Origin: a virus
IMG/VR virus record: IMGVR_UViG_3300045988_100671
Length of the DNA: 52,220 nt
Direction: 5' to 3' (one strand)
In this document: one piece after another, positions 1 through 52,220 of the stretch
Layout: each line of letters opens with the position of its first letter
How positions within the stretch are numbered: the stretch's first letter is position 1
Position numbers and translations under genes: made by a program
Notes under the pieces: model-generated
The model's database searches: none
What the model was told of the DNA's origin: nothing
What the model saw: the letters and a program-made list of their open reading frames with translations, nothing else

Positions 1-55
1 CACCAAGGCCCTTCTTGATAGCGGAGACATCCCGGAGGGCACCGTCATCGACAAC
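1..55. repeat. Terminal overlap, identical to 52166-52220
   Basis: Read directly: caccaaggcccttcttgatagcggagacatcccggagggcaccgtcatcgacaac occurs at both ends. Confidence 0.95.
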
Positions 56-607
56 CTCACCGGCCCCATCCAGGAGGCGGGTGAGGGCATGATCGCCAAG
101 GTGGAAAACACCGGAACCGGAGAGGCAACCGTAACCGTTCAGGCCAGCAGCATCGGCGTTTCCGTCGGATTCCCCCTCAAGGGCGTTGTCCTGTATGTGG
201 AAGACCCGGACACCGGCGCGGACGTCGCCTACACCTATCTCGACCTGCACGAGCATCCCGCCTGGATTCGTGCGGAGGGTGGCGCCACCAACTCCCTGCT
301 GACCTTTGAAATCCAGAGCATCATCTCCAGCGCCAGCAGCGTTCAGGCGGTCATCAACCCCAACGCCCTGGCCCGCATCGTCGATCTGGAGAACTATGCC
401 CTGATCGGACATAGCCACCAGATCAGCGACGTCATCGGGCTCCGCACGGAGCTGGACGATCACCAGGCCAGCCTTGACCTTCTGAATGACCTGGTTTCCG
501 GCGATATGCCCGGCGGCATCAATAAGACCGCCGACTTCTATACCCTGGCCGGAATCACCATCCGGGACGGCATCTGGAACCAGACCGCCCGGACGATCTC
601 CGCATGA
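2..607 (+). CDS. Tail fibre protein, C-terminal part (continues from 52041-52220 across the circular junction)
   Basis: With the overlap collapsed, the ORF opening at ATG 52041 is in the same frame as ORF 89-607. The joined product is about 243 aa. It has fibre-like sequence (IGHSHQISDV) and follows the baseplate J/I-like genes. Confidence 0.75.
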   Translation, partial: TKALLDSGDIPEGTVIDNLTGPIQEAGEGMIAKVENTGTGEATVTVQASSIGVSVGFPLKGVVLYVEDPDTGADVAYTYLDLHEHPAWIRAEGGATNSLLTFEIQSIISSASSVQAVINPNALARIVDLENYALIGHSHQISDVIGLRTELDDHQASLDLLNDLVSGDMPGGINKTADFYTLAGITIRDGIWNQTARTISA

Positions 608-682
608 GCTACGGGGTCCTGTGCAGCCAGGAGGAAGCAAGCTGCTTGATACCGAACCTAATCACGGAGTTAAAGCTCCCGT

Positions 683-712
683 GCCCCTGTGAGGGGCGCG
701 AGGGGCTTTTTC
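683..712 (+). terminator. Putative rho-independent terminator after tail fibre gene
   Basis: gcccc-tgtga-ggggc hairpin, then gcgaggggc followed by ttttt. Confidence 0.45.
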
Positions 713-821
713 TCTGTGGTTTGGGATATAACGGCCAGACCGTCACTGTACGGGTGCTCCCCGGCCTCATAGAGGTCGATGGCGTCCCGCCGGAGGAGGT
801 CGAGGCGATCAGAGAAAGGAG

Positions 822-1274
822 GTGCCTATGGCAAATAGGCAGGGCGAGCTCACCATCATCACCAAAGCAAAAGACCTGGTAAATCATACCCTCAAGCTGA
901 CGAACAATGCGAACCTGTTTCCGAAAAAGGTGCGCTTCACGCTCTGCCAGCGTATGCAGAACATCACCCTTCAAATTCTCCATGACATCATAGCCGCGAA
1001 CGAAATCTACCCACAGACCGCGGCTGAATGGAAGCGGCGGCTCGACCTTCAAAGGGAGGTATTGACCGGCTGCAAGATGTTCCTGACGTTTCTGGACATA
1101 GCCCTTGAGCAGGGATATGTGGACATCCGGCGGTGTGAGTATTGGACGGGGCTCACCACCGACGTTAAGAACCTGGCAGCGTCGTGGAGAAAGAAGGACG
1201 TCGAGAGGTGCAAGCAGCAGACCCAGGGCGTCCAGAATGGACAGCCCAGGGGGCAGCAGCCCTACCGGCGATGA
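822..1274 (+). CDS. avd: DGR accessory variability determinant (Avd-like four-helix-bundle protein)
   Basis: RBS aaaggagg upstream of the ATG. A 150-aa helical basic protein immediately upstream of TR and RT, resembling the Avd / 23S-rRNA-IVS protein family. Confidence 0.8.
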   Translation: MPMANRQGELTIITKAKDLVNHTLKLTNNANLFPKKVRFTLCQRMQNITLQILHDIIAANEIYPQTAAEWKRRLDLQREVLTGCKMFLTFLDIALEQGYVDIRRCEYWTGLTTDVKNLAASWRKKDVERCKQQTQGVQNGQPRGQQPYRR

Positions 1275-1326
1275 TTCGAGCCCAGGGGTGCGCTTTGTAC
1301 GTGCATCCGCCCCGGTGTGCCTTGGT

Positions 1327-1432
1327 CGGTCCCCGAACTCGTCGAACGCGAACAACGTGCGCTACGTGAACTCGGACGGGAGCCTCAACAACAACAACGC
1401 GTACAACGGCAACAGGGGCGTGCGCCCGGCTT
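1327..1432 (+). repeat. DGR template repeat (TR)
   Basis: 106 bp align without gaps to 3301-3406, and the 3' 77 bp align to 23201-23277. Rich in AAC codons, about 27 adenines by my count. All mismatches to both VRs fall on TR adenines. Confidence 0.95.
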
Positions 1433-1598
1433 CGGTGGAAACTGCGATTGAGTAGCCTGTATGGGCGAAAACAGAAGCCTACCATCAAAGGAAGGTGCTT
1501 CCCGCCCCAGCCTGACAGGGCGGGGGCAAACACATAGCGTTGACGCCCGGCGGCTCGCACAGTGGAGCCACTTGGCTATCAGCAACGGAGGTCCCCTT

Positions 1599-2750
1599 TT
1601 GAAACCAAATCAATCTTTTGAATCCGTTTATGACTTCTCGAATCTGTATGCAGCGTATCGGGCCGCCCGAAAGGGAAAGCGATGGAAAAGTACCGTCGCA
1701 AAGGTGGAGGCCAATGCGCTGGAGGCTGTTGCATATCTCCAAAAAGAGCTCCGGGACGGAACCTACCGCCCCGGAGCTTACTATGAGTTTTTCGTCTATG
1801 AGCCGAAGAAAAGGCTCATCCAAACGAATAGCATCAAGGACAAGATCGTGCAGCACGCCTTCTGTGACCAGGTTCTGTACCCGGTCCTCTCCAGGCCCTT
1901 TATCCTGGACAACTATGGTTCCCAGGTTGGGAAGGGCACCCATTTCGGCCTTGACCGGCTCCGTGACTTCATGCGGGAGTATTACCGCCGCCATGGGAGC
2001 GCGGACGGATGGGTGCTAAAGGCCGACGTCCATCATTATTTCGCCAGCATCCGCCACGACATCCTCAAGCAGGACGTTGCCGAGCTGCTGACGGACCCGC
2101 GCTGTCTCGCGCTGTCCACCGCAATCATAGACAGCACGCCGGGTGGCGTCGGAATACCTATAGGAAACCAAAGCTCGCAAATCTATGCGCTGCTGTATCT
2201 CAACAAGTTAGACCACTTCGTCAAAGAAGTCCTGCGGATAAGGTATTACGGCCGGTACATGGACGATTTCTACCTCATCCACGAGGACAAGGCCGTTCTC
2301 AAGGAGGCCTGGGCCCGCATTGAGGAACACCTCTCAGCCAGAGGCCTCCAGCTCAACGGCAAAACCAACATCTTCCCGCTGCGGAACGGCCTGGACTTCC
2401 TGGGCTTTCATAGCTACCTTACCGACACAGGAAAGGTCATCAGGAAGGTCCGCCGTTCCAGCAGGGAGAGAATGAAGCGAAAGCTCCGCAAGTTCTCTGT
2501 CATGTATGCGGCCGGGGCCATCAGTAAGGAGGAGATCACGGCCAGCTACCAAAGCTGGAGGTCTCACGCTATGCACGGCCAGTGTAGGTCCTTGGTCGAA
2601 AAGTATGACAGGATCTTTGAGCAAATATTTACCCAAAGGAGTGATAAGCAAAATGTCGCAGAAAATCAGCGCTCTGCCGGTGGGGGCCAAGGTCAGAGAC
2701 ACGAAGACCAAATACTACGGCGTCCCCATCCCGTTCCAGATCGGCGATAA
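1599..2750 (+). CDS. DGR reverse transcriptase
   Basis: RT motifs include IGNQSSQ (DGR-RT hallmark), YGRYMDDF (YMDD) and LDFLGF. The best start is TTG 1599, with GGAGG at 1587-1591. The track ORF opens at ATG 1461 without an RBS. The 3' end overlaps the target gene by 98 nt. Confidence 0.93.
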   Translation: MKPNQSFESVYDFSNLYAAYRAARKGKRWKSTVAKVEANALEAVAYLQKELRDGTYRPGAYYEFFVYEPKKRLIQTNSIKDKIVQHAFCDQVLYPVLSRPFILDNYGSQVGKGTHFGLDRLRDFMREYYRRHGSADGWVLKADVHHYFASIRHDILKQDVAELLTDPRCLALSTAIIDSTPGGVGIPIGNQSSQIYALLYLNKLDHFVKEVLRIRYYGRYMDDFYLIHEDKAVLKEAWARIEEHLSARGLQLNGKTNIFPLRNGLDFLGFHSYLTDTGKVIRKVRRSSRERMKRKLRKFSVMYAAGAISKEEITASYQSWRSHAMHGQCRSLVEKYDRIFEQIFTQRSDKQNVAENQRSAGGGQGQRHEDQILRRPHPVPDRR

Positions 2751-4353
2751 GAACCACGCCGGGTACCCGAGCAACAGCACCACCCTTGTGGTTGAGAAGA
2801 TCATCAAGCTGTGCTGCTTCGATGCTACGGAGAGCGGCGGCAACAATGACCGACGGAACTACGGAAACAACCGCATGGTCCTGGCAAATATCCGCCAGTG
2901 GCTCAATAAGAGTGGAACCGGCTGGTATCAGGCGCAGCACAGCTACGACCGCCCGCCCTCCAACGCTTATGTCTGGAGTAACTACAATGAGTACGACGGC
3001 GAGGCGGGCTTCCTCACCGGCTTCGGCCCGGAGATGCTGGCAGCCCTGCTCACCACCACCCTGACCGTCGCAAAGCCTACCGTGGACGGCGGAGGCTCCG
3101 AGACCTTCCAGGACAAGGTATTCCTTCTGTCCATGGCGGAGGTCGGCCTCGGCTCCGAGAACGGCATCAGCGAGGGTTCCAAGCTGGCCCTGTTCAGTGA
3201 CAACAACAGCCGCAAGGCATACCCTACGACCCAGGCCGTCAGCAACAGCGAGTACACCAGCAGCTCGTTGAGTGCTTCGCAGCCGTGGTACTGGTGGCTT
3301 CGGTCCCCGGGCTCGTCGAACGCGTACTACGTGCGCTACGTGTACTCGGACGGGAGCCTCAACTACAACCGCGCGTACTACGGCAACAGGGGCGTGCGCC
3401 CGGCTTTGAATCTGTCCTCTGACATCTTGGTATCTGATTCTCCGGACAGCGAAGGCTACTACACGATCATCTGGAATAACAACCCCAACACCCCTCCGTC
3501 CATCACCGTTCCCGAGACGGTGCGGAGCGGGAAAAATCTGACCGTGACCTGGGCGGCGTCCGTTGACCCGGATGGCGACGCCGTGAGCTACGAGCTGGAG
3601 CGCCAGTACAACGGAGGCGGCTGGAGCAACGTGTATAGCGGGAGCGCTACCACCTTCACCGATACCGGAATCACCGGCAGCATGAACACCGTGGCCTACC
3701 GTGTGCGGGCCAAGGATAGCAAGGCAGCATACAGCGCCTACACCACGAGCCCGACCAGAACGGTTACGCACAATGTAGACCCGACGATCAGCGGCACCAA
3801 CCAGAACCTCGGCACGGTCACGAGCCCCCCGAGTTACCAGTATAGCGTCGGAGACAGTGACACCGGTGACACGCTGGAGATCGTGGAGAGCCTGGACGGC
3901 GTCGAGGTCCGCACCATCCAGAACGCGGTGCGCGGGCAGCCCTACACCTTCGCCCTCACGGCGGCGCAGTTCACCGCCCTCACCGGACAGCACACCATGT
4001 CCATCAAGGTCACGGACAGCGCTGGTAACAGCGCGACCCGGACGATCACGTTCACCCGCACTATCTCCCGGATTGACTTCGACTGGAAGATCGACGACAC
4101 CTCTGCTGCCGCCGAAAAAATCCTCGTCTCCATGCGGTACAACGCCCACGAGGACGGTGTGGTCCTCCAGGTGTGCAACAACTACAACGACGCTTCCCCC
4201 GCGTGGGAGACGGCGACGGTAGGTCTCAAGCATATGTTCTCCAACCAGAGCAAGACTGCGGATAGCTGGGCCGTCGGCGTTCGCGTCACCATCGAGAAGA
4301 CCAGCGGATGGGACGCCATTTCGTGCTACTCCCTGTCCGCCAGCTACATCTAA
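2653..4353 (+). CDS. DGR target protein 1: N-terminal lectin-like variable domain (VR1) followed by FN3/Ig-like domains; probable receptor-binding tail protein
   Basis: ATG 2653 with aaaggag upstream. Contains VR1 (aa about 216-252 of 566). The scaffold VFLLSMAEV...WYWWLRSP...GVRPAL is typical of DGR variable proteins. FN3-like PPSITVPETVRSGKNLTVTWAAS...YRVRAKD lies downstream. Confidence 0.85.
   Translation: MSQKISALPVGAKVRDTKTKYYGVPIPFQIGDKNHAGYPSNSTTLVVEKIIKLCCFDATESGGNNDRRNYGNNRMVLANIRQWLNKSGTGWYQAQHSYDRPPSNAYVWSNYNEYDGEAGFLTGFGPEMLAALLTTTLTVAKPTVDGGGSETFQDKVFLLSMAEVGLGSENGISEGSKLALFSDNNSRKAYPTTQAVSNSEYTSSSLSASQPWYWWLRSPGSSNAYYVRYVYSDGSLNYNRAYYGNRGVRPALNLSSDILVSDSPDSEGYYTIIWNNNPNTPPSITVPETVRSGKNLTVTWAASVDPDGDAVSYELERQYNGGGWSNVYSGSATTFTDTGITGSMNTVAYRVRAKDSKAAYSAYTTSPTRTVTHNVDPTISGTNQNLGTVTSPPSYQYSVGDSDTGDTLEIVESLDGVEVRTIQNAVRGQPYTFALTAAQFTALTGQHTMSIKVTDSAGNSATRTITFTRTISRIDFDWKIDDTSAAAEKILVSMRYNAHEDGVVLQVCNNYNDASPAWETATVGLKHMFSNQSKTADSWAVGVRVTIEKTSGWDAISCYSLSASYI
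3301..3406 (+). repeat. DGR variable repeat 1 (VR1)
   Basis: 9 mismatches to the TR over 106 bp, all at TR adenines. The 3' GC-rich stretch aggggcgtgcgcccggctt is identical (IMH-like). Homology ends at ctt|tga versus TR ctt|cgg. Confidence 0.95.
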
Positions 4354-4370
4354 TCGGGGAGGGATGAACC

Positions 4371-5153
4371 ATGAAAACACTTGATGAAGCGAGGGCATAC
4401 GCAAAGCAGGAAAAGAGCCGCGATACCTGTGAAATCTGGGAGGCTATCCTTGCTGCTCACGACGCCCTTGTCGCCATCGGGAGCCCCGGGCTCCCGGAAC
4501 GCTATGTTTCCATCGCCAGGTCCAACCTGGTCAGAGCCGGTTCGGTTGAATCCGGCAGCTTCACAGACGACGATCTGACCGCCATGGCGACCGCAGACGG
4601 CGTCCGTGTCTGGGAGGCGGACATGGGCATGATCTTCAAGGACGAGCCCGTCATCGGTCCCGATCAGGAGCTCTACATCTGCCAGCAGCAGCACCAGGCG
4701 CAGGCCGGGTGGGCCCCTGGCAGCGAAGGAGGCCGAACCCTGTTCCGCCTGCTCCGCAAAGAGCCCGAGGAGCCAGGCACGTACCTTGAATTTGCTTGGG
4801 GAGAGCACGTCCCCTATGGCGCCGTTCGTCGTGACCCCATCGACGGGAAACTCTATACCCCCATCAAGGAGGCGGGCGTCACTCTCTACGAGCCCCATTA
4901 TCCGCACCTTGTTCCCTCGGAGTACAAGCTCTATGAGGACGGCGAAGAAATTCCCAAGCCGGAGCCGGAGCCGGAGCCTGAACCCGAGCCGAGCAGCGCT
5001 CCTGACTGGAACGATCTCGAAGCAAATCATCCGTTTGCTGTTGGAGATCACTTCACCTACAACGGCACGGAGTACGAAGTCCTCCGCGCCTTCTCCAAGC
5101 TGGATCACTGGGCCCCGCCCGCCCTTCTCAACGACTACTACAAGGCGGTGTAA
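4371..5153 (+). CDS. Hypothetical protein with two W/Y-rich carbohydrate-binding-like repeats split by a (PE)n linker
   Basis: RBS ggggaggg. Repeats end in GWAPG and HWAPPALL, with a PEPEPEPEPEPEPS linker. The CBM5/12-like assignment is by eye only. Confidence 0.6.
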   Translation: MKTLDEARAYAKQEKSRDTCEIWEAILAAHDALVAIGSPGLPERYVSIARSNLVRAGSVESGSFTDDDLTAMATADGVRVWEADMGMIFKDEPVIGPDQELYICQQQHQAQAGWAPGSEGGRTLFRLLRKEPEEPGTYLEFAWGEHVPYGAVRRDPIDGKLYTPIKEAGVTLYEPHYPHLVPSEYKLYEDGEEIPKPEPEPEPEPEPSSAPDWNDLEANHPFAVGDHFTYNGTEYEVLRAFSKLDHWAPPALLNDYYKAV

Positions 5154-5165
5154 GGAGGGAAGCCA

Positions 5166-5510
5166 ATGACTATTAGTATCTGGGGTGCCGTGGCTGCGTT
5201 CGTCGCCGCCATGGGCATCCCTTCTGCTGTCATGGGCCTTGTTGTCTGGCGCATGGAGCGCCGCATCGACCGGCACGACAAAGCCCTTGAGGAGAAGAAC
5301 GAAGCCCAGAAGGAGCTTGTCCTCATCCTTATCAAGGGAACCCGGGCGAGCATCGCCCTCGGAGAGGCCACAGCAAAAGCCGTTCAGAGAATCCCGGACG
5401 CTCATTGCAATGGCGATATGCACGCTGCCCTTGAGTATGCAACCGGTGTAAAGCACGAGCAGAAAGACTTCCTGGCTCGCCAGGGCGTCAATGCCTTGCT
5501 TGATGATTGA
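5166..5510 (+). CDS. Membrane protein, putative holin or lysis accessory
   Basis: RBS aaggaggg. One N-terminal TM helix followed by a charged helical region. Located in the lysis cassette. Confidence 0.6.
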   Translation: MTISIWGAVAAFVAAMGIPSAVMGLVVWRMERRIDRHDKALEEKNEAQKELVLILIKGTRASIALGEATAKAVQRIPDAHCNGDMHAALEYATGVKHEQKDFLARQGVNALLDD

Positions 5511-5519
5511 GGTGATGGT

Positions 5520-5867
5520 ATGGAAAACTACCAACCCAAACGCCTCTCACAGAACCGGCGCCCCTGGGAGTTCAAGAAGAAGCTGGCTGCATGGGCGGCG
5601 GTGGCGATCACCGCCGCCGCCGTAGCCTCTTATGCCTTGGCCTACATGGACAAGCAGACCGCCAGCGACGTGACGATTGCGATTATTACCGCCTGCGGTA
5701 GCGTGATTGCTGCTTACATCGCCGCGTCCACTGGAGAGAAAGTGAGCAGGAACCGTCATGGCCTTGACGCCGACGGACTGCCCTACCAGGCCGCGAACAC
5801 AGATGCCGCGGTTGACACCTCGACCGTGGCATCTTGTTCTGATACCACCACAACCGGAAAAGGATAA
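5520..5867 (+). CDS. Two-TM membrane protein, putative holin-like
   Basis: Two hydrophobic helices (AAWAAVAITAAAVASYALAY, IAIITACGSVIAAYIAAS). Lies between a membrane protein and the LL-H holin. Confidence 0.55.
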   Translation: MENYQPKRLSQNRRPWEFKKKLAAWAAVAITAAAVASYALAYMDKQTASDVTIAIITACGSVIAAYIAASTGEKVSRNRHGLDADGLPYQAANTDAAVDTSTVASCSDTTTTGKG

Positions 5868-5884
5868 ACAAAGGAGGATTTATC

Positions 5885-6250
5885 ATGTACGACATCACCC
5901 CCATCATCGAGGCCGCCGGTCTCCTGTTCGCCACCGTCATCACCTGCGTCCTGGTCCCCTACATCAAGAGCAAGACCACGTCCGAGCAGCAGAAGGAAAT
6001 CAATGCGTGGGTCAAGATCGCCGTCTCTGCTGCCGAGCAGATTTTCAACGGCAGCGGCCGTGGAGAGGAGAAGAAGGCCTATGTCATCGCCTGGCTCAAG
6101 GAGCACGGCGTCAAGGTCGATGAGACGGAGCTTGACGCTCTGATCGAGGCCGCAGTCTATGAGCTGAACCAGGGCATCATCCCGATCGAAGGCGTCACCA
6201 TCGAAACCACTACCGAAGTCGAAAGAGAGGAGCAGACGGACCATGAGTAA
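5885..6250 (+). CDS. Holin, LL-H family-like
   Basis: RBS aaaggagg. N-terminal TM helix, then KIAVSAAEQ...KKAYVIAWLKEHG...LIEAAVYELN, typical of LL-H holins. Overlaps the endolysin start. Confidence 0.7.
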   Translation: MYDITPIIEAAGLLFATVITCVLVPYIKSKTTSEQQKEINAWVKIAVSAAEQIFNGSGRGEEKKAYVIAWLKEHGVKVDETELDALIEAAVYELNQGIIPIEGVTIETTTEVEREEQTDHE

Positions 6251-7265
6251 CAGCAGCCTTGTCAGCTATACGCAGATCAGCCCCAACAAGAGCAGCCCCC
6301 GGAAGTATGCCATTACCCGGGTGACCATCCATTGTGTTGTAGGACAGGTGACCGTCCAGAGCCTCGGCGGCGTGTTCGCTCCGAGCTCCAGACAGGCCAG
6401 CAGCAACTATGGTATCGGCAAGGATGGCAAGGTCGGTATGTACGTCGAGGAGAAGGACCGTTCCTGGTGCAGCTCCAACGCCGACAACGACAACCGCGCC
6501 GTCACCATCGAGGTGGCGTCTGATACCTACGCCCCCTACAAGGTGACCAATGCGGCCTATTCCGCCCTTCTGGACCTGGTCACGGACATCTGCCGCCGGA
6601 ACGGGAAGACCAAGATCCTCTGGTTCGGCGACAAGAACAAGACCCTGGCCTATCAGCCGAAGTCCAACGAGATGGTGATGACCGTTCACCGCTGGTTCGC
6701 CAATAAGAGCTGCCCGGGCGATTACCTCTACAACCTGCATGATGAGATCGCGGCGGAGGTCAACAAGCGCCTGTCTGGCGGAGGCTCCTCCGCCAGCACG
6801 CCCAGCACCGGCGGCAGCACCGGCGGCCAGACGGCCGTAAACTACACTGTCCAGGTGACGGCATCTGACCTCAACATCCGCACCGGCCCCGGGACCAACT
6901 ACGGAAGTAAGGGCTTCATCAAGCCCGGCGTCTATACCATCGTGGCCGAGGCCAGCGGCACCGGCGCCTCCAAGTGGGGCAAGCTCAAGAGCGGAGCTGG
7001 CTGGATTTCCCTGGACTACGTCAAGAAGACCGGGAGCGCCGGAACGGCGTCCAGCTCCATCAAGGTGGGCAGCACCGTCACGATCAAGAGCGGCGCCGTG
7101 TATGGCGGCCTCACCACCTCCAGAGGCGCAAAGGTCCCGAGCTACATCTCTGGGACGTCCCGCCGCTACACTGTCAGCCAGATCGCCGAGCACAAGGGCG
7201 TCCAGGAGGCGCTTCTCAAGGAGATCACTTCCTGGGTTGCGCTGTCCTATCTGAATCTGGTATAA
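6243..7265 (+). CDS. Endolysin: N-acetylmuramoyl-L-alanine amidase (Amidase_2/PGRP-like) with SH3-type wall-binding repeats
   Basis: NYGIGKDGKVGMYVEEKDRSWCSSNADNDNRAVTIEVA amidase core. SH3-like LNIRTGPGTNYGSKGFIKPGVYTIV...WGKLKSGAGWISLDYV. Confidence 0.85.
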   Translation: MSNSSLVSYTQISPNKSSPRKYAITRVTIHCVVGQVTVQSLGGVFAPSSRQASSNYGIGKDGKVGMYVEEKDRSWCSSNADNDNRAVTIEVASDTYAPYKVTNAAYSALLDLVTDICRRNGKTKILWFGDKNKTLAYQPKSNEMVMTVHRWFANKSCPGDYLYNLHDEIAAEVNKRLSGGGSSASTPSTGGSTGGQTAVNYTVQVTASDLNIRTGPGTNYGSKGFIKPGVYTIVAEASGTGASKWGKLKSGAGWISLDYVKKTGSAGTASSSIKVGSTVTIKSGAVYGGLTTSRGAKVPSYISGTSRRYTVSQIAEHKGVQEALLKEITSWVALSYLNLV

Positions 7266-7310
7266 TAACCACGGAAGGCCACGGGCCCTGCTTACTCCCT
7301 TCTGGGGCCC

Positions 7311-7336
7311 GTGGCATTACCATGGCATTACCGCAT
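7311..7336 (+). repeat. Tandem 11-bp repeat doublet gtggcattacc/atggcattacc (candidate integrase arm site)
   Basis: gtggcattaccatggcattaccgcat. A near-identical doublet lies at 7503-7528. Confidence 0.7.
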
Positions 7337-7452
7337 TTTGGAGCGAGGTAGACGAGCCGGAAACGGGACGATACCGGAGACCAAAGAGACGAAAAAGACT
7401 GTCGGAGACCGCAAAACAGCCCCCGACAGTCGAGTGGGAATAATGAACCGAA

Positions 7453-7497
7453 GCCCCCAAACCCCTGATTTTTCAAGGGTTTGGGGGCCTTTTTTGT
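7453..7497 (+). terminator. Rho-independent terminator-like hairpin inside the att region
   Basis: Perfect 12-bp stem gcccccaaaccc / gggtttgggggc with a 12-nt loop, followed by cttttttg. Confidence 0.6.
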
Positions 7498-7502
7498 TTG
7501 CC

Positions 7503-7528
7503 GTGGCATTACCGTGGCATTACGGCAT
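7503..7528 (+). repeat. Tandem 11-bp repeat doublet gtggcattacc/gtggcattacg (candidate integrase arm site)
   Basis: gtggcattaccgtggcattacggcat. Overlaps the integrase stop codon (7520-7522). Confidence 0.7.
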
Positions 7529-8572
7529 CAAATCATCGAGTTTTTTGACCGCTTCCGGCACCGTGGAGGGGTATAGATGGCCGTATGTTCGGAGGGTGGT
7601 TTGGACGTCCTCATGGCCCAGGCGCTCGCTCACAAGTAGGACCGGGCAGCCCAGGTGGATGAGGAGCGAGGCGTGGGAGTGCCGGAGATCGTGGAGCCGG
7701 ATGCGCTCCACCCCGGCGGCCTCCGCTGCCTTCAACATCTCCCGGCGGAAGTAATGCTTCGTGAATGGGAACAGCCGGTCATCCGGTCCGACGTCGTAGA
7801 GCGCTGCCATGTACTCCCGCAGCTCTGCCGCCAGCTTCGAGGGCACCGGAACCACCCGGCGGCTCTTTGGCGTCTTCGGCTCCGTGATGACCTCCTCGCC
7901 GTCGATGCTCTGGAAGGACTTCGAGACGGACAGCGTCCCGGCGTCCAGGTCCAGGTCCCTCGGCGTGAGGGCCAGCAGCTCGCCTATCCGCAGGCCGGTC
8001 CAGAACAGCACCGACAGCCCGGTCCGGGCCGGGAGCTTGCGGACCTTCTCATGGACGGCCGTGAACTGCTCGACGGTCCAGAAGTTCATCTCGTCCGCGT
8101 TTTTCTTCCCGACGCCACCGGCCAGGCGGGCCGGATTGACTTGGAGGCCGTAGTAGCGGACGGCGTAGTTGAAGATGGCGCTGATCTGATTGTTGATGGT
8201 CTTGATGTAGGTTGGGGCCAGACCTTCGGCCAGAAGGTCGGACTGCCACTTGCGGACGTGCGCCGGGGTAATCTCGTTGAGCGGCAGTTCCCGGAAGAAC
8301 GGCAGGATCTTCGCATCCACCAGGTACCGCTTGTTCTTGAGAGTGTTCGCCTTGAGGCGGCCCTTCATGTCGTCGAAGTATATCTCGACCATGGACCCGA
8401 AGGCCATGTCGCAGCTCCGGGCCTTCGTTCGGAGAAATTCCTCCTCGAAGGCCTTTGCGTCCTTCTGGCGCAGGAAGCCCCGCTTCTTCTTGAGGCGGCG
8501 GCGCCCCTGCCAGTCCGTGTAGTAAAACGATGCGTACCAGGTGCCCCGTTCCTTGTCTTTGTAGGTGGGCAT
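7520..8572 (-). CDS. int: Tyrosine recombinase / phage integrase
   Basis: Start MPTYKDKERGTWY with RBS gggagg (the track ORF extends 44 codons further upstream). Arm-binding-type N-terminus. C-terminal catalytic region RIRLHDLRHSHASLL...GHEDVQTTLRTYGHLY. Confidence 0.92.
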   Translation of the reverse strand: MPTYKDKERGTWYASFYYTDWQGRRRLKKKRGFLRQKDAKAFEEEFLRTKARSCDMAFGSMVEIYFDDMKGRLKANTLKNKRYLVDAKILPFFRELPLNEITPAHVRKWQSDLLAEGLAPTYIKTINNQISAIFNYAVRYYGLQVNPARLAGGVGKKNADEMNFWTVEQFTAVHEKVRKLPARTGLSVLFWTGLRIGELLALTPRDLDLDAGTLSVSKSFQSIDGEEVITEPKTPKSRRVVPVPSKLAAELREYMAALYDVGPDDRLFPFTKHYFRREMLKAAEAAGVERIRLHDLRHSHASLLIHLGCPVLLVSERLGHEDVQTTLRTYGHLYPSTVPEAVKKLDDLMP

Positions 8573-8576
8573 TTGG

Positions 8577-9050
8577 CTATTCCTCCCTCTCTGGAGGGCG
8601 GTCCCGATTGAAGACGTCCTCCGCCCATTGGTGGAAGACCTGATAACCGGGCAGCTCTGGCGAACCTTCTTCCGGTACATCCGGGAGGGTACATCCAGAG
8701 CCATATTTGGTCCTATGTGCCGGGATTGTGATTAGGCATAAAGGGGGCCGGTGGTTCTTCCTAACGTGGTCAATGTAAAATTTCGCATCCGACAGAGATA
8801 GGCACTTGCCGGAAACTTTGGAGCATAGCTCGCACGGCTCTACGCCAGCAGCCGGAACAAATCGGACTGTCCCGACATCGTAATCTCCCCACCGTTCCAT
8901 TGGAACCTTCATCAACTCATCGAACGACAACGGCTTTCTTTGCTGGTATGTATCTTGCATTTCTTTGATTTTTCCAGACAGCTCACTGTCGTTCATTTCG
9001 TTCAGGTCCTTCCCGAGGATAGAACGCAGAATCTTTTTCATTTCCAGCAA
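8577..9050 (-). CDS. Hypothetical protein (lower-GC gene in lysogeny module)
   Basis: ORF 8577-9092. The likely start is TTG 9050, 8 nt after gggag; ATG 9041 is an alternative. No recognisable domain. The 5' two-thirds is visibly AT-richer than the genome. Confidence 0.55.
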   Translation of the reverse strand: MLEMKKILRSILGKDLNEMNDSELSGKIKEMQDTYQQRKPLSFDELMKVPMERWGDYDVGTVRFVPAAGVEPCELCSKVSGKCLSLSDAKFYIDHVRKNHRPPLCLITIPAHRTKYGSGCTLPDVPEEGSPELPGYQVFHQWAEDVFNRDRPPEREE

Positions 9051-9155
9051 AATGGTCACTCCCTTCTCAAGTATGTGTAAATCATGCCACACGCGGCCCA
9101 GGAGCGCCCAGGAGCGCGTTTCCTGGCCCTATGAATATACCGGGACCCCTGGAGC

Positions 9156-9431
9156 CTAACGCGGCTCCGAGGGGCAAATACGGGCCTCTGCCCGCAAGTG
9201 CCCCGGAACATCCTTCAACCGGACGCCCTCCGACGCCTGGTAGGCTAAGATCAGATCAGCGACACGGGAGCTGGCCTGCGGATCGCCAGCATCGACGGCC
9301 GCCTGGTAGTCCCGCTGGAGATCGGCCAGGTATGCAGCCCTCTCCCTGGCGCAGCGTGGGCACAGCCCGGAGACCAGGTCTGCACAGTTCATAAGGGAGC
9401 CGCAGCTCCGACAGGTCTTGTAGCCAAGCAT
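9156..9431 (-). CDS. Small zinc-ribbon protein (CxxC...CxxC)
   Basis: RBS aggag 8 nt upstream. CRSCGS...CPRC motif. Confidence 0.6.
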   Translation of the reverse strand: MLGYKTCRSCGSLMNCADLVSGLCPRCARERAAYLADLQRDYQAAVDAGDPQASSRVADLILAYQASEGVRLKDVPGHLRAEARICPSEPR

Positions 9432-9525
9432 CTCATTCGCTCCTCTCTCGCGCGCGCGTGCGCGTAGTCACCATGAACATAATAGTTTATATAATACGTT
9501 TATAAGAATACACGTTTATATTATG

Positions 9526-9543
9526 TGGTCAAAAATTAACCGG
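9526..9543 (+). repeat. 18-bp direct repeat tggtcaaaaattaaccgg (iteron-like)
   Basis: Repeated 17/18 at 9585-9602. ACCGGT-type cores also lie at 9539-9544 and 9566-9571. Confidence 0.7.
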
Positions 9544-9584
9544 TAAATATTCCGGTCTATTTTTAACCGGTATTTTCTTCTTTC

Positions 9585-9602
9585 TGGTCAAAAATCAACC
9601 GG
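9585..9602 (+). repeat. 18-bp direct repeat tggtcaaaaatcaaccgg (iteron-like)
   Basis: Partner of 9526-9543, with 59-bp spacing. Confidence 0.7.
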
Positions 9603-9623
9603 AAAGAAAACCGCTTAGATTTC

Positions 9624-9636
9624 GTGGCATTAAAAC
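9624..9636 (+). repeat. gtggcattaaaac motif, copy 1
   Basis: Exact 13-mer also at 21216-21228. Shares gtggcatta with the att-region repeats. Confidence 0.6.
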
Positions 9637-9642
9637 CACACA

Positions 9643-9663
9643 ATTTCCACAGAGTTTTCCACA
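9643..9663 (+). promoter_or_regulatory. Two DnaA-box-like 9-mers one helical turn apart
   Basis: atttccaca (9643-9651) and ttttccaca (9655-9663) against the DnaA box consensus TTATNCACA. They lie next to an AT-rich stretch. Confidence 0.35.
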
Positions 9664-9691
9664 TCCTATCTGGGTCGGAAGTCCACCCAGA

Positions 9692-10075
9692 TCACCCGGC
9701 CCTCCCGGCGGAGGACCCGGCTGCCTCGCTGCCCCCTTTGACCTCGCTGGAGACTGGCGAGGTCATCTCCTGGAGGCGGCCGAGCAAGAGCAGCTGCTCA
9801 CGCTCCGGTAGCTGCTCATAGAGCTCCAGCATCTCGCGCCCGTTCTCGGACATCCCGGGGGCGGGCGCTTTTTCTGTTTCCTGGCCGGTGAGCAGGTACT
9901 CCAGGGAGCAGCCCAGATATTCACAAATGGGGACTATATACTTCGCAGGTGGGTCAGTGTTTCTCAACTTCCAGTTGGAAGTGGTGCTGGTTCCGAGGCC
10001 AAGAGCCTGGCAAAGCCCGTAAGCTGTTAGGCCCCTCTTATCAAGTTCATCAAACATTCTCTCGCCTATTGTCAT
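9692..10075 (-). CDS. XRE-family HTH repressor (cI-like)
   Basis: RBS ggaggtgg. HTH LTAYGLCQALGLGTSTTSNWKLRN. Divergent from the early operon. Confidence 0.85.
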   Translation of the reverse strand: MTIGERMFDELDKRGLTAYGLCQALGLGTSTTSNWKLRNTDPPAKYIVPICEYLGCSLEYLLTGQETEKAPAPGMSENGREMLELYEQLPEREQLLLLGRLQEMTSPVSSEVKGGSEAAGSSAGRAG

Positions 10076-10107
10076 TAGACCACCTCCAAGTGGTATACAG
10101 AATACCC

Positions 10108-10128
10108 AAAAAGTTAGGTAAACTTTTT
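10108..10128. promoter_or_regulatory. Inverted repeat aaaaagtt-N5-aacttttt upstream of the early promoter (operator or UP-element-like)
   Basis: 8-bp arms with a 5-bp spacer, 22 nt upstream of the -35. A similar element lies at 28661-28678. Confidence 0.4.
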
Positions 10129-10150
10129 CTTCGTTTGTGTGCTAAAACGC

Positions 10151-10179
10151 TTGCAATTAGTCCCAAGGTGAAGTATAAT
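10151..10179 (+). promoter_or_regulatory. Early (PR-like) sigma-A promoter
   Basis: TTGCAA (10151-10156), 17-nt spacer, TATAAT (10174-10179). Faces the early operon. Confidence 0.7.
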
Positions 10180-10184
10180 ATAAT

Positions 10185-10202
10185 CAAGCCAAAGGAATAA
10201 GG
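10185..10202 (+). repeat. 18-nt direct repeat caagccaaaggaataagg, copy 1
   Basis: Exact copy at 12602-12619. Confidence 0.8.
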
Positions 10203-10574
10203 TAAAACCCCAAAGCAAACGGCCCGAGGCACCGGGCCGGAGGATAAAACAGGAAGCGGCAGTGAAAGCCGGGTCGTAAGCGGGCATCGCCCGGGGCTCG
10301 ATCGGCAGGCGGTAACGGCGGTACGAACGGCAACCTCCGGCCCACCAATCAGAAACCCAAACATCCCCGACAACTGAACACCGCCTGGGACGGCTCAAGA
10401 AGAAGCTGGGAGAGAGAGCCGCTAAGATGCTACCCGATCAAGCCAAGCATACCAGGTCGAAAGCAGAAATGGGCTGGAACCGTAAATTCGGGGGACCCAG
10501 ATGAGCCGTGGAAGCCGGACGAGTACGCAGAGGATGAACGGAAGTTACCGCATAAGTGAGAGCGGGAGGGGATC

Positions 10575-10590
10575 GCCGGGTGCAACCGGC
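10575..10590 (+). promoter_or_regulatory. GUGCAA-loop stem-loop, copy A
   Basis: gccgg-gtgcaa-ccggc, 17 nt upstream of ATG 10608. Confidence 0.6.
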
Positions 10591-10607
10591 AGAAAGGAAA
10601 GCTGACT

Positions 10608-11162
10608 ATGGATACAAACATGACCACCAAAGGCCAGGAGCGCGAAGCTCTGGCGAAGATCAGGGCGATCGTTGAGGCCCTGGGTCAGGACAGCTACATC
10701 GGAACCGCCCTGGAAGGGTGCCTGGAGATCGCCGAGGAGAACATCGAGAACGACTTCGCTTGCTCCATGAAGCAGCGGGTGGAGGCGTCGGTGGTCGAGA
10801 ACTCCAGACTGAAAGAGAAGATCGCGGAGCTGGAGAGCAAGCTCGCCGAGAGCGAAAAGGACTACGAGGTAGCACACGAGGCCGCGCTCCTGATGGCGGA
10901 GGAGAAGAACGCCGAGATCGCCCGCCTCCAGTCCATGGTCATCTCCCCTGACGACATGACGGATATTAAGCAGCTCGTGAAGGACCGGATGGCCGAGGAT
11001 GAGATGAAGGCCACCCAGGCCGCCGCCGAGATCGTCGAGCACGCCGAAGCCCCTGCATCCAACGAGTTCCAGAATGCCGTGAGGATGCACCGGGCGTACA
11101 TCGCATCTGTCGATTACACCAAGAGCTTGATGGACCGGCTCCAGAAGGCTTCCACCAACTAA
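10608..11162 (+). CDS. Hypothetical coiled-coil protein
   Basis: 184-aa ORF, first gene of the early operon, with a coiled-coil-like acidic sequence. Confidence 0.7.
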   Translation: MDTNMTTKGQEREALAKIRAIVEALGQDSYIGTALEGCLEIAEENIENDFACSMKQRVEASVVENSRLKEKIAELESKLAESEKDYEVAHEAALLMAEEKNAEIARLQSMVISPDDMTDIKQLVKDRMAEDEMKATQAAAEIVEHAEAPASNEFQNAVRMHRAYIASVDYTKSLMDRLQKASTN

Positions 11163-11172
11163 CTCGTTACCT

Positions 11173-11198
11173 CCCGCCCCCGGTGCAACGGGGGCGGG
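11173..11198 (+). promoter_or_regulatory. GUGCAA-loop stem-loop, copy B
   Basis: cccgcccccg-gtgcaa-cgggggcggg (10-bp stem), intergenic. Followed by gaaaggagataactaaccATG. Confidence 0.65.
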
Positions 11199-11219
11199 GA
11201 AGAAAGGAGATAACTAACC

Positions 11220-11498
11220 ATGAACATCCCCGACATCAAGGCAATCCGCCGATGGTCCGACGATTCCGTCCAGGCTGCTTGCATCAAGAACAACCTCTAT
11301 ACCCGCGGCACCTACGATCAGTACGACAAGATGCTCAAGAGTGCGGACGTGCTCCAGCCCACCGTCGAGAACCTGTACCGGCTGGCCAAGGACATCAAGG
11401 AGCACAGCGAGGACCAGACGATCACCAACGTCATGTTCATCCTGGAGCGCGAGGCCGTCACCACCACATTCGAGATCGACGGCAGCGACGAGATTTGA
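11220..11498 (+). CDS. Hypothetical protein
   Basis: RBS aaaggag. 92 aa. Confidence 0.7.
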   Translation: MNIPDIKAIRRWSDDSVQAACIKNNLYTRGTYDQYDKMLKSADVLQPTVENLYRLAKDIKEHSEDQTITNVMFILEREAVTTTFEIDGSDEI

Positions 11499-11510
11499 GG
11501 AGGTGCGAGC

Positions 11511-11642
11511 ATGAGCTACATGGGCATGAACATCCTGGAGTACATCGACTGGCTGATGGACCAGGGCATGAGCGAGGAAGACGCCGAGCGCGAGGCCTCC
11601 GCAGCCTTCGGCCTCTATGAGGAGGAGGACAGCGGATTATGA
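11511..11642 (+). CDS. Small hypothetical protein (43 aa, not in ORF track)
   Basis: RBS gaggagg 6 nt upstream of ATG 11511. Product MSYMGMNILEYIDWLMDQGMSEEDAEREASAAFGLYEEEDSGL. The stop overlaps the next start (ATGA). Confidence 0.55.
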   Translation: MSYMGMNILEYIDWLMDQGMSEEDAEREASAAFGLYEEEDSGL

Positions 11643-11875
11643 GAGATTGGAGAAGCCTCACCCCGGAGGAGCGCAAGGCGGAACGGGACAAGGTCCCCGG
11701 AGAGTACGCCAGAAAGCAGCGCATGGACGCCAACCTGGCTGCGACGCTGGACCTGCTCAAGGATGACCAGTTCGCCCAGGCAAAAGCCTGGAAGGTGTCC
11801 CGGGGCAGCTACCTCATCAACACCCCGGAGGAGATCGCCGCCCACTGCCGGGCGGCGGCCCACGGGAAGGACTGA
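11639..11875 (+). CDS. Hypothetical protein
   Basis: 78 aa, translationally coupled to the upstream small ORF. Confidence 0.65.
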   Translation: MRDWRSLTPEERKAERDKVPGEYARKQRMDANLAATLDLLKDDQFAQAKAWKVSRGSYLINTPEEIAAHCRAAAHGKD

Positions 11876-11877
11876 AC

Positions 11878-11895
11878 CCGCCGGTGCAACGGCGG
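11878..11895 (+). promoter_or_regulatory. GUGCAA-loop stem-loop, copy C
   Basis: ccgccg-gtgcaa-cggcgg, intergenic. Followed by ccaaatgcgaaaggagctaaccATG. Confidence 0.65.
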
Positions 11896-11917
11896 CCAAA
11901 TGCGAAAGGAGCTAACC

Positions 11918-12367
11918 ATGAAATTCCTCGAAACCAGAACCGAGATCGCCAAGGCGATCAACTTCAAGCAGTACCCAATCATCCGCATCGACGTAAGCAA
12001 GACCGACGACTACGGGATCGTCGGCACCCACGTCCTCATCGACAACGGAACCTTCCGCACCGGCGAGCCCTACTTCGTCAGGGCCACCATCCGGGCCTTC
12101 CGCGACGAGGGCTACTTGAAGTTCAAGAGCTACGGCTCCTGCCTGCACGCCGACTTCACCTACTTCGACATGGAGAAGATGCTCGACTACGCCAACGTCC
12201 CCGTCGTCAAGCCTGACCAGGAAATCCTGGTGTGCCTGGTGGACAGCGTGAAGCGCCTGGTCTACAAGCCGGTGGTGCTCAAGACCGGCGATCGGGTGGA
12301 CCCGCACTGTCAGACCCCCTTGACCCTGGAGAAATTCATGGTCCCTGGTATGGAGGCTGGAGCATGA
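11918..12367 (+). CDS. Hypothetical protein
   Basis: ATG 11918, 6 nt after aaaggag. The track ORF opens at 11900. Confidence 0.7.
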   Translation: MKFLETRTEIAKAINFKQYPIIRIDVSKTDDYGIVGTHVLIDNGTFRTGEPYFVRATIRAFRDEGYLKFKSYGSCLHADFTYFDMEKMLDYANVPVVKPDQEILVCLVDSVKRLVYKPVVLKTGDRVDPHCQTPLTLEKFMVPGMEAGA

Positions 12368-12576
12368 GCACGATGACCCTCTGGCTCAAAGGCCGAGACA
12401 GTTGGGACCGCCCGGTCTATATGGACACGACCGGGCGGCTCCTGGTGGACGTAGACCCCAGGAAGAACCGGGAGCCGGACATCTGCACCAAGCAGGGGAA
12501 CGACTTCGACGGAGAGCCGTGCGACCCGGTGCAGGCGGACTTCATCTTCCTACCGTATCGAGACACCTGGTATTAG
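12364..12576 (+). CDS. Hypothetical protein
   Basis: ATG 12364 overlaps the previous stop (ATGA). 70 aa. Confidence 0.6.
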   Translation: MSTMTLWLKGRDSWDRPVYMDTTGRLLVDVDPRKNREPDICTKQGNDFDGEPCDPVQADFIFLPYRDTWY

Positions 12577-12601
12577 TATAGCACACAACAAGCCAAAAGC
12601 A

Positions 12602-12619
12602 CAAGCCAAAGGAATAAGG
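12602..12619 (+). repeat. 18-nt direct repeat caagccaaaggaataagg, copy 2
   Basis: Exact copy of 10185-10202. Here it supplies the RBS of the HTH gene. Confidence 0.8.
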
Positions 12620-12629
12620 AGTGATTACC

Positions 12630-12851
12630 ATGAGGACTACCCGAGTAAAGCCCAAGACCGACTTCGGCATCGAAGTCCGGGTCTTCACGGCACAGACCGG
12701 AATGACCGTGAAAGAGCTGGCGGAGCGGTCCGGTGTCAAATACACCACCCTGGTCGAGACCACGACCGGCCGGTGCGCCGGGCACCAGCTCATCCCCACC
12801 GTCCGCAAGTTCATGCAGGACTACACGGAACGCATGAGAATGGAGGCGTGA
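12630..12851 (+). CDS. Small HTH DNA-binding protein (Cro-like candidate)
   Basis: aaggag 9 nt upstream of ATG 12630. HTH TGMTVKELAERSGVKYTTLVE. Confidence 0.7.
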   Translation: MRTTRVKPKTDFGIEVRVFTAQTGMTVKELAERSGVKYTTLVETTTGRCAGHQLIPTVRKFMQDYTERMRMEA

Positions 12852-12853
12852 GT

Positions 12854-13054
12854 ATGGCGAAGGTTAAGACTGCACGCGATCTGTTCTACCGCGTCGATGA
12901 TGTGATGCGGCTGCTGGGCTACTCCCGCAGCAAGAGCTACAAGATCATCGCCCAGCTCAACCGGGAGCTGGAGGCCGCCGGGTTCTGCACCTGCGACGGC
13001 CGGGTGAGCCGCCGGTACTTCGATAAGCGCTACGGCCTGGAGGCCATGGCGTAA
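12854..13054 (+). CDS. Excisionase/MerR-type HTH protein (putative Xis or regulator)
   Basis: ggagg upstream of ATG 12854. VDDVMRLLGYSRSKSYKIIAQLNREL...GRVSRRYFDKRYGL resembles excisionase-family DNA-binding domains. Confidence 0.6.
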   Translation: MAKVKTARDLFYRVDDVMRLLGYSRSKSYKIIAQLNRELEAAGFCTCDGRVSRRYFDKRYGLEAMA

Positions 13055-13064
13055 GGAGGGCATC

Positions 13065-13433
13065 ATGGAGACGAAAGAACTGACCATCAAGATCAAGCCC
13101 GAGGAGAGGGCGAAGGCCAAGCGGAAGGCCTGGGAGCTCAAGGTGTACGCGAGAATGTCTGTCCTGGCCCTGGCCGCTATGGCAACGGCAAGGCTGGTGC
13201 TGCTGACCATCGACATCGTCCAGCTTCGCGCCGGTACCGTCGGCGGAGAAATCTGCATCCCGGCCTATGCCGCGATCTTCATCTACACCGGCTGGAAGCT
13301 CAAGAGCTGGACGGCTGGAACCAGAAAGGGGAAACGAGAATGTACTACCACGAATGCGACCGCTGCGGGAGCCGCCTGGACCCGGGAGAGGTTTGCGACT
13401 GCGCCCAGCAAGAGAACCAAGCGCGGCGCGTGA
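13065..13433 (+). CDS. Membrane protein (two TM helices)
   Basis: 122-aa ORF. The 3' 94 nt overlap the next gene, so the true end or function is uncertain. Confidence 0.5.
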   Translation: METKELTIKIKPEERAKAKRKAWELKVYARMSVLALAAMATARLVLLTIDIVQLRAGTVGGEICIPAYAAIFIYTGWKLKSWTAGTRKGKRECTTTNATAAGAAWTRERFATAPSKRTKRGA

Positions 13434-13717
13434 GCATGGCCGACTGGAGCGCGGTCGGAGACTTTGAGAAGGCTGCGAAGCCTGGGGACCTGGTGGACGA
13501 GGAGATCGTCGAGGAGTTCGTCAACTGCCTCCCGCCGACCACGCTGCGCGGCGATCTGGTCCAGGCTGGTGAGCCCTATTCCCACCAGTACGACCCGGAG
13601 GCAGACCGATGGAGGGCTACCTACACCACCTTTGCGAAGGTGGATGGAGAGTGGACCTACTGCGGCAAGTGCTTCGTAGGCAAGACCAAGGAGCCCAAGG
13701 GGCTCCCCAAAGCGTAA
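13340..13717 (+). CDS. Hypothetical protein with N-terminal zinc ribbon
   Basis: MYYHECDRCGSRLDPGEVCDC, with a second C..C pair near the C-terminus. RBS aaagggga. Confidence 0.6.
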   Translation: MYYHECDRCGSRLDPGEVCDCAQQENQARRVSMADWSAVGDFEKAAKPGDLVDEEIVEEFVNCLPPTTLRGDLVQAGEPYSHQYDPEADRWRATYTTFAKVDGEWTYCGKCFVGKTKEPKGLPKA

Positions 13718-13719
13718 AG

Positions 13720-13735
13720 AGCGGGTGCAACCGCT
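13720..13735 (+). promoter_or_regulatory. GUGCAA-loop stem-loop, copy D
   Basis: agcgg-gtgcaa-ccgct, intergenic. Followed by accagacgaaaggagataactgactATG. Confidence 0.65.
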
Positions 13736-13760
13736 ACCAGACGAAAGGAGATAACTGACT

Positions 13761-14867
13761 ATGTACCGCTACTACATCACCCGTAAGACGCCGGAGGGCG
13801 TCATGGAGTACCCCACCACCACCGCACCGAACGTCATCGAGAGCTACGGCCAGAACGGTTCGCAGTTCGAGGGATTCACCGAGCGCTTCTGGGGGTACGT
13901 CGAGTTCGAGCAGGAGCTCCCCGGGAGTGACCTGGACGCCTACGGCCTGGTCCCCGGCCCGTCCCCCGAGTACCACCCCATCAACGAGAACATGGCCCGC
14001 CGGGCCAAGGAGATGATGAGCTTCAGCGAGTATGTCCCTGGGTCCGCGACCTGGGACTACCGCCTCCAGGTGGACAAGGCCTCCATGGTGGCCCAGCGTC
14101 AGAAGCAGCGCACGGACCCCATGTACCATGAGAAGATCGACGGCCTGCTGGCTTCCTATTCCCGCCGCCTGGCTGCCAACCTGAACGACGGGTACCGCAT
14201 CGGTACGATGTGCCCATCGGTGCTGATCTCCGGCGGAAGCAACTTCCCGGTACGCAAGAAGGAGCGCCAGAACGCGGCGTCTGATAAGAACATGGCGGAG
14301 TGGCAGGAGATCAACGGCATCATCGGCCGCATCAAGTCCGTCGGAACGGGCGGCATCTCGTCCGATGACCCCCTGGCCCTGGATAAGCTCAAGCTCAAGC
14401 TGCGGAAGCTGGAGGAGCTCCAGGAGGAGATGAAGGCAGCCAACGCGGCTATCCGCATGAAGAACAAGGAAGCGGGCGACGCGAAGCTCGCCGAGCTCGG
14501 CTACACCGAGGAGGAGATCGCAAAGCTCCGGGCACCCGACTTCTGCGGCCGCATCGGCTACCCGGCCTATCAGCTCCAGAACAACAACGCGAACATCCGG
14601 CGAATCCGCCAGCGGATCGCCGAGCTGGAGAAGAAGAAGGAGAACCCGGCCGAGGGCTGGGAGTTTGACGGCGGGAAGGTCGTCGTGAACCAGGGCGTCA
14701 ACCGTCTCCAGATCATCTTCGATGACCGGCCGGATGCTGATCTGCGGTCGGAGCTCAAGGGCGAGGGCTTCCGGTGGGCGCCGTCGCAGGGAGCGTGGCA
14801 GCGTCAGCTTACCGACAACGCCATGCGGGCGGCTCGCCGCATCAAGGCGATTGCCCCGGCCGAGTGA
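13761..14867 (+). CDS. DUF3560-like protein
   Basis: The C-terminal RLQIIFDDRPDADLRSELKGEGFRWAPSQGAWQRQLTDNA matches the DUF3560 signature as I recall it. Central coiled coil. Confidence 0.65.
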   Translation: MYRYYITRKTPEGVMEYPTTTAPNVIESYGQNGSQFEGFTERFWGYVEFEQELPGSDLDAYGLVPGPSPEYHPINENMARRAKEMMSFSEYVPGSATWDYRLQVDKASMVAQRQKQRTDPMYHEKIDGLLASYSRRLAANLNDGYRIGTMCPSVLISGGSNFPVRKKERQNAASDKNMAEWQEINGIIGRIKSVGTGGISSDDPLALDKLKLKLRKLEELQEEMKAANAAIRMKNKEAGDAKLAELGYTEEEIAKLRAPDFCGRIGYPAYQLQNNNANIRRIRQRIAELEKKKENPAEGWEFDGGKVVVNQGVNRLQIIFDDRPDADLRSELKGEGFRWAPSQGAWQRQLTDNAMRAARRIKAIAPAE

Positions 14868-14915
14868 GTTCCCCCTCTACCATCCCCATTATACCCAGAA
14901 AGGAGGAGGAACAGC

Positions 14916-15416
14916 GTGTCAACCACAACGAAAAAAAGGCCCCTCGAATTTCTTCGAGAGGCACGAATAGCGGCTGGATATGTCAGCCGTGGAACGGCGT
15001 CAACTGCGGTCCCGTTTTCACCCGAGACAATCGGGCGGCATGAGCGCGGAGACATCGAGATGGAGCCGGAGGACGCCGTAACCTACGCGGAGAGCTACAA
15101 GCGGCCGGAGGTGCTGCTCCACTACTGCGCGACTTGTCCGGTCGGAAGGAAGCTGGGAAAGGAAGCGCGGGAGCTGGAGCTCCCGCACGCCACCCTGCGA
15201 ATCCGTCGGCTCATCGCAGATGGACAGGATGTAGCCGACCGCCTGGAGGAGATCGCCTTTGACGGCGTCATTGACGACAGCGAGCGCGTTGAGTTCGCGG
15301 ACGCCCTCAAGTTCCTCCGGCAACTGGAGCAATCCATCATGGACATCATACTCATAGGCCTGGAAAATGGGAAGGCCGCCCCCGGTGCAACGGGAAGCGG
15401 CCAAATGCGGAAATAA
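14916..15416 (+). CDS. HTH (XRE-like) regulator
   Basis: GTG start after aaaggaggagg. N-terminal HTH-like LREARIAAGYVSRGTAS...ETIGRHERG. The 3' end runs across hairpin copy E. Confidence 0.6.
   Translation: MSTTTKKRPLEFLREARIAAGYVSRGTASTAVPFSPETIGRHERGDIEMEPEDAVTYAESYKRPEVLLHYCATCPVGRKLGKEARELELPHATLRIRRLIADGQDVADRLEEIAFDGVIDDSERVEFADALKFLRQLEQSIMDIILIGLENGKAAPGATGSGQMRK
15381..15394 (+). promoter_or_regulatory. GUGCAA-loop stem-loop, copy E (degenerate module inside a CDS 3' end)
   Basis: cccg-gtgcaa-cggg with an outer ggccgc/gcggcc pairing. Followed by ccaaatgcggaaataactaacc, as in copy C but without GGAG or an ATG. Confidence 0.5.
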
Positions 15417-15475
15417 CTAACCGCCATCATAGTACCATACTCCCGGCCGCCTGTCAAGCGAAAGGAGTTTTATCA

Positions 15476-16528
15476 ATGGCATACGACATCGTTCAGCTCA
15501 ACAAGTACCCGAAGGACAGGTACAACGTCCTGGTCCCTGTCACCACCATGCAGGCGGCGTCCAACCTCCAGCGGATCACCGTCTCCGAGGTGCTGCTCGA
15601 CACCCGGCAGGACAGCAGCAACAAGGGGCCGAGCAAGGACATCTACTTCGAGAAGTCCAGCAGCGCCTTTGCCATCACGAAGGTCGGCGGGATGAAGCTG
15701 GCCGCAGCGGCCAACATCTCCATCGTCGGAACCGAGCCAGGCCGAACCGAAGGGTGCCAGCGCTGCATCGAGATGGCCCGGGCGACCGGACAGCCCCGTG
15801 TGTGCGGGAACTGCCCGCACGTCCACGACGTAGCCGTCACCGTAACCATCCGCGTGCCGGAGCCCTCTGGGGGCTTCCGGCTGATGCAGGCCACCAAGGA
15901 GATCGACTGTACCCTGGAAGCGGCCAGCATGAAGGACGGAGCCAACGGGCAGCAGTTTCGCCGGTTCCTGCCTCACCGGACCGCGATGGCAGAGAGCAAG
16001 GCCTTCATGCGAGCCATCCGCGCCGCCCTGGGCCTGGCTGGCACCTATCCCCTGGAGGAGCTGAAAAAGCCCTTCGTCGTGGCCCGCATGGTCCCGAACC
16101 TGGACGCACCGGAGATCAAGCAGGCCGTCGCCCAGAACTACTTGCAGTCCATGGGGATGCTGTTCGAGGCACCGGCGGCCGGACATCGCCAGATCGAGCC
16201 CCCCAAGGCCGTCGAGACCGTAGAGGCCTATGAGGATGAGGCCCAGGGCGCGGCGCCGTGGGAGGAGCCGCCGGAGGAGCCGGACACCTGGAGCTCGAAC
16301 CCCAGCTACGGACCGGCCGACTACGATGACCGCACGCCCCCGCAGCGCCCCGCGATCGGGGCACCGGAGCCGATCATCTGCTCGCGCTGCCGCCAGGAGA
16401 TCACCGGCGGCACATCCCGGAAAGGCCGGGCGTGGACGCCGCAGGATGTGGCCGCGTACAGCCAGCGCACCTTCGGGCGCGTGCTCTGCCCCGCCTGCCA
16501 GGACATTGAAAAGGGGGCTCGGAGATGA
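15476..16528 (+). CDS. Putative single-strand annealing / recombination protein (Rad52/ERF-like) with zinc-ribbon inserts
   Basis: RBS aaaggag. AESKAFMRAIRAALGLAG resembles the Rad52/ERF SSAP signature. CxxC pairs present. Sits upstream of the SbcCD-like gene. Assignment is tentative. Confidence 0.4.
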   Translation: MAYDIVQLNKYPKDRYNVLVPVTTMQAASNLQRITVSEVLLDTRQDSSNKGPSKDIYFEKSSSAFAITKVGGMKLAAAANISIVGTEPGRTEGCQRCIEMARATGQPRVCGNCPHVHDVAVTVTIRVPEPSGGFRLMQATKEIDCTLEAASMKDGANGQQFRRFLPHRTAMAESKAFMRAIRAALGLAGTYPLEELKKPFVVARMVPNLDAPEIKQAVAQNYLQSMGMLFEAPAAGHRQIEPPKAVETVEAYEDEAQGAAPWEEPPEEPDTWSSNPSYGPADYDDRTPPQRPAIGAPEPIICSRCRQEITGGTSRKGRAWTPQDVAAYSQRTFGRVLCPACQDIEKGARR

Positions 16529-16665
16529 CGGTAATTGAGTTTGCAGCCAAACGGCTGGAAGAAGAAAGCGGATACGACACTGACGCTGTCCGCTACTGGG
16601 CCGCCTACCTGGACGGGGCCAGGGCGCAGAAGAAAGAGGACGAGGAGGCGAAGGTCAATGATTAA
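16525..16665 (+). CDS. Small hypothetical protein (46 aa, not in ORF track)
   Basis: ATG 16525 overlaps the upstream stop and its TAA overlaps ATG 16658. Product MTVIEFAAKRLEEESGYDTDAVRYWAAYLDGARAQKKEDEEAKVND. Confidence 0.45.
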   Translation: MTVIEFAAKRLEEESGYDTDAVRYWAAYLDGARAQKKEDEEAKVND

Positions 16666-19600
16666 GATTCTGCATACCGGAGACATTCACCTCGGGGACC
16701 TGGCCGGTCCCACCAAGGACGGCCAGAACCTTCGCAGGGAAGACACCATCAGGTGTATGCGGGAGGTCTACTACCGGGCCTTCCTGGAGGAACCCGATGT
16801 GACCATCATCGCGGGAGACCTGTTCAACCGGTCCCGCGTCTGGGCGGACACCGCCCTGGAGGACGTCAACGACGCCCTGGAGCAGTTCATCATCCCGCTG
16901 TGCAAGTGCAGCGACGCCGTGGTGCTGCTGTTTGGCACCATGAACCACGACAACCCCAGGGCCTTCGAGCTCATCAAGAGAGCCACCCAGGACCTCAAGA
17001 ACCTGCATATCTACACGGAGCCGAAGGTGGAGGAGATCACCACCAGCAGCGGACCGGTCCAGATCGTAGCGGTCCCCGGCTTCGACAAGGCCCGCCTCCG
17101 CCTGTTCTGCCCCGGGGTGGACAAGGAGACGGAGAACCGGAACGCTACGGCGCTTATCAACGACATCATGCTGGGCCTGTCCACGGAGCTGGACAAGTCG
17201 AAGCCGTCCGTCCTGGTGGCTCACTACACGGTCAGCGGAAGCGAGGCGGACAACGGCTCCACCTTCCTGGCGGGCCAGGACGTCGTAGTGCTTCCGGCTA
17301 CCATCGACGCCATGGGTGTGGACCTCGCCTGCTTCGGGCACATCCACAAGCCGCAGCGGCTTGTGTGTCAGACACCGGCCTTCTATTGTGGTTCTGTCAA
17401 TCAGCTCACCTTCAACGACGAGGGGACGGAGCACGGCTTTTACATTCACACTATCGACGGGCAGGTCTCCAGCGAGTTCGCTGTGACGCCGGAGCGGAAG
17501 CACTTCACCCTGCGCCTGTCGCCGGAGGACGTCTCCGCCTTCATCACCGGCGGAGTGGCGCCGACGCCGGACGGGATCTCTGATGCCGTTGTTCGGGTCC
17601 GGTATTCCTGTACCGCCGAACAGGACAAGGCCTTCAACCGGGCAGAGCTCCAAAAGTACCTGATGCAGGCTGGAGCCTTCTACGTCGCCGAGGTTATGCC
17701 GGAGGACGTGGAGGAGCTGGACGCCAAGGACCAGCTCACGGAGCACGATGGACCGGCCGAGTGTCTGGCCCGCTGGCTGGAGACCAACGGCGTGGAGCCG
17801 GACAAGGCCGCCAGACTTGAGGAGTTGGCCGCTCCGATCATCAAGCAGGCGGACGACGGGCGCGGAGACAGCAAGCATACCGGAGCGTTTTTCCCGCGCT
17901 CCATCGAGGTCAAGAACTACCGCAGCTACACGGCAGCGACCTTCGACTTCGAGCCGGTTCACATGGCGATGGTCAACGGCCCGAACGGCGTAGGTAAGTC
18001 CAGTCTGTTCATGGACGCCCTGGCCGATTGCCTGTACGAGCAGACCCGCAAGGAGGACATCGGCGGATGGGTCCGGGACGGCACCAAGAGCGGCAGCATC
18101 ACCTTCACCTTCGGCCTGGGCGGCCAGGACTACCGGGTCATCCGCACCAGAACCAAGAGCGGGCGAGGAACCCTGGCGCTCCAGCGCTGGGACGCGGACG
18201 GCCAGGCCTGGGCCGATGAAAGCGACACCACCATGAAGCTCACCCAGGCCCGCATCGAGCGGCTTCTCGGAATGGACTGCACGACCTTCTGCTCCATCGC
18301 ACTTATCCGGCAGGACGCCTACGGGCTTTTCCTGGAAGCCGGAAGCGATCAGCGCATGGCCGTTCTGTCTGCCCTCCTGGGCCTGGACATCTACGGCCGG
18401 ATGGAGGACCTGGCGAAGGCCGGGGCCACGGAGCAGCGCCGGAAGCTGGCGGCCATCCGGGAGCGCAGCGCCATCCTCGATGAGACTATCCAGCAGAAGG
18501 CGGGCATCGAGAGCGAAGACGCCGAGCTTGCCGATCAGGTGGCCGACGTCGAGAAGTTCGTCAAGGACCTGGAGGCGGACCTCCGTGAGGCAGAGGCGGC
18601 CGAGGCCCTACGCAAGGAGATCGCCCGGCAGGCCGAGGAGAAGAAGCGGCAGGCCCAGGAGTACCGCCTCCAGGCGGCCGACAAGGCCTCCGAATACCTG
18701 GACCTGGAGAAGAAGCACTCCGAGGCAGAGGCGGCCGCTGACGGCCTGGAGGATGCAGCCAGGGCAGCGGATAAGGTCAAGGCGGCCAGGGAGATCATGC
18801 AGCAGCACGCCCCTGATGTCGAGAGGGACAAGGACCTGGTCAAGGACCGGGCCCGCGCCACAAGTGACCTGGCGACCTCTGATGAGAAGGCGCAGCACCT
18901 TGCGAGTGAAAAGGCCCGCAACGAGGCCATCCTCTCCAAGAAGGATGAAATCGTTCGTGCGAAGAACGAACTGGCGGAGATCGTCACCAAGAAGGAGACG
19001 ATTCGCCAGCGCCTCGCAGAGCTGGAGAAGGCTACCGCAGCATATCAGGAGGCAAAGGCGGCCTGTGATAGATACCTCCAGGAGGCCAAGTCGGACATCC
19101 GGGCCTGCGAGGCTGAAATCCAGCGGGCGACCGATGAAACCGCGAGACTGGATGACAGCGGGTGCCTGGTGCCGGACACCGCGACCTGCAAGTTCCTGGC
19201 CTCTGCTGTGGAATCCAAGCGAGCGCTACCCGGAATGATGGAGGAGCTTGAGACCAAGAAGGCGAAGTACCGCGAGCGCTATGATGAGCTCAAGGCGGCC
19301 GTCGATCAGGCAAAGGCCGCCATTGATGAGATCGGAGACCCCCTCGGCGCTTTGGAAGACCTGGAGTACAAGGAGCGGCGCCTCCGTTCCATCGCCTCGA
19401 AGGAGGCGGACATCGCGGTTGCGGAAGCTACCCTGGAGAAAATCGAGGCGTCCGTCCTGGAAGTGAAACAGACCTTCGATGCAGCGGCGGCCCGCATCGA
19501 CGAGATCGACGCTGAGCGCGTGAAGCTCGCCCAGGCCGTTACCGCCTACCAGGAGGCCGAGGGAGACGTGAAGGCCTTTTCCGTTTTGGCTGATACTCTG

Positions 19601-20437
19601 GCGGAGTGTCAGGCGGCCGCAGCGAAGGCCGAGGCCCTGGAGCCGCAGATCAGGAAGCTCAAGGCGGAAGTGGAGGAGCTGCGCGGCAAGTCCGAGCAGG
19701 CACTTCGAGAGGCCGACGAGATCGCCGCCCGCGTGCCGGGAGGTGGGAACGTGGCAGACCGCATCCGCGCCAACATCGAAGCGCAGCGACGGTCCCTCAC
19801 CGACCTGGCAACCCGCCGGGGACAGCTCAAGGCAAAGCTGGAGGACATCGCAGAGGCGGAGACCAAGTCCTCGGAGCTCCGCCGGGAGGCGGAAGCCGTC
19901 GGCGTGGTCTTGAGCGACTACACCACCCTGGCCCAGGCATTTGGCCTGGACGGCATCCAGTACATGATCGTGCGCGGCGTCGTGCCGGAGATCATGCGCC
20001 GGTCCAATGAAATTCTGGCAGCCATGACCGGCGGCCGTATGGCGGTGGACATCCGAACCGAGCGGGAGCAGAAGTCCACGAAGCAGATCGTGAACAGCCT
20101 GGAGGTGTGGATTAACACCATCACGGGAGGCAACAGACCCTACCTCTCCCACAGCGGAGGCGAGAAGGTCAAGATCGCGCTGGCTGTCACCCTGGGCCTG
20201 GCTGACGTGAAAGCTCGCCGGGCGGGGGTGCAGCTTGGGATGCTGTTCATCGACGAGCCCCCCTTCCTGGACGCCGACGGAACCGAGGCCTACGCCGACG
20301 CCCTGGCCGCCATGGCCTCCAGAAACCCCAATATGAGAATCCTTGCTATCTCGCACGACCCGACCATGAAGGCCCGGTTTGTGCAGAACATCGTGGTAAC
20401 CGGCGGAGAGGACGGGAGCACAGTCACGATGGAATAA
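16658..20437 (+). CDS. Fused SbcD/Mre11-like nuclease and SbcC/Rad50-like ATPase
   Basis: ATG 16658 after gaggagg. Phosphoesterase motifs ILHTGDIHLG, GDLFN, GTMNHD, GHIHKP. Walker A GPNGVGKSS. Long coiled coil. Signature LSHSGGEKV and Walker B MLFIDEP. Confidence 0.88.
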   Translation: MIKILHTGDIHLGDLAGPTKDGQNLRREDTIRCMREVYYRAFLEEPDVTIIAGDLFNRSRVWADTALEDVNDALEQFIIPLCKCSDAVVLLFGTMNHDNPRAFELIKRATQDLKNLHIYTEPKVEEITTSSGPVQIVAVPGFDKARLRLFCPGVDKETENRNATALINDIMLGLSTELDKSKPSVLVAHYTVSGSEADNGSTFLAGQDVVVLPATIDAMGVDLACFGHIHKPQRLVCQTPAFYCGSVNQLTFNDEGTEHGFYIHTIDGQVSSEFAVTPERKHFTLRLSPEDVSAFITGGVAPTPDGISDAVVRVRYSCTAEQDKAFNRAELQKYLMQAGAFYVAEVMPEDVEELDAKDQLTEHDGPAECLARWLETNGVEPDKAARLEELAAPIIKQADDGRGDSKHTGAFFPRSIEVKNYRSYTAATFDFEPVHMAMVNGPNGVGKSSLFMDALADCLYEQTRKEDIGGWVRDGTKSGSITFTFGLGGQDYRVIRTRTKSGRGTLALQRWDADGQAWADESDTTMKLTQARIERLLGMDCTTFCSIALIRQDAYGLFLEAGSDQRMAVLSALLGLDIYGRMEDLAKAGATEQRRKLAAIRERSAILDETIQQKAGIESEDAELADQVADVEKFVKDLEADLREAEAAEALRKEIARQAEEKKRQAQEYRLQAADKASEYLDLEKKHSEAEAAADGLEDAARAADKVKAAREIMQQHAPDVERDKDLVKDRARATSDLATSDEKAQHLASEKARNEAILSKKDEIVRAKNELAEIVTKKETIRQRLAELEKATAAYQEAKAACDRYLQEAKSDIRACEAEIQRATDETARLDDSGCLVPDTATCKFLASAVESKRALPGMMEELETKKAKYRERYDELKAAVDQAKAAIDEIGDPLGALEDLEYKERRLRSIASKEADIAVAEATLEKIEASVLEVKQTFDAAAARIDEIDAERVKLAQAVTAYQEAEGDVKAFSVLADTLAECQAAAAKAEALEPQIRKLKAEVEELRGKSEQALREADEIAARVPGGGNVADRIRANIEAQRRSLTDLATRRGQLKAKLEDIAEAETKSSELRREAEAVGVVLSDYTTLAQAFGLDGIQYMIVRGVVPEIMRRSNEILAAMTGGRMAVDIRTEREQKSTKQIVNSLEVWINTITGGNRPYLSHSGGEKVKIALAVTLGLADVKARRAGVQLGMLFIDEPPFLDADGTEAYADALAAMASRNPNMRILAISHDPTMKARFVQNIVVTGGEDGSTVTME

Positions 20438-20485
20438 CGCCGGACATCCAGCGCCGGAAGTCTAAACGAAGGGAGGGACTGCCGG

Positions 20486-21202
20486 TTGAACTACATCTTG
20501 GAGATAAATGCCTTTGAACGGCGGATGAAACGGCAGCCCCTCCCAACCACGGCGCAGCTCCTATGGTACAAGCTCATGGCCTTTGCAAATCGGCAACACT
20601 GGCCGGAGTGGTTCTCGATTGACAACGACCGGCTCGGCGGGCTTCTGAATAGCACCGCCGGAACGGCCAGAACCGCCAGAGACCAGCTTGTGAAAGAGGG
20701 ATATATCATCTGCCAAAGAGGAGCAAAAGGAAGGCCGAACAGGTACAAGCTGGTGTCCATCGCCTTCCAGGAGTACCCGGACGCCGCCGGAAGCAGCGAC
20801 GTGTACCCGGCCAATGATAGGCCAGGCATCGAAGGCTATCTGGAGGACGACTACACCAGGTACTTCGGCTACACGGAGGCGATCGGGAGCGAGGTCAAGA
20901 GCGTAACACAAGAGCTGCTTGATACGTTCCGGCCGGGAGAGAGGGCGACCCAGAGGGACGAACTCGAAGTGTTCCGCAAGATCACAGATCAGGAGGGAAC
21001 CGGGCCGGAAGACACGGTCATGACGGTATCGGAGGAGAAAAAGGCCCTCCTGGTCTATGCTTTTGAGCAGGCCAGCCTTGCAGGCGCGGTGAACTGGAGA
21101 TACATAAATGCCATATACCGCAACTTTGGGGCTCGAAATATCAAGACTGTGGATGACGCCTACGACTATGACTATGACAGGGATTACCGGATGGGCCGGT
21201 AA
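20486..21202 (+). CDS. Replication protein with DnaD-like domain (replisome organiser)
   Basis: TTG start after gggaggg. N-terminal winged-helix-like region. C-terminal AGAVNWRYINAIYRNFGARNIKTVDD resembles the DnaD/DnaB_2 domain. Confidence 0.65.
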   Translation: MNYILEINAFERRMKRQPLPTTAQLLWYKLMAFANRQHWPEWFSIDNDRLGGLLNSTAGTARTARDQLVKEGYIICQRGAKGRPNRYKLVSIAFQEYPDAAGSSDVYPANDRPGIEGYLEDDYTRYFGYTEAIGSEVKSVTQELLDTFRPGERATQRDELEVFRKITDQEGTGPEDTVMTVSEEKKALLVYAFEQASLAGAVNWRYINAIYRNFGARNIKTVDDAYDYDYDRDYRMGR

Positions 21203-21215
21203 AATCTTGCCCGCT

Positions 21216-21228
21216 GTGGCATTAAAAC
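21216..21228 (+). repeat. gtggcattaaaac motif, copy 2
   Basis: Exact 13-mer shared with 9624-9636. Intergenic. Confidence 0.6.
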
Positions 21229-21242
21229 GAGAGGTGGTACCC

Positions 21243-21839
21243 ATGAAAGAGAAACTGGTGGTGGCCGTGTGTCTGACCCTCTGCGCGGTCCTGTTTGCAA
21301 GCGTGACCGTCGGAGGGCTTCGGCTCGGCGCCGAGGCGGATGAGGAATCCGCCCCTGGGGACCTGGTTCAGATCGAGATTGGGGAAGGCTCCGTTTTGCT
21401 TCCCACCCTGGATGACGGGGCATCGGATGAGCTGGAGATCCCATGGACATATCAGGAGATCGAGATGCTGGCGAAGACGATCTGGGCAGAGGCCCGGGGC
21501 GTCAAGAGCACAGCACAGCAAGCGGCCGTCGTCTGGTGCGTCCTCAATCGGGTGGACGCCGGTGGATATGGCGAGACTATCGCGGAAGTTGTAAGCGCCC
21601 CTTACCAGTTCGCCTATGACCCGGCATCCCCGGTGACGGGAGAGTTCCTGATACTGGCAGAGGACGTTCTTCTGCGCTGGGGAGCTGAAAAGGCTGGCGA
21701 GGAAGATGTGGGCCGCACGCTGCCGGCCGATTATCTGTTCTTCGAGGGAGATGGAGCGGAGAATCACTTCCGCAAGGAGTACGAGAAGACCGGGGAAACG
21801 TGGGACTGGAGCTTGCCGGACCCCTACGAAGGAGGATGA
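21243..21839 (+). CDS. SleB-like cell wall hydrolase with N-terminal signal anchor
   Basis: ATG 21243. TM helix LVVAVCLTLCAVLFASV. IEMLAKTIWAEARGV...VVWCVLNRV...YQF is typical of the Hydrolase_2/SleB family. Confidence 0.75.
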   Translation: MKEKLVVAVCLTLCAVLFASVTVGGLRLGAEADEESAPGDLVQIEIGEGSVLLPTLDDGASDELEIPWTYQEIEMLAKTIWAEARGVKSTAQQAAVVWCVLNRVDAGGYGETIAEVVSAPYQFAYDPASPVTGEFLILAEDVLLRWGAEKAGEEDVGRTLPADYLFFEGDGAENHFRKEYEKTGETWDWSLPDPYEGG

Positions 21840-22225
21840 CGATTGTGAACGCGAGAGACCGGGCGAAGGTCGGAGAGGTCTTCTGGGTCGTGGTGGAGCA
21901 CTTCTACACGCCGAAGGACAGCCACCTTTGCGAGAAGGAGTATTGCGTATGCAAGACAGAGGTGTATAAGCTGCTCCCCCGTTGGGACGAAATGGTCCTT
22001 CACGGGCCCGGGCCTGACGGGTACCAGCAGTTGCACTACTACAAGAACAAGGACATCGGCAGGACGGTGTTCAGGACGCCAAAGGAGGCCGCCCTCTATG
22101 CCCTTGAGCTCACCAAGAAGAACGATCGGGTGTGGGCCGATATGATGGGCGAAAAGCCCATGCGGCGCACCTGGGAAAAATATCTGGAGGAGGAACAAGC
22201 CCATGATGAGCAAAGCAGAGCTTGA
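21836..22225 (+). CDS. Hypothetical protein
   Basis: ORF frame 21800-22225. The start is either ATG 21836 or GTG 21845, 9 nt after ggagg. Confidence 0.6.
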   Translation: MTIVNARDRAKVGEVFWVVVEHFYTPKDSHLCEKEYCVCKTEVYKLLPRWDEMVLHGPGPDGYQQLHYYKNKDIGRTVFRTPKEAALYALELTKKNDRVWADMMGEKPMRRTWEKYLEEEQAHDEQSRA

Positions 22226-22541
22226 GGTCCTGGCCGAGAAGTATGAGGCCAAGGCCGAGAGATCGTACCAGAACTACCAGGAAACCGGTATTTCCAGGTA
22301 TGACCGGGAGCGCCGGAATGCCGAGGAGCTGGCCGCTGCCATGAGGATGGCGGCCCAGGCGAGCGACGATTACAACAAGCTCACCTTCATCAAGTTCGAG
22401 GTCTCTATCCTGGCCGATCGGGCCAAGACCGCCATGCGGGAGCCGGAGGACAAGCGTTGTGAGGCCATGGAGAAGGCCTTGAAAAGCCTGGTTTCCTTTG
22501 CGGCGTCGCAGGGCCTTACGAACGGAGACGAGCTGTTATGA
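22203..22541 (+). CDS. Hypothetical helical protein
   Basis: 112 aa. RBS ggaggagg upstream. Confidence 0.65.
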   Translation: MMSKAELEVLAEKYEAKAERSYQNYQETGISRYDRERRNAEELAAAMRMAAQASDDYNKLTFIKFEVSILADRAKTAMREPEDKRCEAMEKALKSLVSFAASQGLTNGDELL

Positions 22542-22741
22542 GCAGATCATACCCGAGAGGATGCACGATCTTCAACTGCGACCGAAGGCGTGGGAACGTC
22601 TGCTGCGCTGACTGCGGGTACCGGGAGACGAACTGCAAAAACCCGTGCCTCAACCATCCGAGCCGCTGCGGCCAGGTCCTTCCCACCGCGAAAACGGCGG
22701 CCAACAAGAAGCTACCCCAGGGGAAACGCCCCAATAAATAA
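22538..22741 (+). CDS. Small cysteine-rich protein
   Basis: 67 aa with 9 Cys (CDRRRGNVCCADCGYRETNCKNPC). Start overlaps the upstream stop. Confidence 0.55.
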   Translation: MSRSYPRGCTIFNCDRRRGNVCCADCGYRETNCKNPCLNHPSRCGQVLPTAKTAANKKLPQGKRPNK

Positions 22742-22757
22742 ACAGGAGGAAACCAAT

Positions 22758-23639
22758 ATGGAAGTCAAACTGAACGCGCTGCGCCGTGGCGACACCTTCG
22801 CCCTGGCCGGTATCAACTGGAAGGTGCTCAAGGAGCTTGAGCCCGCCCACTCTGGAGCCGCGCAGAACTATTTCTGCGAGGCTGCGGAAGACATCTTCCA
22901 GGCACCCTTCGACGAGAACGGCAACAACAACTGGAATAACGCCAGCCTGCGGGAGCGGCTGAACGGTGACTTCCTGGACGCCCTGGAGAAGGAACACCCC
23001 GGCATCCTGGAGTTCATCGTCCCCACCTACCGCGATCTGACCGCCGATGATGGCCTCAACGACTACGGGGCTTGCCTCGATAAGGTGACCATGCTGACGG
23101 CGGATGAATACCGGGAGACCAGGGACCTTCACCCCGCGCCGGAACACTGGCGCTGGCTCATTACCCCCGATGGTACGCCCGCCAGCTCCGGCACCTCTTT
23201 CGTGCGCTACGTGTACTCGGACGGGAGCCTCGACAGCGACTACGCGTACGACGGCCGCAGGGGCGTGCGCCCGGCTTTGACCCTGAAATCTGACATCTTG
23301 GTATCTGTCGATGACCAGGAAGACCAGACGGAGGAGCCGGAGGAGATGACCCCGGAGCAGCGCGAGATGGCGCTCTATGAGAAGGCTGTCGCCAAGTGGG
23401 GCAAGAGAGCCCAGGCCCTCAAGGCCATCGAGGAGATGAGCGAGCTGTCCCAGGCCATCTTGAAGCTGGTGTTCTGCGAGGACTACGGTATCGGGGATGA
23501 ACAGGCCATCCGCGACAACATCTCCATGGAGCGGGCCGACGTTGAGATCATGCTCAACCAGCTCCACGTCATCTTCGGGGACAACAGCGAGATGGAGTGC
23601 AAGAGACTGGACAACCTGGAAAGCCTTCTGGAGGGATAA
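22758..23639 (+). CDS. DGR target protein 2: lectin-like variable domain (VR2) fused to a MazG-like all-alpha NTP pyrophosphohydrolase domain
   Basis: ATG 22758 after aggagga. Contains VR2 (aa about 147-174 of 293). C-terminal EEMSE-28 aa-ERAD fits the MazG EXXE...EXXD metal-binding pattern. Confidence 0.8.
   Translation: MEVKLNALRRGDTFALAGINWKVLKELEPAHSGAAQNYFCEAAEDIFQAPFDENGNNNWNNASLRERLNGDFLDALEKEHPGILEFIVPTYRDLTADDGLNDYGACLDKVTMLTADEYRETRDLHPAPEHWRWLITPDGTPASSGTSFVRYVYSDGSLDSDYAYDGRRGVRPALTLKSDILVSVDDQEDQTEEPEEMTPEQREMALYEKAVAKWGKRAQALKAIEEMSELSQAILKLVFCEDYGIGDEQAIRDNISMERADVEIMLNQLHVIFGDNSEMECKRLDNLESLLEG
23201..23277 (+). repeat. DGR variable repeat 2 (VR2)
   Basis: 77 bp align to TR 1356-1432 with 8 mismatches, all at TR adenines. 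Counting two further A-to-T positions at 23199-23200 gives 79 bp and 10 mismatches. Same IMH-like 3' end as VR1. Confidence 0.92.
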
Positions 23640-23643
23640 GCCT

Positions 23644-23799
23644 ATGTTAATTTCCGCGCAGATCATCACCATCCTGTTCACCTTCTGCGGATTCTGCTAC
23701 ACGTTCGGAGGTAAGACGCAGATGGACCGCAGCAACGGGTCCAGGGTCACGGCGGCCGGTTTGATTGCCCTGGCGATCTTGGCCGCCTGGGGAGCATGA
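23644..23799 (+). CDS. Small two-TM membrane protein (51 aa)
   Basis: ggaggg 7 nt upstream of ATG 23644. Product MLISAQIITILFTFCGFCYTFGG...AAGLIALAILAAWGA. Confidence 0.5.
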   Translation: MLISAQIITILFTFCGFCYTFGGKTQMDRSNGSRVTAAGLIALAILAAWGA

Positions 23800-24005
23800 G
23801 CGCCAAGGAGGAGGTCTTCACCATCCCTGCCCGCCGGTGCAAACGGTGTGGAGGATTGCTCACGAGCTCCCAGGGGCTCCGGGACGGGTACGGCCCCTGC
23901 TGCCTCCGAAAGATGAGGCAGGAGGAGGCCGACCGGAAGATGATGGAGAACCAATGCAGTCTGTTCGACATAGTTCCGAAAGCGGAACAAAGGGAGGAAA
24001 ACTGA
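23796..24005 (+). CDS. Small zinc-finger protein (DUF6011-like)
   Basis: CKRCGG...GYGPCC motif. Confidence 0.55.
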   Translation: MSAKEEVFTIPARRCKRCGGLLTSSQGLRDGYGPCCLRKMRQEEADRKMMENQCSLFDIVPKAEQREEN

Positions 24006-24007
24006 CC

Positions 24008-24826
24008 ATGAACCTGCACAAAAGCAAAATCGAATGGTGTACCCACACCTGGAACCCGGTGACCGGCTGCCTGCATGGCTGCCCCTACTGTTACGCCCGG
24101 CGATTTATCGACCGGTTCAAGCCGCAGCCCTGTGAGCGGCCGGAGCCGGAGCCTATGGAGTATCTTCCCAAGGGGTCCGGCATCTACGTCAGTAACTCAC
24201 CGTGCAACGCGGTGGACGACGTCCAGAATTATGCGAGGACCACGCCGTACCCGAAGGGATTCGCGCCCACCTTCCACACCTACACACTGGACTATCCGGC
24301 CAAGCGGGCTATCCCGTCCCGGGTGTTCGTCTCCAGCATGGGCGATCTGTTCGGGGAGTGGGTGCCGGACATCTGGATTCAGGGTGTCTTCGATGCCTGC
24401 GACAAGGCACCGCAGCACACCTACCTGTTTCTCACCAAGAACCCACAGCGGTATTGCGATCTGGCGAACGCCGGGAAGCTGCCGAAGCGGGATAACTTCT
24501 GGTACGGGACCAGCGTGACCGGGAAGGGCGCTCCCCTCTTTGCGACCAGCGTGGACTTCAATACCTTCTTGAGCATTGAACCGCTCATGGAGAACCTGGA
24601 GGCCGGTCTCGGGAGCTTCGGAGGCGTCCGCTGGGTCATCGTAGGGGCTATGACCGGGCCCGGAAGCAAGAAGCACCAGCCGAAGCGGGAGTGGGTAGAG
24701 AACATCGTGGAGGCCGCTGGCCTGACCCATGCCGCCGTCTTTATGAAGGACAGCCTGGCGCCGATCTGGGGCGACGATCTCATCAGAGACCACCCGGACG
24801 GCATGGTGTGGCCGGAGGTCAAGTAA
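24008..24826 (+). CDS. Gp37/Gp68-family protein (DUF5131)
   Basis: ATG 24008 after agggagg. IEWCTHTWNPVTGC..GCPYCYA N-terminus is typical of the family. Confidence 0.75.
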   Translation: MNLHKSKIEWCTHTWNPVTGCLHGCPYCYARRFIDRFKPQPCERPEPEPMEYLPKGSGIYVSNSPCNAVDDVQNYARTTPYPKGFAPTFHTYTLDYPAKRAIPSRVFVSSMGDLFGEWVPDIWIQGVFDACDKAPQHTYLFLTKNPQRYCDLANAGKLPKRDNFWYGTSVTGKGAPLFATSVDFNTFLSIEPLMENLEAGLGSFGGVRWVIVGAMTGPGSKKHQPKREWVENIVEAAGLTHAAVFMKDSLAPIWGDDLIRDHPDGMVWPEVK

Positions 24827-24854
24827 CGCCGCTTGGCAAAAGGAGGAAGACCTA

Positions 24855-25151
24855 TTGAAGAAGCGAAACTGTCGGAAGACCGACATCGAGAGGGAGCAGC
24901 ACGACCGCGCCATCCGGGTGCGGAAGATGACCGACGCGCAGCTCTGCGAGTACCTGGACGGCCTGGGCGTCACCCGGGCGGAACCGCAGCCCTCCAAGGA
25001 GGAGATCATCACCGCCTTCCTTGAGGCCATCACCATCCGCCGGGATGACGGCCTCCGGGTGAGCGACGCCACCGTGCGGAAGCTCAAGGCCATGGCCCGC
25101 AGGGACGGCTTCCTGCCGCCTCTGCCGGAGCTCGATGACGATATGCTATGA
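24855..25151 (+). CDS. Hypothetical protein
   Basis: TTG start after aaaggagg. 98 aa. Confidence 0.55.
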   Translation: MKKRNCRKTDIEREQHDRAIRVRKMTDAQLCEYLDGLGVTRAEPQPSKEEIITAFLEAITIRRDDGLRVSDATVRKLKAMARRDGFLPPLPELDDDML

Positions 25152-25342
25152 GCCAGCACAAGAAGAAGATCACTGTGCGCGTCGCCAGCCAGACCGCGTA
25201 TCACATCAGAGAGACGGCGGAACGCCTCGGTGTGAAGGAAGGCGAGGTCGTGGACATCCTGGTACAGGCGATGCAGAAAGGCGGAGGCATCCCGGCCTCT
25301 GCGGGCCGAAGGCCCAGGAAAGACCATGTGGAGCGGCGATGA
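25148..25342 (+). CDS. Ribbon-helix-helix (CopG/Arc-like) protein
   Basis: KKKITVRVASQTAYHIRETAERLGVKEGEVVDILV fits a beta-strand plus two helices (RHH pattern). Confidence 0.55.
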   Translation: MSQHKKKITVRVASQTAYHIRETAERLGVKEGEVVDILVQAMQKGGGIPASAGRRPRKDHVERR

Positions 25343-25625
25343 CGCTGCGGAGCTGGAGCGGTACCAGAAGGACGAAGCGGCGGGCCTGCTGCTTCGGCTT
25401 CCGGCTCCGATCGGGTCAACGGTCTGGAGAGTTCGCCAGAACCCGTCCTGCCATTACGGGGTGCGGGAAGCGGAAAAGTTCTTGTTCGGCCGGGTGGTAA
25501 CACCTCGCCGCATCGTTGAGCCGGTACCGTTCACCCTGCTCCTGCTGGATGAATGGGGCCGGACGGTCTTCCTCACCAAGCATGAGGCGGACAAAATGCT
25601 GGGGAAGGAGGAAGATACAGAATGA
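25326..25625 (+). CDS. Hypothetical protein
   Basis: 99 aa, overlapping neighbours in operon fashion. Confidence 0.55.
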   Translation: MWSGDDAAELERYQKDEAAGLLLRLPAPIGSTVWRVRQNPSCHYGVREAEKFLFGRVVTPRRIVEPVPFTLLLLDEWGRTVFLTKHEADKMLGKEEDTE

Positions 25626-26155
25626 CACCGAAGGAACAACTGGCCGCCGCCAGAAGGTTTGCCGGTAAGAAGTCGAAGGCCCAGGGAGACTACTTCGAGG
25701 CCCTGATCGAGGCCGGATGCAACTTCTATCGGGACCGGAAGGTGGCGGACATCGAGAAGACGCCGGAGCCTATGCGGCCGATCAAGGACCTTGGGGGCGG
25801 AAAGTTCATCGCCCACTATACCAAGGCGGCCCAGGCGGACTTCAAAGGCTTCCTGTTTGGGGGCCAGACCGTCATGTTCGAGGCGAAGCACACGGACACC
25901 GGACGGATGGAGCAGGACCGGGTGACACCGGATCAGGCCGAGCGCCTGGAGCGGGCCGTTGAGTATGGAGCGCTGGCGTTCGTGCTCTGCTCGTTTGGAT
26001 ATGCGGGATTCTACCGGATTCCGTGGACCGTATGGCGGGACATGAAGGGCATTTTTGGACACAAGTACATCACGCCGGAGGAGGCAGCGAGGTTCGAGGT
26101 CCGCATCGGCGGGCCCGGGGTGCTGCTATTCCTTGGCGAAGCGGACACGAAGTGA
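25622..26155 (+). CDS. recU: RecU-like Holliday junction resolvase
   Basis: GDYFEALIEAGCNFY...IEKTPEPMRPIK...DFKGFLFGGQTVMFEAKHT...Q...L resembles the RecU family. Confidence 0.7.
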   Translation: MTPKEQLAAARRFAGKKSKAQGDYFEALIEAGCNFYRDRKVADIEKTPEPMRPIKDLGGGKFIAHYTKAAQADFKGFLFGGQTVMFEAKHTDTGRMEQDRVTPDQAERLERAVEYGALAFVLCSFGYAGFYRIPWTVWRDMKGIFGHKYITPEEAARFEVRIGGPGVLLFLGEADTK

Positions 26156-26170
26156 CAGGAGGCGTCAATC

Positions 26171-26491
26171 ATGGAAAACAGACTGCTTAAAGAGCTGCTT
26201 GAGCTCATCAAGCAGCGGCCGGACCTGCCGATCATCCCGATGGTAGACAGCGAGATCGTCTGCGATGACAGCTGCTCCAGATGGATGGGAAGCTGGGGTT
26301 CTGCGGAGATCACCAAGTACATCCAGTCGGAGGAGCGCATCTTCTTCTACGATGAGAGCGACATGGAGGACGCGCTCCGGGAGATCGTCGGTGATGACTG
26401 GTATGATGGAAGCACCGAAGAAAAGGACCTGGAGAAGTATCGCTCCCTGCCGTGGACCGAGTGCATCGCCGTTGACATCAACACACCGTAA
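26171..26491 (+). CDS. Hypothetical protein
   Basis: RBS aggagg. 106 aa. Confidence 0.6.
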   Translation: MENRLLKELLELIKQRPDLPIIPMVDSEIVCDDSCSRWMGSWGSAEITKYIQSEERIFFYDESDMEDALREIVGDDWYDGSTEEKDLEKYRSLPWTECIAVDINTP

Positions 26492-26503
26492 GGAGGAATT
26501 ATC

Positions 26504-26926
26504 ATGGAAAAGATGACCAAGAAGGAAATCATCGAGTGGCTGAATGACCTTGCCGAGCGGGCCAGGACGGCCTACATCAAGAGCGGGGACGACCTGGCCC
26601 GGAAAGACAACGACTGCATCATGGCGGCCATCGACATCATCGGCCGCGCTGACGAGCAGAGCTGCGAGGCGGAGCAGGGCGAAACCTGTCGGACGCCTGC
26701 GAGCGCCTTCGACGGCGACGTTCGCCTGCTGGCGGAGTTTTGCGACCTGGTGAACCGGAAGCAGCAGAGCGTGAAGACCGCACCGATCGCCACCCCGCTG
26801 ATCTCCTGCATGGCCCCTGGCCTGCGCGGGGCCATCCCCATGGCTATGAAGGCGGCGGAGCAGGAAGCGGATCTTCTCAAGCGCGTCTATACCCGCCTCT
26901 CCCAGCTCATGGAGGGCACCAGATGA
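26504..26926 (+). CDS. Hypothetical protein
   Basis: RBS aaggagg. 140 aa. Confidence 0.6.
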   Translation: MEKMTKKEIIEWLNDLAERARTAYIKSGDDLARKDNDCIMAAIDIIGRADEQSCEAEQGETCRTPASAFDGDVRLLAEFCDLVNRKQQSVKTAPIATPLISCMAPGLRGAIPMAMKAAEQEADLLKRVYTRLSQLMEGTR

Positions 26927-27177
26927 GCGCCCGCCGGGAGAAGCGTCTCCGCTCTTTGGAGCGCCGTGTGCAGAAACTTGAGGTCATGGCTTCGGCCGGA
27001 TTCCTGGAATCTAACCTGCGGGAGGAGCTGGCAAAGGCCAACAACCGGCCGGAGAACGCCTGGTGGTGCAGGACCCCGACCGACAACATCCCGCAGGATG
27101 CGGAGTACCAGCAGGTCCCGCGCCGGACCGTCCGGCAGCGGATCAAGGATTTTTTCATGGGAGGTAATCAGAAATGA
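26923..27177 (+). CDS. Hypothetical protein
   Basis: ATG 26923 overlaps the upstream stop, with ggaggg 6 nt upstream. 84 aa. Confidence 0.55.
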   Translation: MSARREKRLRSLERRVQKLEVMASAGFLESNLREELAKANNRPENAWWCRTPTDNIPQDAEYQQVPRRTVRQRIKDFFMGGNQK

Positions 27178-27641
27178 AACAGTACATCGGAACCAAGCTG
27201 ATCGAGGCGGAGCCCGCCTACCGCTGCACGGACGGCAGCGGGAAGGTCGTCATTACCCCTCACCCGGAGGAGGCTTTCCCCAACTATCCCAGCATCGAGG
27301 ACGGCTACCGCGTCCGGTACCCGGACGGGTATGTCTCCTGGAGCCCGAAGGCGGTCTTCGAGGAGGCGTATCGGCCTACCACAGGTATGAGCTTTGGTCT
27401 GGCGATCGAAGCTGCGAAGAAGGGGCACCGTATTTCGAGAGCTGGATGGAATGGGAAGGGGCAGTACGTCGAGATTGCCGCCGGAATCAGCTACGTCGGG
27501 CCGGATGGCGAGATCGTCAACGCGGAGCATGACGCCATCGGAAACAGAGCTTTGGCCTTTGTTGGCACATCCGGCGTCCAGATGGGGTGGCTTGCCTCTC
27601 AGGCGGATATGCTGGCGGACGACTGGACCATCGTTTCGTGA
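27174..27641 (+). CDS. DUF2829-domain protein (Tad2-family candidate)
   Basis: MSFGLAIEAAKKGHRISRAGWNGKG ... WLASQADMLADDWTIV matches the DUF2829 signature. N-terminal extension with GYRVRYPDGYVSWSPKAVFEEAY. Confidence 0.75.
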   Translation: MKQYIGTKLIEAEPAYRCTDGSGKVVITPHPEEAFPNYPSIEDGYRVRYPDGYVSWSPKAVFEEAYRPTTGMSFGLAIEAAKKGHRISRAGWNGKGQYVEIAAGISYVGPDGEIVNAEHDAIGNRALAFVGTSGVQMGWLASQADMLADDWTIVS

Positions 27642-27928
27642 ACTGCCACGGCTGCGCCTGCGACCGGTGCGTCTACAATGCGGAGCTGGAATCCTGGTAC
27701 TTTACCCCTGGAGAGGTCCAGGACGTCGAGGACATCTGCTACTGCTGCGACGAGTGCAAGCACTATGACGGGGACTACACCAAGAAAAGCCTGTGGCGCC
27801 CGGAGTGCGAGAAGCGGAAGCTGCCCTGCAAGTACATCGAAATGCAGCGCAGGACAGCGGAGCGGACCGAGAGAGTGGCGGCTACCAGGAGGAAGAACTT
27901 CACGATCATCAAGGGCGGCCGGAGCTGA
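27638..27928 (+). CDS. Cysteine-rich (zinc-binding) small protein
   Basis: GTG 27638 overlaps the upstream stop; the track ORF opens at ATG 27587 inside the previous gene. NCHGCACDRC...CYCCDECKHYD. Confidence 0.5.
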   Translation: MNCHGCACDRCVYNAELESWYFTPGEVQDVEDICYCCDECKHYDGDYTKKSLWRPECEKRKLPCKYIEMQRRTAERTERVAATRRKNFTIIKGGRS

Positions 27929-28015
27929 CCGAAGGTAACAAAAAAGAGCCGCCTCCCCCGAAGGGGTGACAGCCCGTGACTATTGCTATCATACCACGGA
28001 GGAGGCGACTTTTCA

Positions 28016-28522
28016 ATGGGAAATCGAAAGGAACTTGAGGACATTATCAAACTGGCGGTAGAGGCTGGCCGTATCTCTGCGGAGCGGTCTGCCAAAGACG
28101 CCTACAAGGCCACGGAGCGCCGCCTCTATGCGCTCCCCATCCTTCGACGCAAACTGGCCGATGACAAGGAGCGTCTGGAGGAGATCAGACAGTACGGCCC
28201 CAGAGAGCGGAGCAAGAGCATTACCCGCTTCACGAAGTCTGGCGTGCGCCTGTCGCCCGAGGAAATCTTTGAGGCGGTTATCATGGACATGGAGGCCACC
28301 ATCGCGGCCGATCAGTATGAGATCGACGCCATGGACAAGGCCCTGTCCGTCATCCGGGACGACGAATACTATCTGACCGTGACCGGGAGATACCTGGATG
28401 ACCTCCCCGATGAGCGCGTCGCAGAGCTCATTCCTTGCGATACGAGCACCGTTTGGAGGAACCGGAAGCGCCTGGTGCAGCGCCTTGCGGTGTGGCTCTA
28501 CGGGGCCGACGCCACGAAGTAG
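28016..28522 (+). CDS. RinA / sigma-70-region-4-like transcriptional activator (putative late regulator)
   Basis: ATG 28016 after ggaggagg. ERRLYALPILRRKLADDKERLEEI and the C-terminal HTH VAELIPCDTSTVWRNRKRLVQRLA resemble RinA/ArpU-type regulators. Confidence 0.6.
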   Translation: MGNRKELEDIIKLAVEAGRISAERSAKDAYKATERRLYALPILRRKLADDKERLEEIRQYGPRERSKSITRFTKSGVRLSPEEIFEAVIMDMEATIAADQYEIDAMDKALSVIRDDEYYLTVTGRYLDDLPDERVAELIPCDTSTVWRNRKRLVQRLAVWLYGADATK

Positions 28523-28525
28523 GCG

Positions 28526-28591
28526 GGGTGCAATTTACCGGTGCAAAAATCGTGCAATAGACGGGTGCAATTTACCTGTGTTATAATGCAA
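28526..28591 (+). promoter_or_regulatory. Cluster of GTGCAA boxes, including a 14-bp direct repeat gggtgcaatttacc
   Basis: gtgcaa at 28528, 28541, 28552 and 28565, plus atgcaa at 28586. gggtgcaatttacc occurs at 28526-28539 and 28563-28576. An extended -10 tgttataat lies at 28579-28587. Confidence 0.6.
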
Positions 28592-28660
28592 CACAATGAG
28601 GTAATGCGTTCAGGGGGTTCCAGCTCCGCCCGTCCTTGTACCGATTGGAAGTAAATCCAA

Positions 28661-28678
28661 AAAAGTTGCAAAAACTTT
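28661..28678. promoter_or_regulatory. Inverted repeat aaaagtt-N5-aacttt upstream of a strong promoter
   Basis: Similar to 10108-10128. Lies 19 nt upstream of the -35. Confidence 0.4.
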
Positions 28679-28697
28679 CGATTTTTTGTTGAAAGCT

Positions 28698-28726
28698 GTG
28701 ACAAGGATTCCGAAAAGTGGTATAAT
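28698..28726 (+). promoter_or_regulatory. Strong sigma-A promoter with extended -10
   Basis: gtgaca (28698-28703), 17-nt spacer ending in tgg, TATAAT (28721-28726). Confidence 0.65.
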
Positions 28727-28761
28727 ATGAGTGGGAAATACTAACCAAAGGAGCGAACACC

Positions 28762-29247
28762 ATGAAAAAGATTTGTCTTTTAGACCTCAACTACACCCTG
28801 GTAGGGAACCAGGCGGAGACCCGGATGCTCCGGCCCTTCTCCCGCCGCATGGAGGCGGAGGAGTACCGCCGCGATCTGATCGACGCCATAAAGGATGACT
28901 ATGTCATCATCATCACGGCCCGGCCGGACTACCAGATGCGGCAGACCATGGAGAACATCCGCCGGAAGACCGGCTGGCAGCCGCAGGAGTGGTACTTCAA
29001 CGACATCAATGCGGAGCCCCCGGTCTTCAAGGAGAGCGCCCTTCGCCGCTTCATCTTCCCGAAGCACGGCCTCCAGATGGGGCCGGAGGGGACCTTCTAC
29101 TACGCCGTGGAGAGCAACCCGAAGACCAGGACGATGTATAGCCGGTTCGGAATCAAGGGCCAGCCCTACGACGTCTTTATGCGTAGCGTGAGACCGGAGG
29201 CGGCCGTGGCGCCGCAGCCTACCTACTGCCAGGTCAGCCTATTCTAA
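28762..29247 (+). CDS. HAD-fold-like hydrolase (tentative)
   Basis: RBS aaaggag. N-terminal ICLLDLNYTL resembles HAD motif I with Asn in place of the second Asp, and IIITARP resembles motif II. Weak assignment. Confidence 0.4.
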   Translation: MKKICLLDLNYTLVGNQAETRMLRPFSRRMEAEEYRRDLIDAIKDDYVIIITARPDYQMRQTMENIRRKTGWQPQEWYFNDINAEPPVFKESALRRFIFPKHGLQMGPEGTFYYAVESNPKTRTMYSRFGIKGQPYDVFMRSVRPEAAVAPQPTYCQVSLF

Positions 29248-29260
29248 ACACAGCCCACCA

Positions 29261-29289
29261 GCGGGACGCGAAAGCGCCCCGCTTTTTTC
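29261..29289 (+). terminator. Rho-independent terminator
   Basis: gcgggacgc-gaaa-gcgccccgc (9-bp stem, one mismatch, GAAA loop) followed by tttttt. Confidence 0.7.
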
Positions 29290-29318
29290 ATGCCAAAATT
29301 AAGAAAGGAGAGAGGTAT

Positions 29319-29927
29319 TTGAGAACCCAGACCATCAAACTGGCCGACATCAAACCGGCCGAATACAACCCACGGGTGACCCTGACCGAGAAGGACCAGG
29401 AGTACAAGGCCCTGGCGGCCAGCATCGAGGACAACGGCCTGGTCCTTCCTCTGGTGGTGAACCTGCGGGACGGCGTCCTCATCAGCGGGCACCAGCGGCT
29501 CAACGTGCTGCTCGCATCTGGTGAGACGGAGACCGAGGCCGTCGTGGTGGACATGGACCCGGCCCAGGCCAAAGCCCTTTGCATCGCCATGAACAAGCTG
29601 GACGGCGAATGGGACAACGGCAGCCTTGCGGATCTCCTCCAGGAGCTCCAGGACGAAAGCGCTGACCTCCTGGGCACCGGCTTCACCCGCCAGGAGATCG
29701 ACGAGCTGCTGGGAGACCTCGGGGGCGCTGGAGACGATGATGACCCGCCCACCACGGACAAGAAGAAGGACGACAAGGAGGGCATCAAGTGCATCGTCGG
29801 CGACTACACCTTCCGTCTGACCGAAGATGAGTTCGCAGACCTCATGGTTGACGTGCGTGAAGCGGTGGGCTTTACGCAGGAGCTCATCTGTGCGGAGCTG
29901 AAAAGGAGGCTTTTCGATGCAGTATAA
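29319..29927 (+). CDS. ParB-like nuclease-domain protein 1
   Basis: TTG start after aaaggagag. IKPAEYNPR ... ISGHQRLNVL is a ParB/Srx N-terminal domain signature. Acidic tail. Confidence 0.75.
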   Translation: MRTQTIKLADIKPAEYNPRVTLTEKDQEYKALAASIEDNGLVLPLVVNLRDGVLISGHQRLNVLLASGETETEAVVVDMDPAQAKALCIAMNKLDGEWDNGSLADLLQELQDESADLLGTGFTRQEIDELLGDLGGAGDDDDPPTTDKKKDDKEGIKCIVGDYTFRLTEDEFADLMVDVREAVGFTQELICAELKRRLFDAV

Positions 29928-30594
29928 GACCACCTTCAAGACCATACCCCTGGCCGACATCGTCGAGTGCCCCTACAATCCCCGTGTGGCGATCGAGCGG
30001 GACACGCCGGAGTATGACGCCCTGCGCCGCAGCCTGGAGCAGCATGAGGTGGTGGAGCCCCTGGTGGTGAACATCCACAACATGAGGTGCGTGGGAGGAA
30101 ATCAGCGTCTCGCGGTTATGCGGGACATGGGCATTACCGAGGCCCTGTGCTCCATCATCGACCAGCCCGATGAGGTCCAGGAGAAGAAGCTCTGTCTGGC
30201 CCTGAACCGGATAGACGGCCGGTGGGACACCGACAAGCTGGGCGATCTGCTGCGGGACGACGACGTCCTGGAGTGGGAGACCGGCTTCGACGAGGCGGAA
30301 GTCCGCCTGTACCGGCAGCTTGAGGACGCCCAGGAGCCGGATGCCGACGACGACGCCGAAGACCTGGACGACCTGGAGGATGAAGACCAGGAGGAAACCG
30401 AGGGGGATGACGAGGAGGAAGACGCGCCCGAGGAGGGCACGATCAACACCACCGTCATCCGCATCGGCCACTATTCCTTCAAGGTCGAGTATTCCGCCTA
30501 CAAGCGCCTGGTGGACACCATCATGGACGACGGCATCTTCTCCGGGCCGGACATCGAGGCGGAGATCAAGAGGAGGCTGCTGGAAAATGATTGA
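29917..30594 (+). CDS. ParB-like nuclease-domain protein 2
   Basis: IVECPYNPR ... VGGNQRLAVM. Long D/E-rich linker. Confidence 0.75.
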   Translation: MQYKTTFKTIPLADIVECPYNPRVAIERDTPEYDALRRSLEQHEVVEPLVVNIHNMRCVGGNQRLAVMRDMGITEALCSIIDQPDEVQEKKLCLALNRIDGRWDTDKLGDLLRDDDVLEWETGFDEAEVRLYRQLEDAQEPDADDDAEDLDDLEDEDQEETEGDDEEEDAPEEGTINTTVIRIGHYSFKVEYSAYKRLVDTIMDDGIFSGPDIEAEIKRRLLEND

Positions 30595-32134
30595 GCTGGT
30601 ACCCATTGAATCCGTTCACGCATCGGAGTATAACCCCCGGCGGAACGATGAAAAGCGCCTGGCCTTGACGGAGCTGTCCCTCCGAAAGCTGGGCTTCCTG
30701 CTGCCGATCTACGCGGACCGCAGCGGGGAAATCTTGAGCGGACACCAGAGGCACCTTGTTGCCTCCCGCATGGGCTTCACCCAGATTCCGGTCGAGTATG
30801 TCAGCGGGAAGGACCTGGGAGAGCGGAAGGCTGTGAACGTCTTGTTCAACCGGGCGACCAACGACCTCCAGAAGCAAGACACCTGCGACATCATCCGGCG
30901 CCGTCTCTATGAGATGGACGTGGAAAGCATGGTGGACGGCCTGCCGGACATCACGCCGGACACCGTCGAATCCTTCCCGTGCGTCTTCTGCCTGCACCGG
31001 CGGGACACCGTTCAGCTCGCCAAGGCCAACCACCGGAGCTTTGACACCCACACCCGGCAGCTCGCCAAGAGCCTGGAGCGCCGCATCGGGACGGCAATGC
31101 CCATCGTGATTGGCGCAAGCGAGAACGTCATCAACGGCATCGGCCGCCTCCAGGTGGCAGCGGAGGCCAAGCGGCCCGTGGTCCGGTGTGTGGTCGTCAC
31201 CAAGGAGCAGGAGGCCTTTGCAACGGCCATGCTGAACCTACTGTCCATGGACTTTGACATCGCCTCCTATGCGGACGACCTTCGGTACAACTCGTTCATG
31301 CGGGAGCGGAACACCAGAGAGACCGACGCCGAAGGAAACGCAGCCCTGGGAGACGGCTTCTTCAAGGGCGTGTTCCCGAAGAACCGTGGCCGGGACTTCT
31401 GCAAGCTGGAGGGCGCGGCCCTGGAGGCGTGGCGCCGTCACTATGGCTCCAGCGTCGTGGACTTCGGAGCAGGAAAGCTGAACAACACCCGCACACTGCG
31501 GAAGGCTGGAATCCATGTGGCTGCCTTCGAGCCGTACTTCGTGACCGTGGGCGAGAATATCCACAAGGCCAAGAGCGTGGAGATCGCAGAGAAGTTCCTT
31601 GACGATGTGGAGGCCGGGACGCCCTTCACGTCCGTCTTCATCTCCAGCGTGTTCAACAGCGTTCCGTTTATGGCAGATCGGAAGCAGATCGCGGTGATCG
31701 CCGCCGCCCTGTGTTCGCCCGGAGGCCGGACGGTCTGCTGGTGCCAGAGCAATAAGGCCCCGCAGTTCGTGAACACCAAGAAGAAGTTCCTGGCGGCCGA
31801 GAAGACTTTAACCTTCGACCTGGACTACGAGCCCAACACCATCCTGGGAGACATCGGGAACCACCCGAAGGCCCAGAAGGGGCACACCGAGGAGGAGATG
31901 CGGGAAATCTTCGCCCCGTGCTTCCGCAAGGTTGACCGGCTGGAAATGATTCAAAAATTCTGGTACATGGAGGTGTCGGAGCCCATCGTGGACCCGGAGG
32001 CCCTGGGCGCTGCCCTGGACTTCGAGTTCGAGCTTCCATACCCGGACGGAACCCGAATGGGGCTGTCCGAGCGGGCCCGCAAGGCCTTTGAGCATCGCCT
32101 CGGCGTCTCCATCCCGAGAAAGGAGAGCACATGA
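30587..32134 (+). CDS. ParB-like domain fused to a class I SAM-dependent methyltransferase-fold domain
   Basis: ATG 30587. N-terminal VHASEYNPR...LSGHQRHLVA. C-terminal VVDFGAGKL (motif I), VAAFEPY and FISSVFNSV. No DPPY/N6-N4 motif seen. Confidence 0.75.
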   Translation: MIELVPIESVHASEYNPRRNDEKRLALTELSLRKLGFLLPIYADRSGEILSGHQRHLVASRMGFTQIPVEYVSGKDLGERKAVNVLFNRATNDLQKQDTCDIIRRRLYEMDVESMVDGLPDITPDTVESFPCVFCLHRRDTVQLAKANHRSFDTHTRQLAKSLERRIGTAMPIVIGASENVINGIGRLQVAAEAKRPVVRCVVVTKEQEAFATAMLNLLSMDFDIASYADDLRYNSFMRERNTRETDAEGNAALGDGFFKGVFPKNRGRDFCKLEGAALEAWRRHYGSSVVDFGAGKLNNTRTLRKAGIHVAAFEPYFVTVGENIHKAKSVEIAEKFLDDVEAGTPFTSVFISSVFNSVPFMADRKQIAVIAAALCSPGGRTVCWCQSNKAPQFVNTKKKFLAAEKTLTFDLDYEPNTILGDIGNHPKAQKGHTEEEMREIFAPCFRKVDRLEMIQKFWYMEVSEPIVDPEALGAALDFEFELPYPDGTRMGLSERARKAFEHRLGVSIPRKEST

Positions 32135-32826
32135 GAGACAACACAAATCCTACCGGGGCATGGGAGTTCAACGGCGAGGTTGCTGCCTGCTTCGCAAATA
32201 TGCTGGAGCGCAGCATCCCGGACTACCGATCTATGAGAGCCCTGGTCTATAACGCCGGAGAGCGGTTCGTGAAGCCCGACACCCTCATCGTTGATGTCGG
32301 GTGCTCCACCGGCCTGGCTGTGGAGCCGTTCGTCACCAAGCATCGGGACGAGAATGACTTCCTGCTGATCGACAACGCACCGGCCATGGCGCAGGCCTGC
32401 CGGGAGCGCTTCTGCTCCGAACCTGCTGTTACGGTGAAGGAGGGAAATCTCTGGGAGTTCCTTCCGCTTGAGGACCGGGCGAGCCTGGTTCTTTCTGTAC
32501 TGTCCATGCAGTTCATGCCGACGGCATACCGGCGCTTTATGCTGCGCCAGATCTGCGAGAGCATCGTCGATGGCGGCGCTCTGATCTATGTTGAGAAGGT
32601 TGTGGCCGGGAGCCTGGACGATCTGATGGTGGACCTCTACTACCAGATGAAGCGGGAGAACGGGTACACCAACGAGCAGATCATGGCGAAGCGCCGGAGC
32701 CTTGAGAACGTCCTCTCCCCTCTGGAGCCCGAGTGGAATGAAGCCATGCTCAAGGAGGCGGGCTTCCGGCGGGTACAAATGTTCTGGCGCTGCCTCAATT
32801 TCTGCGGGTGGATTGCCGTGAAATAA
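32131..32826 (+). CDS. cmoA: CmoA-like carboxy-S-adenosyl-L-methionine synthase homologue
   Basis: Matches the E. coli CmoA sequence as I recall it along its full length. Blocks: WEFNGEVAACFANMLERSIPDYRS, VDVGCSTG, IDNAPAMAQACR, GGALIYVEK, KRENGYTNEQIMAKRRSLENV, LKEAGFRRVQMFWRCLNFCGWIAVK. Confidence 0.85.
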   Translation: MRDNTNPTGAWEFNGEVAACFANMLERSIPDYRSMRALVYNAGERFVKPDTLIVDVGCSTGLAVEPFVTKHRDENDFLLIDNAPAMAQACRERFCSEPAVTVKEGNLWEFLPLEDRASLVLSVLSMQFMPTAYRRFMLRQICESIVDGGALIYVEKVVAGSLDDLMVDLYYQMKRENGYTNEQIMAKRRSLENVLSPLEPEWNEAMLKEAGFRRVQMFWRCLNFCGWIAVK

Positions 32827-32850
32827 CCCAGACGTAAGGAGAGGAGTGAA

Positions 32851-33366
32851 ATGCCGAAACGCAGCGAAACGAAGCCGTGGGAGCGCCAGGACAAGGAGGG
32901 CGAGAAGCCTTTTGAGGCCTTCGTCATCTACCGGGATATGGGCGAGAAGCGCACACTTCAAGCCGTTGCGGACAAGTTGCGGAAAAGTTACACTCTCATA
33001 CGCCGTTGGAAGGACACCTGGGCGTGGGAAGATCGCGTCCGGGCCTACGACAATAACTTGCAGAAGGAGGCCCATGCGGAGGCGGTCAAGAAGGCCCGCA
33101 AGATGGCGGACCGGCATATCGGCATAGCTCTGAAATTGCAGGCCAAGGCCATGGAGGCCCTGGAGAAGATGGACGCGGAGGACATCGACCCGAAGAACCT
33201 GGTCGCCTTCATCAGGGAGGCCACCAAGCTGGAGCGGGAGAACCGCCAGGACATTGTCCAGATGACCGACCCGGACCGTGGAGAGGAAGGCGGTTCCACG
33301 AGCCTTGCTGATGTCATTTCCGAGGCCTGGGAGAGGAGGCGGAAGCAGAATGAAAATGACAGCTGA
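32851..33366 (+). CDS. terS: Terminase small subunit
   Basis: RBS aggagagga. N-terminal HTH-like FEAFVIYRDMGEKRTLQAVADKL. Directly upstream of the large terminase. Confidence 0.75.
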   Translation: MPKRSETKPWERQDKEGEKPFEAFVIYRDMGEKRTLQAVADKLRKSYTLIRRWKDTWAWEDRVRAYDNNLQKEAHAEAVKKARKMADRHIGIALKLQAKAMEALEKMDAEDIDPKNLVAFIREATKLERENRQDIVQMTDPDRGEEGGSTSLADVISEAWERRRKQNENDS

Positions 33367-34783
33367 CGCCATCCTTTACTACGCCGACAATCCGGTGGAC
33401 TTTGTGGAGGACGTCATCAGAGCCAAGCCGGATGCCAACCAGAGGGACATCCTGAACAGCGTGGCCCGGTACCCCATGACGTCCGTGAGAAGTGGACACG
33501 GTATAGGCAAGAGCGCGGTGGAGAGCTGGCTTGCGATCTGGTTCCTGACCACCCGGCCGTACCCGAAAATTCCCTGCACAGCTCCTACGCAGCACCAGCT
33601 ATGGGACATCCTGTGGGCCGAGATTGCGAAGTGGTTGAGAAACAACCCGGCCCTGGCGAATGACCTGATCTGGACAAAAGAGAAGGTCTACATGAAAGGA
33701 CACCCGGAGGAATGGTTTGCCGTAGGACGAACGGCCAGCAAGCCGGACGCCCTCCAGGGCTTCCATGCAGACCACGTCCTCTACATCATCGACGAGGCCT
33801 CCGGCGTCAAAGATGAGATATTTGAGCCTATCCTCGGCGCGCTGTCCACCGAGGGCTCCAAGCTGGTGATGTGCGGGAACCCCACCAAGATCACCGGCTT
33901 TTTCTATGACAGCCACCACAAGAACCGCGAGCAGTTCAACGCCATGCACATAGACGGGCGAAGCTCCAGCCGAGTTGACCAGGACTTCGTTGACACCATC
34001 ATTGATATGTTCGGTGAGGACAGCGACGTCTTCCGCGTCCGTGTGGCTGGGGAGTTCCCGAGGGCCCTGCCTGACAGCTTCATACCGATGGAGTGGGCAG
34101 AGCGGGCCAGCGAGGCGAAGGCCCCGGAGATTGAGCAGGTGACCCGCGTGGACATCGGAATCGACGTTGCGCGGTACGGAGACGATAGCTCCGTGATCTC
34201 CCCCGTTCTGGACCGTAGGGTCCAGGAGGAGCCGGAAGTCTACCACCACAACGACACCATGCAGCTCACCGGCATGGCTGTTATATGCGTCAAGAAGTAC
34301 GCCAGAGCTCACCCCTGGGCAGAAATCCATGTGAAGATCGACTGCGACGGCCTGGGCGTCGGCGTGTTCGACCGTCTCATGGAGCTCAAGGAGCAGATCG
34401 TTGAGGAGATCGAGCGGGAGCGCGAAGGCCTCTACGAAGACGACGACGCGCCGCCTGCGATGTCCCTGGACATCGTCGAGTGCCACTTCGGCGGAGAAGG
34501 CGGTACTGTGAATGACGCCGACCCGGTGGAGTACCAGACAAGCACCGGCCTGATGTGGGGCACGGTGAGAGAGGCCCTGAGGACCCAGAGCTTAAAGCTG
34601 TGGCCTGATGACAAGCAGATTTCGCAGCTCTCCAACCGGCGGTACGTCGTGAACAGCGCTGGCAAGATCGAGCTGGAGAAGAAAGAGGCCATGAAAAAGC
34701 GCGGTCTCTCCTCTCCAGATATGGGAGACGCCCTGGCCCTGGCCCTCTACGACCCGCTGGTGAGCGACTGGAGCATCAACTAA
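33350..34783 (+). CDS. terL: Terminase large subunit
   Basis: Walker A-like VRSGHGIGKS and Walker B LYIIDEASGV. Nuclease half with IGIDVARYGDDSSV. Confidence 0.9.
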   Translation: MKMTADAILYYADNPVDFVEDVIRAKPDANQRDILNSVARYPMTSVRSGHGIGKSAVESWLAIWFLTTRPYPKIPCTAPTQHQLWDILWAEIAKWLRNNPALANDLIWTKEKVYMKGHPEEWFAVGRTASKPDALQGFHADHVLYIIDEASGVKDEIFEPILGALSTEGSKLVMCGNPTKITGFFYDSHHKNREQFNAMHIDGRSSSRVDQDFVDTIIDMFGEDSDVFRVRVAGEFPRALPDSFIPMEWAERASEAKAPEIEQVTRVDIGIDVARYGDDSSVISPVLDRRVQEEPEVYHHNDTMQLTGMAVICVKKYARAHPWAEIHVKIDCDGLGVGVFDRLMELKEQIVEEIEREREGLYEDDDAPPAMSLDIVECHFGGEGGTVNDADPVEYQTSTGLMWGTVREALRTQSLKLWPDDKQISQLSNRRYVVNSAGKIELEKKEAMKKRGLSSPDMGDALALALYDPLVSDWSIN

Positions 34784-34793
34784 AGGAGGCAAT

Positions 34794-34985
34794 ATGAGTA
34801 AGCGAAAAACCTACCTCGCCTCCGCTGACGGATACCCAATGAAGTACATCCGGGCAAACACCGCAGCGGAGGCCCGGGCCGAATACAAGAGAAAGACCGG
34901 CTTGACGTCTGGAAATCCGACGCTCCGGCAGGTCCTTGGCCGAAGGCCCAGACCGAGGGCCAAAAGAGAGCAAGGGGGCGAATGA
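34794..34985 (+). CDS. Small basic hypothetical protein
   Basis: RBS aaaggagg. 63 aa. Stop overlaps the portal start. Confidence 0.5.
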   Translation: MSKRKTYLASADGYPMKYIRANTAAEARAEYKRKTGLTSGNPTLRQVLGRRPRPRAKREQGGE

Positions 34986-37183
34986 CTATGGCTTTTTGGA
35001 ATAGGAACCGTGTCGGCCCCGGTTCCCGCCCCTATATGGACGGCGGACCCATGGTGCCCAGATGGACCAACCCGCCGGAGAGGAACACCGAGGAATGGAT
35101 TAGGACTTTCCGCACCAACCCGCGCCTTGCGGTTGTTGAGCGCATCGCCTCTGACCTGTCCTTTGCGGAAGGAAAGCTGTTCCGCGTGGATGAAAACGGA
35201 GACGAGCAGGAGATCGCGGCACACCCCTTCCTCGACTTCTGGGCGAACCCGAACCCGCTGCATGAGATGAGCAGCGCTGCCTTGTGGAGGCTGCTGGAGA
35301 TTTATCTCAAGCTCAAGGGTGAAGGGTACTTCATCATGGAGCGGGACGAGTTCGGGAGACCGGCGGAGCTCTGGCCTGTCCCGACCCATTGGGTGCAGAT
35401 GACGCCGTACCAGGGCTTCCCGTACTACACGGTACGGCTCACCAACGGCCAGCTCATGGAGGTCCCTGTGGACGATATGTTCGTGATGAAGGACCTCGAC
35501 CCCTACGACCCCTTCAAGCGAGGCCTGGGTCAGAGCGAGGCCCTGGCCGACGAGATCGAGACCGATGAGTACGCAGCGAAGTTCCAGAAGCGCTTCTTCT
35601 TCAACGACGCCACGCCCAACATCATCATCGGGATGCCAAAGAGCACCGAAGAACAGCGGAAGCGGTTCCTTGCCGAGTGGATGCAGCGCTTCAAGGGCGT
35701 GTTCCAGAGCCACGGCGTCGCCACAGTAAACGGCGACGTCACGGTGAACAAGATCGGCGAGAGCATGAAGGACATGGACATGGTGAATGGCCGTACCTTC
35801 CTGCGGAACGCCGCCCTTGAGCACTACGGGGTGCCCCGGGAGATCATGGGTATTACAGAGAGTAGTAACCGCGCCACCAGTGAGGCGGCGCAGTTCATCT
35901 ACGCCCAAAACGTCCTCATGCCTATCCTGCGGCGCCGCGAGGAGGCCATCAATCACCAGCTTATCCCGTGGTTCGGAGACGACCTGGTGTGGCACTTCGA
36001 TGACATCGTGCCGAGAAACCAGGAGTTCGACAAGGCCGTTGGCCTGGACGGCTGGAACGCCGGTCTGCTCACCAAGGACGAGGCCCGCGAGAAGCTGGGG
36101 ATGCCGCCCTGCAAGGTTGGCGGAGACGTCTACAAGACCCAGTTCTCCGATGTCTATGTCCACGAGGATGATGACCCGGCAGAGGTATCGACGGCAGCGG
36201 CCAACCTCCAGTACGCGGAGGGGGCTCCGCCTCTCGAAACCGGAGGCCAGCAGGAGATCGAGATTACCGACCAGGGAGAACCGCTGGACGACAGCAGCAC
36301 GGTGGAGATCGGGGACGGCTCCGACACCATCGAGCTGGAGGGCGTCAAGGCGGCAGACCGGAAGGCGTCCCGCCTCCAGCAGGCCCAAAGGCAGCTCCTT
36401 GAGGCGGAGCGCGAACAGGCGAGGCGTTTCGAGCTTGCCACGATGAAATACTTCCGGGAGCAGAACAACCGACTGGAGGCCGCCCTCGGCGGCACCCAGA
36501 AGGCCGACGCCTCTGTCTGGGACGCCCTGTTCGCCGCGATGCCTGACTATGGCGTCGTAGACGGCGCGTGGGTCCGTCTGGATGAGGCGGAGCGCGAGCG
36601 CCTGGTATCGCAGTTTGTTGCCGGTCTCATTGACTGGCCTGGAGAGGAGGCCGCCCTCAACGCCATCTTCGAGCCTCTGTGGAAAGAGAGCTACGACAAG
36701 GGCGCAGAGCTGGCAGCCAAGCTCCACGACATCACGGCCGTTCAGCGGCCGGAGCTGGTCAGCACCGCGAAGCTCCGGGGTGGCTCCCGGGTGCGCGGCA
36801 TTACCCAGACCACCAAAGACACCATCGGCCGCATCGTCTCCAATGCCCTGGAGCACGGTGACAGCCGAGAGACCATAGCCAAGCAAATCCAGCAGGAAAT
36901 GCAGACATCGGCCTCCAGGGCCCGGACCATCGCGGCCCAGGAGTGCAACACCAGCTTGCTCACCGGCAACTTCGACATGATGAAGAAGGCAGGGGCGGGC
37001 ACGAAGACCTGGCACGTCACCAATCCGGCCGTGGCTCGGCCATCTCACAAGAGGCTGAACGGCGTCACGGTTCCCATTGACGGCAAGTTCTCGAACGGCT
37101 GCCGGTTCCCGTGTGACCCGGATTGCAGCGACGCTTCCGAGGTTGTCAACTGCCACTGCTTCCTCACCTATGACAACTATTGA
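34982..37183 (+). CDS. Portal protein (HK97-type) fused to a Mu F / SPP1 gp7-like head morphogenesis domain
   Basis: Portal-like N-terminal 430 aa. The C-terminal RARTIAAQECNTS...TWHVTNPAVARPSHKRLNGVTVPIDGKF...NCHC is typical of the Phage_Mu_F domain. Confidence 0.85.
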   Translation: MTMAFWNRNRVGPGSRPYMDGGPMVPRWTNPPERNTEEWIRTFRTNPRLAVVERIASDLSFAEGKLFRVDENGDEQEIAAHPFLDFWANPNPLHEMSSAALWRLLEIYLKLKGEGYFIMERDEFGRPAELWPVPTHWVQMTPYQGFPYYTVRLTNGQLMEVPVDDMFVMKDLDPYDPFKRGLGQSEALADEIETDEYAAKFQKRFFFNDATPNIIIGMPKSTEEQRKRFLAEWMQRFKGVFQSHGVATVNGDVTVNKIGESMKDMDMVNGRTFLRNAALEHYGVPREIMGITESSNRATSEAAQFIYAQNVLMPILRRREEAINHQLIPWFGDDLVWHFDDIVPRNQEFDKAVGLDGWNAGLLTKDEAREKLGMPPCKVGGDVYKTQFSDVYVHEDDDPAEVSTAAANLQYAEGAPPLETGGQQEIEITDQGEPLDDSSTVEIGDGSDTIELEGVKAADRKASRLQQAQRQLLEAEREQARRFELATMKYFREQNNRLEAALGGTQKADASVWDALFAAMPDYGVVDGAWVRLDEAERERLVSQFVAGLIDWPGEEAALNAIFEPLWKESYDKGAELAAKLHDITAVQRPELVSTAKLRGGSRVRGITQTTKDTIGRIVSNALEHGDSRETIAKQIQQEMQTSASRARTIAAQECNTSLLTGNFDMMKKAGAGTKTWHVTNPAVARPSHKRLNGVTVPIDGKFSNGCRFPCDPDCSDASEVVNCHCFLTYDNY

Positions 37184-37193
37184 GGAGGCCAAC

Positions 37194-38180
37194 ATGGAAT
37201 TTACACCCGAACAGGCCAAGAGCGCAGCGGCCGCCGCAGGCATCGACCTGGAGGCGGAACGGTACGATCTGGAGGCCCTGACCGCCGGGATGAACGCCGA
37301 GCTGGAACATGGCTCCGCGAGCCCGGACACCAACATCACCAATGACGACCCCATTCTGACGGCGAAACTTGCGGCCGCGCACCTCCGCAAGTCGCCGTTT
37401 TATTATGCCCCCAAGCGGGGGCTCAAGGCATGGGAGGCTTCGCTCGGGAAGGGGGTGAAAGCCAAGAGCATGAAAACCGAGTACAAGACCCTCACGTTCA
37501 GAGCGGAGGAGTACGAGGAGGAAACCGGTATTTTCAGCGGCTACGCCGCCGTGTATGGCAACATCGACAGCGGCGGCGATGTGATAGAGCCCGGAGCCTT
37601 CACGAAGACAATCGCCGAAGGCTGGGAGCGGGTCAAAATCCTGGCCCTGCACAACGACTGCTGGCTTCCCATCGGCCGCCCTCTGGAACTCCGGGAAGAC
37701 AGCAACGGCCTTTTCATCAAGGCCAAGGTCAGCGACACTTCGATGGGGCGCGACATCAAGGTGCTGCTGAAAGACGGCGTACTCAACGAACTGTCCATCG
37801 GTTACGACCCTGTTGTGTTTGACTACGACGAGAACGGCATCCGCCATCTGCGCGAAGTCAAGCTGTGGGAAGTCTCCGTCGTTACCTGGGCTATGAACCA
37901 GGAGGCGGTCATCACCGATTACAAGCAGCTCGGAGAGGACGCAGACCGGGCCACCAAACTGGTGGCCGACGTTGCGGCCGACATCAAAGCCGGTCGCAAG
38001 ATCAGTGGGGCGCGTTTGAAGGCCCTCCAGGACGCCCAGGCGTCCATGAAGGCGGCCGTCAAGGCCCTGGACGGTATCATTGCGGAAGTCCAGGACAACG
38101 ACAGCCAGAAGGCCCGCAGAGCGCCCCAGAGGGCCAGCAAGAGCGCCAGCGCTGGCACCACCATTGAAATCATTCTTTAA
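37194..38180 (+). CDS. Prohead protease (HK97 family) with N-terminal extra domain
   Basis: ATG 37194 after gaggagg. FSGYAAVYGNIDSGGDVIEPGAF...LHNDCWLPIG...ELSIGY...EVSVVTWAMN. Confidence 0.85.
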   Translation: MEFTPEQAKSAAAAAGIDLEAERYDLEALTAGMNAELEHGSASPDTNITNDDPILTAKLAAAHLRKSPFYYAPKRGLKAWEASLGKGVKAKSMKTEYKTLTFRAEEYEEETGIFSGYAAVYGNIDSGGDVIEPGAFTKTIAEGWERVKILALHNDCWLPIGRPLELREDSNGLFIKAKVSDTSMGRDIKVLLKDGVLNELSIGYDPVVFDYDENGIRHLREVKLWEVSVVTWAMNQEAVITDYKQLGEDADRATKLVADVAADIKAGRKISGARLKALQDAQASMKAAVKALDGIIAEVQDNDSQKARRAPQRASKSASAGTTIEIIL

Positions 38181-38199
38181 CACAAGGAGGAAACGCACT

Positions 38200-39738
38200 A
38201 TGAAGACCAACCCCAACCGCAAGTCCATGAAGATGGAGGCCGACGAGCTCACCGAGAAGATCAAGGCCTGTGTCAAGGAAGCCCTGGAGGAGCAGGCCGA
38301 GGCCAAGGCAGACGGCGATCCCGCCGAGGAGGAGCCTGCTGCCGAGGTCAACACCGGCGACATCTCCGCCCTGATCGAGCAGGCCATGGACGTCGTGGCC
38401 GAGAAGCGCAAGTCCCGCAAGGAGGCTGGCGAGGAGGTCGGCGACGTGACCGCCGATGACGTCCTGGAGGCCGTCGGCGAGATCATGGAGGCCACCGCCT
38501 CCAAGGCCGACGAGGGCGACCCCGAGGAGAAGGAAGACGACGAGGTCGTTGAGGGCAAGTCCTTCGCGCACCCCGCCCGCCAGACCAAGGCCAAGGCGGC
38601 CAAGACCGGCCGCGCCCCTGCCCAGCGCAAGTACGCTGGCATTTACATGGCCGCCCCCAACTCCGTGAAGAAGACCGAGAAGAAGTCTGTCCCTGCTGCT
38701 ATCCAGCTGGCCCGCGCCATCAAGTGCCTGGACATCTTCGGCAAGCACGACCCCGAGGCTGCTGCCTTCTACGCCCAGCGCAAGTACGACGACAGCGACA
38801 TGGCCCGCGAGTTCAAGGCTCTGTCTGCCACCAATCCCTCCGCTGGCGGCTATCTCATCCCCGAGATTTACATGGACCAGATCATCGAGCTCCTGTACTC
38901 CAAGACCGTCATCTTCGAGCTGGGCGCCCAGAAGGTCCCCATGGCCAACGGCAACCTGAATATCCCCAAGATGACCGGCGGCGCCCGCGCTACCTGGGGC
39001 GGTGAGCAGCGCAAGATTTCCAAGAGCCAGCCCACCTTCGGCAACATCAAGCTGTCCGCAAAGCGCCTGGAGGCCATCGTGCCCCAGACCCGCGAGCTGC
39101 TGATGAGCACCAACTACTCCGCCGATCAGATCTTCGCCAATGACCTGACCCGCCGCATGGAGCTGGGCCTCGACTTCGGTGCCCTGTTCGGCAAGGGCGG
39201 TGAGTTCCAGCCTATGGGCGTCTTCACCGACAAGGAGATCGAGCACATCGACGCCAAGACCATCGGCAACACCGACCTGGCCGACACCAACGGCAAGGTG
39301 ACTGCCGACTTCCCGGTCTATGTCCGCTCCATCGTCCTGGCCAAGAACGTGGACGACATCAAGCTGGGCTGGACCTTCAACAGCGTCCTTGAGGGCTACT
39401 TCATGAACCTCAAGACCACCACCGGTGAGTACATCTACCGCGACGAGATGAACGCCGGTAAGCTGCTGGGCTTCCCCTACAAGGTCTCCAACCAGATCGC
39501 CACCGACAGCACCGGCCTCACCGAGCTGTGCTTCGGCAACTGGGCCGATATGCTGGTCGGCGAGCAGATGGGCCTTGAGACCTACACCACCCTGGACGGC
39601 TCCTGGGTGGACGAGGACGGCGTCCAGCACAACGCCTTCGAGGAGAACCTGGCCGCCACCCGCGCCCTGATGTATGTGGACATCGCCTCCCGTCACAAGG
39701 AGAGCTTCGTCCACGTGAAGAACATCAAGGCGTTTTAA
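38200..39738 (+). CDS. Major capsid protein (HK97 fold) with long acidic N-terminal scaffold-like domain
   Basis: ATG 38200 after aaggagg. PSAGGYLIPE...NIPKMTGGARATWGGE...LSAKRLEAIVP... is typical of HK97-family capsids. Confidence 0.9.
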   Translation: MKTNPNRKSMKMEADELTEKIKACVKEALEEQAEAKADGDPAEEEPAAEVNTGDISALIEQAMDVVAEKRKSRKEAGEEVGDVTADDVLEAVGEIMEATASKADEGDPEEKEDDEVVEGKSFAHPARQTKAKAAKTGRAPAQRKYAGIYMAAPNSVKKTEKKSVPAAIQLARAIKCLDIFGKHDPEAAAFYAQRKYDDSDMAREFKALSATNPSAGGYLIPEIYMDQIIELLYSKTVIFELGAQKVPMANGNLNIPKMTGGARATWGGEQRKISKSQPTFGNIKLSAKRLEAIVPQTRELLMSTNYSADQIFANDLTRRMELGLDFGALFGKGGEFQPMGVFTDKEIEHIDAKTIGNTDLADTNGKVTADFPVYVRSIVLAKNVDDIKLGWTFNSVLEGYFMNLKTTTGEYIYRDEMNAGKLLGFPYKVSNQIATDSTGLTELCFGNWADMLVGEQMGLETYTTLDGSWVDEDGVQHNAFEENLAATRALMYVDIASRHKESFVHVKNIKAF

Positions 39739-39744
39739 TCCGCC

Positions 39745-39766
39745 GGAGGGGCCGCAAGGCCCCTCC
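39745..39766 (+). terminator. Stable hairpin after the capsid gene (terminator or RNA stabiliser; no T-tract)
   Basis: ggaggggcc-gcaa-ggcccctcc, a 9-bp GC stem with a GCAA loop. Confidence 0.45.
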
Positions 39767-39801
39767 AACTACTCACATTACCAACAAGGAGGAAATGCAC
39801 T

Positions 39802-40146
39802 ATGAAGCGTGCTCTTATTCAGAACGTGAAGGTTATGCCCTATACCCTGGAGACTGCCATTGACCGCGAGGGCTATCTCTCCGCCATCCTGGCCGCCTCC
39901 GTGACCGCTGGCACCAGCGCCAAGGTCTCTGTCACCCACTGCGACACCGAGAGCGGCAGCTACGAGGCCGTCCCTGACGACTTCATCGTGGTCGGCAAGG
40001 ACGAGGCCAGCTTCACCGCCACCGCGCTGGTGAACTTCGACATCGACCTGGTCGGCTGCAAGCGCTATATCAAGATCAACGTCACCGGCCCCACCACGGC
40101 CACCTATGCCGTCGCCCTGGGCGACCCGGTCGAGGCCCCCGTTTAA
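39802..40146 (+). CDS. Hypothetical head-associated protein
   Basis: RBS aaggagg. 114 aa, beta-rich. Lies between capsid and connector genes. Confidence 0.6.
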   Translation: MKRALIQNVKVMPYTLETAIDREGYLSAILAASVTAGTSAKVSVTHCDTESGSYEAVPDDFIVVGKDEASFTATALVNFDIDLVGCKRYIKINVTGPTTATYAVALGDPVEAPV

Positions 40147-40167
40147 TTTCAGGAAGGAGTGCTCAAG

Positions 40168-40290
40168 ATGGCCCGTATCTATGACCAGAAGGCCGTGAAG
40201 CCTTCCCAGAACAAGAAGACCGGCCCCTCCGAGAAGAAGGACGAGGGCACCAAGAAGGGCGAGGAGAAGAAGGAGGGCGAGGGGGAGTAA
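40168..40290 (+). CDS. Small K/E-rich protein (40 aa, not in ORF track)
   Basis: gaaggag 8 nt upstream of ATG 40168. Product MARIYDQKAVKPSQNKKTGPSEKKDEGTKKGEEKKEGEGE. An 11-bp hairpin spans its stop (40274-40301). Confidence 0.4.
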   Translation: MARIYDQKAVKPSQNKKTGPSEKKDEGTKKGEEKKEGEGE

Positions 40291-40323
40291 CCCCTTGCCC
40301 TCTGATTGAGAGGGGGATGCAGC

Positions 40324-40977
40324 ATGGAAAATGAACCCACCGTAACCCTGGCCCCCAATGCCATGACCACCCTTGAGGACACCATGGAGCGCCTTGGAAT
40401 CCCGCCGGAGGCGGCCGATACCGCCGTGAAGAACAACATCATCCGGCTCATCAACACCGCCTCTGCCTGGGTCGAGACGATCACCGGACGGAAGTTCGGG
40501 AGACAGACCTACACCCAGAGGTACGCCGCCCCTGGGCACCAGGAGCTTGTGCTCCAGCAGTACCCCATCAGGTCCGTGGAATACGTCAAGGACACCATGG
40601 ACGGCGTAGACATCGACCCGGATTCCTACGACTTTTCCATGGAGGGAGACGTCGGGGTTCTGTACCGGGACCTCGGGTGGGTGTTCCGCGGGTACATCGC
40701 GGGCCTTGCGAACGACTATGTGGCGCCGAGGCGGTACCTGGAGGTGAAGTACACCGCTGGGTACATCCTCCCGAAGGACGCCACAGAGGAGGAGCCCTCG
40801 GACCTCCCTGCGGACATCGTGGGCATCGTCTGGGGGATTGCGGAACAGGAGTTCTCCATCCTCCGAAACGGAGCCCAGGGCCTTGCTGCCTTCTCCATCT
40901 CGGACGTGAGCTGGACCTTCGATAAGGAGCCCCGTAGCTCCTGGATGGAGACCCTTGCCCACTACATGAGGTGGTAG
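40324..40977 (+). CDS. Head-tail connector (gp6-like) protein
   Basis: ATG 40324; the track opens at TTG 40306. Position and LEDTMERLGI...IIRLINTASAWVETITGRKF are typical of gp6-like connectors. Confidence 0.65.
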   Translation: MENEPTVTLAPNAMTTLEDTMERLGIPPEAADTAVKNNIIRLINTASAWVETITGRKFGRQTYTQRYAAPGHQELVLQQYPIRSVEYVKDTMDGVDIDPDSYDFSMEGDVGVLYRDLGWVFRGYIAGLANDYVAPRRYLEVKYTAGYILPKDATEEEPSDLPADIVGIVWGIAEQEFSILRNGAQGLAAFSISDVSWTFDKEPRSSWMETLAHYMRW

Positions 40978-41624
40978 GCGTGAGGACCACGGACGGCGTA
41001 ACGCCAGAGATCGAGAGAATCAGGAGGGAGCTGGAGCACCTGAACCGGATCCGTATCAAGGTCGGAATCCAGGGAGATGCAGACAGCGAGATACTGACAA
41101 TCGCCCGCGTCCACGAGTTTGGAGCGGTCATCACGGCAAAGACCACCAAAAACCTCGCTATCCCAATCCACAGAGAAAGCTACGACAAAAGCCCCAGGGA
41201 CTTCCCGGGGCTTTTCTTCATCCGGTCGGAGGCCGGGTACCTTTTCGGCGTTGTGGAGAAGGGACGCCGCCGGAAGGGCAGCGAAGGGGACAACCTCAAG
41301 TTCCTGTTCCTGCTGCTGCCATCTGTCACCATACCGGAGCGTTCCTTCATCCGCGCCGGGTATGATTCCAACAAGAACCGGCTTGCGGAGGTCGTCAAAG
41401 ATCAGGTGTCGGAGATCATCTTCAACCGAAAGACCGCCACCCAGGCGGCCGAGTACATCGGAGGCAAGGCGGTGGACTTCATCCGGGAGTTCATCAACGA
41501 CGCCAGCAACTTCAAGCCGAAGGGAAACATCCAGAAAGAGAGGCACCCGTCTTGGGCGAACAGCCCGCTTATCGTGACGGGCCGCCTCCGAAATTCAATC
41601 ACATGGAAAATCGAGGAGGGATAG
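40971..41624 (+). CDS. Virion morphogenesis / HK97 gp10-like head-tail protein
   Basis: PLIVTGRLRNSI motif near the C-terminus. The start is GTG 40971 or GTG 40980. Confidence 0.6.
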   Translation: MVGVRTTDGVTPEIERIRRELEHLNRIRIKVGIQGDADSEILTIARVHEFGAVITAKTTKNLAIPIHRESYDKSPRDFPGLFFIRSEAGYLFGVVEKGRRRKGSEGDNLKFLFLLLPSVTIPERSFIRAGYDSNKNRLAEVVKDQVSEIIFNRKTATQAAEYIGGKAVDFIREFINDASNFKPKGNIQKERHPSWANSPLIVTGRLRNSITWKIEEG

Positions 41625-41625
41625 C

Positions 41626-42000
41626 GTGGGAATCCTGTTCAAAATGGCACAGCCGCAGATACCGGGCGGTCTCCTGCACACGATGTATGAGCTCCAGTCC
41701 GGCGGCAAGTACGACCAGGACCAGGGCGGACAGTGGGTGCCCACTCCTGACCAGAGGACCGCCTTTCAAGGCGTAGTCCTCCCGGTCAGCGATGTGGACC
41801 TGCGCCGGGAGATCACCGGCACCGTCACGGACAGGTCCGAAAAAATCTACACCAACGGCCACGCCCTAAAGGTTGGCGCGGAGGTGTACGACCCCGATTC
41901 TGACACGACCTACACCGTTACCCAGGAGCTCGGGCATAATAGCCTTCATCCTTTGAAGCGGTACCTTGTGGAAGCGAGAGGAGGCGCGGCAGCAAAATGA
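41626..42000 (+). CDS. Head-tail adaptor-like protein
   Basis: GTG start after gaggaggg. Called from size and position. Confidence 0.5.
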   Translation: MGILFKMAQPQIPGGLLHTMYELQSGGKYDQDQGGQWVPTPDQRTAFQGVVLPVSDVDLRREITGTVTDRSEKIYTNGHALKVGAEVYDPDSDTTYTVTQELGHNSLHPLKRYLVEARGGAAAK

Positions 42001-42524
42001 CCTTCACAGAGAAGCGAAACAAGCTGATCGCCGCCCTTCACGCCGCCGTCGGGCGGCCTGTTGTTCTCGCATCGCAGGTTCAGCCGGAGGCAGAAGTCCC
42101 GTTCATCATCTACACGGTTACGACCGACTACATGGCGGACGGAAGCCTTGGGCACTACCTCCAGGGCGACGGTGAAACGGAAGACAGCCTGGTTGTGGTC
42201 CGGGCAGAGCAGCCGACCGCGACCTTTTCATTTACTGCTTGCAGCATCGACAGAACCACGGATAGCGGCACCGTATTTGGAGCGGACGAAGCCCTGGACC
42301 TCGCAAATAGGGCCCAGGGCTTTTTCCTTCATACCGGCCGTGACGCGATGGAGGCGGCTGGCTTTGTGGCCCTTGATGTCTCCAACGCCACCAACCGGGA
42401 CGCCCTGGAGCTCAATGAGATGGGCCGCCGGTACGGCTTCGATGTCCGCCTCCGCTATGTGCGCGAGGACGTTCTTGAGGTTGGTGCTGTCGAGAAGCCG
42501 AACATCATCCAGAAAAAGGAGTGA
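41997..42524 (+). CDS. Tail terminator / completion-like protein
   Basis: Immediately upstream of the sheath gene. 175 aa. Confidence 0.5.
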   Translation: MTFTEKRNKLIAALHAAVGRPVVLASQVQPEAEVPFIIYTVTTDYMADGSLGHYLQGDGETEDSLVVVRAEQPTATFSFTACSIDRTTDSGTVFGADEALDLANRAQGFFLHTGRDAMEAAGFVALDVSNATNRDALELNEMGRRYGFDVRLRYVREDVLEVGAVEKPNIIQKKE

Positions 42525-42529
42525 AAACC

Positions 42530-43606
42530 ATGCCGAAAGACGTTATCGTCGTCGTTGACATCGACGCGAAGCCTGCTGGTACCGAAAGCCTTGACATCCT
42601 CCTGGTCTCCACGGAAGGGGCGAAGGGCGTCGCCACCTACCGCGATCTTGAGGTTATCAAGACCGATTATACCGGCAAGAAGGTTGCGGACATGGCCGCA
42701 GCCTTATTTGACCAGGGCAAGACCACCCTGGCCGACACTCTCATCCGCAAGGTCAAAATCCTCGGCATCGAGGCCCCTACCGGGTCCGGCGAGGAGGACA
42801 AGGCCGCAGCCCTTGTTGCGGCCATCGAGGAGTTCCGCCAGACGGACGACGACTGGTACATCCTTCTGACCGATCAGAGCGGCGATGAATATGTCACCGC
42901 CCTTGCGGCCTGGGCGGAGGCCACGGAGCCTACGGAAGCGGAGCTGGGCGCTGGTGAGGAAGACCACCGCAAGCTCTATTTCGGACAGACCAACAACAAG
43001 GAGCTGGAGATCACCAACCGCCGCGCCGTGGTCATCTATACCGACCAGCTCACCGAGTACGCAGACGCCGCCTACCTGGGAAACGTCGCCCCGTTCTACC
43101 CCCGGTCCGTCACCTGGAAGTTTAAGCGCCCCCAGGGCCTCACGGTCCCTGATCTGACCCAGGCCGAGAGAGACGCCCTGGAGGAGGCGAACGTCAACTT
43201 CCTCACTGTGGAATACAAGCACGAGTACGTGAAGAACGGCGTCTGCACCGACGGCGAGTTCATCGACGTCCAGATGGGCGCCGACTACATCGCCAAGACC
43301 ATGCGTGAAAACCTGTATGCGATCTTCCTGGAGAACCCCAAGATCGGTTACACCGACGAGGGCTTCGCCATGGTCGGAGCCGGTGTCTATCAGGCCCTCA
43401 ACAAGGCCGTGGACAACGAGATCATCGCGCTGGACCCGGAAAGCAACAAGGGCGTCTTCACCGTCGTCATCCCGAAGCGCTCTGCTGCTACCGACGAACA
43501 GGCCCGCAACCGCGAGATGCCGGACATCACCTGGGAAGCGCAGCTCGAAGGCGCTGTCCACAGCGCGAAGGTCAAGGGCGTGCTGCGTGCTACCTTGAGC
43601 GCGTAA
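42530..43606 (+). CDS. Tail sheath-like protein (DUF3383-type)
   Basis: ATG 42530, 8 nt after aaggag; the track opens at GTG 42521. Called from sequence character, size, and position before the tube gene. Confidence 0.7.
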   Translation: MPKDVIVVVDIDAKPAGTESLDILLVSTEGAKGVATYRDLEVIKTDYTGKKVADMAAALFDQGKTTLADTLIRKVKILGIEAPTGSGEEDKAAALVAAIEEFRQTDDDWYILLTDQSGDEYVTALAAWAEATEPTEAELGAGEEDHRKLYFGQTNNKELEITNRRAVVIYTDQLTEYADAAYLGNVAPFYPRSVTWKFKRPQGLTVPDLTQAERDALEEANVNFLTVEYKHEYVKNGVCTDGEFIDVQMGADYIAKTMRENLYAIFLENPKIGYTDEGFAMVGAGVYQALNKAVDNEIIALDPESNKGVFTVVIPKRSAATDEQARNREMPDITWEAQLEGAVHSAKVKGVLRATLSA

Positions 43607-43622
43607 GAAAGGAGCATTGTAA

Positions 43623-44033
43623 ATGGGCAAAGTATCTGTTACCACCTATGACCCCAAGAAGGTCAACGTCATCGTCGGCGGCCGGGTAATCACCGGTTTC
43701 GCCTCTGATGGCGTCGTAACCCTGGCGAAGTCCGAGGATAGCGTCACCCCTTCTGTGGGCGCGAAGGGCGATGTGACCTACTCCGAGAACGCCAACGAGA
43801 GCGGCACCGTGTCCCTCACGCTAATGTCCACCTCCTCCAGTCTGTCCTATCTGCGCGATCTGGAGGCCAAGCGCCGCGCCGTCAACGTCTCCATCACGGA
43901 CGCCAACGACGACACCGCCTTCACCATGAACGAGGACAACTGCCGCATCACCAAGATGCCTGACGTCGCCCGCCAGAAGGAGCAGGCGACCGTCACCGTC
44001 ACCATCTTCGTCCCGTCCATGACCATCCGGTAA
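43623..44033 (+). CDS. Tail tube protein (DUF3277-type)
   Basis: RBS aaaggag. 136 aa, beta-rich. Follows the sheath. Confidence 0.7.
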   Translation: MGKVSVTTYDPKKVNVIVGGRVITGFASDGVVTLAKSEDSVTPSVGAKGDVTYSENANESGTVSLTLMSTSSSLSYLRDLEAKRRAVNVSITDANDDTAFTMNEDNCRITKMPDVARQKEQATVTVTIFVPSMTIR

Positions 44034-44098
44034 TGGGCGGGGCTCCACACTGGCCGAACCGGCCGAAATCTTTAACCGAAAGGGGCTACCGAAAGTAT

Positions 44099-44365
44099 AT
44101 GGCAAAGCAGAAGAAAGTTACCGTGAACGGCCAGGAGTTCACCCTCCAGAGCGTTTCTCCCACCTGGTATTTTGGCGTCAATGACGAGTGCGGCATGACC
44201 GGCGGAAAGAAGGACACCAGCAAGTATCTGGACACCATGTTCAAGAACTGCGTGGTCTCTCCCGCGGAGGTCCGCAACGACGGCATGGCCTACTTCGACG
44301 CCCAGGAGGACGTCAAGACCCCGGAGAAGCTGATTAAGGCTATCGAGCAGTTTCTTCGAGAGTGA
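44099..44365 (+). CDS. Tail assembly chaperone (G-like)
   Basis: 88 aa, between tube and tape measure. Confidence 0.65.
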   Translation: MAKQKKVTVNGQEFTLQSVSPTWYFGVNDECGMTGGKKDTSKYLDTMFKNCVVSPAEVRNDGMAYFDAQEDVKTPEKLIKAIEQFLRE

Positions 44366-44549
44366 ACTCGACCGAGTAGCGGCAGACCGCAGGGCCCGCC
44401 GCAATAAGACCTTCTGGCTCATGGTATTCAGCGGCCAGGGCTTGAGCTATTCAGACATGAAAGGCATGGACCTGGCGGAATATCAAGAGGCGGTTACCGC
44501 CCGGATTCTTTACAACGAAACATGGAGCAAAGAGGGGCGGCCGCAGTAA
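44334..44549 (+). other. Open +1-frame extension overlapping the chaperone 3' end (candidate frameshift product, T-like part)
   Basis: Stop-free from 44334 to TAA 44547-44549. Encodes ...ELDRVAADRRARRNKTFWLMVFSGQGLSYSDMKGMDLAEYQEAVTARILYNETWSKEGRPQ. No RBS or early ATG of its own. Confidence 0.45.
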
Positions 44550-44588
44550 TGCGACCGCCCCATTTTTCCGCAGAAAGGAGGTGAGGGC

Positions 44589-47066
44589 ATGGCAGACAGC
44601 AGAGAGCTCACCTTTGGAATGGACTTTGACCTGGACGAGACGATACAGCAGCTCGGCGACATCCTTGGAAGCCTGGAGCGAATCCGGGACAGCGCAGAGG
44701 ACGCCGAGCAGCAGGGCCGCGATATGGGCCGCCAATTCGAGGCTGGCACATCCGCAGCGGCCGCAGGTGCAAGGGACGCAGAACGCGCCCTTGAAGACCT
44801 TGGGGACGAGGCGGGCGACGTAGGAACGGATTTCCGGGCGATCGGCCGGGAGGCCGACAGCTTCGGTTCAGCCGTCATCAAATCCATGGGAACGGCAGCC
44901 AAGGAGAGCGGAAGCGCCGCGAAGACCATCAAGGCGGGCTTTGACGGGGCCATAGGCCAGGTTGAGAAGAAGGTCGGGACCTTTACGAAGAAGGTCAAAG
45001 ACATCGGAACAGCCTTCACGCACCCGATCAGCACCATAAAGGGTAAATTCCTGCGGGCGGTCGAGGATGCAGCGGACGGCCTGGAGGACGTCGGGGACGA
45101 GGCGGACGACGCCAGGAAGGACCTGGACGATATGGGGGACGAAGGCGATAGCGCCGGTTCCCAGATCAAAGATGCCATCAAGGGTGCGCTCGCAACCTTC
45201 ATCGGATTTGAGGCCATCCAGACCGGTATTGATATGCTCAAAGAATTGGGCGCGGCCGCCGTAGAGGCAGCAGGGCTCGCAGAGAACACCGGCCGGAAGT
45301 TTGAAGCCTCTTTTGCAGGAACCGACGCAGCAGAATGGGCGGAGAACTATGCCGACGCCATCCACCGCAGCGACCAGGAGGTCCAGAGCTTCATGGTCTC
45401 CAACAAGGCCATGTACGGCGAGCTGGGTATCACTGGCGAAGCCGCAACGGAGCTCTCTAAAATCTCTACATCCCTCGCATACGACCTCGGCAACGCCTTT
45501 GCCATGGACGATACCGAGGCCCTGGGCGTCATCCAGGACTACATCAGCGGAAACAACGCTGCCCTGGAGGAGTATGGCGTCCACATCGACGAAGTGGCGC
45601 TGAAAAACTCCGCTATGGAGATGGGCCTCGGTAGCCAGATTGACGAGCTGGACGACGTAGCCCTGGCGCAGGTCCGCATGAACGCCCTTCTCAAAGAAAG
45701 CACCGGATTCCAGCAGGCTGCGGCCAACAGTACCGGAGGCCTGGTCAACAGCACCAAGGACCTCAAGGGGATCTGGAGCAACTTCATGGCCGACGCCGGA
45801 GCGAAGTTCACGCCGGTCCTCGAAAGCCTGTTCGGGGCGATCATGGACAACTGGCCCACCATCGAGCCGATGCTCATGCAGTTCGTGGAAATCTTGAGCA
45901 ACGGCATGGCCCAGGCGGCGCCCATCCTCATCGAGCTTGGGCAGACCCTCATTCCGACACTGACCAGCGTGATCGGCACGCTATTCCAGGCCGGACTACC
46001 CCTGATCGAGGTGTTCGGCCAGCTCGCACAGACAATCCTTCCGCCCCTGGCGTCCGTGGTTGGCATGATAGCAGAGGCGGTCATGCCACCCCTGGTTGAC
46101 ATCCTTGGCACGCTCAACACGGCGATTATCCAGCCGCTTGTCCCACTCATTCAGAAGATCGCAGAAGCCTTCCTGCCTCCGATCGCGCAGCTCCTTGGCG
46201 CGATTTCCCCTATCCTTGAGGCGATCAGCCCCGTGCTGACCGTAATCGGGGACGTCCTCGGGGTAATCGCCGAGGTGCTTGGCAAGGTGGTGGGCTGGCT
46301 GGCCGACGGCGTCAACAGCGTCGTGAACTTCTTCACCGGCCTGTTTGGAGGTGCGAAGGAGAGCGAGGCTGCGGTCAATGACCTGAACGGGGCCGTGAAC
46401 GGGCTTGACGAGACGGCCTCCAAGGAGACCTCTCTTGCCGTTGACACCTCGCAGTATAAAGAACAGGTGGAGGGCGCTGCATCCGCCACAACAGAGGCAG
46501 TCACCAACAGCTCCAACGAGATCGCGGAGATTACCGATGTAAACTTCATCGCCATGGGCGCGAGCGCTACGTCCGCTTACTCTACCATGCAGACAGACGC
46601 CGAAACGGCCTGGAGCGCGATGCAGACGGCCGCCCAGACCGGCACCGACAGCATCGTGTCGCAGTTCAGCCGAATCACGGCAGCGGCCAGAGAGGCCGCC
46701 GCAGCCTCTAACATCCAGGTTGGAGCATCTGTCCCGCATAACGCCCGAGGGACTGACAACTTCCCTGGCGGCCTTACCTACATGAACGAGGAGGGCGGCG
46801 AGCTTGCCATCCTCCCCGGGGGAACCGCCATCATTCCGGCCGATCAGACGGACCGGCTCGTGCAGTCCTTCGCCAGCAACAACACCACAAACCAGGGCTC
46901 CAAGCAAATTACCCTGGCTCCCAGTATCCAGATCACCGTCTCCGGCGGAGACAGCTCCGCCGCAGCCAACATCAAAGAGCAGTTGCGTGCCTTGTTCCAG
47001 GAGCTCTACCAGGAGGCCCAGGAGCAGGATTATACCGACCGCATCATGCAGCACGGCTACGCATAA
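44589..47066 (+). CDS. Tape measure protein
   Basis: 825 aa, Ala/Gly/Leu-rich helical repeats, after the chaperones. RBS aaaggagg. Confidence 0.9.
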   Translation: MADSRELTFGMDFDLDETIQQLGDILGSLERIRDSAEDAEQQGRDMGRQFEAGTSAAAAGARDAERALEDLGDEAGDVGTDFRAIGREADSFGSAVIKSMGTAAKESGSAAKTIKAGFDGAIGQVEKKVGTFTKKVKDIGTAFTHPISTIKGKFLRAVEDAADGLEDVGDEADDARKDLDDMGDEGDSAGSQIKDAIKGALATFIGFEAIQTGIDMLKELGAAAVEAAGLAENTGRKFEASFAGTDAAEWAENYADAIHRSDQEVQSFMVSNKAMYGELGITGEAATELSKISTSLAYDLGNAFAMDDTEALGVIQDYISGNNAALEEYGVHIDEVALKNSAMEMGLGSQIDELDDVALAQVRMNALLKESTGFQQAAANSTGGLVNSTKDLKGIWSNFMADAGAKFTPVLESLFGAIMDNWPTIEPMLMQFVEILSNGMAQAAPILIELGQTLIPTLTSVIGTLFQAGLPLIEVFGQLAQTILPPLASVVGMIAEAVMPPLVDILGTLNTAIIQPLVPLIQKIAEAFLPPIAQLLGAISPILEAISPVLTVIGDVLGVIAEVLGKVVGWLADGVNSVVNFFTGLFGGAKESEAAVNDLNGAVNGLDETASKETSLAVDTSQYKEQVEGAASATTEAVTNSSNEIAEITDVNFIAMGASATSAYSTMQTDAETAWSAMQTAAQTGTDSIVSQFSRITAAAREAAAASNIQVGASVPHNARGTDNFPGGLTYMNEEGGELAILPGGTAIIPADQTDRLVQSFASNNTTNQGSKQITLAPSIQITVSGGDSSAAANIKEQLRALFQELYQEAQEQDYTDRIMQHGYA

Positions 47067-47078
47067 GGAGGTGCCGAT

Positions 47079-47699
47079 ATGTATACCCTCGTAGGCCAGA
47101 AGTGCGGCACCGTGCTCCTGGACCCCCGAACAACCGGCGTGGTCAATAGCGAGGCCGTGAGCCGCCAGAGCACCATCACGGACAACCCTGTGGAGGGCGG
47201 CGGCAACATCCAGGACCACGTATTTTGTCAGCCCTTGACCATCCAGCTCCAGGGCACGGCCATCAATGGAGCTGACACTATCGCAGCGTTGAGCGCCATG
47301 TGGAAAAAGGGAGACATCCTTACCTACACCGGTCGAAACAGGATCAGCAACTTGGTCATCCAGAATCTCCAGAGCACCCACGACCCCAGCAACAGGAATG
47401 GATTCACATTTTCCGCTACCCTCAAGCAGATCACCATCGGAAGCTCCGAGGACAGCGGAACGGCATCCACGATGAGCGTGCAGGATTCCACGGCTGCCGC
47501 CTCGTCCCCTACACCGGCGAAGTCCAGCCTTCCGGCATCGCAGACCACGAAGACCAAAAGCGACGGCCTCAAGACAACCGTTTCGACCACGATCTCCTCC
47601 AGCGCCTACGCTTCCTACGTGAACAGCTACAACAGTAAACCGGCGAGCAGCGCGGGGCCAACAACCCGCGCCACTCCGAGCAACAGCGGAAGGAGGTAA
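47079..47699 (+). CDS. Tail/baseplate protein with S/T-rich C-terminus
   Basis: RBS aaggagg. ITDNPVEGGGNIQDH motif. Immediately after the tape measure gene. Confidence 0.6.
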   Translation: MYTLVGQKCGTVLLDPRTTGVVNSEAVSRQSTITDNPVEGGGNIQDHVFCQPLTIQLQGTAINGADTIAALSAMWKKGDILTYTGRNRISNLVIQNLQSTHDPSNRNGFTFSATLKQITIGSSEDSGTASTMSVQDSTAAASSPTPAKSSLPASQTTKTKSDGLKTTVSTTISSSAYASYVNSYNSKPASSAGPTTRATPSNSGRR

Positions 47700-47703
47700 T
47701 GGG

Positions 47704-48060
47704 ATGCAGCTTATTGAACTCGGCAGCGAAGTCCAGTACATCGAGATCGACACCAGCAAAGTCCCCTACACCTTCTCCGTCAAGCTGGAGGACCGGACCT
47801 ACTCCTTCACCATTCGCTACAATGACGTTGGCGGATTCTTTACCGCCGACCTGTCTATCTCTGCGACCGGTGAGGTGCTGGCCTATGGGGACCCCATCCG
47901 GTACGGCCGACCCATGTTTGGCCCAATCGAGGACGAGCGTTTCCCGCTGCCCGTCATCATCCCTCTTTGCCTTACCGGCGACGACATCGACGCCGTGACC
48001 TGGGACAACCTCGGCAAAGAGGTCCAGCTCTATTTGTTCGAGAGGAGGGACGGGTCTTGA
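47704..48060 (+). CDS. Baseplate assembly-associated hypothetical protein
   Basis: RBS aaggagg. 118 aa. Confidence 0.55.
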   Translation: MQLIELGSEVQYIEIDTSKVPYTFSVKLEDRTYSFTIRYNDVGGFFTADLSISATGEVLAYGDPIRYGRPMFGPIEDERFPLPVIIPLCLTGDDIDAVTWDNLGKEVQLYLFERRDGS

Positions 48061-48902
48061 GCTTTTGGATGAGGTCCGCAACCCTCCAGATCGGCAGCAA
48101 GCGCTACGGCATGGACGACCTGTACTTCGAGTTTGAGGTCCCCTTTGAGGACAGTGACACGCTCCAGACAGCGAAGTTCAAGGCCTATAACCTGTCCGAG
48201 GCAACCCGGAAGGGAATCAAGAGAGGCGACGCCCTCATACTCAATGCAGGGTATGAGGGCGACGTCGGCTCCATCTTCGTCGGCCAGGTAAGCGCGTGCA
48301 GCCACAAGCACCAAAACGCAGACTGGATCACCGAAATATCCGCCACCGCTGCTATGGACCAATGGCTCTCCGCAAAGGTCTCGAAGACCTACGCCAAGGG
48401 CTCCACAGCCAAGGACATCGTCTCCGACCTGCTGAACCTGTTCGGCGTGGAGATCGGTGACTTCTCCCTTGCTGTGAACAAGGTCTATGACCGGGGCCTT
48501 ATTTGCAACGGGAAGGTGAAGGACCAGCTCATCAAGATTGTGGTCAACGACTGCAAGAGCCGGTTCCTTATCCGCAGCGGGGCGGTCTACATCAACGACC
48601 CGACCAAAGGCGTCCAAAACGGCCTTACACTGACACCGCAAAGCGGCCTTCTCATCTCTGGCAAGGAGACCGAGGAGACCGTCGTGGCCGTCGGAAATGA
48701 CAGCCAGAAAAGCGCCAGCGCCAAGAGCGAGGAGGGCAACTACATCAGCCGTGAGTGCCTGCTCAACTACCACATCGGCCCTGCGGAGCAGGTGCGCGTC
48801 CAGTCCAAGTCCTTGTCCGGTACCTTCATCGTTGCCTCCGGTAAGCACATCGGATCTCCAAAGGGTAACTGGAAAACCACCATCGAGCTAAAGCCTTTGT
48901 AA
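48057..48902 (+). CDS. Baseplate hub / late control D-like (XkdQ-like) protein
   Basis: TTG 48057, 8 nt after ggaggg; ATG 48069 is an alternative. Called from size and position. Confidence 0.6.
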   Translation: MSFWMRSATLQIGSKRYGMDDLYFEFEVPFEDSDTLQTAKFKAYNLSEATRKGIKRGDALILNAGYEGDVGSIFVGQVSACSHKHQNADWITEISATAAMDQWLSAKVSKTYAKGSTAKDIVSDLLNLFGVEIGDFSLAVNKVYDRGLICNGKVKDQLIKIVVNDCKSRFLIRSGAVYINDPTKGVQNGLTLTPQSGLLISGKETEETVVAVGNDSQKSASAKSEEGNYISRECLLNYHIGPAEQVRVQSKSLSGTFIVASGKHIGSPKGNWKTTIELKPL

Positions 48903-48914
48903 GGGAGGGAGACC

Positions 48915-49451
48915 ATGGCAAGCCAGAATAAAAAGCGCTCCTATGAGGACGCCAAGAAGCAGGCCGAGGCCGCTGGCCTCTGCGTTGCGGACATCGTCAA
49001 GGTTGTCTCCTTCGATGAGGCGGCCATGACGGTGGATGTCCAGCCGCTCACCAGATACCCAGATGAGGACACCTTTCAAACGAAGCCCCAGATTCTCTCT
49101 GTACCCGTTGGAATCATCTACGGCGGCGGCTTCGTCGTCCGCCCTGTCTACTCTGCCGGAGACATCGGCTTCGTGGTCTATCTGGACCGTGACAGCGATG
49201 CCACCATCGCGGGAGGCGCGGAGGCGGACCCCAACACCGAACGCCTGCACAGCGGAGACGATGCCGTCTTTGTCGGCGGCGTCCGCACAGGCGGAAACAC
49301 CATCAGCGGTCTTCCGGCCGGTACCTTGTGCCTCGGCAGAGCCGACGGGTCCGTGTATATCTCCATCACCAACAGCGGTGTGGACATCAAGGGCAACGTC
49401 ACCATCACCGGGGACCTCACTACCACCGGTGGCACCGTCAACCTGAATTGA
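48915..49451 (+). CDS. Baseplate spike (gpV-like) protein
   Basis: RBS agggaggg. OB-fold-like N-terminus and a beta-helical GNVTITGDLTTTGGTVNLN C-terminus. Confidence 0.6.
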   Translation: MASQNKKRSYEDAKKQAEAAGLCVADIVKVVSFDEAAMTVDVQPLTRYPDEDTFQTKPQILSVPVGIIYGGGFVVRPVYSAGDIGFVVYLDRDSDATIAGGAEADPNTERLHSGDDAVFVGGVRTGGNTISGLPAGTLCLGRADGSVYISITNSGVDIKGNVTITGDLTTTGGTVNLN

Positions 49452-49463
49452 GGAGGGATGTCA

Positions 49464-49802
49464 ATGCCAAGCGCCGCACGCCTGGGAGACAGCATAGCGG
49501 GCACCACCGCAGGCGAGCACTCCGGGCACGCTACCCCTCATTCTCCGCTGCCAATCACCGGCAGCATCTCCGGGAACTGCTCCGGCGACGTCTTCATCAA
49601 CGGGCAGCCTGCCGCATACGTCGGCAGCGTGACCACCGAGAACGACGCCTGCTGCGGAAGCTCCCAGGGGTCCGTGGGTGCCGGGAGTGGCACCGTGTTC
49701 ATCAACGGCCACCAGGCGGCCCGCGTCGGAGACGCCCTGAACGCTCATAACGGAACGGGGCAGATCACCGGCGGCAGCGGGGACGTCTCTTTTGGAGGAT
49801 AG
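49464..49802 (+). CDS. PAAR-domain spike-tip protein
   Basis: AARLGD, AAYVGS and AARVGD repeats with FINGQPAA / FINGHQAA. Confidence 0.8.
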   Translation: MPSAARLGDSIAGTTAGEHSGHATPHSPLPITGSISGNCSGDVFINGQPAAYVGSVTTENDACCGSSQGSVGAGSGTVFINGHQAARVGDALNAHNGTGQITGGSGDVSFGG

Positions 49803-49805
49803 CCC

Positions 49806-50177
49806 ATGGAAAATTATACACTGAAAATTGACCCCGAAACCCGGGACCTTTGCCTGGATGACGCCGGTGTGCTGGAGCTGGTAGACGGCGACGCCACCAG
49901 CGCCCAGGCTGTCCGGCTCACCCTGGAGGCATGGAAGGGGGAGTTCCCCTTCGACCCTACTCACGGAACCGACTACACCCGCATCGCCGGTAAAAAGGCC
50001 CGCGAGCTCGCAGAGGACGAAGTCCCGGAAGTCATCCGGGACGCAGTCCTCCAGGAGACCACCGTGAGCGAGGTGGACAGCGTGGAGTACAACCTCTCCG
50101 GCAGAAGCCTTGAGGTCTCTGTGACCGGCACCCTCACCACCGGCGGGGTCATCACTACGGAGGTGAGCACTCTATGA
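49806..50177 (+). CDS. Baseplate wedge protein (gpW/gp25-like)
   Basis: 123 aa, directly upstream of baseplate J. Confidence 0.6.
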   Translation: MENYTLKIDPETRDLCLDDAGVLELVDGDATSAQAVRLTLEAWKGEFPFDPTHGTDYTRIAGKKARELAEDEVPEVIRDAVLQETTVSEVDSVEYNLSGRSLEVSVTGTLTTGGVITTEVSTL

Positions 50178-51352
50178 ACACTGAGGAATGGGGCGTAACC
50201 GAACGAGGATTCCATCGCCCCACATACGTCGAGCTCCTGGACGCCGTTGAGTACAAAGCCCGGGAGCTATTTGGAAACAAGGCGAACCTGACTGTCCGGT
50301 CCCCCCTCGGAGTATTCCTCCGCATTTTCGCCTGGATGCTCAACCTGCTTTTCTGCCTGATGGAGGAGACCTACAATTCCAGGTTCGTGGACACCGCCGT
50401 CGGAACCAGCCTCTACAACCTCGGCAAAGCGATCGGCCTGTCTCTGCTCCCAGCGCAGAAGGCGTCCGGCTACGTTACCTTCACTGGAGCGGCCGGCACA
50501 CCTATCCCGACCGGCTTCCTGGTTCGGACCGTGGCCGGTCTCCAGTACGCCGTCCTCACCGACGGCCGCATCGGGTCCGCTGGCACCGTCACCCTTCCTG
50601 TTCAGGCCGTAGAAACCGGCGTGGACTACAATGTGGAAGCGGGCCGGATCTCGGAGATCACCAACCCGCTGGACGGCGTTGAGAGCTGCACCAATGAGGC
50701 CCCCATCACCGGCGGCCAGGACCGCGAGACCGACGAGGAGTTCCGGGACCGCTACGCACAGTCCGTTGACTATGCGGGCGGCGTCAATGCCGACGCCATC
50801 GCCGGTGAAATCCTCCAGAACGTCGAATCGGTCTACTCCGCCGTGTGCTATGAAAACGACACGGATGAGGAAGACGCCCTCGGCCTTCCGCCTCACAGCA
50901 TCGAGGCTGTTGTCTACGGAGGCCTGGACCAAGATGTAGCAGCCGCCATCTACCGGCGCAAGGCTGGAGGAATCCAGACCTACGGCACAACCACCATCGC
51001 GGTCATAGCTGCCAGCGGCCAGAGCATCAATATCAACTTTTCCAGGCCGACGGCCGTACCGGTCTACGTAAGGGTAACAAACCTGGAGACGGGAAGCGAC
51101 TTCCCGCTGAATGGCGCGGACCTTGTGAAGGCGGCGATCATCGACTACATCGGCGGCGCCGCCTATGGCGGCCTTCCGATCGGCCGGGACGTCGTCTACA
51201 TGGATTTGCCCGGGGTGATTAAGACCGTGACCGGCGTTATTGACTTCGATCTGGAGATCGGAGAGAGCGCCAGCAGCTACGGAACCGAGAACATCACGAT
51301 CGACACCCGGGAGAAGGCTGTCACGGACGAAGGGAAGGTGACCGTGGAATGA
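50174..51352 (+). CDS. Baseplate J-like protein
   Basis: 392 aa. The ITGGQDRETDEEFRDRY motif is typical of the baseplate J/gp47 family. Confidence 0.8.
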   Translation: MNTEEWGVTERGFHRPTYVELLDAVEYKARELFGNKANLTVRSPLGVFLRIFAWMLNLLFCLMEETYNSRFVDTAVGTSLYNLGKAIGLSLLPAQKASGYVTFTGAAGTPIPTGFLVRTVAGLQYAVLTDGRIGSAGTVTLPVQAVETGVDYNVEAGRISEITNPLDGVESCTNEAPITGGQDRETDEEFRDRYAQSVDYAGGVNADAIAGEILQNVESVYSAVCYENDTDEEDALGLPPHSIEAVVYGGLDQDVAAAIYRRKAGGIQTYGTTTIAVIAASGQSININFSRPTAVPVYVRVTNLETGSDFPLNGADLVKAAIIDYIGGAAYGGLPIGRDVVYMDLPGVIKTVTGVIDFDLEIGESASSYGTENITIDTREKAVTDEGKVTVE

Positions 51353-52035
51353 GCTACGGCTATTTATCCCAGATGCTCGAATACCTGACCGGTGCCTACA
51401 ATCGCAGCGACATCCGCAACGACAAGCACAGCCTCCCCATGGAGACTAACATCGGAAAGCTGTTCGGCACCTTTGCCTGGGGGCTGGAGCTTATCCATGA
51501 ACACTCTGACCGGATGCTGCTCTGGGATGATATTGACAATGCCCAGGGGGCCGTCCTGGACAGATACGGGGCAAACTTCGGCGTTTCCAGAGGCGGAGCA
51601 AACGACGCCTTCTACCGCCTTCTCATCAAGGTAAAAATGATCTCCATGCTCTCCGGCGGAGACATCGACACGATCATCAAGGCGGCCGCCAACCTGTTCA
51701 ATGTCCAGGCTTCGGACATCGAGGTGCGGGAACTGTTCCCGGCGAAAATATGGCTCTATGTTGACGAAGACATCCTGGACGCCGAACGCCTTGAAGCGTC
51801 CGACCTTATCGCGGAGCTGATGAAGCGCATTGTCTCCGCTGGTGTCGGTACACGCATTTTCCTTCGTACCTACCATAACGCCAGGACGGCCAGCTTCCTT
51901 GCGGTTGCAGCCCTTGAGAGCGCCACGGTTACGGCCCGCGTCCGAGTCTCCAGAAACTTCAAGGGGACCGTAAGGAGCAAGCTGTCTATGCCCGTATGGG
52001 AAGATACGATCATCACAGCAAAGACAAGGAGGTAA
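51349..52035 (+). CDS. Tail protein I-like (XkdU/DUF2313-like)
   Basis: Follows baseplate J. LDRYGANFGVSRGGANDAFYR is typical of this family. Confidence 0.6.
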   Translation: MSYGYLSQMLEYLTGAYNRSDIRNDKHSLPMETNIGKLFGTFAWGLELIHEHSDRMLLWDDIDNAQGAVLDRYGANFGVSRGGANDAFYRLLIKVKMISMLSGGDIDTIIKAAANLFNVQASDIEVRELFPAKIWLYVDEDILDAERLEASDLIAELMKRIVSAGVGTRIFLRTYHNARTASFLAVAALESATVTARVRVSRNFKGTVRSKLSMPVWEDTIITAKTRR

Positions 52036-52040
52036 GTACA

Positions 52041-52220
52041 ATGCCCAATGATTTTGAGCTCGACCCTATCCTGGAGACGGAGCCCGACAACGACGGCGCT
52101 GTCCCCCTTACCAGCGGGTATGAAGTGCTGGGCCGCATTTTGGCACAGCATGGCCCCGTGAAGTACACCAAGGCCCTTCTTGATAGCGGAGACATCCCGG
52201 AGGGCACCGTCATCGACAAC
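52041..52220 (+). CDS. Tail fibre protein, N-terminal part (continues at 56-607 after collapsing the overlap)
   Basis: RBS aaggagg 7 nt upstream of ATG 52041. Frame is continuous with ORF 89-607. Confidence 0.75.
   Translation, partial: MPNDFELDPILETEPDNDGAVPLTSGYEVLGRILAQHGPVKYTKALLDSGDIPEGTVIDN
52166..52220. repeat. Terminal overlap, identical to 1-55
   Basis: Same 55-mer as window start. Confidence 0.95.

Follow-up and report, generated by a model that had tools for sequence, protein, structure and literature searches.

A complete, apparently active diversity-generating retroelement in a temperate gut phage, with a single template for two targets

The cassette described here is a complete, apparently active diversity-generating retroelement (DGR) of a circular 52-kb temperate gut phage. 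The whole stretch of DNA analysed, called the window below, is 52,220 nucleotides long, and a phage-encoded DGR in which one template repeat (TR) serves two targets is the best explanation of the cassette, with a probability of about 0.93. The observations behind this reading are the anatomy of the element, the adenine-specific differences between the TR and the variable repeats (VRs), the family assignments of the proteins, the covariation in an RNA between TR and reverse transcriptase (RT), and population hypervariability at the codons that contain TR adenines. An earlier note made from the same DNA had proposed a complete DGR composed of avd, TR, RT, and a target with VR1; the DGR reading is supported, but the second target with its VR2, the structured spacer RNA, and a short box beyond each VR had been left out.

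The first gene on the plus strand is avd (accessory variability determinant; 828-1274, 148 amino acids). Its product matches PHROG 3206, "Avd protein of DGR" (E 1.1e-33), and has full-length matches below the curated cut-offs to Pfam bAvd (E 1.2e-7) and NCBIfam DivGenRetAVD (E 4.9e-9). While this identity agrees with the earlier assignment of avd to 822-1274, the start is most likely the ATG at 828, because the GTG at 822 that opens the reading frame lies inside a GGAGG ribosome-binding site. The RT (1599-2750, plus strand, 383 amino acids) begins with TTG, and this previously proposed start is supported by a GGAGG 7 nt upstream, by an ATG at the same place in relatives, and by an alignment to the RT of phage BPP-1 (bRT) that begins at residue 8. 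The IGNQSSQ and YMDD motifs reported before are both present, and IGNQSSQ aligns with IGSLTSQ of bRT. The best match in the PDB is bRT (8ub7, E 3.9e-37, residues 8-330), while group II intron RTs reach about 4e-9; profile matches are to Pfam RVT_1 (3.7e-15) and PHROG 1423 (2.9e-131). The motifs and the closest relative of solved structure support assignment of the RT to the DGR type, as had been suggested. The 3' end of the RT gene overlaps the start of the target 1 gene by 98 nt in different frames.

The TR (1326-1432, plus strand) and VR1 (3300-3406, plus strand) were delimited by machine alignment and repeat search, and are gapless and collinear over 107 nt, one base more than the 106 bp given for this pair in the earlier note. 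They differ at nine positions (TR 1336, 1337, 1351, 1354, 1369, 1390, 1396, 1397, and 1405), all of them TR adenines as had been claimed (hypergeometric p = 1.3e-6, with 27 adenines in 107 nt). Tabulated by TR base, mismatches at non-adenine positions number zero for VR1 (9/9 at adenines) and for VR2 (8/8, from TR 1357-1432). The nine bases amount to one AAC to GGC codon, which is the gAActc to gGGctc change seen by eye, one AAC to CGC codon, also seen, and five AAC to TAC codons, where four had been counted. The final 27 nt of the two repeats are identical, rather than 25, and include the GC-rich, adenine-free end GGGGCGTGCGCCCGGCTT; the abrupt stop in homology noticed earlier falls after 1432/3406, as in an IMH-like arrangement. 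This GC-rich end is present in exactly three copies in the window, and no VRs beyond VR1 and VR2 were found there. The TR is indeed packed with AAC codons (eleven), and each of its 27 adenines lies at codon position 1 or 2, so stop codons cannot arise by mutagenesis. Mutagenesis could yield about 7e15 protein variants at VR1 and about 1e11 at VR2.

VR1 encodes residues 217-251 of target 1 (2653-4353, plus strand, 566 amino acids), the downstream gene already recognized as carrying a variable repeat, and lies in the N-terminal third of the protein, not at the C-terminus. Target 1 has an N-terminal DUF6273 (C-type-lectin-like) domain at residues 41-255 (Pfam 1e-36), followed by Ig-like domains with matches at 379-468. 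PHROG 10993 covers the full length (5.4e-231), and the protein is akin to the N-domain of IgA peptidase 9qa6 (E 5.4e-10). The tentaclin family has a VR-bearing N-terminal DUF6273/C-lectin domain, Ig-like domains, and a C-terminal anchor domain, and the C-lectin fold of its variable domain comes from the same study (Baykov et al. 2023, PMC10743442). Judged by its sequence, target 1 has the characters of this family, and it aligns over its full length (residues 1-549) with the tentaclin of phage nd12 at 51% identity. Its gene is flanked by the tail-fibre genes on one side and by the lysis cassette on the other.

The second target gene (22758-23639, plus strand, 293 amino acids) is located among early and replication genes, some 20 kb away from the module of structural genes and DGR. 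The repeat search returned a third copy at 23171-23277, whose 3' 76-77 nt are VR2 (23201-23277, plus strand, homologous to TR 1356-1432), with a 5' boundary uncertain by about 3 nt. Target 2 has an N-terminal DUF6273-type variable domain (Pfam DUF6273 2.8e-10; PHROG 9958 2e-67), 42% identical to that of nd12 target 2, and Foldseek comparison of an AF2 model matched this domain to DUF6273 structures only. The C-terminal domain (about residues 197-293) is predicted to be all-alpha and NTP-pyrophosphohydrolase-like. Pfam and PDB sequence searches returned nothing convincing for it, with no Pfam match, and the MazG-like designation comes from PHROGs and fold comparison: target 2 matches PHROG 2245, "NTP pyrophosphohydrolase" (1.8e-16), and the AF2 model of the C-terminal domain (pLDDT 95) has as its top PDB folds almost exclusively DCTPP1, RS21-C6, iMazG, and DR2231 (probability 0.9-0.96, TM 0.55-0.6, E 0.2-1), and matches phage NTP-PPases in BFVD (E 5.5e-6). 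The MazG-like superfamily is marked by a four-helix all-alpha fold and an EExxE...ExxD metal-binding motif, and four acidic residues of target 2 are invariant (E226, E230, E259, and D262, in EEMSEL...ERADVE).

Fusion of DUF6273 to a MazG-like domain has not been described previously, and raises the question of whether non-structural phage proteins are also diversified by DGRs. One speculative and rather improbable proposal is that target 2 is an intracellular, early-expressed protein and not a virion receptor-binding protein, in which a MazG-like nucleotide pyrophosphohydrolase is joined to the DGR-diversified C-lectin-like domain and retargeted by hypermutation. The early-region location, the invariant candidate catalytic residues, and the replacement of the MazG-like domain by DUF3310 in the nd12 orthologue are compatible with it. 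If it were true, hypermutation would retarget an enzyme or oligomeric scaffold to a host factor that itself changes, for example part of a defence system, and target 2 would represent use of a DGR outside adsorption.

The 166-nt spacer between TR and RT contains a structured RNA, the Sp region of the DGR RNA (1433-1597, plus strand). Predicted pairings on the plus strand are 1434-1438/1479-1483, 1442-1443/1476-1477, 1456-1457/1464-1465, 1490-1492/1500-1502, 1505-1507/1524-1526, 1539-1542/1583-1586, and 1545-1556/1565-1576. Compensatory changes are found at 25 of the 28 base pairs (21/28 by RNAalifold), and 95.5% of pair counts are paired, a value equalled by none of 500 shuffles. Complementarity between the 3' end of the TR and the spacer (GGCTTC 1428-1433 with GAAGCC 1476-1481) was considered and dropped, since relatives do not have it. 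Rfam RT-2 (RF03077) matches the spacer over its full length (model 1-222; 1438-1610), exactly at the TR-RT spacer and with the first hairpin and the long-range helix in common, but its 29.4 bits fall short of the gathering score, which is 40 bits. An RT-2-like match upstream of the RT in one relative (L120) reaches 35.7 bits, also below that score, and 0 of 12 relatives match RT-2 at threshold; membership in the curated family is therefore not established. Because the Rfam matches are sub-threshold, a covariance model (R1) was built anew. It has a single match in the window (1426-1597, 157.7 bits), and of 80 independent bacterial genome loci, 76 have a match immediately 5' of the RT. Weinberg et al. 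(2017, PMC5737381) speculated that the Rfam RT motifs are parts of DGRs or retrons, and the location of the spacer RNA in these 76 loci probably assigns the orphan RT-2-like motif to DGRs. The unpaired, conserved CAAAGGA (Sp 54-60) is a candidate priming site that could be tested.

On the 3' side of VR1, a conserved flank (3407-3438, plus strand, TGAATCTG...TCTGACATCTTGGTATCTGA) is a candidate target-recognition element. It includes a 13-nt post-VR box, ATCTTGGTATCTG (3424-3436, plus strand), with a second copy at 23295-23307 (plus strand), as far from the end of VR2 as the first is from the end of VR1. Exact copies in the window occur beside VR1 and VR2 only. There is nearly an even chance that the box and the shared flank are conserved solely for a DUF6273 beta-strand (S-D-I-L-V-S) and contain no cis element at the DNA level: SDILVS/SEILVS is conserved in protein alignments, more distant relatives have synonymous changes (CTG or CTT for Leu, TCC for Ser), and no hairpin is predicted. 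Such a constraint on the protein does not readily account for the choice of codons, which are seldom used in this genome of 61% GC (TTG 5.6%, GTA 8%, TCT 7.9%; joint expectation 3e-4) and are identical beside VR1, VR2, and the VRs of distant relatives in different genera with RTs about 50% identical. The 13-nt box, conserved on the 3' side of each VR, is a testable candidate recognition signal for DGRs that do not have the hairpin of BPP-1. A BPP-1-style hairpin or cruciform was also sought 3' of the VRs and rejected, as the 76-nt VR-end DNA folds no better than shuffled sequences (z = 0.16 and -0.50).

Comparison with relatives bears on whether the element is active. The TR is 100% identical in the window and in three public relatives (L001, L003, and L004) whose flanking DNA is 83-99% identical; retention of the TR beside flanking sequence that differs by as much as 17% points to ongoing selection on the template. 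The same three relatives have different VR1 sequences, near-identical phages with RTs 98-99% identical have VR1 sequences that differ at A sites only, and VR2 is variable among relatives L081-L091. The 13 TR/VR1 pairs compared in related contigs have 168 mismatches in total, of which 166 fall on TR adenines and two on other bases. Hypervariability was scored in protein clusters at 90% identity, with 832 distinct sequences for target 1 and 1104 for target 2. All 16 TR-A codons of target 1 and 11 of 12 of target 2 are variable, compared with about 5-10% of other positions, and the mean number of residues per column is 5.2 and 4.8 at TR-A codons and 1.10 and 1.06 elsewhere. Hypervariable A sites beside an invariant TR, all seen between assembled contigs and cluster members, suggest that mutagenic retrohoming is apparently ongoing.

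A rival reading is a DGR that was once active but is now immobile in this genome, with inherited VR differences; the variation seen is between contigs and between cluster members rather than in reads, and the window provides one snapshot per VR. Loss of activity is nevertheless very unlikely, given the intact RT, Avd, TR, and spacer RNA, the TR conserved in full beside diverged flanks, the A-only differences in VR1 between phages with nearly the same RT, and the number of distinct sequences in the clusters. Still further from acceptance, at a probability close to nil, is that the repeats are ordinary paralogous or duplicated DUF6273 coding segments with point mutations, next to an RT from another retroelement such as a retron or group II intron. 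The two targets do have a homologous domain in common, and NCBIfam models of group II intron, Drt, and retron RTs give partial, far sub-threshold matches to the RT. However, the TR is non-coding and lies between avd and RT, the match of the RT to bRT is about 28 orders of magnitude better than to group II RTs, and the Rfam search returned neither an intron RNA domain nor a retron msr/msd. The adenine-only mismatches (17/17 here, in line with the relatives) effectively refute paralogy, as neutral divergence cannot produce them.

For an active DGR with two targets, we infer the priming site, the mechanism of retrohoming, the role of the box, and what both target proteins bind. A transcript covering the 3' end of avd, the TR, and the structured spacer RNA would be bound by an RT-Avd complex. 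The RT, primed from within the spacer if BPP-1 is a guide, would copy the TR into cDNA with misincorporation opposite adenines, and the cDNA would replace the homologous VR. Direction would be set by the common GC-rich 3' end, possibly together with the box 3' of each VR. Through VR1 this would diversify the binding surface on the DUF6273 (C-lectin-like) head of the tentaclin-type target 1, and through VR2 the same kind of domain in the small early-region protein with the MazG-like domain.

The phage has contractile tail genes for sheath and baseplate. The nearest genome relatives of its RT are 69-74% identical and come from MAGs of Clostridia, Oscillospiraceae, and Christensenellaceae. No near-identical prophage was found among GTDB species representatives, where the top RT identity is 74%, and for this reason the host is placed only at gut Clostridia, probably Oscillospirales-like. 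A consensus scan of the plus strand found no promoters or terminators. A possible terminator hairpin with a T-run at about 683-712 was spotted by eye only.

The DGR of BPP-1 (mtd-avd-TR-brt) resembles that of the window in having the closest solved RT, with the IG...SQ and YMDD motifs aligned, an Avd, adenine-only mutagenesis from an AAC-rich TR, an identical GC-rich 3' end, and a TR-RT spacer of about 140-166 nt. The targets differ in position: in the window one follows the RT and the other is about 20 kb away, while in BPP-1 the target is upstream of avd. They differ also in their variable domain, which is DUF6273 in the window and Mtd in BPP-1; unlike in BPP-1, VR1 is not C-terminal in its protein. 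The IMH* of BPP-1 is partly similar to its IMH, whereas the TR and VRs of the window have no similarity past the GC-rich end. BPP-1 also has a hairpin 3' of its VR, a feature not universal among DGRs, and none is predicted for the window VRs. The BPP-1 spacer binds Avd and provides the priming adenosine Sp A56 (PMC6182149). It has been assigned to Rfam RT-10 (PMC5737381), a different motif from the RT-2 that the window spacer RNA resembles.

Closer in their targets are the Faecalibacterium prophages Lelie and CP11, which have two DUF6273 target proteins, one large and one small, each with a VR (PMC11792537). As in the window, one DGR serves both, and the VR is at the C-terminal end of the DUF6273 domain. 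Identity to the window is about 32% over part of the domain only, the host lineage differs, and in tblastn target 2 is weakly similar to both Lelie and Toutatis.

The human-gut phages nd12 (OR777946.1) and nd4 have DGRs with a tentaclin as target 1 and a small C-lectin protein as target 2 (Baykov et al. 2023, PMC10743442). Both have the order seen in the window, namely avd, TR, spacer, and RT, then a tentaclin gene that overlaps the RT gene and has its VR within the 5' third, in a module that follows the tail genes and precedes the lysis genes. In nd12 a second, small DUF6273 target is likewise far off among early genes (31285-32178), and the TR and spacer are 77-79% identical to those of the window at the DNA level (megablast match, window 1333-1504). 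These are different phages, with no other DNA similarity to the window in the phage collection; the window phage has a contractile tail as well, and its genome is larger, at 52 kb. The additional domain of target 2 is C-terminal and MazG-like in the window, but an N-terminal DUF3310 helical motif in nd12. The description of nd12 and nd4 (Baykov et al. 2023, PMC10743442) includes neither a spacer RNA nor a post-VR box. The DGR of the window is therefore a further member of a gut-phage kind already described in 2023-2024; unsurprising as a DGR, it provides a clean reference example of two-target DGRs of the tentaclin type, which are common among phages of gut Clostridia.

The diversity-generating retroelement (DGR) described in the earlier note is real and complete. 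By machine alignment, the template repeat (TR, 1326-1432) and the variable repeat of the first target (VR1, 3300-3406) share 98 of 107 positions without gaps; the repeat pair is confirmed, at 107 nt rather than the 106 nt originally given. All nine mismatches are at TR adenines (1336, 1337, 1351, 1354, 1369, 1390, 1396, 1397, and 1405), as had been claimed, and nine random mismatches would all fall on A with a chance of 1.3e-6, given 27 adenines per 107 nt. Changes from AAC to TAC are present as reported, at five codons instead of four. The abrupt end of homology after an identical 3' end was also confirmed, with identity over the final 27 nt and likeness stopping at 1432/3406. Read in the frame of VR1, the TR contains 11 AAC codons, and its adenines occur only at codon position 1 or 2, so no stop codon can arise in VR1; codon analysis gives approximately 6.6e15 reachable peptides.

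The proposed proteins of the cassette have also held up. The closest solved relative of the reverse transcriptase (RT, 1599-2750) is the DGR RT of Bordetella phage BPP-1 (8ub7, E 3.9e-37, residues 8-330), in which IGSLTSQ pairs with the IGNQSSQ motif noted earlier and YMDD is also conserved; RTs of group II intron and retron type match at 4e-9 or worse. The avd gene beside the TR matches PHROG 3206, "Avd protein of DGR" (1.1e-33), although its start is probably the ATG at 828 (828-1274) and not 822. Pfam bAvd and NCBIfam DivGenRetAVD match Avd over the full length with scores under the curated cut-offs. In Pfam, target 1 (2653-4353, 566 aa) matches DUF6273 (1e-36) with Ig-like domains C-terminal to it, and PHROG 10993 matches it over its full length; VR1 corresponds to residues 217-251, at the C-terminal end of the DUF6273 domain rather than of the protein. 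The RT gene runs 98 nt into the start of target 1 in a different frame (2653-2750), and a similar overlap (19136-19151) is present between the RT and tentaclin genes of the human-gut phage nd12. Many members of the target 1 90%-identity cluster (P0137-P0148) have 521 aa rather than 566 aa, possibly because a different start was called or because these are variants lacking 45 residues. In a related DGR group with RTs about 57% identical (L108:8452-8860, L109, L110, and L024-L031), units of 204 nt are repeated in tandem downstream of the target; these are probably copies of an Ig-like domain module.

The window is a temperate phage with a contractile tail and a G+C content of 61%. Bases 1-55 are an exact direct repeat of 52166-52220, and this terminal repeat indicates a circular contig, of which about 52,165 bp are unique. 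Terminase (33278-34783), tail sheath (42521-43606), baseplate (50174-51352), and tail fibre (51349-52035, continuing over the circular junction at 89-607) genes are present, and the DGR cassette is placed between the final tail-fibre gene and the lysis genes, which include a holin (5885-6250) and an ORF read as a putative amidase endolysin (6243-7265). Between the tail-fibre gene and avd, a GC-rich hairpin (GCCCCTGTGAGGGGC / GAGGGGC) followed by TTTTTCTC (683-712) looks like a terminator by eye, while a consensus scan called no terminator there. A putative integrase-like ORF is on the minus strand (7520-8704), and approximately 0.8-0.9 kb from it are three direct copies of a ~32-nt unit with GGTC-AAAAAT-(T/C)AACCGG, spaced 27 and 32 nt apart (9515-9605), which look like repressor operator sites of a lysogeny switch. 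A single 1300-aa ORF (16535-20437) with SbcD-like (residues 41-439) and SbcC-like (residues 298-982) parts appears to be a fused nuclease/ATPase of the early region.

A repeat search reported a third copy at 23171-23277, in which homology to the TR (1356-1432) is limited to the 3' 76-77 nt (VR2). All eight mismatches in this stretch, which covers 19 TR-adenine positions, are at TR adenines, and the GC-rich end GGGGCGTGCGCCCGGCTT has exactly three copies in the window. VR2 is within target 2 (22758-23639, 293 aa), which is located in the early region about 20 kb from the cassette, with a DnaD-like helicase loader gene and a PHROG 2045 gene as neighbours. The N-terminal part of target 2 is a DUF6273-type domain (Pfam 2.8e-10; PHROG 9958, 2e-67) with 42% identity to the small target 2 of nd12. 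The C-terminal ~100 residues match PHROG 2245, "nucleoside triphosphate pyrophosphohydrolase" (1.8e-16), and were modelled as a four-helix domain (pLDDT 95). Nearly all of the best PDB fold matches are MazG-like (DCTPP1, RS21-C6, iMazG, DR2231), with probability 0.9-0.96, TM 0.55-0.6, and weak E-values, while matches in BFVD are phage NTP pyrophosphohydrolases (E 5.5e-6). The EExxE...ExxD acidic residues, E226 and E230 among them, are invariant in 35 homologues, but the domain has no match in Pfam, so it is called only "MazG-like" here and, from sequence and model, is a putative enzyme. Two related contigs (L059:~370-443 and L072:~2010-2087), with RTs about 53% identical to that of the window, have a VR2-type repeat and the same conserved 13-nt sequence 3' of it (post-VR box) no more than 6 kb upstream of the TR; compared with 20 kb in the window, this indicates that the second target has no fixed position.

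Past the GC-rich end, the window sequence has no likeness to the TR side, and VR1 and VR2 both precede TGA(A/C)(T/C)CTG-NNN-TCTGACATCTTGGTATCTG. Unlike in BPP-1, no hairpin was predicted by folding 3' of either VR. The 13-mer ATCTTGGTATCTG has exact copies at only two places in the window, beside VR1 and VR2. Its codons are rare in this genome (joint expectation 3e-4), and it is kept beside VRs in DGRs of other genera with RTs only ~50% identical, with some synonymous changes in more distant relatives. Since the 13-mer also encodes a conserved I-L-V-S strand, both a DNA signal and a constraint solely on the protein are possible, at roughly even odds. A copy with one mismatch (ATCTGGGTATCTG; 49052-49064, minus strand) has no adjoining VR and is probably a chance match.

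The 166 nt between the TR and RT are not a protein-coding leader. This spacer matches the Rfam orphan motif RT-2 over its full length at 29.4 bits, under the threshold of 40. When 19 spacers of related DGRs were aligned, seven helices were found (window 1434-1438/1479-1483 and 1539-1542/1583-1586 among them), with compensatory changes in 21 of 28 pairs; 95.5% of cells were paired, compared with 79% after shuffling and 29-49% with partners slid. A covariance model made from this alignment has a single match in the window (1426-1597, 157.7 bits) and one match on the RT strand in 76 of 80 bacterial-genome loci, none of which was used for building it. These loci cover Clostridia, Anaerococcus, Coriobacteriaceae, and Treponema, and the matches end at the start of the RT match or as much as ~150 nt upstream of it, with a few slightly overrunning that start. 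Compensatory changes are present in 25 of 28 pairs on these matches, albeit in an alignment fitted to the model itself. In the BPP-1 spacer, Avd binds Sp 4-30 (spacer numbering) and Sp A56 supplies the priming 2'-OH (PMC6182149); Weinberg et al. assigned the RT-10 motif to the BPP-1 spacer and guessed that other RT motifs were from DGRs (PMC5737381). An unpaired CAAAGGA is invariant at Sp 54-60 (window 1486-1492) and, by analogy with BPP-1 only, is a candidate priming site, with one of A1487-A1489 as the predicted priming nucleotide.

Related IMG/VR contigs were gathered using the RT and target 2 as queries. Three (L001, L003, and L004) match the window's TR exactly within flanks only 83-99% identical, and VR1 is different in each. 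TR adenines account for 166 of the 168 mismatches in 13 TR/VR1 pairs from related contigs, and VR2 varies likewise among L081-L091. The 90%-identity clusters of targets 1 and 2 contain 832 and 1104 distinct sequences, respectively, and column variability was scored in 15 members sampled per cluster. For target 1, 16/16 TR-A codon columns vary (mean 5.2 residues), compared with 54/550 other columns (mean 1.10); for target 2, the values are 11/12 (mean 4.8) and 15/281 (mean 1.06). The variability expected by the earlier note is thus concentrated at TR-A codons, in assembled genomes rather than reads, and this comparison between genomes suggests that the DGR is very probably active. The TR of one contig, L012 (5707-5813), reads AAC TAC GGC AAC where its siblings L010, L011, and L014 have AAC AAC AAC AAC. 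Three adenines are lost and GGC is also present in the L012 VR1; gene conversion from VR to TR could account for the change, as could a template that mutagenised itself.

The closest bacterial RT relatives, from Clostridia, Oscillospiraceae, and Christensenellaceae MAGs, are only 69-74% identical, so the host can be assigned only broadly. The spacer RNA assignment is of somewhat more interest than the DGR itself, as is the question of what role a hypervariable lectin-MazG fusion has in the early region; a full-text literature search found no paper linking DGR and MazG. Baykov et al. (2023) reported that the DGRs of the gut phages nd4 and nd12 diversify two proteins (PMC10743442). One is a "tentaclin," with an N-terminal DUF6273/C-lectin domain, Ig domains, and a VR located close to the 5' end; the other is a small C-lectin protein. 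A large and a small DUF6273 target are also found together in the Faecalibacterium prophages Lelie and CP11 (PMC11792537). The MazG-like fusion, spacer RNA family, and post-VR box appear to be undescribed in these two papers. The order in nd12 is TR, spacer, RT (18096-19151), and tentaclin (19136-20875), with target 2 remote at 31285-32178. Nucleotide similarity to deposited phages is found solely with the nd12 TR and spacer. At the protein level, target 1 and the nd12 tentaclin share 51% identity across the full length. Target 2 of nd12 has an N-terminal DUF3310, whereas that of the window has the MazG-like fusion instead. The two-target, tentaclin-type architecture of gut-phage DGRs is already published, and the window DGR is another example of it, not a new kind of system.

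Follow-up and report, generated by a model that had tools for sequence, protein, structure and literature searches.

A predicted phage antisense RNA and complementary hairpin modules at early-gene ribosome-binding sites

A gut-bacterial phage with Flavonifractor-type relatives appears to encode a small antisense RNA (sRNA) of ~60 nt, which may repress the translation of several early gene blocks. The RNA would be transcribed on the − strand from a near-consensus, sigma-A-type promoter and would be terminated by a hairpin (copy E) located within the last codons of an HTH regulator gene. Four further hairpin modules (A–D) would be reverse-complement paralogues of the RNA gene. In the polycistronic early transcript each lies directly between a stop codon and the ribosome-binding site of the following block of genes, and they would be recognised by loop-loop kissing together with pairing to the Shine-Dalgarno (SD) sequence. 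This antisense-RNA regulon, comparable but not homologous to P1 c4 RNA, is given a probability of about 0.6. The analysis in silico yielded a promoter, a hairpin, its strand of folding, complementarity, wobble bias and lineage distribution, and from these we infer that the phage produces the sRNA, and that the sRNA binds its targets and so represses their translation. The features are listed in Table 1, where positions refer to the window, i.e., the whole stretch of 52,220 nt that was analysed. An earlier, sequence-only reading of the hairpins was partly supported.

Table 1. Positions of the predicted antisense RNA, its candidate targets and neighbouring features in the window.
Feature	Position	Strand	Description
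Predicted antisense-RNA promoter	15457-15429	−	−35 TTGACA 15457-15452, 17-nt spacer, TG-extended −10 TACTAT 15434-15429
Predicted small antisense RNA	15422→about 15362	−	~60 nt; both ends inferred
Copy E, two-tier hairpin	15374-15402	−	also last codons of the + strand HTH regulator gene
HTH regulator gene (phrog_6499)	14916-15416	+	E = 9.6e-37; weak match to HTH_31
Module A	10575-10607	+	gccgg-GUGCAA-ccggc 10575-10590, then SD/spacer agaaaggaaagcugacu, ATG at 10608
Module B	11173-11219	+	10-bp hairpin with GUGCAA loop 11173-11198, then GAAAGGAGAUAACUAACC, ATG at 11220
Module C	11878-11917	+	ccgccg-GUGCAA-cggcgg 11878-11895, then ccaaaugcgaaaggagcuaacc, ATG at 11918
Module D	13720-13760	+	agcgg-GUGCAA-ccgcu 13720-13735, then accagacGAAAGGAGAUAACUGACU, ATG of primase-like gene at 13761
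Candidate extra target without hairpin	28733-28746	+	gggaaauacuaacc adjoining SD, in leader of gene 28762-29247
GTGCAA direct repeats	28528-28570		four repeats; probable late-promoter activator array

Five perfect hairpins with the loop GTGCAA are found on the + strand, exactly where the sequence-only reading had placed them. The 8-mer GGTGCAAC occurs five times in the window, on the + strand only, between 10579 and 15391. The expectation for both strands is 1.57 ± 1.25 and five copies are attained in 2 of 100 shuffles, so that the count alone is only modestly unusual. Among 290 perfect hexaloop hairpins on the + strand of the window (stems of at least 4), five have the GTGCAA loop, and any other loop occurs at most three times. 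In a set of 14 distinct stems, drawn from the window and related phages with the requirement that the three innermost pairs be paired, the covariation score is 0.555 vs. 0.138 ± 0.045 in shuffled sets (0 of 500 attain it), double-change cells number 21 vs. 9.4 ± 2.2, and slid controls score at most 0.227. Stem changes in related Flavonifractor-type phages are compensatory, for example CGCCGG/CCGGCG in the C-type module of L006/L322, while the loop is invariant within the clade of the window. Imperfect hairpins of the A–D type have G·U pairs on the + (mRNA) strand in three independent cases. The invariant duplex sequence is limited to the 8 bp of GGTGCAAC, and on either side of it the bases change in matched pairs, G·U included. 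These observations indicate, as had been suggested, folded single-strand (RNA) elements and not duplex protein sites. The location of the hairpins at early-gene translation-initiation regions is also confirmed; the distance from the end of the stem to GAAAGG is 1–8 nt instead of the 5–15 nt given before, with AGAAAGG following the stem in A, GAAGAAAGG in B, CCAAAUGC in C and ACCAGACG in D. The initiation region GAAAGGAGATAACTRAC, reported as conserved after A–D, is exact in B and D, and a 16-mer is common to copies C and E as stated.

Copy E, regarded earlier as a degenerate module, is the most widely conserved of the five copies. Its hairpin is longer than first described, with two tiers spanning 15374-15402, and is retained in distant relatives despite a differing reading frame across the hairpin and a changed loop, and 91.4% of the cells in its alignment are paired. 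Over 12 lineages, 22 G·U pairs are counted in the hairpin when it is read on the − strand and two when it is read on the + strand, and the − strand fold is the stabler in 10 of them (p = 0.005). A U-rich tract is present 3' of the hairpin on the − strand in every lineage; the earlier remark that U-tracts are absent applies to the + strand and fails for E. The tract is interrupted in the window's own lineage (UUCCCAUUUUCC), where a simple terminator scan made no call. To judge from these features, copy E is most likely the terminator hairpin of a small − strand antisense RNA.

The predicted promoter of this RNA is near-consensus and of sigma-A type, with 10 of 12 consensus matches plus TG in a consensus scan, and is retained in 17 distinct lineages, in which the identity of the adjoining regulator falls to as little as 46%. 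Identity across these lineages is 98% at −35 vs. 57% in the spacer. Positions T1, A2 and T6 of the −10 element are invariant, TG is present in 14 of the 17 lineages and the −35/−10 spacing is kept, while spacer and flanks drift. The predicted sRNA is composed of the 5' tail GGUUAGUUAUUUCCGCAUUU, the hairpin GGCCGCU-U-CCCG[UUGCAC]CGGG-GGCGGCC and then UUCCCAUUUUCC, and folds with −21.7 kcal/mol, leaving the 5' tail unpaired. A covariance model, an approach already proposed for the hairpins, was built from 13 lineages and detects, over the whole window, exactly one copy of the sRNA gene (79.7 bits, E = 1.3e-18). The families of Rfam 15, phage antisense RNAs among them, gave no gathering-score match in the whole window, and no match at E ≤ 10 in 15250-15550. 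The last ~45 nt and the stop codon of the HTH gene read as perfectly antisense to the predicted sRNA, which points to this gene as the cis target.

Modules B (E = 1.6e-5) and C (E = 1.8e-3) are recognised by the same covariance model as reverse-complement paralogues of the sRNA gene. The sRNA loop UUGCAC complements the GUGCAA loops of A–D, and the sRNA 5' tail GGUUAGUUAUUUCC complements their SD/spacer GGAGAUAACUAACC. Module A, whose loop is likewise complementary, has the weakest tail duplex of the four (−12.4 kcal/mol vs. −6.1 for the mirror image). When the 20-nt tail is ranked over about 52,000 positions, cis site E is 1, B is 2, D is 5 and C is 6; among the trans sites of the window, B comes first (−22.2 kcal/mol, z about −4.8). 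The tail duplexes of D (−19.3 to −19.6 kcal/mol vs. −10.0 mirror; 14 consecutive pairs including three G·U) and C (−19.5 kcal/mol) are matched in tail-only energy by about ten unrelated window sites. For the whole sRNA, the top trans matches are C (−81.5 kcal/mol) and B (−79 vs. background −35 ± 7). The hairpin-free candidate target has a tail duplex of −20.3 kcal/mol, second after B among trans sites and rank 3 overall, and a weak covariance-model match (E about 1); its equivalents in relatives are GGAAATAACTA, GGAGATAACTAACC-ATG or GGAGTAACTAACC.

Complementarity of A–D to the sRNA is an automatic consequence of paralogy, and selection on pairing is argued for by just three observations: the bias towards wobbles, the constancy of the loop and the distribution among lineages. 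When the sRNA of each phage is paired with the modules of that phage, all 12 distinct tail/target combinations give a stabler duplex than the mirror image (mean −18.7 vs. −13.2 kcal/mol, p = 5e-4), so that the mismatches are G·U in the predicted orientation. A number of the A-to-G substitutions that produce G·U also create a GGAG Shine-Dalgarno and thus have another possible cause. In the proposed mechanism, the GUGCAA hexaloop, on a stem of any sequence, would make a six-base kissing contact with UUGCAC, and the free 5' tail would pair with the SD/spacer. Full pairing of two hexaloops is sterically demanding. The pairing would cover the Shine-Dalgarno and leave the first gene of each block untranslated, and the complementarity at B and C would be long enough to form an RNase III substrate. 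Of the functions suggested before, the translational operator comes near to this conclusion, with the difference that the evidence points to an RNA partner and not to a protein.

Loops of the sRNA vary by lineage and include UUGCAC, UUGCUC, UUGCAG, CUGCUA, UGCCAG, CGCCAA, UUGCAAC, UUCCCGG and one 13-nt loop. GTGCAA-type intergenic hairpins are confined to lineages with UUGCAC or UUGCUC as their own sRNA loop. Where that loop is UUGCUC, the targets have GGGCAA instead, and the two loops can still pair by way of a G·U. The hairpin-bearing lineages form one clade, so that the association of hairpins with a complementary sRNA loop may rest on a single evolutionary event and one variant. Tail sites of the form GGA(G)ATAACTAACC-ATG persist in hairpin-free lineages. 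Within a given lineage, E and the C-type module agree in their spacers (CCAAATGCG in the window, CCAAGTGCAGAAA in L331 and CCAAGTGCGAAA in L137).

A separate feature of the window is the set of four GTGCAA direct repeats, which a RinA/sigma-like regulator gene immediately precedes and a TGnTATAAT box follows; it is probably a late-promoter activator array.

Several other explanations of the hairpins were considered. The modules are located at mosaic junctions, where the intergenic module is conserved and the flanking genes differ between phages, with breakpoints at the stop codon and the ATG, and the paralogy of B and C with the E region is clear. The modules may thus be passive, a recombination-spread intergenic cassette of a hairpin and a strong ribosome-binding site. 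The hairpin would then only stabilise mRNA 3' ends in a generic way or mark a point of processing, and the sRNA would regulate its cis gene only. This is rather unlikely, as a generic stabiliser needs no invariant loop on freely changing stems, a wobble bias in one orientation in 12 of 12 pairs is unexpected of neutral paralogues, and the lineages with a differing sRNA loop all lack the hairpins yet keep the ribosome-binding-site tail sites. The recombination linkers of the sequence-only reading are right about position but leave loop invariance, strand-specific wobbles and lineage restriction unexplained. It is also unlikely that the GUGCAA loop is read by a phage or host RNA-binding protein, as a boxB/N-type antitermination site or a protein translational operator. 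An invariant loop on covarying stems of 4–10 bp would suit such a site, GNGCAA could take a GNRA-like fold, and the position adjoining the ribosome-binding site fits an operator. However, the early operon has no + strand intrinsic terminator to override: the single terminator-like site on the + strand of 9000-16600 (9836-9868) is upstream of the early promoter and none is within the operon. Searches of Pfam, PHROGs and NCBIfam found no N-like, Q-like or other RNA-binding protein family among the early genes, and the small ORFs of the early region are acidic or unannotated, which speaks against the boxB-like role proposed previously. A protein site also leaves unexplained both the folding of E on the opposite strand behind its own promoter and the wobble-biased complementarity of the SD/spacer to the sRNA.

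Recognition of GGTGCAAC as duplex DNA, by a late activator or another DNA-binding protein, possibly with a stoperator-like roadblock in the early operon, is very improbable. The hexamer is indeed repeated four times in the late-promoter array, which is kept in relatives, but one lineage (contigs 032162, 014857, 041376 and 024244) has the fourfold array with no GTGCAA hairpins and a different sRNA loop. Moreover, the promoter motif tolerates TTGCAA, ATGCAA and GCGCAA, whereas the hairpin loop is invariant in the window's clade, and covarying flanks with G·U pairs point to a folded single strand. Stoperator-type sites, which were among the earlier suggestions, are rejected on similar grounds, since their conserved asymmetric duplex of ~13 bp, for which complementary flanks are unnecessary, is replaced here by 8 invariant bp between flanks that covary, with G·U pairs in the mRNA of imperfect copies. 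GC-rich hairpins directly after stop codons might bring to mind factor-independent terminators or attenuators of the early operon lacking a U-tract, but for A–D this is hardly credible. The U-tract is absent from all four on the + strand, the terminator scan called none, stems are down to 3–5 bp, a conserved loop is unnecessary for termination, and stopping at each block boundary would deny expression to the downstream replication genes. Integron attC-like sites were likewise rejected. Those are 57–141 nt with paired R/L core boxes, extrahelical bases and an integron integrase; the present hairpins are 14–29 nt with perfect stems, and the sole recombinase is an ordinary phage integrase.

The antisense-RNA regulon has partial counterparts among known systems. 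In P1/P7, c4 (immI) is a phage small RNA that represses genes of the phage, pairs around a ribosome-binding site through complementary sequences exposed in loops and is part of immunity (PMC12197685). The sRNA predicted here is also phage-encoded and would pair around ribosome-binding sites via an exposed loop sequence, with no sequence or Rfam relationship to c4. The c4 RNA is cut from a transcript of the same sense as its target, and a single operon (icd/ant) is under its control; in contrast, the predicted sRNA would be transcribed from a convergent promoter of its own, lies antisense in cis to a regulator gene and would address four to five scattered trans targets, each a copy of the sRNA gene. 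Short antisense RNAs are also made by P22 (sar) and lambda (OOP), each with a promoter and terminator of its own and transcribed convergently to an early or regulatory gene (PMC12197685). The predicted sRNA is similarly short, with its own promoter and convergent to a regulator gene, but sar and OOP act on the overlapping cis transcript only, without dispersed trans targets or an operon-repeated kissing hairpin. Staphylococcal RNAIII is a 514-nt chromosomal quorum-sensing effector, unlike a ~60-nt phage RNA with target hairpins that would be paralogous to its own terminator. On its S. aureus targets, the coa and rot mRNAs, RNAIII forms an imperfect SD duplex and, at another position of the mRNA, a loop-loop contact, leading to translation arrest and degradation (PMC2837412). 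To that extent its bipartite recognition, SD duplex plus loop-loop contact, is the one proposed here. Lambda nut/boxB sites share the short GC stem, the conserved purine-rich loop and the early transcripts; they differ in having terminators to override and an N protein, whose like was not found among the early genes here, and in numbering two instead of five, of which one copy is predicted to function on the opposite strand. The immunity RNA of P4 (CI) pairs with short repeated complementary sequences (seqA/seqC) at several points of the early operon, causing premature transcription termination, and is cut out of the same transcript, whereas the sites here are on ribosome-binding sites in an early operon without terminators.

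The promoter of the sRNA looks constitutive, and a role in silencing early transcripts in lysogens is therefore suggested. There the RNA would add a second level of immunity against early transcripts that are leaky or incoming. During lytic growth strong convergent early transcription would outcompete the RNA or interfere with it.

The five hairpins with a GTGCAA loop proposed in the sequence-only reading lie in the window at exactly the coordinates claimed for them, and each is recovered by RNA folding, copy E as a longer, two-tier stem (15374-15402). The sequence GGTGCAAC occurs five times in 4.8 kb, on the + strand only, against a both-strand expectation of 1.57 ± 1.25; five are reached in 2 of 100 shuffles. 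The overall count of the hexamer GTGCAA is not raised in the window (19 seen, 19.5 expected), and the hairpins stand out because of structural context, not hexamer count: the + strand has 290 perfect hairpins with a hexaloop, five of them with GTGCAA, and every other loop is found at most three times. Eighteen of the 19 hexamers are on the + strand and one on the − strand, and this skew stays (9 vs 1) without the nine sites of the hairpins and of a promoter array. Rfam families and tRNAs gave no match in the window, and nothing relevant was found in the literature on GTGCAA/GUGCAA motifs.

The window is from a temperate phage with ~60% G+C, whose main features are listed in the table. Each of copies A–D follows a stop codon and precedes the next Shine-Dalgarno (SD) sequence; copy E is located within the final codons of the HTH regulator gene. 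No + strand terminator was found within the early operon.

Hairpins, genes and promoter elements of the phage
Feature	Position	Strand	Remarks
Integrase	7520-8704	−	
CI-type repressor	9692-10075	−	
Promoter-like site TTGCAA-17-TATAAT	10151-10179		Rightward; early promoter
Hairpin A	10575-10590	+	
Hairpin B	11173-11198	+	
Hairpin C	11878-11895	+	
Hairpin D	13720-13735	+	
Primase-like gene	13761-14867		Rightward early operon
HTH regulator	14916-15416	+	Rightward early operon; phrog_6499
Hairpin E	15381-15394	+	
SbcD/SbcC-like fused gene	16535-20437		Rightward early operon
DnaD-like loader			Rightward early operon
RinA/sigma-like late regulator	28016-28522		Rightward early operon
Four direct GTGCAA repeats	28528-28570		Starts 28528, 28541, 28552, 28565; spacing 13/11/13 bp

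The fused gene is a single ORF of 1300 aa comprising an SbcD-like phosphoesterase and an SbcC/SMC-like ATPase, and ORF 27174-27641 has a Tad2-like (Thoeris anti-defence 2) domain (Pfam PF11195, E = 1.5e-20). A leader of ~420 nt (10186-10607), with no convincing ORF, separates the early promoter from the first gene and holds a 7-bp hairpin with the loop AGGCAC (10220-10239); in two related loci, L006 and L322, a GTGCAA module and a gene stand at the equivalent position. An exact 18-nt repeat, CAAGCCAAAGGAATAAGG, is found just after the −10 box of the early promoter (10185-10202) and just before the HTH gene starting at 12630 (12602-12619), with a partial copy at 12589-12606; it may represent another promoter or a leader element common to both places.

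Relatives were collected as ~200 IMG/VR loci, using as anchors DNA patterns and three proteins (the primase-like one, the regulator and the late regulator); among GenBank phages nothing was close to the window, with three weak fragments only. Prophage copies of the modules were found in Pseudoflavonifractor sp. Marseille-P3106, a Flavonifractor MAG and two 'Clostridiaceae' assemblies. Across 80 loci, GTGCAA is the commonest gene-strand hexaloop and the sole one recurring within a locus, where its 3-4 copies invariably lie on that strand. The entire module (hairpin, short spacer, GAAAGGAG and nTAACnnACC) is kept from phage to phage but the genes flanking it on either side vary, the mosaic breakpoints being the stop codon and the ATG. 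Covariation of the stems, also claimed from the window, was borne out in the window and its relatives by 14 distinct stems on the same loop, far above shuffled and slid controls, the three inner pairs being imposed by the stem selection itself. The closing G-C and the third pair, C-G, do not vary at all, and imperfect copies with G·U on the + strand occur in three independent cases. Since the stems covary and the imperfect copies carry + strand G·U, A–D are hairpins of the mRNA.

Relatives lacking GTGCAA hairpins have no recurrent alternative loop per locus, save unrelated GAAAGA units in a tRNA array. Hairpins with this loop, 3-4 each and with covarying stems (GCCGG, GCCCG, GTCTG), were seen in the distant relatives L170, L176, L177, L180, L183, L185, L189, L193 and L198; (A/T)TGACA stands before each (e.g., L198 10994-11702), and several closely precede apparent tRNA genes. 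These hairpins probably serve a phage tRNA array as repeated promoters or processing units, and resemble promoter or promoter-spacer elements, unlike A–D. The latter were rejected as such elements, having no −35/−10 at fixed spacing and a loop-to-SD distance of 6 to 14 nt. An inverted repeat kept in several distant phages, TTGCAC...N18...TTTGTGCAAAA (L167 438, L172 2983, L175 2598, L188 3204), looks like an operator with the same hexamer as half-sites.

Copy E had been taken for a degenerate module, a view that does not agree with its conservation. The two-tier hairpin at the 3' end of the regulator gene is kept in relatives down to 46% protein identity, even with a shifted reading frame across it, and folds on the − strand behind a conserved promoter. 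Its loop varies across lineages (GAGCAA, CTGCAA, TAGCAG, CTGGCA, TTGGCG, GTTGCAA, CCGGGAA, or a 13-nt loop). Directly to the right of E, on the − strand, every lineage has TTGACA, exactly 17 variable nt, usually TG, and TAnnnT, with column identities of 98% in the −35 box and 57% in the spacer, and with T1, A2 and T6 of the −10 box invariant. At the expected start point stands GGTTAG or GGTTAT; after it come the hairpin and then a stretch rich in U. Counted over 12 lineages, G·U pairs in the hairpin number 22 on the − strand vs 2 on the + strand, and the hairpin is the more stable on the − strand in 10 of the lineages (p = 0.005). With a covariance model trained on 13 lineages, a single such gene is detected in the window (15422->15362, 79.7 bits); no further lineages came to light when the viral collection was scanned for the promoter-plus-tail signature. 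Because of the promoter, the U-rich tract, the − strand folding and the covariance-model match, E is most plausibly the hairpin that terminates a conserved, predicted small RNA (sRNA) of ~60 nt, convergent with the early operon.

The predicted sRNA has a loop, UUGCAC, with full complementarity to the GUGCAA loops of A–D, and a free 5' tail, GGUUAGUUAUUUCC, that can pair with the SD/spacer of the modules, with 14 consecutive pairs at B (one G·U) and 14 pairs at D (three G·U). For the 20-nt tail alone, the best trans site in the window is B (−22.2 kcal/mol, z about −4.8), with D in fifth and C in sixth place among ~52,000 positions. With the whole sRNA the top trans matches are C (−81.5) and B (−79) vs −35 ± 7, full-length duplex energies that were judged inflated by stem-to-stem pairing, so that tail-only and mirror tests were used instead. 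A good tail match, gggaaauacuaacc, is also present at 28733-28746, in the leader of gene 28762. The sRNA model recognises B and C as reverse-complement paralogues of the sRNA gene (E-values of 1.6e-5 and 1.8e-3). The similarity between B and C runs past the ATG into the first six codons downstream, 80% over 25 nt (11214-11238, 11912-11936).

Complementarity is expected from paralogy alone, and four tests for selection on pairing were therefore run. In the mirror test the real duplex was more stable in 12/12 distinct own-tail/own-target pairs (means of −18.7 real vs −13.2 kcal/mol mirror; p = 5e-4), which means that target-side differences are A-to-G and C-to-U, giving wobbles in the predicted orientation only. 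The spacer common to E and the C-type module changes jointly between lineages. GTGCAA-type hairpins are limited to lineages with the sRNA loop UUGCAC or UUGCUC; where it is UUGCUC, the targets have the loop GGGCAA, pairing being retained through a G·U. Lineages with other sRNA loops have no intergenic hairpins and retain GGA(G)ATAACTAACC-ATG tail sites at early genes.

These results bear on the other explanations of the modules. Passive recombination cassettes would suit breakpoints that coincide with the module borders; the wobble bias and the lineage distribution of the hairpins point to selection on pairing, and this explanation is judged unlikely. An RNA-binding protein that reads the loop agrees with one loop on many stems, and is judged quite unlikely. 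Terminators without a U-tract would fit the intergenic position of A–D, and are judged extremely improbable. Duplex sites of the late activator are suggested by the stretch 28528-28587, where the GTGCAA repeats follow the late-regulator gene directly and are in turn followed by an extended −10 box, tgtTATAAT. This array is kept wherever the late regulator is at least 70% identical and loosens to NTGCAAWWW in more distant phages. In the lineage with the 13-nt loop the array is present and GTGCAA hairpins are absent; array and hairpins are therefore not coupled, and on account of this lineage and of the looser promoter motif the idea of one protein for the array and the hairpin loops was rejected. 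A–D are very unlikely to be sites of the activator, and the array is treated as a separate feature, probably the binding sites of the late-promoter activator. In 28698-28746, just upstream of gene 28762-29247, lies a second, near-consensus promoter-like site, GTGACA-17-TATAAT with TG (11/12); the predicted leader begins with sequence complementary to the sRNA tail, and relatives have terminator-like hairpins between the two promoters.

From the promoter, strand of folding, complementarity, wobble bias and distribution observed in silico, we infer that the sRNA is transcribed and binds A–D, and that it acts at the level of translation to repress the leading gene in each of four early blocks, possibly gene 28762 too (probability about 0.6). 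Loop-loop contact would nucleate the pairing, the 5' tail would next pair across the SD sequence, and the longer duplexes at B and C could recruit RNase III; the regulator gene would be an additional cis-antisense partner. The predicted sRNA would work like P1/P7 c4 RNA, which pairs around the RBS via loop-exposed sequences (PMC12197685), and like RNAIII on coa mRNA, where SD pairing goes together with a loop-loop contact (PMC2837412). Its gene layout resembles those of P22 sar and lambda OOP (PMC12197685). It matches none of the curated RNA families, and its distinctive points are several dispersed trans targets, an origin of these as inverted sRNA-gene copies, and a terminator hairpin as kissing partner.

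To our knowledge, almost all known phage regulatory RNAs come from models in E. coli, Salmonella and Vibrio, and we know of nothing comparable in phages of the abundant gut Oscillospiraceae. If true, the sRNA reading would provide a compact example, open to experiment, of a phage sRNA whose several trans targets lie within the phage genome, whose target sites originated as copies of the sRNA gene, and whose terminator hairpin serves also as kissing partner. The model accounts for a repeat otherwise annotated as 'intergenic hairpins of unknown function', and its predictions are exact: a 60-nt − strand RNA from near 15422, and compensatory loop and seed mutations. The hairpin plus RBS cassette would be a ready-made orthogonal RNA switch for engineering. 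Because the modules stand at mosaic junctions, genes recombining into them would fall under sRNA control automatically, and a second immunity layer in lysogens is suggested as the role of the sRNA. The chances seem even that the sRNA built its own regulon by gene duplication, through inverted copies of its gene, terminator hairpin included, placed before early blocks; one ~60-nt RNA would then read four to five mRNAs via a loop-loop kiss and an SD-covering 5' seed, and may provide phages of gut Oscillospiraceae with a portable RNA-based immunity or early-gene throttle.

Follow-up and report, generated by a model that had tools for sequence, protein, structure and literature searches.

Organization of the phage genome and its DGR

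The window, the whole stretch of viral DNA that was analysed (52,220 nt), contained a DGR and two target genes carrying variable repeats (VRs). The target 2 gene (22758..23639, + strand) encoded a protein of 293 residues composed of a small DUF6273 domain, an acidic linker, and a MazG-like domain, and an AGGAGG ribosome-binding site was located upstream of its ATG at 22758. The repeat of this gene, VR2, occupied positions 23199..23277 (+ strand), of which 23201–23277 were secure and 23199–23200 were ambiguous. The first 56 bases of the window were repeated at 52165–52220, and this 56-bp terminal repeat indicated a complete genome, circular or terminally redundant, of 52,164 bp. The GC content of the 52.2-kb window was 60.6%.

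The gene content, including integrase, replication, head, and tail genes, was that of a temperate tailed phage. An integrase gene (7520–8704, minus strand) was followed by genes for a primase (from 13761), an SbcCD-like fusion (16535–20437), a DnaD-like loader (20486), a RecU-type resolvase (25622), a terminase (33278), a portal (34982), and a major capsid protein (38080). Tail genes extended up to the end of the window, and a tail-fibre gene (89–607) spanned its start. The target 2 gene was located within the replication/recombination cluster, with the SbcCD-like, DnaD-like, and RecU genes as neighbours, and target 1 was located in the late region, at its tail-fibre/DGR end. The first-pass annotation had proposed that one RT and one TR diversify two genes in different expression modules. 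The two genes were indeed found in different functional clusters, while their separate expression units can be read from gene content only, since consensus promoter and terminator scans around the VR2 gene gave counts at the shuffle level and were uninformative.

The phage was a gut phage, with Faecalibacterium or a related member of the Oscillospiraceae as its probable host. A protein identical to the Avd of the window was named in a metagenome-assembled genome (MAG) of Faecalibacterium prausnitzii, and more remote relatives of target 2 were located in Pseudoflavonifractor and Flavonifractor genomes. No near-identical annotated phage was found in the GenBank phage collection, in which the best matches were fragments of 66–77% identity from nd4, nd12, Toutatis, Lelie, and Brigit.

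The DGR cassette was located after the tail-fibre gene and was arranged in the order avd, TR, RT, and target 1. The Avd-type accessory gene (828..1274, + strand) matched phrog_3206 ('Avd protein of DGR') with an E value of 1e-33, and its Pfam bAvd score of 32.7 bits was under the cut-off of 40. The TR (1327..1432, + strand; 106 nt with 27 adenines) was located between avd and the RT gene. The spacer between TR and RT (1433..1598, + strand) departed from both VR flanks right after GGCTT, and may have a role in priming, by likeness to the DGR of Bordetella phage BPP-1. The reverse transcriptase gene (1599..2750, + strand) was matched by Pfam RVT_1 (E 4e-15) and phrog_1423 (E 3e-131). In RTs of the DGR type, an IGxxxSQ motif replaces QGxxxSP and the catalytic box is YxDD; the translation carried IGNQSSQ and YMDD and was thus of this type.

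The target 1 gene (2653..4353, + strand) encoded a 'tentaclin'/Hoc-like protein. Its N-terminal DUF6273 domain (Pfam E 1e-36, residues 41–255) contained VR1 at approximately residues 217–251 and was followed by Ig-like domains, for which the Pfam matches, Big_13 and Big_9, were weak. The full length was matched by phrog_10993 ('Hoc-like') with an E value of 5e-231. This arrangement, an N-terminal DUF6273 domain with VR1 and then Ig-like domains, is that of the large target of tentaclin-type DGRs. The alignment of VR1 (3301..3406, + strand) with TR 1327–1432 spanned 106 nt and contained 9 mismatches; each was at a TR adenine, and none of the 79 non-adenine positions was mismatched.

Structure and diversification of the remote repeat VR2

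When TR 1356–1432 was compared without gaps with 23201–23277, the two stretches of 77 nt differed by 8 mismatches, and all 58 non-adenine positions were identical, which cannot be explained by chance. The mismatches were located at TR 1369, 1387, 1391, 1393, 1396, 1405, 1411, and 1412, each of which was a TR adenine (8 of 8, or 10 of 10 when a two-base extension was counted). The first-pass annotation had described the same alignment from the letters of the window, with 8 mismatches all at adenines, and its list of codon changes, from AAC to TAC, GAC, AGC, GAC, TAC, GAC, and CGC, was recovered in full. The check that it had suggested for non-adenine mismatches within 23201–23277 returned none. 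VR2 was 21.9 kb from the TR on the 52,164-bp genome. A scan of the whole genome on both strands using sliding TR 40-mers with masked adenines found the TR, VR1, and VR2 only, in agreement with the earlier expectation of exactly two VRs.

At the 5′ side, the homology ended at a non-adenine position, as had been noticed, with C at TR 1353 opposite T at 23198. The adjacent TR adenines, 1354 and 1355, were opposite T and T at 23199–23200. These two A-to-T positions were present as described, whereas the extension of VR2 to 23199 was not secure. All 12 IMG/VR alleles had T opposite TR 1354, and only A or T occurred opposite TR 1355. In addition, VR2 of one relative (L004) differed from the TR of that phage at 1359, a non-adenine position. 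The allele pattern at 1354 and 1355 and this mismatch placed the effective 5′ boundary of VR2 between TR 1354 and 1363. The TR adenines upstream can reach only VR1, as the first-pass annotation had stated, but they are six in number (1336, 1337, 1345, 1346, 1351, and 1352) rather than five.

At the 3′ side, a GC-rich stretch of 18 nt, GGGGCGTGCGCCCGGCTT, was identical in the TR, VR1, and VR2, so that the IMH-like 3′ end of VR2 was the same as that of VR1, as noted before. After the 18-mer, the TR departed as CGGTGGAAAC, whereas VR1 and VR2 ran on into a common flank, TGAnnCTGnnnTCTGACATCTTGGTATCTG. The flank of VR1 (3407..3436, + strand) had 25 of 30 nt in common with that of VR2 and was absent from the TR, and is a candidate extension of the IMH. 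The flank of VR2 (23278..23307, + strand) was likewise VR-specific. A common 18-mer followed by a VR-specific flank, with a diverged counterpart (IMH*) after the TR, is the arrangement expected of an IMH, and the element is putatively assigned as such by sequence. The last six codons of the flank, TCT GAC ATC TTG GTA TCT (S D I L V S), were identical in both targets, and four of the six were rare in the genome (TCT 8%, TTG 6%, GTA 8%). The chance of identical codon choice in the flank, given the amino acids, was P = 0.006. This identity points to a constraint at the DNA level, which would most simply be an IMH-type recognition element, or to a recent exchange between the two sites.

A hairpin or cruciform just 3′ of the VR is present in BPP-1 and is not universal among DGRs. 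No BPP-1-like structure of this kind was found downstream of either VR, and DNA folds of 101 nt around the two VR ends gave z-scores of +0.58 and −1.10. The sole inverted repeat near VR1 had a 6-bp stem and a 26-nt loop, and none was common to both VR sites. The DGR of the window, with two targets and no detected hairpin, differed from that of BPP-1, in which Mtd, encoded next to the cassette, is the only target and a downstream hairpin is defined.

VR2 was compared with the corresponding segment in 12 IMG/VR contigs that carried the same gene with 62–96% identity. Among these 12 alleles, 19 of the 21 TR-adenine columns varied, in contrast to 5 of the 58 non-adenine columns (Fisher p = 8.6e-12). 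Non-adenine polymorphisms were few (1359 G/C, 1408, 1419 C/T), and the variant at 1359 in L004 was the one that differed from its own TR. The proteins of the 12 relatives were conserved outside the stretch TS[F/Y]VRxVxSDGSLxxxxAYxGxxGVRPAL. In a wider set of 125 homologues, entropy peaks of 2.6–3.2 bits were located at codons that are AAC in the TR (TAC at residue 151), and adenine-free codons had at most 0.55 bits. The 90%-identity protein cluster of target 2 contained 1104 distinct members. When 16 of these members were aligned, the differences were clustered at residues 148–168, and the C-terminal 93 residues, in the MazG-like domain, were invariant; outside residues 148–168 there were a few scattered substitutions and an indel of 3 residues in the linker.

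The cassette and VR2 were recovered on one contig for four relatives. In one of them, contig 104787, the TR had changed from TCG to ACG and from CTC to CTG, and both changes were present in its own VR1 and its own VR2. As non-adenine changes of the TR were copied to both VRs, VR2 is tied to the single TR of the phage; this covariation is predicted by copying from the TR in cis, unlike by common descent alone. The exact target 1 protein was found on a single contig and belonged to a cluster of 832 members; for target 2 the values were one contig and 1104 members. As a control, six exact non-target proteins, four encoded near the VR2 gene together with the product of 15476–16525 and Avd, were found on 112–881 contigs and belonged to clusters of 57–333 members. 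These counts indicate that both targets were diversified to a comparable degree. Across the relatives, VR2 was hypervariable at TR-adenine positions and the remainder of the protein was conserved, so that the invariant or relic VR2 that the first-pass annotation had allowed for was not what was found. At the population level across relatives, VR2 is active.

Several other origins of VR2 were considered. It is extremely improbable that VR2 is a relic or a paralogous DUF6273 segment, whose likeness to the TR would come from common descent with VR1 and not from rewriting by the DGR. Both targets have the DUF6273 fold and a common 3′ flank, as such descent would leave them, and read-level analysis of the prophages Lelie, Lagaffe_CP, and CP11 gave no variation peaks at their VRs, with neither VR of Lelie or CP11 showing one (PMC11792537). 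However, every mismatch was located at a TR adenine, VR2 was hypervariable among otherwise near-identical relatives, and non-adenine changes of the TR were carried into VR2. The near-identity of VR1 and VR2 over ~110 nt, including the 3′ flank, would also be compatible with retrohoming to VR1 alone, VR2 varying second-hand through homologous recombination or gene conversion with VR1. A database protein (P0092) was an exact chimera of the N-terminus of target 2 and the C-terminus of target 1 joined in the VR, which indicates that the repeats do undergo exchange or mis-assembly, but it is most simply explained as a metagenome assembly artefact. In addition, most adenine positions differed between VR1 and VR2 of the same genome, and distinct alleles of VR2 were at least as many as those of VR1 (1104 versus 832 cluster members), so that a second-hand origin of the variation is very unlikely. 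The substitutions in VR1 and VR2 likewise differ within a genome in the tentaclin paper (PMC10743442).

Repeats of ~100 nt can mislead short-read assemblers, as P0092 exemplifies, and the VR2 match could in this way have arisen from VR1 or TR reads misplaced into an unrelated gene. The probability of such an artefact is negligible, since the same gene with the same VR placement and unique flanks was present in over 12 independent contigs from IMG/VR, in over 100 protein clusters, and in the genomes of cultured isolates.

The window is thus very probably the complete genome of a temperate gut phage in which one DGR (avd-TR-RT) services two target genes. The repeat anatomy, the adenine-specific pattern, the hypervariation of both VRs in the population, and the transfer of TR changes to both VRs were all directly observed. 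In the mechanism proposed for this phage, the error-prone RT would copy the TR RNA, and random bases would be placed opposite adenines. The resulting cDNA would replace the VR at any target that has the 3′ element GGGGCGTGCGCCCGGCTT and the VR-specific flank of ~30 nt. The 5′ junction would be placed where the homology between cDNA and target stops, which for VR2 would be near TR 1354–1363. As the homology of the target 2 gene to the TR does not extend upstream of position 1354, VR2 would receive no more than the 3′ three-quarters of the TR. The priming of the cDNA, the dependence on the IMH, and the homology-governed integration at the 5′ side would follow the mechanism of BPP-1 (literature via PMC5758913).

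The target 2 protein and its MazG-like domain

Target 2 was matched by phrog_9958 at residues 2–213 (E 3e-67), by phrog_2245 at residues 196–280 (E 2e-16), and by Pfam DUF6273 (E 3e-10). The family phrog_9958 is that of the small DUF6273 targets in Toutatis (gp24) and nd4. With a DUF6273 domain, a shorter VR2 at the end of this domain, and a position remote from the cassette, the protein was of the small second-target type. The AlphaFold2 model of residues 1–187 had a pTM of 0.81, and its best Foldseek match was 9qa6 (E 1.7e-4), in which the matched region was the DUF6273 N-terminal domain of an IgA peptidase from Thomasclavelia ramosa. Classical C-type lectin structures of the Mtd or TvpA type were not recovered by Foldseek with the N-terminal domain of target 2, for which the DUF6273 domain of 9qa6 was the only structure obtained. 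The DUF6273 fold has been described as C-type-lectin-like (PMC10743442; bioRxiv 10.1101/2024.10.15.618418).

The C-terminal part of target 2 (23343..23636, + strand; residues 196–293) was fused in frame and was predicted to be a MazG-like all-alpha NTP pyrophosphohydrolase domain. Position 23343 was the start of an ATG preceded by GGAGGAG at 9 nt, from which a separate MazG-like product might also be translated. When the domain was searched alone, it matched phrog_2245, 'nucleoside triphosphate pyrophosphohydrolase', with an E value of 1e-16. The model of the domain had four helices (residues 199–214, 216–243, 248–273, and 277–292), with a block pLDDT of ~81–95 over residues 201–293. All top Foldseek matches were dCTPase, RS21-C6, iMazG, and YpjD structures, with a probability of at most 0.96, an E value of ~0.3, and a TM-score of ~0.5. 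Residues Glu225, Glu226, Glu229, Glu258, and Asp261, which formed the motif EExxE...ExxD, were invariant or nearly so in 43 homologues. The predicted fold therefore had the four-helix bundle and the metal-binding motif of MazG-like pyrophosphohydrolases. The domain had no match in Pfam even at an E value of 10, and none in NCBIfam or among PDB sequences. It is consequently termed MazG-like, on the strength of its match to PHROG 2245, its motif, and its predicted fold, and not a member of a curated MazG family.

The fusion of DUF6273 and MazG-like domains was kept in more than 100 protein clusters. In two relatives (L016 and L017), the syntenic site was occupied by a stand-alone MazG-like gene of 112 aa, immediately downstream of the same small Cys-rich ORF. 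In the lineage of the window, a DUF6273-VR module is thus fused ahead of a pre-existing gene.

Two-target DGRs of related phages and the role of target 2

The combination of two targets, with VR2 as the shorter repeat, has been described before in related phages. In nd4 and nd12, a 'tentaclin' target 1 is accompanied by a second, small DUF6273 protein; the VR of this target 2 is shorter, which leaves fewer adenines open to mutation (Baykov et al. 2023, PMC10743442). As in the window, these genomes have one avd-TR-RT cassette, a target 1 with an N-terminal DUF6273/C-type-lectin-like domain containing the VR followed by Ig/Fn3 domains, and a remote small target 2, located ~10 kb or more away. 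Their proteins matched the same PHROGs as the window targets, 10993 and 9958, and their target 2 shared 41–44% identity with that of the window over residues 1–184. The two phages differed from the window in the additional domains. Target 2 of nd12 has an N-terminal DUF3310 domain, with a separate pyrophosphatase gene (phrog_3301) immediately upstream, whereas target 2 of the window has a C-terminal MazG-like domain; nd4 target 2 has neither DUF3310 nor a pyrophosphatase neighbour.

The second VR of Toutatisvirus is located 17.5 kb from the TR (bioRxiv 10.1101/2024.10.15.618418), and the Faecalibacterium prophages Lelie and CP11 have large and small DUF6273 DGR targets (PMC11792537). Like the window, Lelie, CP11, and Toutatisvirus have two VRs per genome, with the second VR 16–23 kb from the TR. 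Both VRs of these phages have raised variation and have lost adenine conservation across cognate genomes (PMC11792537; bioRxiv 10.1101/2024.10.15.618418), and for CP11 in particular both VRs are variable across cognate genomes (PMC11792537). When the repeats of Toutatis and nd4 were re-derived, each genome had a TR, a VR1, and a remote VR2 starting ~18–20 nt later than VR1. A VR-specific 3′ flank was common to both VRs within each genome, with sequences that differed from those of the window. The small target of Toutatis and Lelie shared ~32–33% identity with target 2 of the window, and that of Toutatis (gp24, 215 aa) has no MazG-like domain, unlike the window. The adjacent gp25 of Toutatis, downstream of the small target, was considered as a separate MazG and rejected, as it had no similarity. 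Identity of the window with prophage CP11 was also considered and was not established; the TR–VR2 spacings, from a comparison of coordinates only, were 22.8 kb in CP11 versus 30.3 or 21.9 kb in the window.

More generally, many phage-associated DGRs have targets that are located up to 50 kb away rather than next to the cassette (Wu et al. 2018, PMC5758913). Several targets of one DGR sometimes differ in their 5′ boundary, governed by the homology between TR and VR (PMC5758913). The window is thus a further well-documented case of a single phage DGR acting in trans over tens of kilobases. The setting of the rewritten tract length by target homology is likewise already in the literature. The value of the system is that of a natural dataset on target-site requirements, in which two sites with a common 3′ flank are represented by hundreds to thousands of alleles.

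The in-frame MazG-like domain on the small target is a previously unreported feature. A MazG or pyrophosphatase domain is unmentioned in PMC10743442, PMC11792537, bioRxiv 10.1101/2024.10.15.618418, and PMC5758913. When the MazG-like domain of the window was compared with the pyrophosphatase of nd12 by BLASTP, no alignment was obtained, which indicates that the associations in the window and in nd12 involve pyrophosphatases of separate lineages and may have arisen by coincidence. Since the nd12 enzyme is dissimilar, and nd4 and Toutatis have no such neighbour, the association of target 2 with a pyrophosphatase is suggestive only.

In two of the published papers on two-target DGRs, the small target was guessed to be an Mtd-like receptor-binding protein. 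The fusion to an enzyme domain and the position in the replication module argue against this guess without disproving it. A tentative alternative, possible but on the doubtful side, is that the small target is an intracellular, non-virion protein of the early or middle phase, in which a DGR-diversified DUF6273 binder is joined to an active MazG-like NTP pyrophosphohydrolase. The context of SbcCD-like, DnaD-like, and RecU genes, the occurrence of the fusion in more than 100 clusters, the conserved motif, and the invariant domain are consistent with this reading. The stand-alone syntenic MazG-like gene in relatives and the pyrophosphatase gene abutting target 2 of nd12 would fit it as well.

The MazG-like fusion and the site in the replication module are concrete, testable grounds for doubting a receptor-binding role of the small DUF6273 target. 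If the intracellular reading is true, target 2 would be a hypervariable sensor-plus-enzyme of a phage, and its nucleotide hydrolysis might be aimed at variable host factors, or at defence or signalling components. It would then parallel the DGR-diversified fusions of antigen sensor and effector proposed for multicellular bacteria. If target 2 acts inside the cell, the biology of phage DGRs would reach beyond host attachment.

The MazG-like domain of the VR2 gene

The second DGR target (the VR2 gene, window 22758-23639, + strand) carried an in-frame fusion of the small DGR target to a predicted MazG-like NTP pyrophosphohydrolase domain, which occupied residues 196–293 (window 23343-23636). The EExxE...ExxD motif was conserved in this domain. 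Among members of the target 2 cluster, the MazG-like domain was invariant and the VR was variable. The published DGR descriptions of nd4/nd12, Toutatisvirus, Lelie/CP11, and the 2018 survey contain no mention of a MazG-like fusion on the small target.

The start of the MazG-like domain coincided with an ATG at 23343, and a GGAGGAG sequence was located about 9 nt upstream of this codon (window 23320-23345). Judging from the sequence, an internal start at ATG 23343 is possible and would give a separate MazG-like product.

Frameshifted and chimeric database proteins and a misannotated ORF

Three database proteins of 226 aa (P0035–P0037), which represented 30 member sequences in total, were target 2 variants with identities of 94–95%. 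They were frameshifted at a CCCC run just past the "EEMT" sequence, with loss of the MazG-like domain, and may be either real truncations or products of homopolymer sequencing errors. The database protein P0092 (488 aa) was an exact chimera, in which target 2 sequence, running from the N-terminus as far as the VR, was followed by the post-VR part of target 1 with its Ig domains. It could have originated either from recombination between VR1 and VR2 or from metagenome mis-assembly at the repeat.

In phage Toutatis, gp80 (2549-2701 of that sequence, 50 aa), located between avd and the RT gene, is annotated in RefSeq as a "DUF6273 domain-containing protein". The annotation is an artefact of the template repeat itself being read as an ORF.

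Genome ends and other genes in the window

An exact 56-bp direct repeat was found at both termini of the window (1-56 and 52165-52220), indicating that the window is a complete phage genome of 52,164 bp, circular or terminally redundant. The tail-fibre gene at 89-607 continued the tail module from the far end of the window. Target 1 started at ATG 2653 with an AAGGAG site upstream, and its start shared 98 nt (2653-2750) with the RT frame, which stopped at 2750. SbcD-like (phrog_100) and SbcC-like (phrog_77) regions were contained in one ORF of 1300 aa (16535-20437), an apparent fusion of both nuclease subunits.

Pyrophosphatase genes in related phages and origin of the fusion

In phage nd12, a pyrophosphatase gene (2294-2710 of that sequence; phrog_3301, E 6e-40, with weak Pfam MazG and PRA-PH matches) overlapped the start of target 2 (2707-3600), which has a DUF3310 domain at its N-terminus. 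This arrangement hints at a second and independent association of the small target with pyrophosphatases.

The MazG-like domain of target 2 was also found as a stand-alone gene of 112–130 aa in two IMG/VR relatives, L016 (9977-10315) and L017 (9974-10366). In both, the gene was positioned directly 3' of a small Cys-rich ORF, which corresponded to 22539-22742 in the window, and the locus was without the DUF6273 module. The stand-alone gene without DUF6273 in these relatives thus indicates that the window lineage originated by domain fusion or insertion.

Follow-up and report, generated by a model that had tools for sequence, protein, structure and literature searches.

DGRs of phages are understood almost entirely as systems that change which receptor a tail or surface protein recognises. 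In Bordetella phage BPP-1, the DGR target Mtd has a lectin fold, with the VR at the end of the domain; this trimeric protein of the tail-fibre tip also contains beta-prism and beta-sandwich domains, and its gene lies in the structural region, next to the cassette. Small DUF6273 targets located remotely, in non-structural regions, have been described in Toutatisvirus (bioRxiv 10.1101/2024.10.15.618418), in Lelie and CP11 (PMC11792537), and in nd4 and nd12 (PMC10743442). In all of these gut phages of Oscillospiraceae/Faecalibacterium, the small second DGR target (nd4_tgt2, nd12_tgt2, Toutatis gp24, and the Lelie/CP11 targets) has a lectin-like DUF6273 domain whose C-terminal end is the VR. A cassette that adjoins a large tentaclin/'Hoc-like' target diversifies it in trans, and its gene lies far from this cassette, in the early or replication region. 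Such small targets are the subject of several recent papers, none of which assigns a function; a receptor-binding role is favoured by the authors (PMC10743442; bioRxiv 10.1101/2024.10.15.618418), and the literature found contains neither virion proteomics nor the timing of expression for any of them. In gut prophages, distal second VRs lie close to counter-defence genes (PMC12629997). Bacteria have fusions of DGR-varied lectin domains with effector or signalling domains that act inside the cell, often STAND NTPases, kinases, and peptidases, and the variable domain is usually C-terminal (PMC7159879; PMC7517822).

The window, i.e., the whole stretch of 52,220 nucleotides of virus record IMGVR_UViG_3300045988_100671 that was analysed, carries a single DGR with its Avd, TR, and RT at 0.8–2.8 kb, and the gene studied here (target 2) is the second, remote target of this DGR (Table 1). 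The cognate RT and accessory protein are encoded in the same genome, with the TR between them. Target 2 is like the small targets mentioned above in its domain, in the position of its VR, in its diversification in trans from a cassette adjoining a large target, and in its distant early location. Its DUF6273 domain is orthologous to that of nd4 target2, and nd4_tgt2 aligns to the target 2 family over aa 4–217 (hhalign probability 100%). Unlike target 2, none of those small targets has a catalytic MazG-like domain; nd4 carries a linker and first helix as a short helical tail, nd12 an N-terminal DUF3310, and Toutatis neither. In contrast to Mtd, target 2 has no beta-prism or beta-sandwich domain, and its gene is not beside the cassette. 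The bacterial fusions follow the same logic, in which a cytoplasmic enzyme or effector is attached to a DGR-diversified module with a lectin fold, but they are cellular, whereas target 2 is phage-encoded and small, with an N-terminal variable domain and a nucleotide pyrophosphohydrolase partner. The original prediction regarded the architecture as uncharacterised. No description of the MazG fusion was found; on the other hand, remote small DUF6273 targets have already been published (Nature 2025 included), so that only the MazG fusion appears to be new.

Table 1. Features of the DGR and of target 2 in the window (positions in nucleotides).
Feature	Position	Strand	Evidence
Avd accessory protein of DGR	822..1274	+	phrog_3206 'Avd protein of DGR', E 8.4e-34
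TR, 107 nt	1326..1432	+	three-copy repeat family D1; alignment
DGR reverse transcriptase	1461..2750	+	phrog_1423, E 3.2e-131
Target 1, large DUF6273 + Ig-like ('Hoc-like'/tentaclin-type) variable protein	2653..4353	+	phrog_10993, E 5.5e-231; start codon checked
VR1, in target 1	3300..3406		9/9 mismatches at TR adenines
RBS AGGAGG of target 2	22744..22749	+	read from sequence
Target 2 gene, DUF6273 + linker + MazG-like fusion	22758..23639	+	ORF/translation; >100 full-length homologues
DUF6273 (C-type-lectin-like) variable domain, aa 1–183	22758..23306	+	Pfam, PHROG, AF2 model
VR2, codons 148–174	23199..23277	+	10/10 mismatches at TR adenines
Acidic disordered linker, aa 184–198	23307..23351	+	pLDDT <50 over aa 187–194
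MazG-like all-alpha NTP pyrophosphohydrolase-fold domain, aa 199–293, four helices	23352..23636	+	model, fold matches, phrog_2245
E225-E226-M-S-E229, EExxE half of metal motif	23430..23444	+	(near-)invariant in fusions and standalone relatives
E258-R-A-D261, ExxD half of metal motif	23529..23540	+	invariant in fusion family

VR1 covers all 107 nt of the TR, while VR2 covers only its 3' 79 nt (1354–1432). The presence of a VR in target 2, as predicted, is borne out by this alignment, since all 10 mismatches are at TR adenines, of which there are 21 among the 79 nt (hypergeometric P = 2.4e-7). In the VR2 frame, the TR adenines are all at codon positions 1 or 2, and the variable codons are 148, 151, 153, 155, 157, 159–162, 164, 165, 167, and 168 (13 codons). 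The 3' end of both VR1 and VR2 is GC-rich (GGGGCGTGCGCCCGGCTTTGA), where the TR has ...GGCTTCGG. No inverted repeat (DGR hairpin) of at least 7 nt was found downstream of VR1 or VR2.

The target 2 ORF of 293 aa and a stop codon fills its interval exactly, and the AGGAGG ribosome-binding site is 8 nt upstream of the ATG. All peptides quoted in the original prediction were found in it, namely VRYVYSDGSLDSDYAYDGRRGVRPAL (aa 149–174), the acidic linker VDDQEDQTEEPEEM, and the two acidic motif segments KAIEEMSELSQAILK (aa 222–236) and ERADVEIMLNQL (aa 258–269). The N-terminal domain matches Pfam PF19789 (E 2.7e-10) and phrog_9958 (E 2.6e-67), and VR2 closes it at the C-terminal end. DUF6273 has been assigned to the C-lectin fold (PMC10743442). 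Fold matches to the AF2 model of the domain comprise DUF6273 proteins as well as the DUF6273 part of the T. ramosa IgA peptidase, and no canonical lectin structure was recovered directly among them. The N-terminal 175 aa had been proposed to share the scaffold of target 1; both proteins do match DUF6273/phrog_9958, but by BLASTP the similarity is confined to aa 127–183 (58% identity). The full-length AF2 model contains only the globular domain, the linker, and the helical bundle, and its pTM of 0.58 suggests that the two domains are independent of each other.

Natural variation of target 2 was examined in two clusters at 90% identity with 1,104 and 7,330 member sequences. Within both of them, the TR-adenine codons of VR2 are randomised and the remainder of the protein hardly varies, and entropy across 111 homologues is highest at the same VR2 codons. 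Because near-identical natural copies vary almost only at TR-adenine codons, the diversification is ongoing, and the binding surface differs in almost every genome of natural populations. The randomisation also makes it extremely improbable that the fusion is an artefact, i.e., an assembly chimera, a mis-called ORF, or a chance or decayed VR2 that is no longer diversified. VR-mediated chimeric proteins do exist in databases (P0092, P0140), but hundreds of assemblies made independently contain the same target 2 ORF, as do isolate genomes (Pseudoflavonifractor sp. Marseille-P3106) and IMG/VR contigs, and the ORF has a proper RBS and start codon.

The C-terminal domain had been predicted from an EXXE and an EXXD motif, 28 residues apart in an all-helical context, to be MazG-like. 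The spacing is exact (28 residues between E229 and E258), and the AF2 model of the domain has four helices with a pLDDT of 97.6. The top ~48 PDB matches in Foldseek are all members of the MazG superfamily, and DCTPP1, RS21-C6, iMazG, DR2231, Bacillus MazG, AF1178, and E. coli MazG are among these fold matches, with probabilities of 0.85–0.99 and TM scores of 0.45–0.58 but weak E-values (≥0.13). Standalone viral 'NTP pyrophosphohydrolases' match at TM 0.70–0.77, and the domain matches the uncurated family phrog_2245 (E 1.7e-16). A profile built from 78 standalone relatives of the domain gave weak PDB matches with aligned motifs (5ie9, 2q73, 4qgp); EExxEL and EExxDV were aligned with Bacillus MazG and iMazG, and E225/E226/E229 and E258/D261 with the motifs of 5ie9 and 2q73. 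The top PDB match of the same profile was the STAS-domain protein 3zta (E 5.5e-4), which is unexplained. On the other hand, searches of Pfam, NCBIfam, and PDB sequences with the C-terminal 102 aa gave no MazG match, and no curated model (PF03819, PF12643, or NCBIfam) matched the domain even at E up to 10. Only 4 of the 78 standalone relatives reach PF03819 at E ≤0.01, and one longer relative reaches 4.2e-8. The predicted MazG-like nature was thus upheld by fold, motif, PHROG family, and transitive links, on which the superfamily membership rests, and not by the curated families.

The standalone phage MazG-like enzymes (phrog_2245; DCTPP1/RS21-C6, iMazG, DR2231, Bacillus MazG) have the same four-helix fold as target 2, and the EExxE...ExxD acidic motif and a conserved Lys are common to both. 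The phage genes of this type also lie in early regions, and the closest ones are 56–65% identical to the target 2 domain, which differs in being tethered to a hypervariable binding domain and in falling below curated Pfam/NCBIfam thresholds. ExxD is the Mg2+-binding signature of the MazG family (PMC4491611). The conservation of the acidic residues among homologues, also part of the prediction, is evident, as 157 of 162 fusions (97%) have the core E226, E229, E258, and D261 intact, compared with 130 of 141 non-fusion relatives, and a fusion of 28% identity from a phage with 39% GC still keeps them. The TR/VR2 adenine mismatches together with the fold and motif support the central proposal, namely that a DGR-diversified binding domain and a MazG-like all-alpha domain are combined in one protein.

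Target 2 is neighboured by genes for a fused SbcCD, a DnaD-like loader, DUF5131, and a RecU-type resolvase in a same-strand replication/recombination block, which agrees with the predicted early location outside the tail module, and the synteny is kept in a 66%-identical prophage copy. The scan for promoter and terminator signals around target 2 was uninformative and gave none that was convincing. The small targets of Toutatis and nd4 are likewise in early or replication regions, so three unrelated phage groups have the small-target gene within the replication module. Gene position alone is compatible with virion incorporation or action after lysis. Moreover, single-domain MazG enzymes such as DCTPP1 have been modelled as dimers and tetramers (PMC4491611). 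A serious alternative, which we nevertheless regard as rather unlikely, is that the MazG-like domain mainly multimerises a variable lectin adhesin, as trimerisation does for Mtd, and that its catalysis is incidental or vestigial. The protein would then be outside the cytoplasm, attached to the virion or released by lysis, and would bind ligands of the host-cell or gut surface. This is consistent with the different helical add-ons, or none, of the small DUF6273 targets in nd12, nd4, and Toutatis, with the fusion lineage P0143, in which the acidic residues are lost, and with the published receptor-binding interpretation, and the same TR also diversifies the tentaclin-type surface protein, target 1. 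However, a pure scaffold needs no catalytic residues, which the fusions keep at a rate at least equal to that of standalone relatives. Furthermore, the target 2 protein has no obvious N-terminal signal peptide, and neither its translation nor its full-length model contains a virion-anchoring beta-prism, beta-sandwich, or Ig-like domain. The location in the replication module in all three phage groups also argues against an adhesin.

A search for homologous fusions in gut phages, which the original prediction had proposed, showed that gut phages and Flavonifractor/Pseudoflavonifractor prophages carry the fusion repeatedly, at identities between 96% and 28%, and that it persists across differing host GC contents. 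This persistence speaks for a functional linkage of both domains. No GenBank phage matched the 20–27 kb part of the window by megablast, and tblastn gave no record of the full fusion in the GenBank phage collection. The loci of the homologues span 10 kb on each side of the gene, with the DGR cassette ~20 kb off, and none of those examined (L007, L008, and L043 included) has a split arrangement of adjacent variable-domain and MazG genes. The nd4 target2 is orthologous through the linker and first helix and has no catalytic helices, and together with the loss of acidic residues in P0143 this means that the domains are not obligatorily coupled. In P0035-37, a frameshift lies within the linker, and Toutatis gp24 has neither a MazG domain nor a MazG-like neighbour gene. 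From these four cases, the variable domain is evidently able to function without the enzyme. Two candidate counterparts of the MazG-like domain were rejected, namely Toutatis gp25, encoded next after the small target, as a split-off MazG (hhalign probability 1.3%), and the extra helical motif of nd12 target2, which is DUF3310.

The domain has 1,364 relatives, mostly proteins of 90–130 aa, and prophages of Muriventricola, Gemmiger, and Neglectibacter carry close ones (56–57% identity) as genes of their own in the early region. In addition, the MazG-like subfamily joins many partner domains promiscuously, and the length and charge of the linker differ between target 2 homologues. All of this, like the pTM of the full-length model, would fit two independent functions, i.e., an early house-cleaning or dNTP-pool pyrophosphohydrolase that is merely fused to a DGR target whose binding domain neither directs nor regulates it. 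We consider such an arrangement unlikely, since a neutral join would not be expected to survive very deep divergence and differing host GC, and the split gene pair was not seen in any examined locus.

We hypothesize, with a probability of about 0.4, that target 2 works in the cytoplasm as a binding module that can be retargeted and is tethered to an oligomeric nucleotide hydrolase. The RT and Avd copy the TR with adenine errors, and 13 codons at the tip of the DUF6273 lectin-like domain are rewritten. A flexible linker joins this variable domain to the MazG-type four-helix domain with its Mg2+-binding motif intact. In the proposed mechanism, the infected cell would synthesise the protein in its cytoplasm, and the MazG-like domain may dimerise or tetramerise like single-domain MazG enzymes; the oligomer would form the active site and at the same time present the variable domain in two to four copies. 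This variable domain would bind a polymorphic intracellular partner, for instance a macromolecule of the host, of a defence system, or of a rival element, and the binding could localise or gate nucleotide hydrolysis. Every infecting genome would express the VR2 allele that it carries, so selection would act directly, and a variant that fits the current host would presumably replicate better. Precedents for this reading are the bacterial fusions and the distal second VRs described above, as well as fusions of the same MazG-like subfamily with Lar and Tad2-like domains, seen in one or two proteins of 45.

In the target 2 family, a small DGR target and an enzyme domain are covalently linked, and the relatives of this domain all have cytoplasmic nucleotides as their substrates, which suggests that a DGR may act inside the infected cell too, and not on tail fibres alone. 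The fusion and its position in the replication module make the purpose of a second DGR target directly testable. If the cytoplasmic retargetable module is real, the known roles of targeted hypermutation would reach from adsorption to the intracellular conflict between phage and host, and target 2 would be a compact natural scaffold joining a programmable binder to an enzyme. A further step would be that the DGR evolves this reprogrammable targeting module as an adaptive counter-defence on the phage side, in which the hypervariable lectin domain, inside the infected cell, brings the pyrophosphohydrolase to polymorphic proteins of host defence systems or rival elements. We hold this to be doubtful; if true, it would be the first enzymatic, non-adsorption viral use of DGR hypervariation. 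The recruitment of alarmone hydrolysis, also raised in the original prediction, is without specific support because the one phage MazG with an assay in the literature consulted did not hydrolyse (p)ppGpp (PMC6850273).

It is also conceivable, and in our estimate very unlikely, that target 2 is a sensor or sponge with a hydrolase, in which the variable pocket would bind modified nucleotides or immune signals derived from nucleotides, which would then be degraded by the MazG-like domain. Nothing points to a nucleotide pocket in the DUF6273 domain, and the lectin-fold variable proteins of DGRs that have been characterised so far (Mtd, TvpA) are known to bind macromolecular surfaces, which counts against this reading. 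In its favour are two relatives within the MazG-like subfamily, one joined to a Tad2-like domain (Thoeris anti-defence sponge), which is a single example, and the other to DUF1599, a nucleotide-modification-associated domain.

The window is a phage genome of about 52.2 kb (60.6% GC), complete and circularly permuted; the exact direct repeat shared by its ends shows that the assembly is circularly closed and that the genome itself measures about 52,165 bp. The ORF of target 2 is found exactly where the original prediction had placed it, the peptides cited there all occur in its translation, and EXXE is followed by EXXD after exactly 28 residues; the observation itself is confirmed. A three-copy repeat family is present in the window. 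One copy is flanked by the Avd and reverse transcriptase (RT) genes and is therefore the template repeat (TR) of the DGR, while the variable repeats VR1 and VR2 are located in a 567-aa 'Hoc-like'/tentaclin-type protein (target 1) and in target 2, respectively. Relative to the TR, VR1 has 9 mismatches and VR2 has 10, all of them at TR adenines (9/9 and 10/10; for VR2, with 21 A in 79 nt, hypergeometric P = 2.4e-7). The match of VR2 covers 79 nt of the TR compared with 107 nt for VR1, so the same cDNA is used over different lengths by the two targets. In target 2 the TR adenines are all on codon position 1 or 2, in codons 148, 151, 153, 155, 157, 159-162, 164, 165, 167 and 168. Moreover, among 5.8 billion clustered proteins searched, 282 relatives of target 2 were found, more than 100 of them full-length at 55-98% identity, and two 90%-identity clusters of these relatives hold 1,104 and 7,330 distinct member sequences. 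When 15 members of each of the two clusters were aligned, they differed almost solely at the TR-adenine codons, where nearly every member was unique, and column entropy among 111 full-length homologues was highest at the same codons. Target 2 is an active DGR target, and its diversification is ongoing. Two other relatives have a junction exactly at the VR: P0092 (488 aa) carries the target 2 N-domain and the target 1 Ig-like tail, and P0140 (377 aa) a tentaclin-type N-domain and the MazG-like tail. They look like reciprocal chimeras, produced either by true VR1-VR2 recombination or by misassembly over the common ~80-100-nt repeat.

Features of the window that bear on target 2
Feature	Position	Strand	Remarks
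Terminal direct repeat	1-55 and 52166-52220		exact, 55 nt
Avd gene	822-1274		phrog_3206
TR	1326-1432		
RT gene	1461-2750		phrog_1423, E 3e-131
VR1	3300-3406		
Fused SbcCD	16535-20437		single 1,300-aa ORF: SbcD-like metallophosphoesterase and SbcC-like SMC/AAA region
DnaD-like ORF	20486-21202		
SleB-like cell-wall hydrolase ORF	21108-21839		phrog_30550; weak endolysin matches; hydrophobic N-terminal segment
Target 2 ORF	22758-23639	+	293 aa; AGGAGG 8 nt upstream of ATG
VR2	23199-23277		matches the TR's 3' 79 nt only (TR 1354-1432); third copy of the repeat family spans 23171-23277

The N-terminal part of target 2 (aa 1-183) matches Pfam DUF6273 (E 2.7e-10) and phrog_9958 (E 2.6e-67). The structural matches of the AlphaFold2 model (pLDDT 83) are DUF6273 proteins in BFVD and, in the PDB, the DUF6273 N-terminal domain of the Thomasclavelia ramosa IgA peptidase (PMC12402451). 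A C-type-lectin-like fold, in which the VR makes a surface hairpin, has been described for DUF6273 (PMC10743442). That the N-terminal 175 aa share the scaffold of target 1 holds at the family level only, since the BLASTP similarity of the two targets is restricted to aa 127-183 (58% identity). Three 226-aa relatives (P0035, P0036 and P0037; together 30 member sequences) share 94-95% identity with target 2 through aa 198, after which a frameshift in the linker reduces them to the N-domain; these could be sequencing indels or genuine truncated alleles.

The C-terminal domain had no match in Pfam or NCBIfam even at E up to 10, nor in a single-sequence PDB search. It matches phrog_2245 'nucleoside triphosphate pyrophosphohydrolase' (E 1.7e-16), and phmmer against 1.84 billion representatives yielded 1,364 relatives, most of which stand alone and are 90-130 aa long. 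A domain model from 78 of them has four helices (pLDDT 97.6), and its top ~48 Foldseek matches in the PDB are all-alpha NTP pyrophosphohydrolases, including DCTPP1, RS21-C6, iMazG, DR2231, Bacillus MazG, AF1178 and E. coli MazG (probability 0.85-0.99, TM 0.45-0.58, but weak E-values of 0.13 or higher). Against the full-length model, standalone viral 'NTP pyrophosphohydrolases' score TM 0.70-0.77. Furthermore, the profile of the standalone relatives gave weak matches to 5ie9, 2q73/2q5z and 4qgp, in which EExxEL and EExxDV are aligned to the family motifs; ExxD serves this family as its Mg2+-binding signature (PMC4491611). Pfam MazG was reached directly by 4 of the 78 relatives (E 0.01 or better) and by one longer relative (4e-8). 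The subfamily profile's top PDB match, ranking above the true MazG structures, is to a STAS-domain anti-sigma-factor antagonist, in its N-terminal helical region (3zta, E 5.5e-4). Fold and motif place the domain in the MazG superfamily, as a divergent subfamily outside the curated models, and the predicted MazG-like character is borne out by the four-helix model, the Foldseek matches and phrog_2245. In the fusion family E225, E229, E258, D261 and K236 are invariant and E226 and E263 nearly so. The expected conservation of EXXE/EXXD among homologues was likewise found, the core E226/E229/E258/D261 being intact in 157 of 162 fusions and 130 of 141 non-fusion relatives among all collected sequences. 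The lineage of P0143 (296 aa, a 52% identical fusion), in which EKMRAL and TARADA replace EEMSEL and EERADV with fold and fusion kept, is probably catalytically dead.

Homologous fusions, proposed as a search, do exist: at least 23 full-length ones, from 96% down to 28% identity, are among the best 80 IMG/VR loci. The most distant fusion (locus GC 39%) has a basic linker and still carries AIEEMSEL...K and EEMADV. The DUF6273-MazG-like fusion has persisted with its catalytic residues retained. Prophages of Pseudoflavonifractor sp. Marseille-P3106 and a Flavonifractor MAG contain the full fusion, which fits the GC content of the window, and Muriventricola, Gemmiger and Neglectibacter prophages contain standalone genes closely related to the C-terminal domain (56-57% identity), with the same TPEQREMALYE start. 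No full fusion was found among GenBank phage records.

The original interpretation is supported in part: the architecture it claimed holds, but its novelty was stated too broadly, as remote small DUF6273 targets are already published. One DGR with two DUF6273 targets, a large tentaclin/'Hoc-like' protein beside the RT and a remote small one, was reported for the gut phages nd4 and nd12 (PMC10743442), for Lelie and CP11 (PMC11792537) and for 173 Toutatisvirus genomes, whose small target belongs to the core genes and lies 17.5 kb away from the TR (bioRxiv 10.1101/2024.10.15.618418); distal second VRs near counter-defence genes were reported in four gut prophage species in 2025 (PMC12629997). Receptor binding or a generic arms race was the proposed role, and a MazG domain is mentioned neither in these papers nor in the global DGR survey. 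Among the papers listed when full texts were searched for DGR and MazG jointly, some of them judged by title and term counts, none describes a fusion. The nd4 target2 (L001 5995-6696; OR777945.1 30965-31669) is orthologous to target 2 through the acidic linker and first helix (TPEH...FGG; hhalign probability 100%, E 3.6e-41, aligned to aa 4-217). Unlike target 2, it has no catalytic helices, and its reported 'short alpha-helix region' looks like a vestige of the MazG-like domain. Toutatis gp24 has no MazG-like tail and its next gene is unrelated; nd12 target2 has an N-terminal DUF3310, unrelated to the MazG-like domain.

The target 2 gene is ~20 kb from the DGR cassette, in a same-strand block with primase, fused SbcD-SbcC, DnaD-like loader, SleB-like hydrolase, DUF5131 and RecU-type resolvase genes, and no convincing promoter or terminator signals bracket it. 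In a prophage carried by a 224-kb bacterial contig, a copy with 66% identity is flanked by genes in the same order. The position is non-structural and, as predicted, among replication genes. A fused SbcCD (1,260 aa) also occurs in a related prophage, and the SleB-like ORF overlaps the 3' end of the DnaD-like ORF, apart from the lysis genes near 5.2-7.3 kb. The main alternative to the reading favoured below, and a less probable one, is that the helical domain chiefly gives multivalency to an adhesin; it is supported by the P0143 lineage with its degenerate motifs and by add-ons that differ or are absent elsewhere among phages, whereas the gene position, the lack of any anchoring or export feature in target 2 and the catalytic residues kept in 97% of fusions speak against it. 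We hypothesize, with a probability of roughly 0.4, that target 2 acts in the cytoplasm, where the MazG-like domain would oligomerise and the variable domain would direct or gate nucleotide hydrolysis against a polymorphic intracellular partner. In bacteria, DGRs are known to vary lectin domains that are joined to intracellular effector or signalling domains (PMC7159879, PMC7517822), and the only phage MazG with an assay in the literature covered preferred dGTP and dCTP and did not hydrolyse (p)ppGpp (PMC6850273). Tight coupling of the domains is counted against by nd4 target2, Toutatis gp24, nd12 target2, the P0143 lineage and the P0035-37 frameshift; two independent early functions in a neutral or merely convenient fusion are the third reading, slightly less probable than the adhesin. 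With the fusion, the so far unexplained second DGR target gains a concrete biochemical handle that can be tested. The N-terminal partners in 45 longer MazG-like relatives include DUF6273 (8), Lar (2), Tad2-like (1), DUF1599 (1) and a DNA-methylase fragment (1), which hints at an early, counter-defence-type neighbourhood for the subfamily. Lar is a restriction-alleviation and Tad2-like a Thoeris anti-defence domain; N4 gp49/Sf6 gp66 (1) is another partner.
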